From assembly GCA_029858565.1 (NCBI GenBank), contig JAOUEV010000042.1:1-32556 (forward strand): a DNA stretch of 32,556 nt. The letters run 5' to 3'. Made by a program: the position numbers and the translations under genes. Positions 1 through 32,556 of the stretch are shown one piece after another (within the stretch, counting starts at the first letter, position 1; every line of letters begins with the position of its first letter). The stretch comes from Nitrospirota bacterium. GTDB lineage: Bacteria; Nitrospirota; UBA9217. The notes under the pieces were generated by a model that ran no database searches, was not told where the DNA came from, and was given only the letters and a program-made list of their open reading frames with translations.

Positions 1-287
1 AGGTCTATGCCAAACGCAAGAGCACGGTGGAGCCGGTCTTCGGCATCATCAAAGCGGTTATGGGCTTCCGGCAGTTCCTGCTGCGCGGTTTTGTAGCCGT
101 ACAAGGCGAATGGGACCTCGTTTGCATCGCCTGGAACTTAAAAAGGCTGCATACCTTGAGTTGAATCGATAAGAAAGAACAAATCAGAACCATATTTGAT
201 CAAAGAGAACTGATCATAAGGCTGATGATTCTAGAAATTGGTTCAAACAGTCATCGGATCAGATTGCTAAGTCCGACAGGCTCCTAG
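1..287 (+). mobile_element. Right end of an IS1182-family insertion sequence (partial)
   Basis: Transposase C-terminus at 3-164, followed by the probable terminal sequence AAGTCCGACAGGCTC-CTAG (269-287). CTAG is a common target tetramer of IS5/IS1182-type elements. Confidence 0.75.
3..164 (+). CDS. Transposase C-terminal fragment (IS1182 family, DDE), 5'-truncated by the window edge
   Basis: Manual translation from nt 3: VYAKRKSTVEPVFGIIKAVMGFRQFLLRGFVAVQGEWDLVCIAWNLKRLHTLS*. This matches the Y-x2-R-x3-VE-x2-FG ... RG ... E ... NL signature. Not in the ORF track. Confidence 0.85.
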   Translation, partial: VYAKRKSTVEPVFGIIKAVMGFRQFLLRGFVAVQGEWDLVCIAWNLKRLHTLS

Positions 288-308
288 GACAATGAACTGT
301 CCTGAGTC

Positions 309-599
309 TCATGCGTTCAGTTCGATGATCCGCAAAACCTTTGCATAATCCTTCCCATCGGGATCCTCAAAGGGAGCAATCAACACTCTGTCGCCTGTTT
401 GAAGCTCTATGCTGGTCTGCGCAAGAGCCCGGTCATCGATCACGTAGACCTGGCCGTCAGCAAGTGAACGAACCTTGCCTTTTTTCGTGTCGAAATTAAA
501 CTCCAGGATCATCCCCTCCTCTTTCGCCAGCATTTCGTCCCAGAAAATGTCCTGGCCCTCTTGCGAAAGTCCCGCGATCGGCTGGTCGTCATTCCCCAT
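309..599 (-). CDS. Small hypothetical protein with a cold-shock/OB-fold-like domain
   Basis: 96 aa, ATG preceded by GGGGAGGG. The segment EGMILEFNFDTKKGKV...GQVYVI...LQTGDRV resembles the CSD pattern (G-V-x-FN-x2-KG-G-I ... L-x2-G-x-V), but the RNP aromatics are degenerate. Confidence 0.55.
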   Translation of the reverse strand: MGNDDQPIAGLSQEGQDIFWDEMLAKEEGMILEFNFDTKKGKVRSLADGQVYVIDDRALAQTSIELQTGDRVLIAPFEDPDGKDYAKVLRIIELNA

Positions 600-682
600 G
601 GTACCCTCCCCTTTTTTCGGTAGCCGGGGCGCTTTTCAGCACTGGCCCACAACCGGCCCATTACCGGCCCACTGAGACGTCA

Positions 683-712
683 AAGGGGTTCCAGCATGTG
701 CTGGAACCCCTT
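683..712 (-). terminator. Hairpin / probable intrinsic terminator after the att copy
   Basis: AAGGGGTTCCAGCA-TG-TGCTGGAACCCCTT, a perfect 14-bp inverted repeat. Confidence 0.55.
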
Positions 713-720
713 GATTTATT

Positions 721-761
721 TGGTAGCGGGGGCCGGGAACCGACGACCTTCGGGTCATGAG
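721..761 (-). repeat. att-like duplicate of the 3' half of tRNA-Met (anticodon loop to CCA), damaged
   Basis: TGGTAGCGGGGGCCGG----GAACCGACGACCTTCGGGTCATGAG versus tRNA 6617-6661: a 4-nt T-loop deletion and one substitution. Confidence 0.92.
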
Positions 762-968
762 GCACAACATGCCAGCACGAGAACTTCCAGGTAATCGATA
801 CATTGCGGGACATATTGTTCAGCCTCTCCGTTTTATTACACCATAGAGAACCGTTTTAGACCTCTGATGAGCGACAGTCTACAATGATTTATTCAGATAA
901 GCTTTCTGAAGAGAACGTTTGACTACCGAGGAACTGTGATCCTGAAGAGAGGCAAACTTTCAGCTCAC

Positions 969-1979
969 TTAAATGAGCACATATTTACCCGTCTTATGTC
1001 CTCCCTTGCGGATCACGAGATTATGCTGAACAAGCGGCTTAATGATATGGTGTGCTCCGGCCCGCGTGGTAACGCTGAGTTCCTTCATGATCTCATTGAT
1101 GCCAAGAGGGGCATGGCGAAGCAGCGTCAGAAGCCTTTCCTGTTTCTGTGTCAGGATCAAACCCTCATCGGCCCCCTTCTGTTTGCTCTGTATAGCCTCG
1201 AGTCGTTTCCAGGCCTGCGACAACGCCGCGAAAACGGCTGCTGCGACATATTCCAGCCATTCGGTCATATCGCCCCCAGCCTCCTGCACCGACCGGATTG
1301 CGCCAAAATACTTTTCCCGTTCTTCCCAGAAGACTTCATCAATCGAGAAAATATGATTGGTATCGAAATTCCGGCGATAGAGTTCCCAGGTCGCAAGGAG
1401 CCTTCCGACCCTGCCGTTCCCGTCGCCGAAAGGATGAATATATTCGAATCGGTAATGCAGGATCGCCGACGACATGACCGGCGGCAGGTCCTTTGCCTTG
1501 GAATTGAGCCAATCGACCAGTTCGCCGACCAATCGGGGAACCTCCTGATATTTCGGGGGACGGTGCTGCCGGATAACGACTTGGTAGTCGCGAAAGGCGC
1601 CTATCGGATCCCGTTCGAGCGCATCGGCGCATACAATGCTGTGGAGACGAAGAATATCCTTTACGGTAATCTGTTTTTTCCCGGAATGGTCTGTGATGTA
1701 CCGCAGCGCGGCAAGATAGTTCAGGACCTCTTTCTTGTACCTGCGCTGGACCATCGGAAGGTCGCCACCCCGGGAAAGGATCTCGACGTCCTTCAGGGTA
1801 AGAGGATTGCCTTCGATTGCCGTCGAGGTATGAGCAAGCCTTTCGAAAGCGTCCCTCTCCAGCCGCGGCGTCCACTGCACGGAAATGGGTGACAACTCGA
1901 TTTCCGTCCGCAACTCGGCGATTCGTTCAAGTCTTCCCGCCAAGCGGGAAGTGATGGTGTATTTCGGTTCGTATCCCAC
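969..1979 (-). CDS. Fic family protein (AMPylase) with N-terminal autoinhibitory motif and C-terminal HTH
   Basis: Canonical HPFGDGNGRVGR Fic motif; inhibitory (S/T)xxxE(G/N) motif in STAIEGN (class II); C-terminal wHTH-like INEIMKELSVTTRAGAHHIIKPLV; GTG start with GAGG RBS. Confidence 0.93.
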   Translation of the reverse strand: MGYEPKYTITSRLAGRLERIAELRTEIELSPISVQWTPRLERDAFERLAHTSTAIEGNPLTLKDVEILSRGGDLPMVQRRYKKEVLNYLAALRYITDHSGKKQITVKDILRLHSIVCADALERDPIGAFRDYQVVIRQHRPPKYQEVPRLVGELVDWLNSKAKDLPPVMSSAILHYRFEYIHPFGDGNGRVGRLLATWELYRRNFDTNHIFSIDEVFWEEREKYFGAIRSVQEAGGDMTEWLEYVAAAVFAALSQAWKRLEAIQSKQKGADEGLILTQKQERLLTLLRHAPLGINEIMKELSVTTRAGAHHIIKPLVQHNLVIRKGGHKTGKYVLI

Positions 1980-2001
1980 GAAACAGCCTCTTTGTTCGTA
2001 T

Positions 2002-2030
2002 AGTATACGTTAAGCAGTTCGTCAAGTCAA
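2002..2030 (-). promoter_or_regulatory. Sigma70-type promoter of the fic gene with an overlapping palindrome
   Basis: TTGACT-17 bp-TATACT on the minus strand. The perfect inverted repeat CGTATA-G-TATACG (1997-2009) covers the -10 box. Confidence 0.65.
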
Positions 2031-2119
2031 TGTGATTATTTACAGGAAGGCAAAAAAAGCGCGATGTATTCTTGAATGGATAATGCGGATCCATGCCCTT
2101 CTGATTTCTTCATCGGGGC

Positions 2120-3031
2120 TTAAATTTGCTTTCTTCTTTTCTTTGCAGGAGTCCCCGGCTTCACTGCCGTTCCGCTTCGAACCGACTTCGGCGACTTTGC
2201 TTTCATTTTTTCAGGATTGCTCCGCAGTTTGTTTGCTTTCACGCTCTTTTTTCGAACGGCTTGTTTCTTGCGCTTATATTCACCGGGGATTGCCGCCTGT
2301 TTTTCTCCGGCTGAAAGATCGATGCCGAACAAAGCGGACAGGTCCGCATCTTGAATGACCCGGGAGCTTTTCTTTGAAGCCATTTCAAGCAGATTGTCAG
2401 CCTTTGATGAAACGGTCTTTCCGACAAGGTCGGCCATATCGACGCCCCGAAGCGTGAAAAGCAGCGTGGCGTCCTCATCCAGCCGCGCGCCGACGCCGTA
2501 CAGCGCGGCGGCCACATGCTTGCACATGCTCGCCCAGTCGGGACAGGAGCACGTGAAGTCGATTTCCTTCGGCGAGGGGAAAAGGCCGGCACCGCGCTGG
2601 AGAAACAATTCTCCCAGTTCCTTGGGGAATTTCCCTGAAACCAGTTCGGATACCGATTCAAGCATCCCGGAACAGGAGGTCGCGATGTGCTGCCAGATCT
2701 TTCTGTTCAGTTTCCCGATTTGGATGACGATCTCGTAGGGTTTGGACCTCGATCCCTGTACAAGGGCCGTGATCTTGCCTGGTTCGATCTGAAGGTCCAG
2801 GACCGCGCCGTGCCGGACATAACTGCGTCCCCTGCCGATGCGGTTGCTGTAATCGGCATAGGCTTCGAGGTTCTTGTTCCAGGATTTCCCCCACCAGGAG
2901 CGCGCAATCGCACTCCCTTGCAGAATGACCGGTTTGACATCCCGTTTTTTCTTGAGTCGTTCCAGCTTGTTCGCCGCGCGTGCCTGCTTTTCAGCCTTAC
3001 TTACGTATCTCGGAAAACCCCACCATGCCAT
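2120..3031 (-). CDS. SWIM zinc-finger protein (partner of the SNF2 helicase)
   Basis: CSCPDWASMCKH SWIM motif; conserved N-terminal WWGKSW...RIGRGRSYVR; Lys/Arg-rich C-terminal tail; directly downstream of SNF2. Confidence 0.9.
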   Translation of the reverse strand: MAWWGFPRYVSKAEKQARAANKLERLKKKRDVKPVILQGSAIARSWWGKSWNKNLEAYADYSNRIGRGRSYVRHGAVLDLQIEPGKITALVQGSRSKPYEIVIQIGKLNRKIWQHIATSCSGMLESVSELVSGKFPKELGELFLQRGAGLFPSPKEIDFTCSCPDWASMCKHVAAALYGVGARLDEDATLLFTLRGVDMADLVGKTVSSKADNLLEMASKKSSRVIQDADLSALFGIDLSAGEKQAAIPGEYKRKKQAVRKKSVKANKLRSNPEKMKAKSPKSVRSGTAVKPGTPAKKRRKQI

Positions 3032-3050
3032 CGGTCATCCCTCGCTCATC

Positions 3051-5789
3051 CTAAAGTGTCAACGTGAACAGGTTCATCAGTTCCTCGTTATTCAGCTCCG
3101 TGATCCACGCCTCGCATCCGGACTGAATCACCTCGTTCGACAGTTTCAGTTTTCCCTCGATCATCTGGTCGATCTTTTCCTCGATCGTGCCTTTCGTGAT
3201 GAACTTGTGCACGACCACGTTCTTTTTCTGGCCTATCCGGAATGCGCGGTCCGTGGCCTGATTTTCAGCAGCCGGGTTCCACCACCGGTCGAAATGAACG
3301 ACGTGATTCGCGGCAGTGAGATTGAGCCCGACGCCGCCGGCTTTGAGCGATAAGACCATGAAGGGAACATAGTCTTCCCCCTGAAAACGATCCACCAGGT
3401 CCTTTCGTTTCCCCACGGACGTGCCTCCATGAAGCACCAGGCCCTCGCGGCCGAACAATCCGTTCAGGAAACCGGCTAGGGGATCGGTCATTTCACGGAA
3501 TTGCGTGAACACCAACACCCGCTCCCGCTTCTCATAAATGGTCTCACAGATTTCCCGAAGCCTGTCGAACTTGCCGCTTTCCTGGTCATCAAAGGTCCCT
3601 GAACCGAGATACTGGTCCGGATGATTGCATATTTGCTTGAATTTCATCAACGAACTCAGGATGATCCCTTTCCTCTGGATGCCTTCGGCGTCGGTAATCG
3701 TCCGCCGCAGTTCATCAACCAGCTTTTGATACAGCACCGCCTGTTTCTTGTGAAGCTGTGCATAGGTTTTCATCTCAACCTTGTCCGGCAGGTCGGAGAT
3801 AACGGATTTGTCGGTCTTGAGACGGCGAAGGACATAGGGTCCGATGACCTTTCTGAGCCGGCCGTATCCCTCGGGGTCCTTTGCGAGTTCCTTCGCATAC
3901 CGGCTGAACTCCTGACTGCTGCCGAGCAGACCGGGATTGATAAAATCGAAAATCGACCACAGGTCGGACAGCCGGTTCTCGACCGGAGTGCCGGTCATGG
4001 CGATGCGGTTCTCTGATTGCAGTATTTTAACCGCTTTCGTCTGTTTTGCTCCGGGGTTCTTGATCGCCTGTGCCTCATCGAGAATGACATACTTCCACTC
4101 GCATGCCTGCAGCCACAGGGTCTTTTGAACAAACCCATAGGTTGATATCACGAGATCCAGTGCCGCGACATCATCCTTTTTATTCGGCGTGCTCCCCTGT
4201 TTATTCTTCCACGATGGATGGACAATGGAAAACTTCAGTTTCGGGGTGAATTTTTCGATTTCCGCGGCCCAGTTCGCCAGTAATGACGCCGGGACAACGA
4301 GCAGGCTTGCCCCCCTATTCCAGGCTTGTGTCATATTCTGAAGAAGCGCCAGAACCTGCACGGTCTTTCCCAGCCCCATGTCATCGGCAAGGCACATGCC
4401 GAATCTCAGTGAGTGGAGGAAGGTCAGCCAGGCAACGCCTTTTTGCTGATATGGCCGCAATTTCGCCTTGAACGAGGAATCGAGTCTCACCGGCGCGATC
4501 TTCTCAGGCCGGGCCATGCGCGCCAGGACCGACTCCATCCACTGGCCGTTCGTGACGACGACGTTCGACGCTTCCCCGGGAATGTCCAGCACGGTCCCCG
4601 GATTCAGCTGAAGCCGGAGCGCATCGCGAAAGTTCAATCCGCCGCGCGTCGCAAGGGTGCGCGCCTTTTCATAGGCCGCGAGCGTCTGGCGAAGCTTTTC
4701 GTGGTCCACGACGACCCAGCGGTTCTTGATCAGGGCGAGACCTTCGGATGCATCGATGATCCCTTTTGCTTCTTCAAAGGATACCTGCGCGCCTTCCAGA
4801 TGCAGGCCTATGTCGAAATCAAGCAGAGCGTCCATGCCGACCGTTGAAGGCTGGCGGCCTCCCAGAGAGATGCTGACCTGCAGGCTTGAGGCGCCGCGCT
4901 TCCACCAGTCCGGAATGCGGCACAATATGCCCGCTTGTTCATACAACGGGATCTCCCGCAGGAAGGTGTATGCCTCTTTGGCCGTCCAGGCAAGCGGATG
5001 GAACAGTTCCCCGGTCTCGATGAGCCCGGCCACCAGAGCGCTTTCCCGGGCGGCGCGATGTACGGTGACGAGGAGGTCGAGCAGCTTTTTCCCGTCCTTA
5101 CCATACTCTTGCAGCGCATGTTTCAGGGGAAGATGCTGTGTTTTCCCCTGTTTATTCAAGCCCGGTGAATAGGTCGCGAGAAAAGCAAAGGGGGAATCGT
5201 CTTTTTTGCTCTCCACGAGGTGGAAGAAGACCCGGCCGACCAGGTGGACGTCGGGGCTGTATGTTCGTATAAACTCTTCAATGCTCGTTTTTGCCTGTTG
5301 AATTTCCTGCCTGAATTCGGAATGCAGCCGCTGCCAAAGACCGTCAAGAACCGCCTCGGTCAAGTATTCGGCGCCGGTCATCAGCGGCGCTGTTGCAAGA
5401 GCATAGTTCAGTTCATCTTCACTAAGTTCAACGATGACCTTGTGCCTGAGGATTTCCAGATCGGGAGTGTGAGTGAGCTTTTCGGCGAACTTGCCGCAGA
5501 CAGTACGCCAATAATCCAGAGGTGGTGAAAGGGGGACTGCTTTCGTGCAGAAGCCGAGGAAAAGAAAAGCACCGTCGGGGTTATTCTCGTATCGCCTGAA
5601 TATTTCCTGCTGGAGAAGCTCCTGGTCCTTGCTTATCTTCTCCCCTGTTTCAGCCCACTCCAGGCGGATAGAACCATGGGGCAGGATGACTGACTGCAAT
5701 TCCTTGTTCAAGATCGTGGACCCCGAAGGTGATGACTTAGAGAAGCGCAGGACTATGAATTCACAGCGAATAGGGTTATTGACGACCAA
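3051..5789 (-). CDS. SNF2/SWI2-family SF2 helicase-like ATPase
   Basis: LRPYQ, Walker A LADDMGLGKT, Walker B DEAQ, motif III TGTP, AGGVGLNL, motif VI QATDRAFRIGQ. The true start may be ~80 nt downstream of 5789. Confidence 0.95.
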   Translation of the reverse strand: MVVNNPIRCEFIVLRFSKSSPSGSTILNKELQSVILPHGSIRLEWAETGEKISKDQELLQQEIFRRYENNPDGAFLFLGFCTKAVPLSPPLDYWRTVCGKFAEKLTHTPDLEILRHKVIVELSEDELNYALATAPLMTGAEYLTEAVLDGLWQRLHSEFRQEIQQAKTSIEEFIRTYSPDVHLVGRVFFHLVESKKDDSPFAFLATYSPGLNKQGKTQHLPLKHALQEYGKDGKKLLDLLVTVHRAARESALVAGLIETGELFHPLAWTAKEAYTFLREIPLYEQAGILCRIPDWWKRGASSLQVSISLGGRQPSTVGMDALLDFDIGLHLEGAQVSFEEAKGIIDASEGLALIKNRWVVVDHEKLRQTLAAYEKARTLATRGGLNFRDALRLQLNPGTVLDIPGEASNVVVTNGQWMESVLARMARPEKIAPVRLDSSFKAKLRPYQQKGVAWLTFLHSLRFGMCLADDMGLGKTVQVLALLQNMTQAWNRGASLLVVPASLLANWAAEIEKFTPKLKFSIVHPSWKNKQGSTPNKKDDVAALDLVISTYGFVQKTLWLQACEWKYVILDEAQAIKNPGAKQTKAVKILQSENRIAMTGTPVENRLSDLWSIFDFINPGLLGSSQEFSRYAKELAKDPEGYGRLRKVIGPYVLRRLKTDKSVISDLPDKVEMKTYAQLHKKQAVLYQKLVDELRRTITDAEGIQRKGIILSSLMKFKQICNHPDQYLGSGTFDDQESGKFDRLREICETIYEKRERVLVFTQFREMTDPLAGFLNGLFGREGLVLHGGTSVGKRKDLVDRFQGEDYVPFMVLSLKAGGVGLNLTAANHVVHFDRWWNPAAENQATDRAFRIGQKKNVVVHKFITKGTIEEKIDQMIEGKLKLSNEVIQSGCEAWITELNNEELMNLFTLTL

Positions 5790-5807
5790 TCGTCATTGCC
5801 CGGCACG

Positions 5808-6197
5808 TTATTCCCCGGACTGCATCCCTTCAATTTCATCCAGAACCGTGGGCAAGTCGATCCGGCTGTCAGATTCGACGAGTTTTCCTGATGAGAGATG
5901 TTTATGATGCGGAAATGTCTTCAGCGAACGACCGCGCGGATCCGGGGAATTATCGTAGCGGAAAATGACCTCACTTCCCCGGCGATGATTGTATCCATAA
6001 AGATACTTATCAACAGCATCGCCCTTGCTCTCGATAAATTCCTTAAAATCGAGGACCGTTCCGTTTCGGAATTCTATGGCGCCGGAGATAAATGCGATGT
6101 CGCGGGTTTTTCTGTCGATGGTGAGCGAATACGAAGAAACGAAGGAATGAATTGAGATTGCGGTTTCGATATTGATGATGTACTTATCGATACTCAA
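5808..6197 (-). CDS. DUF6516 / TumE-like putative toxin
   Basis: Y.YN...FRYDNSPD...TFPHHKH signature. Probable TTG start at 6197 with a GAGGAG RBS, overlapping the end of the upstream gene. Confidence 0.75.
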   Translation of the reverse strand: MSIDKYIINIETAISIHSFVSSYSLTIDRKTRDIAFISGAIEFRNGTVLDFKEFIESKGDAVDKYLYGYNHRRGSEVIFRYDNSPDPRGRSLKTFPHHKHLSSGKLVESDSRIDLPTVLDEIEGMQSGE

Positions 6198-6459
6198 AAC
6201 TGATCTCCTCAAGCGATTTCAGTCTGCCCTGAACGCGTCGCAAGGATTCAGCCTCTCCCTCCCATTCCACAAGGATCATGTCATCTACCTTACCGTACAA
6301 TTTCCCCCGATCGAGCGGACCATGGGCATGTTCAAAGTCCTGTATTTTTCGGCTGATCTTCTCGACCGTTTTTTTCAGCAGGTGAATCTCGGTATCGATG
6401 GCGAACTTGATCTTTTCACGAGCCCAGGTGTCGTCGGTTTCAATAATCAATTTTGTCAT
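6184..6459 (-). CDS. Putative antitoxin (small helical protein paired with DUF6516)
   Basis: ATG at 6459 with GGAGGT RBS; 91 aa; ...IQDFE...DDMILVEWEG pattern typical of DUF6516 partner genes; overlaps the toxin start. Confidence 0.65.
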   Translation of the reverse strand: MTKLIIETDDTWAREKIKFAIDTEIHLLKKTVEKISRKIQDFEHAHGPLDRGKLYGKVDDMILVEWEGEAESLRRVQGRLKSLEEISFEYR

Positions 6460-6505
6460 GGCACTCACCTCCCGACAGGTCAGAAGTCCATTTTCTCGGT
6501 CGTGG

Positions 6506-6616
6506 TTTTTTGGGTAGCGGGGGGCGGTGTCCGCAAACTGTCCCACTACCGTCCCATTACCGTCCTGTTGAGACGTCAAAGGGGTTCCAGCATGTGCTGC
6601 AACCCCTTGATTTGTT
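6506..6616. repeat. Composite element-end repeat, copy 2 (tRNA-proximal)
   Basis: 3x11-bp ACTGTCCCACT/ACCGTCCCATT/ACCGTCCTGTT (6537-6569), then the same GAGACGTCAAAGGGGTTCCAGCATGTGCTGCAACCCCTTGA hairpin (one mismatch in the stem). Confidence 0.9.
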
Positions 6617-6693
<77 letters not shown>

Positions 6694-6704
6694 ATGTGGA
6701 ATGC

Positions 6705-6733
6705 ATACTAATCGACCAATGCTGCTAAGTCAA
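6705..6733 (-). promoter_or_regulatory. Sigma70-type promoter of tRNA-Met
   Basis: TTGACT-17 bp-TAGTAT ending 11 nt upstream of the tRNA. Confidence 0.65.
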
Positions 6734-6779
6734 GCAAATAGTAACTACAGTGCCCTAAATACCGCATTCTGCGACGGAA

Positions 6780-8255
6780 TTACAGGATCTGCGGGGGTTT
6801 CGTGTCCAGGAACACGTTCACCACGGCAGATGACGCGCTCACGTTCCCTACAGCGTCCGATGCAACGGCCGAGAACGCGTTGTTGCCCTCGCGCAGCGGA
6901 ACTTTGAAGGAGAATGCGCCCTTTTCATCTGCCTTGACCGATCCCCGTGAGGCGCTATTCATGTACAACTCCACAAGGGAACCGGGTTCCGCCGTGCCCA
7001 CAACCGTCACCGACGCGTCCTTGGTCACAAAGGGCAGGTCCCCGAGCTTGGGCGCTGTTGGCGGCACGGTCTTCAGGACCACGGTAAGCGTGGCGGGCTT
7101 TGCCTGGTTCCCTGCGCGGTCCACTGCCGTTGCCGTTATGGTGTTGGCGCCTTCAGCCAGATTCACACCGGACAGGGTGAAGCTCCCGTTAGCGACCTGG
7201 ACCGGCGTATTGTTCACTTTCACCACTGCAGCGGAATCATCAACCGCCCCCATGACCGTGACCATTCGCTTATTCGTGACCGCCTGATCCTTCGGCGCGG
7301 TAAGCGTCACCCGGGGGGCCAGCGTATCCACGTTGATCCTGATCGTCGAGGTACCGGTATTCCCCGCGCTGCTCACGGCTTTGGCCGTGATGGTGTTCTG
7401 TCCTTCAGCGAGCGTCACATTGGCCGCGGTGAAGCTCCCGTTTGCAACAGCCGCGATAACGGGCTGAGTGCCTGCAGCGGTCGTAACGATCACCGAAGCA
7501 GCCCTGGAATCTGCAATACCCGATATGGTCGCTGTCCGGGTGTTCAGAAGGCTGTTAACGAGCGGAGATGTGATCTGGACCGTAGGAGGCTTGCTGTCAA
7601 GAATAACGGTTATCGTATCGTTCCCCGTGTTCCCGAAGGGATCGGTCGCGACAGCCATGATGGTATTGTTGCCTTCGACAATGTTCACCCTGGCGCTGAA
7701 CGCCCCGCGGTCCACGCCGGCCGCAATGCCGTTCACGACCACCCGGACCTTTTCGTTGTCCACGGTGCCCGTCACGAGAATGGGCGACTGGTTGATATAC
7801 TGGTCTGCCTTGTGGGACGTGATCTTGATCTTCGGCGGCTGGGTGTGGAGCGTGAACGACCAGGTCACCGAGGCGGGATTGCCGGCCTTGTCGTCAATGT
7901 CCACCTTTACCTTGTGCTGTCCTTCGCTCAAGGGCTGGGCCGGCGTCAGGACGACCTTGTTCGCAGTGGACTGCGCCTGACCGGTCACGTCAACGCCGTC
8001 GAGGTAGATCTTCGTGTCCGCGGGATTTATGCCGATCCCGTCGTCGATGTATTCAGCCGAGATCGTCGGCTTGGCATTGTTGATCAGGCTTCCGTCCTGG
8101 GGGATCAGGCTGGTGTAGATCCGGCCTGCCGCAAGCCGTTTCTCCGCAACCGGCTTCCTGGTTCCCACAGGCTTCTTTGCGTCAGCAGCGAACACTGGAG
8201 AAGCTGAGAAACAGAGTAGAAGTGTCAGAACGAATGCGATCATGCGTCGTACCAC
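6780..8255 (-). CDS. Secreted protein with ~5 tandem bacterial Ig-like domains
   Basis: Signal peptide ending SPVFA-A; repeated units PP-x-V-x-ITSP ... V-x-G ... L-x-EG-x-N-TITA-x-A-x-D-x-AGN; Thr/Val/Ala rich. Confidence 0.85.
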   Translation of the reverse strand: MVRRMIAFVLTLLLCFSASPVFAADAKKPVGTRKPVAEKRLAAGRIYTSLIPQDGSLINNAKPTISAEYIDDGIGINPADTKIYLDGVDVTGQAQSTANKVVLTPAQPLSEGQHKVKVDIDDKAGNPASVTWSFTLHTQPPKIKITSHKADQYINQSPILVTGTVDNEKVRVVVNGIAAGVDRGAFSARVNIVEGNNTIMAVATDPFGNTGNDTITVILDSKPPTVQITSPLVNSLLNTRTATISGIADSRAASVIVTTAAGTQPVIAAVANGSFTAANVTLAEGQNTITAKAVSSAGNTGTSTIRINVDTLAPRVTLTAPKDQAVTNKRMVTVMGAVDDSAAVVKVNNTPVQVANGSFTLSGVNLAEGANTITATAVDRAGNQAKPATLTVVLKTVPPTAPKLGDLPFVTKDASVTVVGTAEPGSLVELYMNSASRGSVKADEKGAFSFKVPLREGNNAFSAVASDAVGNVSASSAVVNVFLDTKPPQIL

Positions 8256-8294
8256 GGGCGTTTCCTCCTCAACTGATCGTTAATTAGACTCCGG

Positions 8295-8324
8295 AGATTA
8301 ACAAAAAAACAGCGGTGTTGTCAA
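8295..8324 (-). promoter_or_regulatory. Putative sigma70 promoter for the Ig-repeat gene
   Basis: TTGACA-18 bp-TAATCT with a TGn extension on the minus strand. Confidence 0.45.
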
Positions 8325-8415
8325 TATTTATCGTTCTGGCGCGGCCATTTTTCACCTGATGTCCCTCACCGTCCCGCACACAGCGCAAGGTTTTCATTGA
8401 ATTTGCCCGGCGAAC

Positions 8416-8931
8416 ATGCTACTTATCCTCATGGGCCGGTATTTCTTCATGACATCCATCCTGATCGTCACCGGACTCTGCGCAGGTACCTATGGCCGCA
8501 ACGCCATATATGCAGACGATGTGACCCTGTACCAGGATACGATCATACGATCACCCAACAAGGCCAGGCCGTTCAACAATCTCGGCGACGCACTGAAAAA
8601 AGCAGGCAGGACCGGAGAGGCTGCGCCCTACCTTGAACGCGCGCTGGCGATCCAGCCGGAGTATCCCGATGCCCTGAACAACCTGGCCACGGTCTACAGC
8701 AGCATGGGCCGACGCGATGCTGCGCTCGACCTCCTGCTGACAGCGCTCAGGCTGAATCCTGACCATCTCGAGGCACGGCACAATCTCGCACTCGCCTACT
8801 ACGAGTCCGGCCTGATCGTTGAGGCAGAGGAGCAATACCGGCTGCTCATGCAGTTCGCCCCCGGGAGCCATGAAGCCGCCTTTGCCCGGGATATGCTGAA
8901 GATGATCGAGAACCGAAGGTCCAGCCCCTGA
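8416..8931 (+). CDS. Membrane-anchored tetratricopeptide-repeat protein
   Basis: N-terminal hydrophobic helix, then RNAIYADDVTLYQD...SPNKARPFNNLG and ~3 TPRs (ALAIQPEY, ALNNLA, ARHNLA). Confidence 0.85.
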   Translation: MLLILMGRYFFMTSILIVTGLCAGTYGRNAIYADDVTLYQDTIIRSPNKARPFNNLGDALKKAGRTGEAAPYLERALAIQPEYPDALNNLATVYSSMGRRDAALDLLLTALRLNPDHLEARHNLALAYYESGLIVEAEEQYRLLMQFAPGSHEAAFARDMLKMIENRRSSP

Positions 8932-9020
8932 ACCGGACAGCGCCTGAGACTATTTCAGCACTTCATCCTCGGCCCGACGCCTCCTCCATCCTCTTATTGA
9001 CAAGCTCTTGTTACCGTGAT

Positions 9021-9036
9021 AGTTATTACAACAACT
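9021..9036 (+). promoter_or_regulatory. Putative MarR operator downstream of a TTGACA (8997-9002)
   Basis: Imperfect palindrome AGTTATTACAACAACT (12/16 positions self-complementary) just upstream of marR. Confidence 0.5.
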
Positions 9037-9053
9037 TTTTACGGAGCGCTGCC

Positions 9054-9506
9054 ATGGCAAATGAGCCCTATTCACTGTTCTTCCCCCTTGAGAACTCGCC
9101 GGGATTCATCATCTACCGCACTGCCCTGCAAATGAAGTCATCGCTTCAGCGCACCTTCACGCAGCGCGGGTACGATATAACGACCGAGCAATGGAGCATC
9201 CTCCTGAGCCTCTGGGAAAAGGACGGACGGACCCAGCAGGAGATCGCTGACAAGACCTGCAAGGACAAGGCCAATATCACCCGGTTCATCGATGACCTTG
9301 AGCGGGCCGGCTATGTGTCGAGGAAACCGGACCACAAGGACCGGCGAAAGCATGCTGTTCACCTGACCTCCCGGGGCAAGGAACTCCGGAAGGAACTGAT
9401 GCCTATTGTTCGCGACCTGTGGAAATCCATCAACCGGGGCATTTCTCCCCGGGAACTGGCTACGACAACAAAAATCCTTACAAGTATCTTCAAGAACCTG
9501 TCATGA
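9054..9506 (+). CDS. MarR family transcriptional regulator
   Basis: ITTEQWSILLSLWEKDG.TQQEIA...DKANITRFIDDLE..GYV.R.PD..DRR...V.LT..G; ATG at 9054 with GGAG RBS. Confidence 0.95.
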   Translation: MANEPYSLFFPLENSPGFIIYRTALQMKSSLQRTFTQRGYDITTEQWSILLSLWEKDGRTQQEIADKTCKDKANITRFIDDLERAGYVSRKPDHKDRRKHAVHLTSRGKELRKELMPIVRDLWKSINRGISPRELATTTKILTSIFKNLS

Positions 9507-9553
9507 CAGCAGAGAAATCCACCCTGTTGATCGGATTATCGGGATTACCAACT

Positions 9554-9886
9554 ATGATAAAAGAACTACTCAACCGTGTCTTACTTGCGGTGTCCTTGTT
9601 TACAGCGCTGAACCCCTGCCCGGCCGGTGCAGTGACGCTTCAGGAAGGGCTCACGATCGTAACAGAACAGGGACGGGATGCTTCCCTGGCCCGAGCGGAC
9701 GTTCAGGCGGCCCGGGAAGCGCTATCCCTGTCCCGATCGCCCTATCTGCCGACCGTGGACATCTACGCACGTGAGACCTGGCTCAAGGACCAGCCCGAGA
9801 CCAAGACACCCGGGGGTTCTTTTCCCATGTCCCAGGACCTGCTCCAGGCTATGGGACGGGACCTGGCGGGGGCGTACGGGAAATGA
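9554..9886 (+). pseudogene. Internally deleted TolC-family outer membrane efflux protein
   Basis: Signal peptide plus TolC N-terminus (VTLQEGL...ARADVQAARE..SLSRSPYLPTVD) joined in frame to a TolC-like terminal helix (LLQAMG). About 110 aa instead of the usual >400 aa. Confidence 0.7.
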
Positions 9887-11283
9887 GCCTGGAAGCCGAC
9901 CCGCGCGGAGGATTTACTCCGCAGACGACCATCACGGATACTTCAGTCCAGCGCAAGCTTACGATCGCGCTCAGCTCCATCATCTTCTTTTCCGTCCTGA
10001 ACGGTACGATGTTCAATGTATCCATCCCGGACATCGGCCGGGAGTTCAACCTTCTCCCGTCGCAGGTGAGCTGGGTCGTGAGCGGTTACATTATTCTTTT
10101 CGCGCTCGGCACGGTCATCTATGGAAAACTTGCCGACAACCTCCCGGTCAAAAACCTGATTACCTTCGGCCTCATCCTGTTCAGCACCGGCTCGCTCATC
10201 GGTTTTCTCGCCCGCTGGTACCCCATGCTCATTGCCGGCCGTATGGTGCAGGCATCCGGCGCAGGCGCCATCCCCGCCCTTGCCATGCTGGTGACCACAC
10301 GATATTTTCCGGCGGATATCAGGGGCAGGTCACTCGGGATCATTGCCTCGACCGTCGCTTCCGGCGCCGCTGTCGGCCCCCTCATCGGCGGGTTCATTAC
10401 AGGGACGTTCCACTGGCGCTACCTGTTCCTGATCTCCCTGCTCGCGCTGTTCGCGATACCGCACCTTCGCGGGCTCCTGCCGGACGAAGAAAAACATGCG
10501 GTCCGGTTCGACAAGAGCGGCGCGGTCCTCTTGAGCTTCACCGTCGCCGCGCTGCTCCTGTCCGTTACGCTCGGGGCATTGCCCGCCTTCGGCGCTGCAT
10601 GCGTCCTGGGAACCTGGTTCATTCTGCACATCAGACGGGCTGACGCGCCCTTCGTCCCCCCGGCGCTGTTCCGCAACCGGAAATACCGGATCGCCGTCAT
10701 CGCGACATTCTTCACCGTAGGCACCGTTTTCGGCATGATGTTCCTTGTGCCGCTCATGCTCCGGGCGCTCAATAACGCCGGTGCGAGGGAAATCGGGCTG
10801 GTCATGTTTCCGGGAGCACTATCTGCGGCAATCCTTGGGGTCGCGGCGGGGAAGCTTTCGGACAAACGAGGGAGTGTGCCGGTGGTGAGAATCGGCCAGG
10901 CACTGCTGATTGCGGGATTTTTCCTGCTCTCGGTTCTGGCGGGCAATGCACCATGGATCGTTGCCCTGAACCTGATTATCTGTTACGCAGGCTTTTCATT
11001 TCTCCAATCGTCCCTGGCCCATACCGTATCCGCGACACTGCCCCGGGAACAGATGGGCATCGGCATGGGCATCTACAATCTCGTGCTCTTCATGTCCGGC
11101 GGGTTCAGCGCCGCCCTGATTGGCAAACTGCTAGATCTCACAGGCGGCCGGGCGTCGGCGAATGCCGTTTCCGACCTGCCTGCGGCAAGCTCGTACAGCG
11201 TTATTTTTCTTCTTCTTGCCCTTGTGGTCCTGGCTGCGTCAGCATTGTTTCATACAGCGTTTCGCGCCAAAGACCGAAAGTAG
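9883..11283 (+). CDS. MFS DHA2 (14-TM) efflux transporter, TetK/TetL-like
   Basis: FFSVLNGTMFNVSIPDI (motif D1), YGKLAD (motif A), GRMVQASG (motif B), GAAVGPLIGG (antiporter motif C). Confidence 0.9.
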   Translation: MSLEADPRGGFTPQTTITDTSVQRKLTIALSSIIFFSVLNGTMFNVSIPDIGREFNLLPSQVSWVVSGYIILFALGTVIYGKLADNLPVKNLITFGLILFSTGSLIGFLARWYPMLIAGRMVQASGAGAIPALAMLVTTRYFPADIRGRSLGIIASTVASGAAVGPLIGGFITGTFHWRYLFLISLLALFAIPHLRGLLPDEEKHAVRFDKSGAVLLSFTVAALLLSVTLGALPAFGAACVLGTWFILHIRRADAPFVPPALFRNRKYRIAVIATFFTVGTVFGMMFLVPLMLRALNNAGAREIGLVMFPGALSAAILGVAAGKLSDKRGSVPVVRIGQALLIAGFFLLSVLAGNAPWIVALNLIICYAGFSFLQSSLAHTVSATLPREQMGIGMGIYNLVLFMSGGFSAALIGKLLDLTGGRASANAVSDLPAASSYSVIFLLLALVVLAASALFHTAFRAKDRK

Positions 11284-11299
11284 AGAAAATCGCGACTAT

Positions 11300-11638
11300 C
11301 TATATCAGCTTTATGCACGTTGAAATCACTACTGAAACTAGCATAAGACCCGAGATTAGATAAAGCTGTTTTATCGCTTTATCAGTTGAAACCTCCTCCT
11401 TGAATAAGGCTCCGAGAAGAACAACTTTCGCATACAACGTCACGGCCAAGGTAAGAGCTGTGAATATCACGGCCGTTGGAAACAACCATTTCAAATTCGC
11501 TGATACATTTACTTTTTCTATTGCAGTCAGCAAGAAACCCAAAACTGCTATTTGCGCGGTAATCATAAACTTGAAATAATCAGCCAGCTTGTCGAATTTA
11601 AACGTATTTGAGTATTTTTCCTGATTCATTTCCTTCAT
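11300..11638 (-). CDS. Small hypothetical membrane protein (3 TM), last gene of the AT-rich operon
   Basis: 112 aa with three hydrophobic segments; AGGAGG RBS overlapping the livF stop. Confidence 0.7.
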   Translation of the reverse strand: MKEMNQEKYSNTFKFDKLADYFKFMITAQIAVLGFLLTAIEKVNVSANLKWLFPTAVIFTALTLAVTLYAKVVLLGALFKEEVSTDKAIKQLYLISGLMLVSVVISTCIKLI

Positions 11639-11650
11639 TATGTTTTCCTC

Positions 11651-12355
11651 CTATCCTCCAAGAAATGCTGATTTAACTTTTTCGTTCTCAATTAACATAT
11701 CCCCTTTATCTTCCATAAATATACCGCCTATTTTAAATACATATCCTCGCTGGGCTATTTCAAGTGCCATTCGTGCGTTTTGTTCAACGAGGAGAATGCT
11801 AGTTCCAGCTTTGTTGATTTCGATCAATTTATCGAAGATTACATCCACATAAACCGGAGACAAGCCGAGCGATGGTTCATCGGCAAGGAGAAGCTTTGGC
11901 TTCTGTATCAGTGCCCTCCCGAGTGCTAGAAGCTGCTGTTCTCCGGTCGAAAGTACACCTGCCTTCTGCTTTCTTTTTTCTTTAAGCGAAGGGAACATGT
12001 CGAGGATATTCTCGATATCAGCTTTAATATCGCCATTCTTCCGATTGAACGCGCCCATCTCAAGATTCTCTATGACCGTCATGGAATGAAACAATCTCCG
12101 GCCTTCTGGCACAAGCGAGATACCCAGAGGTACGTGCTCATCAGGCCTCAAGGCGCTGATGCTGCTGCCATCGAACAACATATCGCCTGAGTGCAAAGGG
12201 ACCATACCGAACACAGCTTTGAGGGCCGTTGACTTCCCCGCGCCATTCGGTCCGATCATAGCCACGATCTCGCCTTGATTGACGTTAAAAGAAACGTCCT
12301 CAATGGCCTTAACCGAACCATAGTAGACTGCTATGTTCATGGCTTCAAGAAGCAA
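11651..12355 (-). CDS. livF: Branched-chain amino acid-type ABC transporter ATP-binding protein (LivF-like)
   Basis: GPNGAGKST, VPEGRRLF, LSTGEQQ, DEPSLGLSP, VEQN; probable TTG start at 12355 overlapping the livG stop. Confidence 0.92.
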   Translation of the reverse strand: MLLEAMNIAVYYGSVKAIEDVSFNVNQGEIVAMIGPNGAGKSTALKAVFGMVPLHSGDMLFDGSSISALRPDEHVPLGISLVPEGRRLFHSMTVIENLEMGAFNRKNGDIKADIENILDMFPSLKEKRKQKAGVLSTGEQQLLALGRALIQKPKLLLADEPSLGLSPVYVDVIFDKLIEINKAGTSILLVEQNARMALEIAQRGYVFKIGGIFMEDKGDMLIENEKVKSAFLGG

Positions 12356-13118
12356 TCTTTCTTCCCTTTCCCATATATGCTTCCAATACAACGGGATTGT
12401 TCCGAATCTCCGTGGGGGTGCCTTCGGCTATTTTGCTTCCGTGATTCAACACAACGATGTGGTCGGATATATCCATCACGACCTTCATATTGTGTTCGAT
12501 AAAGAGGATGGTTTTACCTCTTGTCTTAAGATCTGCGATAATCGACATAAGTTTCGGTATCGTATTCGGAAAGACCCCCGCTGTGGGTTCATCGAAAAGA
12601 TAAAAATCGGAGTCAGTCCCGAGCGTTCGGGCGATTTCGAGAAGCCTTCGTTGGCCATGGGACAGATTCTCCGCACGGTCGTCAAATTTCTCCTCCAGAC
12701 CGACTGTTTTAAGCAACTCCATCGCCTTTTCAGTGTTCTCTTTTTCTTGTTGGATCAAAGATGGCGATCTCAGCAATGCAGCAAGGAGGGTCTCACCGCT
12801 ATTGTACTCAAGCCCGAGCATTACGTTTTCAAGCACAGTCATTTGAGGAAACAACCTAATGGCTTGAAAAGTTCGCCCCATCCCAAGGTGAAATATCTTG
12901 TTCGGGGAGAGATGAGTGATATCTCTATCATTGAACCTTACACTACCTGTTGTTGGGCGATAAAAGCCTGTAATAACATTGAATGATACTGTTTTCCCAG
13001 ACCCGTTCGGACCGATCAGAGCTGTTACGGCTCCCTTCTTAACGTTGAAAGACAGTTCGTTAACTGCCTGAATTCCGTCAAAGCGTTTCGACAGATTATG
13101 TACTTGAAGGATGTTCAT
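12345..13118 (-). CDS. livG: ABC transporter ATP-binding protein (LivG-like)
   Basis: GPNGSGKT, GRTFQ.IRLF, LSHGQRRLLEIAR, DEPTAG, IEHNM, V.EAY.G. Confidence 0.92.
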   Translation of the reverse strand: MNILQVHNLSKRFDGIQAVNELSFNVKKGAVTALIGPNGSGKTVSFNVITGFYRPTTGSVRFNDRDITHLSPNKIFHLGMGRTFQAIRLFPQMTVLENVMLGLEYNSGETLLAALLRSPSLIQQEKENTEKAMELLKTVGLEEKFDDRAENLSHGQRRLLEIARTLGTDSDFYLFDEPTAGVFPNTIPKLMSIIADLKTRGKTILFIEHNMKVVMDISDHIVVLNHGSKIAEGTPTEIRNNPVVLEAYMGKGRKIAS

Positions 13119-13988
13119 CTACCTGAACCGGTAATCCCCGATTATCCCCTGCGGTCTCTTGAGCATCAGAAGCACTAATAGGCCGCCGTATATCATCTGC
13201 CTGAGCGGCGCGGCAACGGAGCTAGGCATTCCAAGGAACCTGAGCATTTCAGGTAATATCACAAGTGTCAACGCACCGACAAACGAGCCTTTAATGCTTC
13301 CCATTCCACCGAAAACAACCATCAACAGCACGGCTATGGACTCCATAACAGTAAAACTTGAAGGATCAATAAAAGTAATGTAATGAGCATACAGACTTCC
13401 GGCTATCCCGGCAAAAAAAGCGCCAATAACAAAGACCGTGATCTTATATCGGTTGACGTTTTTCCCTATTGAAAGGCTTGCAACTTCATCCTCCCTAATA
13501 CTTCGTAGGACCCTTCCAAAGGGAGAATCAACTACTCGATTAATGATAAAGGTTGTGAATACAATGAAGACTAACACGAAAATGAGATAAGCCCAAACAG
13601 GTTGAAGCTCGTAACTAAAAAAGGAAAACTTAGGAATCCCTGGGAGCCCCATCGGCCCCCTCGTGAGATCAATCCAGTTTTTCGATATTGAATAAACGAT
13701 GACGCCGAAGCCAAAAGTCGCAAGGGCGAGGTAATCCCCTTTGAGCCTTATAGACGGGAACGCGATAACAAAACCAAAGAAAGATGCCGCACAAGCCCCT
13801 ACAATCAAACCGATCCACGGAGATATGCCGAAGTTTAATGCCAGGATACCCGATGAATAGGCACCTATGCACGCAAAGGCGATATGACCGAGTGCAGGAA
13901 GTCCGGTATAGCCGATGATTAGATTGAGGCTAAGGGTAAGAATGATATAGATACCAGCGATTATTAGAATATGTAGCAGATATGCCAT
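13119..13988 (-). CDS. livM: ABC transporter permease (LivM-like)
   Basis: SLNLIIGYTG...GHIAF..IGAY, RLKGDYLALAT, TRGPMGL, FGRVLRSIREDE, GGMGSI.G. Confidence 0.92.
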   Translation of the reverse strand: MAYLLHILIIAGIYIILTLSLNLIIGYTGLPALGHIAFACIGAYSSGILALNFGISPWIGLIVGACAASFFGFVIAFPSIRLKGDYLALATFGFGVIVYSISKNWIDLTRGPMGLPGIPKFSFFSYELQPVWAYLIFVLVFIVFTTFIINRVVDSPFGRVLRSIREDEVASLSIGKNVNRYKITVFVIGAFFAGIAGSLYAHYITFIDPSSFTVMESIAVLLMVVFGGMGSIKGSFVGALTLVILPEMLRFLGMPSSVAAPLRQMIYGGLLVLLMLKRPQGIIGDYRFR

Positions 13989-14867
13989 CTATAGATTCTC
14001 CCTATCCGTCCTCTTGCCTAAAATTCCCTCAGGTCTAAACAGAAGAAAAGCAATGAGCACAGCAAAGGATATGGTGTCCTTCCAGCCCGCCTGAATCTTC
14101 CATATACCAAGATTTTCTACGATGCCGAGAAAAAAGCCTCCTAGAACGGCCCCAGGTATGCTCCCGAGCCCACCAATGATAGAAGCAATTATCCCTTTAA
14201 GTATCAAGTTCAGCCCCATAGTCGGTTCAATACTTGATTCAAGGGAGATCAAGCCACCAGATAGCCCCGCAAGAGCAGAACCGATACCAAAGGAATAAAT
14301 GATTATCCGTTCAGGATTAATTCCGGAAATACTTGCGCCAAGAGGGTCGTCCGCAACAGCTCTGATAGCCTTGCCAATTCTTGTCTCTACGACAACTGAA
14401 CGAATAAGGACCAACAATAGACAACTTATAACTATTATCGATATCTGCACGTTCGTAATGGTGCCCCCCATTATCAAATGCCCCTCGCTAACAGGTCCTG
14501 TTTTGAGAGAAAGAATCTGGGCGCCATAGAGAATTTGAAAAAGGTTTTGTATGAAGATAAATATGCCGAAGGAAGTAATGGCTAATATTAGATTAGAAGA
14601 GCCTATCACTCTCAAATAAGAATATGTTGTTTTATAAATAACAATACCAAGAACGGTTGTTATTAAGGAAGAAACAACTATCGATAATAAAAGGGGAATA
14701 CCGACAAAGCATGAAAGGCTATACGCAATATAAGCACCTGCAACAATCACTGAGCCATGAGCAAAATGAAAGAAGCGAATAGTTTTATAAATTATTGCAA
14801 AACTCAGAGCCACTAGGGAATAGATGCCGCCTACTACCAACCCAAATATAAGTATACTGGTAAAAAT
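13989..14867 (-). CDS. livH: ABC transporter permease (LivH-like); probable ATT start
   Basis: GGIYSLVALSF...FHFAHG, TRIGKAIRAVADD, IIGGLGSIPGA, RPEGILG. The frame is open back to ATT at 14867, 5 nt after AGGAGG. The ORF track start is TTG 14840. Confidence 0.88.
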   Translation of the reverse strand: MFTSILIFGLVVGGIYSLVALSFAIIYKTIRFFHFAHGSVIVAGAYIAYSLSCFVGIPLLLSIVVSSLITTVLGIVIYKTTYSYLRVIGSSNLILAITSFGIFIFIQNLFQILYGAQILSLKTGPVSEGHLIMGGTITNVQISIIVISCLLLVLIRSVVVETRIGKAIRAVADDPLGASISGINPERIIIYSFGIGSALAGLSGGLISLESSIEPTMGLNLILKGIIASIIGGLGSIPGAVLGGFFLGIVENLGIWKIQAGWKDTISFAVLIAFLLFRPEGILGKRTDRENL

Positions 14868-15686
14868 TTACTCCTCCTGTTTATCTTTGTTATTGATTTC
14901 AGTCAGAATGAGGTTCACTCTTCCCATTAGAGGTTTATATGATATAAGAGGTAAAAGCCATGATGTTGCATAAAGTATTAATGATAAACTTAAAACTCCG
15001 AGAATAACGTGCAAAGGGAAAGAAGCTTGATGCAAATACAATTTTCTAATATCCTCTACGCCCAAAGCGGAACTATTCAGCATAAAATAATCAAATGAAA
15101 ACCTGGAAAGTATAATGACTAGATTTGCGGTAAACGCAATCCATATATTCCTATAACATTCAAAACCGCGAATTTTACCAGTCGACCAATACTTGATTAA
15201 TATCGTTTTTTGGTATGTATTAATTAGAAAATAAGATCCCAACGAAAACAGAGCATAAACGAATAACTCTAGAAATAAACATATGCTAGATGTAAGCCAA
15301 TATTTTTCCGGACTAAAGGAAGAAAGATATATAGTGATTCCGACAAATGCCGAAAAAATAACTAATGCCATACTCTGAGTAACTATAAAATCTACGACGT
15401 ATACGAACCTAGGAATGCTATCCTCTAAGCTATTAAATTTTTCCTCGATTTTTTTAAGCTTATTTTCGCTTTTTTCCTTTTCATCATCAGTTAGACTAGC
15501 ATCCTTCTGGATCTTCTTATTATCTTCTTTAGCCTTATCAAGCTCTTCATGAGATTGCTCCAGTTCATCGACCAGCTCTTTTACATATGAATACACCAGC
15601 GCTGGCAAAAATGCTGCCAAAGCCATCGCGATAGCCAAAAATTGAAAAGCCATTTGCGACATCAGGCTATTATCCAAATTATCCAC
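14868..15686 (-). CDS. Hypothetical multi-pass membrane protein with a charged coiled-coil loop
   Basis: 272 aa: N-terminal TM, ~55-aa K/E-rich coiled coil, then ~4 TM segments; GTG start with GGGAGG RBS; AT-rich codon usage. Confidence 0.75.
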   Translation of the reverse strand: MDNLDNSLMSQMAFQFLAIAMALAAFLPALVYSYVKELVDELEQSHEELDKAKEDNKKIQKDASLTDDEKEKSENKLKKIEEKFNSLEDSIPRFVYVVDFIVTQSMALVIFSAFVGITIYLSSFSPEKYWLTSSICLFLELFVYALFSLGSYFLINTYQKTILIKYWSTGKIRGFECYRNIWIAFTANLVIILSRFSFDYFMLNSSALGVEDIRKLYLHQASFPLHVILGVLSLSLILYATSWLLPLISYKPLMGRVNLILTEINNKDKQEE

Positions 15687-15696
15687 AAAACCTCCC

Positions 15697-16626
15697 TTAT
15701 TCTGGAATCAATAAAGCGGCAATATCTTTCAATGGTTGTTTGAGACGATCAATCTTCAACTGTTTGACGCTATTAATTGCCTTTAGGCAATAATATTTTG
15801 CTTTTCGCTTGCTATATTGAATTGATCCGATTTCATTTAGAACTGATATAACATCTTTTATATCGTTTTCGGTTACATCTTTTTTGCTATAAACAATCTT
15901 TATCTTATCTACTTGTTTTGCACTCCCAAAACGCAAAGCGTGAATAATCGGCAACCTGACTTTCTTTTCCTTGATATCACCGCCAACCAGTTTTCCCATG
16001 CTTACGGTATCTGAAATGAGATCCACGACGTCATCTTTAATCTGATACGCCATCCCGATATTCAGACCGTAGTTATTAAGGAGATTATATGTCGGCTTAT
16101 TAAAACCATTGATGATTGAACCGATAATCAGAGGGAGTTGAATAAAAGATGCTGTTGTCTTTTGAATCATCCCATAGTAACCTTTTTCAGTAAAACTCCA
16201 TTTATCAACATCTTTGGTTACTCGAATATCCTCCAATTGTCCTAAGCAAACGGTCCTGTAGGTATCTTCAAAAACCAACATGCACTTAATGCGAGTCTTG
16301 CTGTCAATTTCTGGTAGTTTCTCTAATGCTTGTATTGCGGCGATACTCGCTGATGATTTTAACAATTCGGCAATCAGAACCGTTTGTTCCTCACCGAATC
16401 GAGAAAGTAACGAGGGAATACCGTTACGGATAGGAGATTTATCTAAGAAATCATCCATAATTAGCGTGGATGATTTCATCAACTCAAAACACTTTGCCAA
16501 TTCCAAATGATGCTTACTTGTTTTTCTCGGCATGAGCACGCCGTAAAGTGTAGTTATAAGATGAATTTGCTCTTTTTCAAAACTGAGCTGCTCAGCTATC
16601 AACTCATCAACGATAGGCATCATCAC
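15697..16626 (-). CDS. Divergent polyprenyl synthetase (trans-isoprenyl diphosphate synthase) family protein
   Basis: FARM DDFLD...R.G, GQLED, QKT, G...G.AYQIKDDVVD (SARM), GK..GGDIKEKK..LP.IHAL. The GGKRxRP and ELxH motifs are not conserved. Confidence 0.88.
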   Translation of the reverse strand: MMMPIVDELIAEQLSFEKEQIHLITTLYGVLMPRKTSKHHLELAKCFELMKSSTLIMDDFLDKSPIRNGIPSLLSRFGEEQTVLIAELLKSSASIAAIQALEKLPEIDSKTRIKCMLVFEDTYRTVCLGQLEDIRVTKDVDKWSFTEKGYYGMIQKTTASFIQLPLIIGSIINGFNKPTYNLLNNYGLNIGMAYQIKDDVVDLISDTVSMGKLVGGDIKEKKVRLPIIHALRFGSAKQVDKIKIVYSKKDVTENDIKDVISVLNEIGSIQYSKRKAKYYCLKAINSVKQLKIDRLKQPLKDIAALLIPE

Positions 16627-16784
16627 TTTTTTCTATTTTTAAGAAAACTTCCTGTTCCTTTCAGTAGTTTTTTAACATCCCCGACGTTAAATGCTGCTTT
16701 TGAATAACCATTCTGCGCTACTGTGGTCAGCGACGCCGGCAAACCATTCTTCTTAATTCTTTCGTCAGGTGGAAACTGTCCCAT
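16623..16784 (-). CDS. 53-aa ORF, either a separate peptide or the frameshifted N-terminus of the prenyltransferase
   Basis: Manual translation: MGQFPPDERIKKNGLPASLTTVAQNGYSKAAFNVGDVKKLLKGTGSFLKNRKK*. Strong AGAGGAGG RBS; ends AGA AAA AAG TGA, overlapping the GTG/ATG of the next ORF. Below the ORF-track length cutoff. Confidence 0.65.
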   Translation of the reverse strand: MGQFPPDERIKKNGLPASLTTVAQNGYSKAAFNVGDVKKLLKGTGSFLKNRKK

Positions 16785-16796
16785 AATATCCCTCCT

Positions 16797-17909
16797 CTAA
16801 TGTTTCAATAATTTAACTTCTATAGGCTTATGGACATCGCCATTCTTATCAAATTCAATTAAACCTGAAGCCCCATCATGTTTTTTGATATTCATTAAGC
16901 TTTTTCCGATACTTTCACCGTCGAGACCGCCGCCCATTTCAACAGCCTTTTTAAAAAGCATAACGGCATCATACCCCACATCTGCTAATGCAGGAGGCGC
17001 TTTCTTATATTTCAAGAGGAACTTATCCTTAAAATTCTTCGTTGATAACGTATCCGAAATAAATGGTACTGGATAGTATAATTCATAGTTATTCTTCTTT
17101 ATAACATCTGTCACGGTACCATCCAGCATCACTGTCGTCCCAAGCCAAATCCCTTTATATCTCATTTCCTTTGCCTGCTGAATAATTTTCACGCAATCCT
17201 TTGAATAACCAACGAGATAAATTGCCTCAGGCTTGTTAGAAAGTAATTTTGCTAATTGCGTGCGGTACTCAGGCGAACCCTGCTCAAAAGATTCAACATT
17301 TGCGGGTTTGAGGCCTCTCTCACTTAACTGAGATCGGAACACTTCTGATAGTCCAAGACCATAATCGTTATTTGCATATAAAACTCCGATATTTTTCAAC
17401 TTCAACTTATCGACGGCATATCTTGCTAATTCTTCGCCTTCTAAGGAGTCTGAATTCCATATTCTAAAAATATACTCACCTGCCTGAGAAATCTTAGGTG
17501 CTGTGGAGCCTGTAGACAATAAAACCACTTTGTTTTTCTCAGCTATTGGAGCCAGCGCCAGAGTCACCGAACTGATGCTATCATCTACCACATATGAAAC
17601 ATGATTAACATTGATGAGTTTATTAAGCGCTGAAACCGCATTTCGGGGATCGGCTTGTGTGTCTTCATAAACTATTCTGATCTTCTTGCCATCTAATCCT
17701 GACTGATTGATCTCACTTACAGCCAGTTCCATGCCTTCACGTGTGTTTATTCCTGCTATTGCAGCGTCGCCCGTCAATGGTAATACTGCCCCTATCTTTA
17801 TTTCTTTTTCATCCTTCTTCACACACCCCAAAGAAAAGACGACCAAAGCAGCCATGAGAATCAGGATTAGCTTGCGTAGTGATGTAAACATATTCTTGGA
17901 TATTTTCAT
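16797..17909 (-). CDS. ABC transporter substrate-binding lipoprotein (LivK/LivJ, PBP1 type)
   Basis: Lipobox SLG-C; IKIGAVLPLTG..A..G....G.ELA..EIN, YED, NNDYG.G, GYDA, GASG.I.FD.NGD. Confidence 0.92.
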   Translation of the reverse strand: MKISKNMFTSLRKLILILMAALVVFSLGCVKKDEKEIKIGAVLPLTGDAAIAGINTREGMELAVSEINQSGLDGKKIRIVYEDTQADPRNAVSALNKLINVNHVSYVVDDSISSVTLALAPIAEKNKVVLLSTGSTAPKISQAGEYIFRIWNSDSLEGEELARYAVDKLKLKNIGVLYANNDYGLGLSEVFRSQLSERGLKPANVESFEQGSPEYRTQLAKLLSNKPEAIYLVGYSKDCVKIIQQAKEMRYKGIWLGTTVMLDGTVTDVIKKNNYELYYPVPFISDTLSTKNFKDKFLLKYKKAPPALADVGYDAVMLFKKAVEMGGGLDGESIGKSLMNIKKHDGASGLIEFDKNGDVHKPIEVKLLKH

Positions 17910-17982
17910 GGCCCATTCCTCCTACAATCTATTTGTCAAGCAAGTTGCAGCGCCTGCTTTTTCTCGTCAGTCATCTTGTCGC

Positions 17983-18417
17983 TTACGAATTCTCTTTTTT
18001 CAACGCTCGGAGTATTCTTCGTATACAACCTTCTTTGTTGCTCTTCAATTGATGCTGCCAAATGCGTATGACTTTCCAATCTCGTGCTCGAAGTTTTCTG
18101 ATATTTTGACGATCACGTCTTCTATTTTCTGTCAGTTTCTTTCGCCAGAACGCAGTTAATTTGTGTTCCCACGCTGGCAACCTCCATCCATGCCAAAAAT
18201 CACCATCCACGAACACCGCGAGCTGCTGCTTCATAAACACGATGTCCGGGCTGCCTGGCAGAGATCGAACATGCCGCTGAAATTTGTAGCCGCGTGACCG
18301 AAGCTCTTTTTGAACGATTATTTCAATAGAACCATCTTTGAGTTTTACGCTCTTCATCGCACGCGAGCGTTGCTCCGGCGTTAAGTGGTCTCGATCGCGA
18401 TATTTCCATTCCTTCAT
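17983..18417 (-). CDS. vsr: Very short patch repair endonuclease
   Basis: D.LTPEQRS..M..VK, LPGSPDIV, FVDGDFWHG, FW..K...N..RD, W.VIRIW. Confidence 0.95.
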   Translation of the reverse strand: MKEWKYRDRDHLTPEQRSRAMKSVKLKDGSIEIIVQKELRSRGYKFQRHVRSLPGSPDIVFMKQQLAVFVDGDFWHGWRLPAWEHKLTAFWRKKLTENRRRDRQNIRKLRARDWKVIRIWQHQLKSNKEGCIRRILRALKKENS

Positions 18418-20375
18418 ATTTGATTGACGAGTTGTTGTATGCGTGAAATTTTCTGATTTTTATCGAGATAATCCGCGTAACTTTCCCGCGTCTGCCTGAT
18501 CAACTGCTCATAAGTGATATATCTGGCTCCCAAGACTTCCAACATTCTGCGGTTGTTATCATCGTAATCAGTCGGCTCGGGACGGTCTCCTAATATGCAA
18601 ATAGTCTCGATGCTGTGTCGCTTTACATCCGGATAAGCTTTGGCGAGACACTTTTCCAGGGCGGTCATGTACTTTCGAACTTGCGCTGTCAACTCTTCGA
18701 TCTGCACTTTTCTGTCGTATTTCTTAAGTTCTAAGATGATGTGTTTTCCAGCGGCGGTCCTATAACGAATGTCGATTCGACCACGCTTCTCTTCCTTCGT
18801 CAAGCCTGCATCCAACTTCTTCCAATCTTTTGTAACAGCCTCTTCCATTCGTTTGTCGGTCGACGCGCGCTCCCACGAGGGATCTAATAGCCACAAATGA
18901 GCGAAGATATAATCACGTATTACGGTCTCACGTTCTTTTGGTGCGATTTTCTCGAATTTCTGTAAAACGGCGACGCGCGTTTTCGTGATATGCCAGTAAT
19001 GCGCAGCTTCCAATTCGTCGATATCTTTGAAAATCTCTATTAAGCGTTGCAAATCCTCGTGACTCTCGAATTTGTCGAGTACGTCGAGATTGTCTTTTGC
19101 AGCCAGCGTCTCGAAGGCTAGAATGCCGTGCTGATAGAGCGTTTTTCGGAATTCCTGATCTTGAACTGGGAAAGACGCGATTTTTCCGAGTAGCTTCTTC
19201 GCAAATTTCTTATGACGTGGATTGAGGGTCTTGAACCACTCGTCGATCGCGGGGTTCTTGAGCGCCTCAGCGCCCTTATCCTCGTTCCGCCAATCCGTCC
19301 ATACATTCCCAATATGGTTGAGAATCATGTCCTTCACGAACGTCTTCAGTTGCCGGTACCGAGAGTCGCTTTCCTTGACGCTTTGACGGTCGCTCGTCGC
19401 GATATCCGCAAGATCATCACGATCCAAAAAATCCGCTCGTAATTCGCCGATCAGATACTTGCTGAATACCCGGCCCTCCTTGAGATCAGGCAGGATGTTT
19501 TCATGTATGACTTTACCGCGAGCGAGGATCACGATGCCGTTGTTTACTTCTTCGAGATTCTTGTGCTCGGCCATCGTCCCGACCCACCCAGATACCTCGT
19601 ACGCGTGCGTCCCGTCGACAGTTCCCGATAACGTTTCGTGCCTTAGCGTTTTTCCTTGCTTGAGGTACGTTTCGTTTTTTTCGCCAACGAACCAAATATA
19701 TTCGAGCTTACCGAAATAATCGCGGTCCTCGACGGTGATAGATTTATCGTTGATGCGAACGTTAAAACCAGTGCTTTTCCCTATGACGCTGAAACGCCGC
19801 GCAAGCCGTCTGCGTAGAAAAGACTCCGTAACATTCGCGTCGATCTTCAGGTCACGAAGCGTTAGGAGCGTACCCTTCTTGATTTTGATCCGATTTTCCG
19901 GCAGTGGATCGGGTTTGTATTCAGGCTGCCTGCCAGGCTGTTGTTTTCTGATCTCCGATTCAATGTCCGTGGCGCTCATGACGAAACCATTGCGCTCGAC
20001 GATTTTCCCGTGCTTGTCGAGCTTCACGCTATGAACTTCGATGGTATTTGCGATGGAGAAGAGGGCGAGTTTGCCGATTCCTTTTCGCCCCATCGGGAGA
20101 CGGCCTTTCGGTATCTGGGCATTTTTGTCTTCACGCTTCCGGTACCCGACTTTCAAAAAACGGTCGTTGATTTCCGCTTCAGTCATGCCCCAGCCGTCGT
20201 CCGAGACGGTTATAGTCGCGCTCGCAGTGTCGATGTTTATATCGACCACTTTGGCGTCGGCGTCCCATGCATTGGCAACAACTTCGGATAACACCGCTGG
20301 AATGTTGCTGTAAAGTCCGATGCCGAGATGTTCGAGCGTGGCGAGGTCTATGGTTAGCCTATATTCTTTTTTCAT
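18414..20375 (-). CDS. GHKL/MORC-type ATPase fused to a C-terminal PD-(D/E)xK nuclease (HgiDII/BbrUII-like restriction enzyme)
   Basis: LEHLG..LYS, EVVANAWDADA, DDGWGM, GRKGIGKL (GHKL motifs); HLWLLDPSWE; RIDIRY...IILELKK nuclease motif; ATG at 20375 overlaps the end of the MTase. Confidence 0.88.
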   Translation of the reverse strand: MKKEYRLTIDLATLEHLGIGLYSNIPAVLSEVVANAWDADAKVVDINIDTASATITVSDDGWGMTEAEINDRFLKVGYRKREDKNAQIPKGRLPMGRKGIGKLALFSIANTIEVHSVKLDKHGKIVERNGFVMSATDIESEIRKQQPGRQPEYKPDPLPENRIKIKKGTLLTLRDLKIDANVTESFLRRRLARRFSVIGKSTGFNVRINDKSITVEDRDYFGKLEYIWFVGEKNETYLKQGKTLRHETLSGTVDGTHAYEVSGWVGTMAEHKNLEEVNNGIVILARGKVIHENILPDLKEGRVFSKYLIGELRADFLDRDDLADIATSDRQSVKESDSRYRQLKTFVKDMILNHIGNVWTDWRNEDKGAEALKNPAIDEWFKTLNPRHKKFAKKLLGKIASFPVQDQEFRKTLYQHGILAFETLAAKDNLDVLDKFESHEDLQRLIEIFKDIDELEAAHYWHITKTRVAVLQKFEKIAPKERETVIRDYIFAHLWLLDPSWERASTDKRMEEAVTKDWKKLDAGLTKEEKRGRIDIRYRTAAGKHIILELKKYDRKVQIEELTAQVRKYMTALEKCLAKAYPDVKRHSIETICILGDRPEPTDYDDNNRRMLEVLGARYITYEQLIRQTRESYADYLDKNQKISRIQQLVNQI

Positions 20376-21447
20376 CGCTACACTCGGCCTCCACATGTCG
20401 CTTGATGGATTTGCCTACCACTGCACCTAGCCGGACGGGGACCGCATTGCCGATCATTCTACCAATCGTTTTAAAACTGATGTCTTCACCGCGCCGGACG
20501 AATTCGTAGCTTCGCGGGAACGACTGGAGTATCGCGCCCTCGCGCAGTGATATCGCTCGGTTTTGTTCAGGATGCCCAAATCTACCGTTGCCGAAACCGA
20601 AGAACTGTGTCGTGATCGTCGGGGCAGGCTCGTCCCATTTCATCCGGCCATAGACGCTTGGATAGGTTCTACCCTTCTTCTTGCGATGACATTTCGCGAC
20701 AAGCTCTTTGGGCCAATCTCGCCATGTGCCGCCTGGCTGCGAGTTACGAATTCGGCTTAGGTTCGTATCCGACAATGCGCTGCTGCGATGGAGTGGATCG
20801 GCCTGGCATGTTTCGCCGGCCTGGAGTCTAGGTAGATGATCAATCACGTCTTTGACGACGGCATATTTCTCTGGGTTGTGTGTGGGTGGGATGATCTGAA
20901 TGGGGCCGAGCAACGACGCGAACAAGACGAGCCGTGTCCGATGCTGAGGGATGCCATAGTCCGGGCAGAAAACTTCGTGCGTTGATACGTAATACCCGAG
21001 ATCTCGCAGCATCGCGAGAAATTCATCGTATATGGAATGCCGCTGTAACTGCGGTACATTCTCCATACTCACGACATGAGGCTTCAATTCACCGACCAGT
21101 CTTCCAAAATGTGCAAGGAGACCCCATTTCTCATCAGCTACAGTTTTAAGACCCTGAGTGTACTTAGAAAAAGGCTGACACGGTGCGCAACCGACGAGAA
21201 CGCACACAGCATCTGCCGGATAAAATGCCTTGAGTTGTTTCCCGCTGATATCAGTGACGCTTTTTTTCTTAAAGATTGCCGGTCGGTTGTTTTTTTCATA
21301 AGGATAGCGGCATGCCTCGTCTATGTCGAAACCTGCGACGACTCGAATGCCGGAGTCGAGCAGGCCACGTGTCAGTCCACCTGCGCCGCAAAATAAATCT
21401 GCGGCGACAATATTTCGATTGTCCAACTTAGGCTGTTGCATCTTCAT
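20359..21447 (-). CDS. dcm: DNA (cytosine-5)-methyltransferase
   Basis: DLFCGAGG (I), CAPCQPFS (IV), ENV (VI), PQHRTR (VIII), REGAILQSFP (IX), IGNAVP (X). Confidence 0.96.
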   Translation of the reverse strand: MKMQQPKLDNRNIVAADLFCGAGGLTRGLLDSGIRVVAGFDIDEACRYPYEKNNRPAIFKKKSVTDISGKQLKAFYPADAVCVLVGCAPCQPFSKYTQGLKTVADEKWGLLAHFGRLVGELKPHVVSMENVPQLQRHSIYDEFLAMLRDLGYYVSTHEVFCPDYGIPQHRTRLVLFASLLGPIQIIPPTHNPEKYAVVKDVIDHLPRLQAGETCQADPLHRSSALSDTNLSRIRNSQPGGTWRDWPKELVAKCHRKKKGRTYPSVYGRMKWDEPAPTITTQFFGFGNGRFGHPEQNRAISLREGAILQSFPRSYEFVRRGEDISFKTIGRMIGNAVPVRLGAVVGKSIKRHVEAECSDEKRI

Positions 21448-21547
21448 AGCAGGATAGGTGAGTTTAATTTAGCGAAAAATGCAATCCTTCGGTAGCCATG
21501 GTTCATAAAGAGAATGAGACGCGGAGCGTTACATGCTTCTCGCATGC

Positions 21548-22663
21548 TCATGCCCGCGTCTTCTGGTACATTTCATCCGATATACTCTTGGCGATATCGA
21601 GCATGCCGTACATCATGCCGCACGTATCCGTGTCGCCTGCGAACCCCGTTGTGACTGTTGCTTTTGCAGCTTGGAGAGCACATTTTACCTGAATCAACGC
21701 TTCCTGAAAACGCCTCGCGTCACCCAAACTGATCTCGTGCGCCCGTTGCAGGCTTATGCCTGATCTGAGGGCATAGAGTGCCTGCTTGTTGCCGATAACT
21801 CGCTTGAGATAGCCCAAATGGGGATTTTGCTTCTCGACGACAGGCGATTTGGCTTCCGACTTGCTGCCGAATAGCCATACCATGAGTTCCTGAAGTTGCG
21901 GCAGGTGACTCTTGGGAACAGGGTCATCTTGTAATGACCGTTCAGGGTCGATATTCAGGAACTTCTGGAATTCCTTCTCAGCGGCCGCGGTATAAAGATG
22001 TGAAAAATGAAAACGGTTGGCGATCCGATCGTCCCGATCAAAATCTGTCTTCTTCTCCGCCTGCTCAAGCAAGACGAAACCACGATAGATTCGCGTGACC
22101 GTGCTGTGTTGGTCGCCGATCTTACGGGCTATCTCATCGAGTGGGATGTCCCATTCCCTGCGAACTTTGGCAATATAGGCTGCCTTGCTGAACGAATCCC
22201 ATTCTTTCGGGCCATTTACGTGGCGGAAGCCGAAGTACTCCCATAGTGACTTTTTGTCCGGATAGACCGAAACCGGCAATTGTTCCAGGTCCTTGCGCCG
22301 TTGAGCGCTGATTTTAGGAAGGTCTGTCGCTTTTACAGCACGACGCAGGTCCGCGTCTATCAGTAATTTAACTACTGCAAGGCGACGATTTCCTTCGACA
22401 ACGATATATTTCTGTTTCTTTTCGTCCTTCTCAAGTGGATGCTTTGGAACGACAAAGAGCGGTTCCTCTTCAAAATATCCGTTCGCCTCGATAGATAAAG
22501 CAACCTCGCTGACGGCCATTTCATCCCAGAGAACTTGAACAAGAGCATCTTGTGATTGTTTGTCACCGATTGCGCTGAGGCGCGGATTATCCTCATCGAA
22601 CAAAAGTCGATCTACGTCGATGGATTTTATTACTAGTTGCTTATGTTCGTATTTTAATGCCAT
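21548..22663 (-). CDS. ParB/Srx-like N-terminal domain protein
   Basis: LLFDEDNPRL, SI..NGY...EP..V, VVEGNRRL, RHVNGPKEW, central HTH-like LDEIARKIG; GGAG RBS. Confidence 0.8.
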   Translation of the reverse strand: MALKYEHKQLVIKSIDVDRLLFDEDNPRLSAIGDKQSQDALVQVLWDEMAVSEVALSIEANGYFEEEPLFVVPKHPLEKDEKKQKYIVVEGNRRLAVVKLLIDADLRRAVKATDLPKISAQRRKDLEQLPVSVYPDKKSLWEYFGFRHVNGPKEWDSFSKAAYIAKVRREWDIPLDEIARKIGDQHSTVTRIYRGFVLLEQAEKKTDFDRDDRIANRFHFSHLYTAAAEKEFQKFLNIDPERSLQDDPVPKSHLPQLQELMVWLFGSKSEAKSPVVEKQNPHLGYLKRVIGNKQALYALRSGISLQRAHEISLGDARRFQEALIQVKCALQAAKATVTTGFAGDTDTCGMMYGMLDIAKSISDEMYQKTRA

Positions 22664-22888
22664 TGTTTTGTCTCCAGGTCATTATATGCGAACGCGGCCC
22701 AATTTAAGACGTAGTGAACACGTTGATACTTGACGTCTCGAATCTTCATGCCGTTTTATTGCTTTCATCTGATTTTTCCCTTGAATCAGTCCTGATTTTA
22801 GACTATTTTGCGATGTACCGCAAGCGGGAATTTCCATAACAGAAGAGTTAGCAATGCATTCCAATGCTTTTAAAATGGTACGCTCAAA

Positions 22889-23213
22889 GTGACCCTGCAG
22901 CACAAGACAACGAGCCGGGGCCTCATCGCCCTGACCGTGATGCTCCCGACCCTGATTGAGATCATCGACATGTCGATCGTGAACGTGTTGCTCTACCACA
23001 TCCGTGGTTCGCTTTCCACGGGCACTGACGAGGCGACCTGGACCATAACGGCCTACATTGTCTCGGTAATGGACCGGCGTACGAGTTCACGATACCATGG
23101 CCTTCACCGACGCGTTCTTCGTGATCTGCATCCTCATCCTCTGCATGCTGCCGCTCGTGGTGCTGATGCAGCGCGCCAAAGGACCGGACGGACCGCTCCC
23201 GGATGTACACTGA
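22889..23213 (+). pseudogene. Internally deleted EmrB/QacA (DHA2) efflux transporter remnant
   Basis: N-terminus LPTLIEIIDMSIVNV...TWTITAYIVS, a short DRRT piece, then in another frame the C-terminus MAFTDAFFVICILILCMLPLVVLMQR...VH*. Confidence 0.85.
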
Positions 23214-23328
23214 AATCCGAACAAGGATGAGCGATGCACAGGAAGGACCAGGGAATAATCATAAAAGACGTTCAGGTATGCCTGAGTTCACCAGGATATC
23301 CGATATCTTCAGGCTCTGAACAAATAGG

Positions 23329-25557
23329 CTAATTCCTCTGCTTTCCAAAGGCCGCTGCCAGGGAATCGAGATCGGTCTTCGGCTTTTCCCTGTCCCGCGA
23401 TGGTCTTTCCCGCTTCTGTCCAGGGTTCTTCTTCATGGACAGCGCGATGCGCTTCCGTTGCACATCAACTTCTAGCACCGTGACCGTCACCTGCTGCTGG
23501 ACCTTCACCACTTCCGCGGGATCTTTCACGAACCGATCAGCGATCTCGCTCACATGCACAAGCCCATCCTGATGCACACCGATATCCACGAACGCCCCGA
23601 ATGCGGCGACATTCGTCACAATGCCGGGAAGCGTCATCCCCGGCCGCACATCCTCGATCTTCTCCACTCCTTCGGTGAACCGGAACTCCGCAAAGGTCTC
23701 GCGCGGGTCCCTTCCGGGCTTGGCAAGCTCCTTCATGATGTCCTTGAGCGTCGGTAATCCCACTGAATCGCTCACATACCGATTGAGATCAATCCTGCTC
23801 CTGAGCTTCTCGTCCTTCATCAGATCATGGACCGTGCATCCCAGATCGCGAGCCATAGCGTCCACCAAATCATACCGCTCGGGATGAACCGCGCTGCTAT
23901 CAAGCGGATTTTCAGCGCCCTGGATACGCAGGAATCCGGCTGCCTGCTCATAGGTCTTGGGGCCCAGTTTGGGAACGGCCAACAGGCCCTCACGGGAACG
24001 AAACGGTCCCTTTTCGTTCCGAAAAGAAACGATGTTCCCCGCGAGCTGCGGTCCAAGACCGGACACGTAGGTGAGCAATTGCTTGCTCGCGGTGTTCACT
24101 TCAACGCCAACGGCATTCACGCAGGACATGACCACGTCGTCGAGGCTCCGCTTGAGCGCTCCCTGGTCCACATCGTGCTGATACTGGCCGACACCTATCG
24201 ACTTGGGATCGATCTTCACCAGCTCGGCAAGCGGGTCCATGAGCCTTCTGCCGATGGAAACCGATCCTCGCACCGTGACATCGTGATCAGGAAATTCCTC
24301 GCGCGCCGCATCCGACGCCGAATAGACCGAAGCGCCGCTTTCGTTCACCATCACTATTGTGATAGTTTTCGGCAATTCCAGGCTTCGCACGAATGCTTCG
24401 GTCTCTCTGCCTGCAGTGCCGTTGCCGACAGCAATCGCTTCAATGCTGAAGCGTTCGCAGAGCTCCAACACGGTCTCCCCCGCCGCGGATGACCCTTTTC
24501 CGGTGAAATGGGGAAAGATCGTGTCATTGTGCAGAAGCTTGCCCTGTTGGTTCACACAGACAACCTTGCAGCCCGTACGGAAGCCGGGATCGATCGCCAG
24601 CACGTTCTTGCCGCCCAAAGGCGGCGCAAGCAGCAATTCCCGAAGGTTTCCGGCGAAAACCCGGATGGCTTCCTCGTCGGCGCGCTGTTTTGCCACAAGC
24701 CGCGCTTCGGTCTCTAGCGACACTGACAGCAACCGCTTATAACAGTCCTTCAGCGCCATTCGGACCTGTTCAGAAGCCGAACTTTTCCCCGTAACGAACA
24801 ATCTATCGAGACGATCCAGAGCTTCTTCCTCGGGGGGCGTTATGCGGAAAAATAGAAATCCTTCGCTTTCCCCCCTCCGGATCGCAAGTATCCTGTGGGA
24901 CGGAGCTTTAGTTGCCGGCTCTTCCCATTCGAAATAATCACGGTATTTCTGGCCTTCTTCCTCCTTGCCGACAACGACTTTAGAGCGCAGCATCCCCTTT
25001 TCCGCGAATAGAGCGCGCACTGTAGCGCGCGCCTGCTCATTTTCATTCACCATCTCCGCGATGATGTCCCGTGCGCCTGCGAGGGCATCGTCCGCTGTGG
25101 CAACCTCTTTTTCAGTGTTCACGAAGGCAGCGGCCTCCGCCTGAAGATCAAGAGCGCTGTCCTGCTCGAATATCTTCAGAGCCAGCGGTTCCAACCCCCG
25201 CTCCCGGGCGATCATGGCGCGGGTCCTTCGCTTGGGACGGAAAGGAAGGTAGAGGTCCTCGAGCACGTTCATATTTTCCGCTGCCAGGACCTTTTCCTTC
25301 AGTTCATCGGTCAGTTTGCCGGTCTCTTCAAGCGACTTCAGGATCGCCTCGCGCCGTTTGTCCAGCTCCCGGAGCTGCAGGATCCTGTCGCGAATGGCGG
25401 TAATGGCCACCTCATCAAGCGATCCTGTCGCCTCCTTGCGATAGCGGGCAATGAATGGCACGGTGGCGCCATCATCCAGCAGCGTGACTACAGAAATGAC
25501 CTGTTGGGAAGTGATCGACAGCTCTTTGGACAGGATCGAGATATGTTCGTTGGTCAT
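23329..25557 (-). CDS. tex: Tex family RNA-binding transcriptional accessory protein
   Basis: GATVPFIARYRKEATG.LDE, AIDPGFRTGCK, VNESGASVYSAS, DPKSIGVGQYQHD, C-terminal S1 domain FGAFVDIGVHQDGLVH; ATG at 25557 with AAGGA RBS. Confidence 0.97.
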   Translation of the reverse strand: MTNEHISILSKELSITSQQVISVVTLLDDGATVPFIARYRKEATGSLDEVAITAIRDRILQLRELDKRREAILKSLEETGKLTDELKEKVLAAENMNVLEDLYLPFRPKRRTRAMIARERGLEPLALKIFEQDSALDLQAEAAAFVNTEKEVATADDALAGARDIIAEMVNENEQARATVRALFAEKGMLRSKVVVGKEEEGQKYRDYFEWEEPATKAPSHRILAIRRGESEGFLFFRITPPEEEALDRLDRLFVTGKSSASEQVRMALKDCYKRLLSVSLETEARLVAKQRADEEAIRVFAGNLRELLLAPPLGGKNVLAIDPGFRTGCKVVCVNQQGKLLHNDTIFPHFTGKGSSAAGETVLELCERFSIEAIAVGNGTAGRETEAFVRSLELPKTITIVMVNESGASVYSASDAAREEFPDHDVTVRGSVSIGRRLMDPLAELVKIDPKSIGVGQYQHDVDQGALKRSLDDVVMSCVNAVGVEVNTASKQLLTYVSGLGPQLAGNIVSFRNEKGPFRSREGLLAVPKLGPKTYEQAAGFLRIQGAENPLDSSAVHPERYDLVDAMARDLGCTVHDLMKDEKLRSRIDLNRYVSDSVGLPTLKDIMKELAKPGRDPRETFAEFRFTEGVEKIEDVRPGMTLPGIVTNVAAFGAFVDIGVHQDGLVHVSEIADRFVKDPAEVVKVQQQVTVTVLEVDVQRKRIALSMKKNPGQKRERPSRDREKPKTDLDSLAAAFGKQRN

Positions 25558-25645
25558 GGTTGTCCTTTCCGGAAGGGTAAGCAAGCGCGGCATAGTACCA
25601 TATCACCGGACACTACATCAATTTCTTGTTCTCTTGCGGCACAAT

Positions 25646-25673
25646 AAAAAAACGGCGGCCATAATGGCCGCCG
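25646..25673 (-). terminator. Intrinsic terminator of the cytochrome operon
   Basis: Minus strand: CGGCGGCCA-TTA-TGGCCGCCG followed by T7. Confidence 0.85.
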
Positions 25674-25712
25674 CTGCGCATATTACGTTATATTTTTTGG
25701 CTTAACAGGTAA

Positions 25713-26417
25713 TTACTTCTTTTTATCCTTGCCGTACAGATAATCATACTCTGCCGGATGATGGTGCTTCAGCTGTTCGATGGTCATCTTGCCGGTCAGC
25801 CACATCCAGTTCATCGGGAACACTTCGGACCGCAGGTGTTCGTTGTAGAAGTGGAAGATCAGGATGAACACGATGGCCAGAAGCGCTTCATCGCTGTGCA
25901 TGATGAAGAGGATGTCCCAGATCCACTGGGTCGTGAACGCCGGGAACAGCATGGAGGCCGTCACCGGGAACGCCAGGAAGAGCCCTGACGAGCCAATGAT
26001 GAACATGCCCCAGTACACGGCCCAGTAATCGAACTTCTGCATGTAATTGAACTTGCCGAAATAGGGCCGCTCTTTACGGAAGCCGAAGAAATACATGAAG
26101 TTGTGGAATGCGTCGATCACATCTTTGGGCATGGGGACGATCGTGAGCCGCAGATCCTTTTTCCGTGCCAGGTTCAACAGATAGAACTGGTGGTAGACGA
26201 AGTCCATCAGCATGATGATCCCTGCCACGCGGTGGATGATGCCCGCGACCTTGGCGCCGCCCCAGATCGTGATCCAGGCGCTGGACGGCTGAACATAAGC
26301 GTACTTGAGCCCCCATCCGGTAAAGGACAGAAGCAGGAACGTCGTGAACATGATGATATGCTGGATACGCACGGAGAGGTCGAACCGTTCGATCTCCTGT
26401 GGAATGTTCTTATCCAT
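25713..26417 (-). CDS. Cytochrome b (FdnI/HydC-like di-heme membrane subunit)
   Basis: ERF...RIQH, IHRVAG, GKFNY.QKFDYWAVYWG, HSDEALLA...FHFY..H; 4 TM. Confidence 0.88.
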   Translation of the reverse strand: MDKNIPQEIERFDLSVRIQHIIMFTTFLLLSFTGWGLKYAYVQPSSAWITIWGGAKVAGIIHRVAGIIMLMDFVYHQFYLLNLARKKDLRLTIVPMPKDVIDAFHNFMYFFGFRKERPYFGKFNYMQKFDYWAVYWGMFIIGSSGLFLAFPVTASMLFPAFTTQWIWDILFIMHSDEALLAIVFILIFHFYNEHLRSEVFPMNWMWLTGKMTIEQLKHHHPAEYDYLYGKDKKK

Positions 26418-27316
26418 TAGTGGTTCCCCCCCTTCCGAAACAGACGGTCGCGGATATCCGCATAGATGTCAAGCAGCACGTGGATGATAATGAAGATGAA
26501 CGTTCCGACCGTGAGCAGGATCAGCCCGATCTCCGACCAATGGGCGATCGGGTGGAGCGGCTTATGCGTGATCGCAGCGACGAACTTTTCGGTCGCGCCG
26601 GAATGGCACTCGCTGCAGGTCTTTTTCTTATTCTCCAGATTCCCGACGGGCGAGGACGGGTCCTTGGCGCTCTTGATGTCATGGGACCCGTGACAGCTCG
26701 CGCAGGAAGGCGCGCCGGCATGTCCCAGCTTCAGTTTGCGGCCGTGAAAGCTCTCGAGATAGCGTTCCATAACGAGCGGCGAAAAACCGTACTTCTCGGA
26801 CATGTGCTTTTCTTCATGACATTTGCCGCAGGATTCCACGACGTTAAAGAGATGGACCTTGGATTCAGCGCTGGGCCTCGCCTGGATGTAATGCGGAGAA
26901 CCGTGGCAATTCGTGCATACCGGGCCGTCCGTCGACTTTTTGGTTATGACGTTCTGGCCATGTACACTTTTCTTGTAGGCTTCGTACAGGTCGGGATGGC
27001 AGGTGATGCAGGCCGACTGTGCTATGGGGTCCTTGGTGCTCTTGTGCGCAAGCGATGCTGCCAGTTCCTTCACCGACTTATCAGGAGCTGCGCCTCCAAG
27101 ACCCTGGTGCTGGTCACCTTTCGGCGCCATGTGGCAGGTGACGCAATCAAAAGAGCCGTGGACCGACTTCGAATACTTCTCCTGTTCTACCTTGACATCC
27201 CCCTCCATTGATCCGTGGCAGCCAAAACAGGTGGCGCTATCGGTTGCCGCGCCGGCCCCAGGGACCAGAAGGAAGGTGAACAACAACAGCATAGCCGTGC
27301 TCAACCAAATCCTCAT
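26417..27316 (-). CDS. Periplasmic multiheme cytochrome c (7 CxxCH) with a C-terminal TM helix
   Basis: Signal peptide; CFGCH, CVTCH, CITCH, CTNCH, CGKCH, CASCH, CSECH; C-terminal hydrophobic helix containing His. Confidence 0.93.
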   Translation of the reverse strand: MRIWLSTAMLLLFTFLLVPGAGAATDSATCFGCHGSMEGDVKVEQEKYSKSVHGSFDCVTCHMAPKGDQHQGLGGAAPDKSVKELAASLAHKSTKDPIAQSACITCHPDLYEAYKKSVHGQNVITKKSTDGPVCTNCHGSPHYIQARPSAESKVHLFNVVESCGKCHEEKHMSEKYGFSPLVMERYLESFHGRKLKLGHAGAPSCASCHGSHDIKSAKDPSSPVGNLENKKKTCSECHSGATEKFVAAITHKPLHPIAHWSEIGLILLTVGTFIFIIIHVLLDIYADIRDRLFRKGGNH

Positions 27317-27514
27317 ACTCTCTCCTTTCCCCCCAACTGTGGAATATCGATCAAAATAACATGCGAGCGGTCTCGTAGTGCCGACCGTTGCACCCCCCCC
27401 GGGCGTTAAGACTGGTCAAACGACAGGCAGATTATCACATCGTGGTTAGTTAGGCAAGCAGATTTTGCAAAATTAAGACTTGAGGTTGTTATCAATATGC
27501 ATCATTCTGCTACA

Positions 27515-28291
27515 CTACCCGGTACCCTTTGATGCAATCATTTCATCAGGATAGTGAACTTCCTGGAGATAAAGCCCGCATGCAGGTGCGGTCTTTCCTG
27601 CTTTTGTCCTGTCCTTTGCTTTCAGAATCCTGCTGACGTCTGAAGCAGAGAACCGTCCCAATCCTGCCTCAACAAGTGTGCCTACGATATTCCTGGCCAT
27701 ATGCATCAAGAATGCATCAGCTTCAAGCCTGATCTCGACAAGATCCCCGTGCTTTGTGACAGAAAGGGTCTTTAGGGTGCGTATCGCGGTCTTGGCGCCG
27801 CATCCGGAACTGCGAAAGGAGCTGAAATCATGCCTGCCGATCAGCACCTCCGCCGCCCGCCGCATTGCCGAAACATTCAATTTCCGGTCAACGTTCCAGA
27901 CGCGGTCCCGATAGAGCGCCGACGGAGCTTTTCGGTTCAAAATACGATAGCAGTATATCTTTCCTTGCGCGCTGAATCGGGCATGAAAATCACCGGGAAC
28001 TTCCCCGGAGAAAAGGACGCGGATATCTGCAGGGAGTAGCCGGTTGAGCGCCGGTGCCCACGCAGATGGGGGCAATAAGCTCACAACGTTGAAATTCGCA
28101 ACATGGCCGAATGCATGGACACCTGCATCAGTACGGCCCGAGGAGGTTATTTTGACCTTCTCACCGCAAAGCTCGTGAAGCGCCTTTTCGATGGTCTGCT
28201 GGATGGTCGTTTTTCCGCTTCCTTCCTGCGATTGCCATCCATGATAGTTCGTGCCGTCATACTCGAGAACAATCTTGATATTGCGAAGCAT
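27515..28291 (-). CDS. truA: tRNA pseudouridine(38-40) synthase
   Basis: YDGTNYHGWQ, SGRTDAGVHA, FHARFSA, GRHDFSSF, FLMHMARNIVG, TAP..GLYL. Confidence 0.97.
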   Translation of the reverse strand: MLRNIKIVLEYDGTNYHGWQSQEGSGKTTIQQTIEKALHELCGEKVKITSSGRTDAGVHAFGHVANFNVVSLLPPSAWAPALNRLLPADIRVLFSGEVPGDFHARFSAQGKIYCYRILNRKAPSALYRDRVWNVDRKLNVSAMRRAAEVLIGRHDFSSFRSSGCGAKTAIRTLKTLSVTKHGDLVEIRLEADAFLMHMARNIVGTLVEAGLGRFSASDVSRILKAKDRTKAGKTAPACGLYLQEVHYPDEMIASKGTG

Positions 28292-28301
28292 AGCGTTCTG
28301 T

Positions 28302-28589
28302 TTACCTCGACCAATCGCAGTGCCGCAACGCTGGATAATAGCCGATCAGGAGCAAATCACCTGATTTGCCCTGCCAATACACGGGCGTTTCCATGCGTAG
28401 TGCAGAGAGGATATGGCTAATATCAACTATTTGCTCTTTCGTATCCAACTGCATAAATAGATCGTATATGTATTGTATCTGTTGAGTTACATCCGCACAC
28501 TTTATGAAGAACTGGTAGTCTGAATTCGAAGTAACTGCAACCAGTTCCTTATCCACTCTCGATTCAGCAGTCAGGGATCCAAGGTACAT
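28302..28589 (-). CDS. Hypothetical protein
   Basis: 95-aa ATG ORF filling the gap between livF and truA on the same strand; more AT-rich than its neighbours; no recognisable motif. Confidence 0.45.
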   Translation of the reverse strand: MYLGSLTAESRVDKELVAVTSNSDYQFFIKCADVTQQIQYIYDLFMQLDTKEQIVDISHILSALRMETPVYWQGKSGDLLLIGYYPALRHCDWSR

Positions 28590-28596
28590 ATTCTAT

Positions 28597-29298
28597 TCAC
28601 TCGCCTAAGTAGGCTTTCTTTATCGCGGGATCGCTCTCGAGATCAACAGCTCTTCCCTCAAGCACGATCCTTCCGGTTTCCATCACATACCCCCGGTGGG
28701 CCAGGCGAAGGGCGGCCTTCGCGTTCTGCTCCACCAGCAGGACGGTCATCCCCTGCTGGTTGATCTCCTCAATGATCTTGAATATCCTGCTCACAATGAT
28801 AGGCGCCAACCCCAGGGATGGCTCGTCGAGCAGCAGCAAGGCCGGTCGGGACATGAGCGCCCGTGCTATGGCGAGCATCTGCTGTTCACCGCCGGACAAG
28901 GTCCCTCCCAGTTGCCGCCTGCGTTCCGCCAGCACGGGAAAGAGACCAAAGACACGGTCCAGGTCGATCTGGAGATCTTTGCCGTTTCCCAGGAACGCTC
29001 CCATTTCAAGATTTTCCAGCACGGTCATTCTCGGGAATATCCGCCGGCCTTCGGGTACCTGGGAGATTCCCTGGCTGACGATAATGTGCGGCGGCAGCCC
29101 GGAGATGACTCGTTCGCGATACGATATGGTCCCGGCAACAAGGTCGGTGACCCCGGAGATGGACATGAGCGTGGTGGATTTTCCCGCTCCATTCGCTCCG
29201 ATAAGCGCAACGATCTCTCCCTGCCCGACCGTGATACTCACGTCCTTGAGAGCGGAGATCATGCCATAGGAAACAGCTATGTTGGTTAGCTTTAGCAT
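28597..29298 (-). CDS. livF: Branched-chain amino acid ABC transporter ATP-binding protein
   Basis: GANGAGKST, VPEGRRIF, LSGGEQQMLA, DEPSLGLAP, AYLG. Confidence 0.95.
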   Translation of the reverse strand: MLKLTNIAVSYGMISALKDVSITVGQGEIVALIGANGAGKSTTLMSISGVTDLVAGTISYRERVISGLPPHIIVSQGISQVPEGRRIFPRMTVLENLEMGAFLGNGKDLQIDLDRVFGLFPVLAERRRQLGGTLSGGEQQMLAIARALMSRPALLLLDEPSLGLAPIIVSRIFKIIEEINQQGMTVLLVEQNAKAALRLAHRGYVMETGRIVLEGRAVDLESDPAIKKAYLGE

Positions 29299-29322
29299 CA
29301 GATCATTCGAAATCGTGTATGG

Positions 29323-30093
29323 TTAATGGTGCGGGTGATCTTTCCCCAGGTATGCTTCGATCACCGCAGTATCTTCGCGGATTTCCCTTGGATGTCCCTC
29401 GGCGATCTTGACCCCGTGATCCAGCACGACCACGCGGTCCGAAATCCCCATGACCACTTTCATGTCATGTTCAATCAGGATGATCGCCACCCCGTTGTCC
29501 CTGATCTTCCTGATGAGGTCCATGAGCAACTGCGTTTCCAGCGGGTTCATGCCTGCAGCAGGTTCATCCAGCAGCAGCAGATGCGGTTCCGTGCCGAGCG
29601 CACGGGCGATCTCGAGCCTCCGCTGGTCTCCGTAGGAAAGGTTCGCAGCTATACCCTCCTGCTTTTCATCGAGCCCGACAAACCGCAGGATGTCCACAGC
29701 GCGATAGACCATGTCGCGCTCCTCGTTTCGGACCCGCGACGTCCTGGCCAGCGCTCCAAACACTCCCGCCTTTGTGCGGCAATGCGCCGCGATCATAACG
29801 TTTTCCCGGCAGGTCATTCCTCCAAAAAGACGTATGTTCTGGAATGTCCGCGCAATGCCGAGCGCTGTAATATCATGAGGCGCCATGCCGGTCACATCGC
29901 GGTCCTGAAAACGGATCGTTCCCTGCGTTGGCTGATAGATGCCGGTGACACAGTTGAAGAACGTAGTCTTCCCCGCGCCATTCGGGCCGATAACGCTGAC
30001 GATGCGCTCCCGTTCCACGCGCATATCCACCGCTTCGACGGCTTTCAATCCGCCGAAATGTTTGGACAGATTTTTGGTTTCCAAGAGAAGCAT
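29323..30093 (-). CDS. livG: Branched-chain amino acid ABC transporter ATP-binding protein
   Basis: GPNGAGKTT, ARTFQNIRLF, LSYGDQRRLEIARAL, DEPAAGMNP; ATG at 30093. The ORF-track extension to 30327 overlaps livM. Confidence 0.95.
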   Translation of the reverse strand: MLLLETKNLSKHFGGLKAVEAVDMRVERERIVSVIGPNGAGKTTFFNCVTGIYQPTQGTIRFQDRDVTGMAPHDITALGIARTFQNIRLFGGMTCRENVMIAAHCRTKAGVFGALARTSRVRNEERDMVYRAVDILRFVGLDEKQEGIAANLSYGDQRRLEIARALGTEPHLLLLDEPAAGMNPLETQLLMDLIRKIRDNGVAIILIEHDMKVVMGISDRVVVLDHGVKIAEGHPREIREDTAVIEAYLGKDHPHH

Positions 30094-30140
30094 GGTGAAT
30101 AAATATCGATGCCTGTCATACAACCGTACTGGGCAACTGA

Positions 30141-31292
30141 TTACTGTCTTTTTCCCGCTCCCATCAGGCCCTGGGGCCGGAAGATCATCATGAGCACGAG
30201 CGCAATACCAAAGCCGATCATGCGATAGTCCTGAAAATCCCTGAAGATCTCCGGCAGCATGACCAGCAGGACCGCGCCAAGGATGATTCCCGGAATACTC
30301 CCCATTCCGCCGAGCACAACCATGCACAGGATCAGGACGGACTCAAAAAAGGTGAAGCTTTCAGGAGACACAAAGGCCATTTTGGCAGCGAAAAAGACCC
30401 CTACGCATCCTGCCAGGGCAGAGGCGATCACAAAGGCCAGAAGCTTGAGCTTGAACGTGTTGATTCCCATAGCCTCGGCAGCCACTTCGTCCTCCCGAAT
30501 GGCGATCCAGGCCCTGCCGATCCGCGATGCAATGATCCGCCGCATCGCGAAGACCGTTATGACCACCATCAGCAGGATCAAATAATAGAAATCCAGAGGG
30601 GTCTTGAGCACATATCCGGCAAGAGATGGCCGCGGGATACGGGAAATACCATTCGGCCCTCCGGTCACACTGTCCCAGTTGTTGAGAACAATGCGGGTTA
30701 TCTCTCCGAGGCCCAGCGTTACGATGGCGAAGTAGTCGCCCCGGAGCTTCAGGGTCGAGAGGCCTATCAGCAGCGCGGCCAGGGCGGCGACCGCGGCGCC
30801 GGCAGCCATGCCCGGCCAGAAAGGCAGGCCGAACCGGGTCGACGATATCGCGTAGGTATATGCGCCGACCGCATAGAAGGCAACATACCCCAGATTCAGC
30901 AGGCCGGCCTGGCCGACCACCAGATTGAGGCCCAGCGCGAGCACGACATACATTCCGGTGAGCGTGAGCACATCCCGATAGTAGTCATTTTGGAACAGCG
31001 GGATGACGCAGAGGGCGGCCAGGAAGAGAAACGCCGAGGGGGGAGCTGCCAGCAGGGCGACGAGACGTCGGCCTGCGCCCTGCATACGAGCGGACCCGGA
31101 GAACAGGGTATGCGCCAGACGGGTGATCGTGCCGGTCCTCAGCGCCGCTGCCAGCAGCACGCCTGCCGCCAGGACCAGCGCTATCCTCGTCGCAGCGGCA
31201 ATGCCGGTAAAAGGCGCGCAGAGGATCCCGGCCCAGAGGGGGACCAGGAAAAAGGACCCATGCCGCTTTATGGCCTGCCGAAGTGAGCTCAT
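30141..31292 (-). CDS. livM: Branched-chain amino acid ABC transporter permease
   Basis: LALGLNLVVGQAGLL.LGYVAFYAVGAY, LRGDYFAIVTLG.GEI, TGGPNGI, GRAWIAIREDE, RPQGL. Confidence 0.95.
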   Translation of the reverse strand: MSSLRQAIKRHGSFFLVPLWAGILCAPFTGIAAATRIALVLAAGVLLAAALRTGTITRLAHTLFSGSARMQGAGRRLVALLAAPPSAFLFLAALCVIPLFQNDYYRDVLTLTGMYVVLALGLNLVVGQAGLLNLGYVAFYAVGAYTYAISSTRFGLPFWPGMAAGAAVAALAALLIGLSTLKLRGDYFAIVTLGLGEITRIVLNNWDSVTGGPNGISRIPRPSLAGYVLKTPLDFYYLILLMVVITVFAMRRIIASRIGRAWIAIREDEVAAEAMGINTFKLKLLAFVIASALAGCVGVFFAAKMAFVSPESFTFFESVLILCMVVLGGMGSIPGIILGAVLLVMLPEIFRDFQDYRMIGFGIALVLMMIFRPQGLMGAGKRQ

Positions 31293-31423
31293 CGTGCGGC
31301 AGGATTATCGCATACTTGCCAGGTGAATTCAAGGAGTTGTTCTCGGAGTGCTCTGAGAAGATTAAGGGTCACATTCACCAAGAAGCATACACGTACTCAA
31401 GCTGCAAACATGTCAACTCAGCA

Positions 31424-32431
31424 CTATCTCTTTCCTGAGGCCTCACTTGTATAAAGTGAATACTCACTCCCTGCCATTGCTCTGAGCTTGTAGTAATAGG
31501 TGGTTCCTGCGGATGCGGTAGCATCGTTGAACTTGAGCATCCCTGCGTTAACCGTCCCTATGGAGGAGAAAAGTCCGCCAGATGTCGTTGCACGCGATAT
31601 TTCGTAGCCAGTCACGCAGCCGGGATCGTTTGGTGATGCGGTCCAGGTCCGGTGGGTATGTTCGGGTCGTCTACCCACGTCCATTTGAGAATGGAGTACT
31701 TATCAGGTGTGCGCTTCCATGCATAAATGTCACCATTAGGAGCGATGATGGGAGAACCGTACTCCTCAAGAACGGTAATTTGAGGTTCCACTCGAGGACC
31801 CCATGATTTCTTGCTTGTTATGGTTTTCGGCATAGTAAGCGTTGCGAGCGTCTTTCCGCAGGCAGTATACCTAACAGCCTGCGTATCTCCATAACCATAG
31901 AGATTGCCATTTATGTCACGGAGATAGGCGGCCATAGGACCAACATCATTATATGACCACGTTTTATCCGGATACGTCACAGTAATTTTATATTGTCCAT
32001 TGCCAATACCATTCTCCGTCACCAACCCCAGTTCCACTGGCCTCTTTGTCGTGGTTTTGATTAGCTGCCCGCTGAGTGCGTATTGGTAACCAGCATTCTC
32101 ACCATTCCAAACATAAATACTATTACCGACAACAGCAACACTAGTCTTTCCGGATTCATAAACGTTATTCTTATCTATCCATAACCATATTGCTTGGGAC
32201 AAACTTAAAACTCCTATTCTCTCCTTTTTTGCAGTACTATCCCAACTAAAGCCAACAATCTTCTCTGAATCTATTGCATATAGTCTTAATCCTAATTCGG
32301 GTAAAGAATTCAAATATACTCCAGTCGCACTGTATACTTTCAAGCGGCTATTTATCCAGTCATCAACGACGATTCTACCATCGGACAGAATGAGTATGCT
32401 TTCAGGGAATTGATCTTTAATTTCACCCGAT
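31424..32431 (-). pseudogene. Disrupted beta-rich protein with a C-terminal fibronectin type III domain
   Basis: The frame is open from ~32431 (SGEIKDQFPESILILSDGRIVVDDWINSRLKVY...) to ...KWTWVDDPNIPTGP, then shifts into an FN3 tail TWTASPNDPGCVTGYEISR...FND......TYYYKLRA. There is no native start, and the 5' end is replaced at a CTAG by GC-richer DNA. Confidence 0.7.
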
Positions 32432-32556
32432 CTAGAGTTTCGAGCGAGCTGACCCGCTCGTCGCGATTTTTACGACGATTTCAGCATTGCCCTATTGATC
32501 TTTCACATAGCATCTACGCGGCTTTTGGCAGTTTCCGCGTCGATGCGGCTGTTTCC
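32432..32556 (-). mobile_element. Probable end of an insertion sequence (family undetermined)
   Basis: Abrupt composition change at CTAG (32432-32435) truncating a gene; hairpin CGAGCG-N8-CGCTCG (32441-32460); a minus-strand frame ends ...STRKLPKAA*. Confidence 0.4.

Follow-up and report, generated by a model that had tools for sequence, protein, structure and literature searches.

Gene content and composition of the operon

The window, by which we mean the whole stretch of 32,556 nucleotides analysed here, carries between positions 11300 and 17909 a row of nine minus-strand open reading frames (ORFs), all of which were recovered where the first-pass annotation had placed them and as tightly packed as it had described, with intergenic gaps of 0–27 nt and overlaps at two junctions. 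The first gene (16797..17909) encodes a substrate-binding protein (SBP) of the HAAT/Liv type (Peripla_BP_6, 186 bits in Pfam), a lipoprotein with a lipobox-like LGC, and it is followed by the gene for a small basic protein of 53 residues starting with MGQF (16623..16784), which has an AGGAGG 7 nt upstream of its ATG and whose stop codon overlaps the start of the third gene. The latter (15697..16626) encodes an enzyme derived from the trans-isoprenyl diphosphate synthases (IDSs) and sharing their fold (PF00348, Polyprenyl_synt, 154.9 bits), and precedes the gene for an all-helical membrane protein of 272 residues that matches no family (14868..15686). The transporter genes comprise a LivH-type permease (13989..14840; BPD_transp_2, 129 bits), a LivM-type permease (13119..13988; BPD_transp_2, 178 bits), a LivG-type ATPase (12345..13118; ABC_tran and BCA_ABC_TP_C; NCBIfam LivG, 259 bits versus a cut-off of 362), and a LivF-type ATPase (11651..12391; ABC_tran, 105 bits; NCBIfam LivF, 240 bits versus 441). 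The TTG start of LivF makes it overlap LivG by 47 nt, and the true start probably lies further in; the start codons of the IDS-derived enzyme and the 272-residue protein are ambiguous as well. The row ends with a hydrophobic ORF of 112 residues (11300..11638; GC 0.383), which begins 12 nt past LivF and matches no family; tblastn gave no match to it in the loci examined, which leaves its place in the operon uncertain.

The 272-residue protein has five homologues, all on contigs that match those of the IDS-family enzyme in length, and 26 representatives among 1.84 billion proteins, with a Pfam family in none of the 22 that were scanned. Its AF2 model (pLDDT 76.8) consists of six long helices, and its 31-residue N-terminal helix is identical in locus L004 despite synonymous changes in the DNA; it is conserved only alongside the closest relatives of the enzyme.

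The operon is more AT-rich than its surroundings, as had been noted at first sight (GC 0.41, with single genes at 0.34–0.46, versus 0.553 in the left flank and 0.542 in the right), and it is a horizontally acquired, island-borne element. The presence of ordinary Liv genes elsewhere in the host was likewise confirmed, with a second set at 28.6–31.3 kb and eight BPD_transp_2 genes in the whole genome.

The IDS-derived enzyme and its constant small partner

By sequence, the enzyme belongs to the fold family of the chain-elongating trans-isoprenyl diphosphate synthases (PF00348; solved examples, 4jxy and 1wy0), with which it has in common both DDxxD motifs, here DDFLD and DDVVD, and the Lys, Arg, Thr, and Gln of the allylic site; the residues invariant in 14 family members (D58, D59, D62, R67, Q130, T157, T158, Q195, D198, D199, D202, K212, D217, and K222) are, judged by alignment, those of this site. 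Unlike these synthases, it lacks the region-I basic motif, reads RNG in place of RRG, has no basic C-terminal tail, falls far under the cut-offs of all 16 NCBIfam models (best 148 bits versus 468), and is accompanied by a small partner ORF and an importer operon, so that its first description as non-canonical was apt. The clade to which it belongs is well separated (SH-aLRT 99, 32 tree rows). In subclade B, region I reads G-L-R-x-R-P, whereas in the subclade of the window it is gone and E17, E19, and H22 are invariant in its place; Asn replaces the second Arg of RRG, giving RN(G/N), in 16/16 clade loci that cover the motif, whereas outside the clade RRG prevails with some RHG or RRN, as read from those loci in which the pattern of our script found an RRG-type motif. 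According to PMC6140472, this basic motif binds the diphosphate of IPP, and since the basic residues that clamp IPP are lost throughout the clade, ordinary chain elongation is unlikely.

The same paper describes insect IDS-derived terpene synthases (e.g., Murgantia histrionica TPS) that keep both Asp-rich motifs, have the IPP-binding motif replaced, and are non-aromatic at positions −4 and −5. The window enzyme has small residues (T, S) at −4 and −5 upstream of its first Asp-rich motif, which, taken with that account, would leave room for long donors; the insect enzymes differ in that they are eukaryotic, arose independently, and have neither a small partner nor a transporter beside them. The host encodes two canonical prenyl synthases (257 and 216 bits), and the enzyme is not a housekeeping one, since it was not found in the 3 same-genus and 21 same-family genomes searched.

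The 53-residue ORF, passed over in the first-pass annotation, is a conserved gene and the constant partner of the enzyme, not filler. A small ORF starting with MG(Q/E) adjoins the enzyme gene in 15 of the 17 clade loci, the other two being cut by contig ends, and the two genes are neighbours in all readable clade loci, Liv-less ones included, with the small ORF directly downstream in nine. The same crude pattern matched 2 of 107 non-clade loci, one match being the start of a long protein and the other vanishing when the pattern was anchored on ORF ends. A search among 5.8 billion proteins returned 13 relatives, none of them named. M1 and G2 are invariant in the 16 aligned small proteins, across which no nucleophilic residue is conserved; those of type B conserve their N-terminal 13 residues and have hypervariable tails, with a Cys near the C-terminus in five of eight and some CaaX- or CCxx-shaped ends, and the window protein contains neither Cys nor Trp.

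Structure prediction supports binding between the two proteins, the predicted complex scoring 0.71 (best of three controls, 0.28), a mark that 116 of 157 solved complexes and 2 of 215 mismatched pairs attained; these counts are only rough, our own alignments having been used. At least 93% of the contacts recur between prediction runs, and the partner has a pLDDT of at least 71. The predicted interface joins residues 1–41 of the small protein to residues 6–52, 88–96, 158, 194, and 297–305 of the enzyme, among which, by alignment, are those of the former region I and of the C-terminal tail, together with T158 in the KTT motif and Y194 in the YQ that precedes the second Asp-rich motif; residues 42–53 of the small protein fall outside the confident interface.

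An IDS-fold enzyme gene adjoining a gene for a peptide of about 50–70 residues is also the arrangement of ComQ, PalQ, and StheQ, and for PalQ peptide binding is likewise drawn from structure prediction (PMC10853753). The analogy with ComQ/ComX proposed at first did not hold, however, on two defining points: the second Asp-rich motif, degenerate in enzymes of this type and lacking in ComQ according to PMC10853753 and the StheQ preprint, is intact here, and the window peptide lacks the Trp that a 2026 review (PMC13290415) gives as the target of all characterised trans-IDS-like peptide prenyltransferases. No ComQ-named entry occurs among the 16 NCBIfam matches or the best 60 PDB matches of the enzyme.

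The Liv engine, its binding protein and its cargo

The transporter shares with E. coli LivJ/K-HMGF (HAAT) its five-component architecture, its domain families, and, in the SBP, the LivJ columns Ser79, Thr102, Tyr150, and Tyr202, and differs from it in the scores of all components, which lie under the equivalog cut-offs of NCBIfam, in the lipoprotein nature of the SBP, in the enzyme genes that stand between SBP and LivH, in the AT-rich and island-borne character of the operon, and in the Glu226 column, which holds Thr or Val. The window SBP, which among solved structures matches 3td9 best (152 bits; LivJ 1z15, 92 bits), has Thr and no acidic residue in that column; a conserved Asp or Glu four columns beyond it in 9/9 SBPs could replace Glu226, and any ligand deduced from this column would be a soft assignment.

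The first-pass annotation had made linkage of the prenyltransferase to Liv genes elsewhere a test of its own proposal, and the linkage proved specific: of the 17 clade loci fetched, 15 have Liv permease or SBP genes on the same strand no more than 6 kb away, compared with 1 of the 107 loci that carry ordinary homologues. It persists with Liv engines that are only 47–55% identical in LivM (L074, L078, L082), and part of it could reflect an insertion hotspot. LivM is the most conserved part of the engine (80–83% identical in six other genomes of the phylum, next best 51%); LivH is 67% identical to that of L004 and 57% to that of L080, and the SBP 68–70% identical to that of L004.

Elsewhere the LivHMGF engine, with LivM 80–91% identical, carries radical-SAM, GGDEF, or toxin-antitoxin genes, near-identical engines with different cargo being found in G305, G236, G376, and G429; the transporter is thus not specific to isoprenoids. 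Where the cargo consists of radical-SAM or GGDEF genes, the binding protein differs too. Between L004 and L161–163, LivM is 88–91% identical and the SBP just 36–42%, IDS-type SBPs are 43–50% identical to one another across two subclades, and over nine loci SBP identity appears to track the cargo, not the engine. Among the sister cargo are a ThiH-like radical SAM enzyme, whose family takes its name from an enzyme with a free amino acid as substrate, and an rSAM-SPASM enzyme, a type typical of peptide maturases. Toxin-antitoxin cassettes occupy the same SBP–LivH position in L074, L161, and L165, so that position alone is no proof of function; at these cassettes the LivH 5′ end is duplicated in L161 (three copies of 118 nt) and in L165, which has a large serine recombinase near its operon. 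In L075 and L076, the 10 kb around the enzyme and small ORF are free of Liv genes, which means that a dedicated importer is not required for the pair to work, and the L076 pair adjoins an AsnC-type regulator.

An import-and-modify reading and its rivals

We tentatively favour, at somewhat less than an even chance, an import-and-modify operon gained by horizontal transfer, in which the genes between SBP and permeases would encode a non-elongating prenyltransferase of two parts, acting on a solute brought in by a binding-protein-dependent importer of the Liv/HAAT type (SBP and LivHMGF). The IDS-derived part would still bind and ionise an allylic prenyl diphosphate (presumably FPP or GGPP, made by the two ordinary host synthases) and would no longer be able to clamp IPP; the MGQ protein of about 55 residues, placed by the model over the former IPP side, would be the second part; and the pair would pass the prenyl group on to an acceptor other than IPP, most likely a small imported solute, probably with a carboxylate and without a free alpha-ammonium group, to give a prenylated metabolite. 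This reading builds on the invariant allylic site, the lost IPP clamp, and the two canonical host synthases, on the constant small ORF, the predicted complex, and the Liv linkage, and on the SBP that follows its cargo, the ThiH-like sister cargo, and the AsnC-type regulator beside the L076 pair; it leaves the hypervariable C-terminal tails of the small proteins unaccounted for and gives no role to the 272- and 112-residue proteins. The initial view of a non-standard module rather than amino acid uptake is partly supported, by the linkage, the lost clamp, and the non-acidic Glu226 column, although not in its implication of a transporter dedicated to isoprenoids, and its export and recapture steps drew no support from any of the results. 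We found no published description of such a system, and the enzyme and its tiny partner point to an undescribed kind of prenyl attachment, with an acceptor that differs from the customary building block.

The main rival, in our view rather unlikely, is a RiPP- or ComX-like one in which the MGQ protein is itself the prenyl acceptor, either in its variable tail or at the invariant N-terminal end (on residue 3, or on Gly2 once Met has been removed), and the Liv system imports a released prenylated fragment or is unrelated. The unfailing adjacency of the two genes, even where Liv genes are missing, would fit, as would the invariant M1 and G2, the type B pattern of conserved start, hypervariable tail, and C-terminal Cys, the rSAM-SPASM sister cargo, and a predicted interface that could leave residues 42–53 free to enter a site; yet with 41 of 53 residues in that interface the protein resembles a subunit more than a leader peptide, no nucleophile is conserved, the Trp target and the degenerate motif of the characterised enzymes are both lacking, genes for a protease or an exporter are missing, and the association with an SBP importer across the clade is left unexplained. 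Were the enzyme instead a terpene synthase or hydrolase, ionising FPP or GGPP and having the cation quenched by water or proton loss, the product would be a terpene alcohol or hydrocarbon and the small protein a lid or regulator; the motif pattern, non-aromatic −4 and −5 included, matches that of the insect enzymes (PMC6140472), but neither the constant partner nor the importer with its cargo-matched SBP is explained, and we consider this improbable.

Non-catalytic subunits do occur in hexaprenyl or heptaprenyl synthases, and an ordinary or heteromeric chain-elongating synthase set among Liv genes by chance, with the small protein as such a subunit, would agree with a Pfam domain above its cut-off, with best solved relatives that make medium and long chains (4jxy, for example, with 90 bits), and with the JGI names of relatives ("geranylgeranyl pyrophosphate synthase" for seven, "octaprenyl-diphosphate synthase" for one). 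The clade-wide loss of IPP-clamp residues, the low NCBIfam scores, the two canonical synthases already in the host, the non-housekeeping distribution, and the specific Liv linkage make it very improbable. A further explanation, compatible with every chemistry considered here, is that a mobile Liv operon has an insertion hotspot at its SBP–LivH junction and that the enzyme, the small protein, and the 272-residue protein form an accessory cassette functionally unconnected with transport. We hold this to be unlikely, despite the near-identical engines with different cargo, the toxin-antitoxin cassettes with duplicated LivH ends, the recombinase of L165, and the stand-alone pairs of L075 and L076: LivH 5′-end repeats were looked for in the window operon and none were found, IDS-type cargo also accompanies three further, distant Liv lineages, and the SBP diverges along with the cargo while the engine stays 80–91% identical, which suggests that SBP and enzyme move as a unit.

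The operon, its setting and its clade

The first-pass annotation had described nine consecutive minus-strand genes at 11300–17909, and the nine open reading frames are present exactly as it described them, with intergenic gaps of 0–27 nt and two overlaps. The architecture of a HAAT/Liv importer is complete within this single operon, Pfam and NCBIfam searches identifying a Peripla_BP_6 substrate-binding protein (SBP, 16797–17909; 186 bits), two BPD_transp_2 permeases, and two ABC ATPases, the first of which carries the branched-chain C-terminal motif. The enzyme encoded at 15697–16626 is a homologue of the trans-isoprenyl diphosphate synthases (IDSs), passing the polyprenyl_synt gathering score with 154.9 bits versus 27. 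The 53-aa ORF next to it (16623–16784), the 272-aa membrane protein (14868–15686), and the 112-aa ORF (11300–11638) match no family in Pfam or NCBIfam; the first of these has AGGAGG 7 nt 5' of it, and at its 3' end the stop codon overlaps the beginning of the enzyme gene.

The AT-richness reported at first pass holds up, with GC contents of 0.34–0.46 per gene and 0.41 for the operon versus 0.553 and 0.542 in the flanks. As the AT-rich stretch runs on upstream (17983–22663) into genes for a Vsr endonuclease (17983–18417), a BbrUII/HgiDII-family restriction enzyme (18414–20396; NCBIfam 738 bits, above cut-off), a C-5 cytosine methylase (20359–21447), and a 371-aa PD-Lambda-5_A-like protein (PADLOC 66 bits), the operon lies within an acquired, defence-island-like segment. 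PADLOC itself, at E ≤ 0.001, returned no match for the enzyme, the small protein, the 272-aa protein, the SBP, the permeases, or the 112-aa ORF; among the operon genes only the two ATPases matched, to generic ABC-ATPase models. The ordinary Liv genes placed at 28.6–31.3 kb are likewise present, and the whole genome holds eight BPD_transp_2 genes. A scan for promoter-like (9 vs 17.4 expected) and terminator-like sites (5 vs 6.0 expected) was uninformative. Among the sequencing runs listed, none is of RNA, and the single DNA run may be that of the source sample.

A search of 5.8 billion proteins with the enzyme returned 28 matches, of which about 20 were 41–79% identical, followed by a drop to ≤31%. 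From 146 fetched loci (66 genomic and 80 metagenomic; designated below by L numbers), the enzyme ORF was recovered on the expected strand at E ≤ 1e-5 in 124, and 22 were dropped. In a maximum-likelihood tree of 127 rows, from which rows of <260 or >400 aa were excluded and seven exact duplicates removed, 32 rows are set apart by a branch with an SH-aLRT of 99, comprising subclade A (25 rows including the window enzyme, support 100) and subclade B (7 rows, support 95). The linkage to Liv genes seen in the window recurs in this clade: with the window's proteins as queries, tblastn places same-strand Liv permease or SBP genes within 6 kb of the enzyme at 15 of the 17 loci of the clade, the Liv-free ones being L075 and L076, and in 1 of 107 non-clade loci (L091 only). 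The neighbourhood check proposed at first pass thus comes out positive. Liv-linked loci share one gene order: SBP, cargo (the genes between SBP and LivH), LivH-M-G-F. None of 3 same-genus and 21 same-family genomes yielded the enzyme, which did turn up in 1 of 16 other genomes of the phylum; that one matches L004, a Nitrospirota MAG.

The prenyltransferase homologue and its small partner

The enzyme keeps both Asp-rich motifs (DDFLD and DDVVD), and in an alignment of 14 family members D58, D59, D62, R67, Q130, T157, T158, Q195, D198, D199, D202, K212, D217, and K222, which surround the allylic diphosphate site, are invariant. In a second alignment, with the two canonical synthases of the host (257 and 216 bits) and some remoter relatives, the region-I basic motif (GGKRxR type), which binds the IPP diphosphate according to PMC6140472, is absent from the window enzyme and from subclade A, where E17, E19, and H22 are invariant in its place; subclade B has a full-length N-terminus with G-L-R-x-R-P, in which Leu replaces the region-I Lys. 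The window enzyme reads RNG where canonical synthases read RRG, and RN(G/N) occurs in 16 of the 16 fetched clade loci covering the motif and in no other locus, those outside the clade having RRG, RHG, or RRN wherever the pattern matched (in the tree, one archaeal row was mislabelled by the pattern and two clade rows escaped it). Unlike canonical synthases, the enzyme also ends without a basic tail. Both the second Arg of RRG and the C-terminal tail we take to have IPP-binding roles. By sequence, the clade as a whole appears to have dispensed with the IPP clamp but not with the residues for ionisation; it has also gained an obligate small partner and is linked to an uptake system.

The putative partner is a small ORF of 50–75 aa that begins with MG(Q/E) and a hydrophobic residue (hereafter MGQ protein) and is found beside the enzyme gene at 15 of the 17 loci of the clade; contig ends cut the remaining two. 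It lies directly upstream of the enzyme in the window, L004, and L070–74, and directly downstream in L075, L076, and L078–84. A crude pattern for such ORFs matched 2 of 107 non-clade loci; one match is the start of a long protein, and the other was gone when the search was anchored on ORF ends. A profile search yielded 13 unnamed relatives, which, where comparable, lie on contigs equal in length to enzyme-bearing ones. Each of the 16 small proteins in the alignment has M1 and G2. Those of subclade A (type A) share the element LPxSL, together with a helix-turn motif whose last residues are G-x-G; those of subclade B (type B) have only their first 13 residues in common and carry variable tails, with a Cys near the C-terminus in five of eight. 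The observation of a frequent near-terminal Cys refers to type B peptides encoded at L078:2506–2718, L079:922–1095, L082:10938–11150, L083:1197–1367, and L084:750–962. One type B tail ends in a CaaX-shaped and two in a CCxx-shaped sequence, reminiscent of eukaryotic prenylation signals. The window's small protein has no Cys.

Complex prediction favours binding of the small protein to the enzyme, with a score of 0.71 compared with 0.28 for the best of three controls. Among solved complexes 116 of 157 come up to this mark, and among mismatched pairs 2 of 215, a calibration that holds only roughly here because alignments built for this analysis were supplied to the prediction. At least 93% of contacts are shared between runs, and the pLDDT of the small protein is at least 71. 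The predicted interface involves enzyme residues 6–52, 88–96, 158, 194, and 297–305 and small-protein residues 1–41, which on the enzyme corresponds, by the alignment with canonical synthases, to the former region I, the C-terminal tail, T158 of KTT, and Y194 in the YQ that precedes the second Asp-rich motif; in this model, the small protein would sit on the side of the enzyme where IPP would bind. We also considered whether the small protein is a split-off N-terminal helix of the enzyme and found no support for the idea: hhalign gave a probability of 8.9%, and that to a different region, and local alignment z-scores versus shuffles were mostly <2.6.

An adjacent small-peptide gene, as found at those 15 of 17 clade loci, is also a trait of ComQ-type enzymes. 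ComQ has the first Asp-rich motif and lacks the second (PMC10853753), and StheQ is described, in a preprint abstract, as having a single Mg site and a pseudo second motif, whereas the second motif of the present family is intact and invariant. All characterised trans-IDS-like peptide prenyltransferases target Trp, as stated in a 2026 review (PMC13290415), but 15 of the 16 aligned small proteins, including that of the window, contain no Trp. On both counts the family falls outside the ComQ type, although it might function along similar lines.

Transporter engine, cargo and interpretation

Window LivM was probed against 400 genomes of the phylum and then against 150 genomes of one order, and six further genomes were found to encode a LivM 80–83% identical to it, the next best being 51%. 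One of the six is the L004 genome; in G220 the contig stops within LivH. The cargo at the other loci differs, consisting in L162 (genome G305) of a B12-binding radical SAM protein, a metallophosphoesterase, and a flavin reductase; in L163 (G236) of two unknown proteins and a ThiH-like radical SAM enzyme (178 bits, under cut-off); in L161 (G376) of a GGDEF protein and two PIN toxin–antitoxin cassettes; and in L165 (G429) of an rSAM-SPASM enzyme, a 223-aa membrane protein, and toxin–antitoxin cassettes. The LivM proteins of these four engines are 80–91% identical to those of the window and L004. Between L004 and L161–163, LivM is 88–91% identical and the SBP only 36–42%; SBP identity between cargo types is only 33–46%, and IDS-type SBPs from different subclades retain 43–50% identity with one another, including cases in which LivM identity is down to 47–55%. 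In the identity matrices of these nine loci, the SBP follows the cargo and not the engine, which suggests that the SBP moves with the enzymes as one specificity module, borne by a conserved LivHMGF engine.

The SBP was aligned with E. coli LivJ and LivK. The LivJ columns Ser79, Thr102, Tyr150, and Tyr202 are kept in all six IDS-linked SBPs, and the Glu226 column holds Thr in the window and L004 and Val in L074 and L080–82. In LivJ/LivK the former four residues make the carboxylate contacts and Glu226 the α-ammonium contact. The Glu226 column is occupied by Asp in two solved amino-acid binders, 3td9 and 4gnr, and by Glu in a third, 4n0q, and Leu/Ile/Val-specific Liv importers have an acidic residue there, whereas the window SBP does not. 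A ligand with a carboxylate and no free amine is therefore a lead rather than a firm call, since a conserved Asp/Glu stands four columns downstream in all nine SBPs compared. The operon's proteins also miss the NCBIfam cut-offs for LivJ (143 vs 477), LivH (125 vs 379), LivM (218 vs 366), LivG (259 vs 362), and LivF (240 vs 441).

The SBP–LivH junction is also an insertion hotspot, as indicated by toxin–antitoxin cassettes with duplicated LivH 5' ends. The first ~118 nt of LivH are repeated in three copies, 67–80% identical, in L161:4474–7975, and a 24-codon LivH 5' fragment occurs in L165 (8577–8651 and 10040–10264); in both loci the repeats flank PIN, HicB, and DUF4258-MqsA cassettes, and cassettes apparently enter at the LivH 5' end, which would be duplicated in the process. 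This position is also occupied by a PIN cassette in L074. The window operon has no LivH 5' duplication, only short chance-level repeats.

The first-pass observation of a prenyltransferase homologue wedged between binding protein and permeases has thus been confirmed and strengthened, and, mainly because the SBP follows the cargo, we prefer a functional link between import and the chemistry of the enzyme. Our tentative choice is to regard the operon as an import-and-modify module, in which the Liv importer would bring in a solute and the enzyme and small protein, acting as a two-part, non-elongating prenyltransferase, would prenylate it. Foremost among the rivals, and itself unlikely, is that the small protein is itself the prenyl acceptor. 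Ranked next, with a slightly lower probability, is that the enzyme pair is a hitchhiking cassette, a reading compatible with any chemistry; the toxin–antitoxin cassettes flanked by duplicated LivH 5' ends at the same position speak for it, and the pairing of SBP with cargo and the unduplicated LivH of the window speak against it.

It is improbable that the enzyme is a terpene synthase, even though an insect IDS-derived terpene synthase shows the same motif pattern, its basic motif being replaced, both Asp-rich motifs kept, and positions −4/−5 of the first of these non-aromatic (PMC6140472); the window enzyme has T and S there. The least probable of the rivals is an ordinary synthase. The best solved relatives of the enzyme are indeed ordinary medium- and long-chain synthases, and all 16 NCBIfam synthase models score far under their cut-offs, the best being IdsA with 148 bits versus 468. 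In heteromeric medium-chain IDSs the large subunit keeps the full IPP clamp, which the window enzyme lacks, and the hexaprenyl large-subunit model reaches 92 bits versus 500.

Beyond the preferred import-and-modify reading lies a wider and more doubtful one, namely that these operons are unrecognised mobile import-and-modify cassettes with swappable front ends on LivHMGF, each front end consisting of a matched SBP and its modifying enzymes (the IDS-like/MGQ pair, several radical-SAM enzymes, or a GGDEF protein), and that the IDS-like/MGQ pair is a new two-component prenyltransferase class, its acceptor being the imported carboxylate solute or its own partner's Gly-Gln N-terminus. Among the rare sources of new chemistry are isoprenyl diphosphate synthases put to other uses, as in ComQ-type peptide prenylation and the insect terpene synthases. 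Prenylation of an imported metabolite or a partner protein would add a new acceptor class to prenyltransferase biochemistry, the Gly-Gln case being a bacterial counterpart of N-terminal lipidation, and would offer a compact two-gene tool to lipidate small molecules or peptides. Interchangeable SBP–enzyme modules on one engine suggest a general route to new uptake-linked metabolism in uncultured sediment bacteria, and ligand–enzyme pairs would become predictable from gene order. A search of openly available papers, judged by titles and abstract openings, found no description of this gene arrangement.

Orphan membrane proteins and further observations

The 272-aa membrane protein has five close homologues, all on contigs that agree in length with enzyme-bearing ones, and 26 representatives among 1.84 billion proteins; of these, 22 were scanned, and no Pfam family came up in any. 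Over its first 31 residues it does not differ from its L004 counterpart, despite synonymous differences in the DNA. The AF2 model is all-helical (pLDDT 76.8) and gave no match at E ≤ 0.001 in a Foldseek comparison with the PDB; a protein atlas gave no lead (best feature score 0.87, TM ≤ 0.45). Organic solute transporter alpha, the top match of a wide VIA-align search with a Z of 13.1, was set aside, as it does not clearly exceed designed helical bundles (12.6–11). The 112-aa ORF had no match in tblastn of the examined loci.

The 272-aa protein is absent from L072 and from subclade B, which instead has a ~306-aa protein without a Pfam family between SBP and enzyme, found also in L074 (L074:2568–3488, L078:292–1212, L080:8653–9639, L081:2488–3405, and L082:8915–9835). 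It has N-terminal hydrophobic helices and a soluble domain; its AF2 model is poor (pLDDT 51.9), and the only atlas leads were DUF6879-like and PLD-fold.

To the left of the operon (969–6693 and 8997–11283), GC is host-like. The genes there include a Fic-domain protein, an SNF2-family helicase with DUF3670, a TumE-type toxin, and a tRNA-Met (6617–6693), and a MarR regulator adjoins a DHA2 MFS efflux pump that is Tet(L)-like at 290 bits, far under the cut-off of 650. In the four genomes of L161–163 and L165, LivH is in two frames (~74 aa, then ~200 aa), with breaks at L161:~8044–8053, L162:~5342–5351, L163:~6463–6472, and L165:~10225–10234. In L161–163 one base is missing after a nine-T run relative to the intact L004 LivH, and the split could be a shared frameshift, T-run slippage, or a homopolymer assembly error; the window LivH is intact. 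A large serine recombinase is encoded at L165:1987–3453. Just upstream of the SBP in the radical-SAM locus L162 lies a 69-aa ORF with a Tyr/Glu-rich C-terminus (10690–10899), possibly a precursor peptide. At the corresponding place in the IDS-type locus L080 (5742–7217) there is a divergent B12-binding radical SAM protein, HpnJ-/BchE-like at ~115–120 bits (under cut-offs) and only 26% identical to the B12-binding radical SAM protein of L162.
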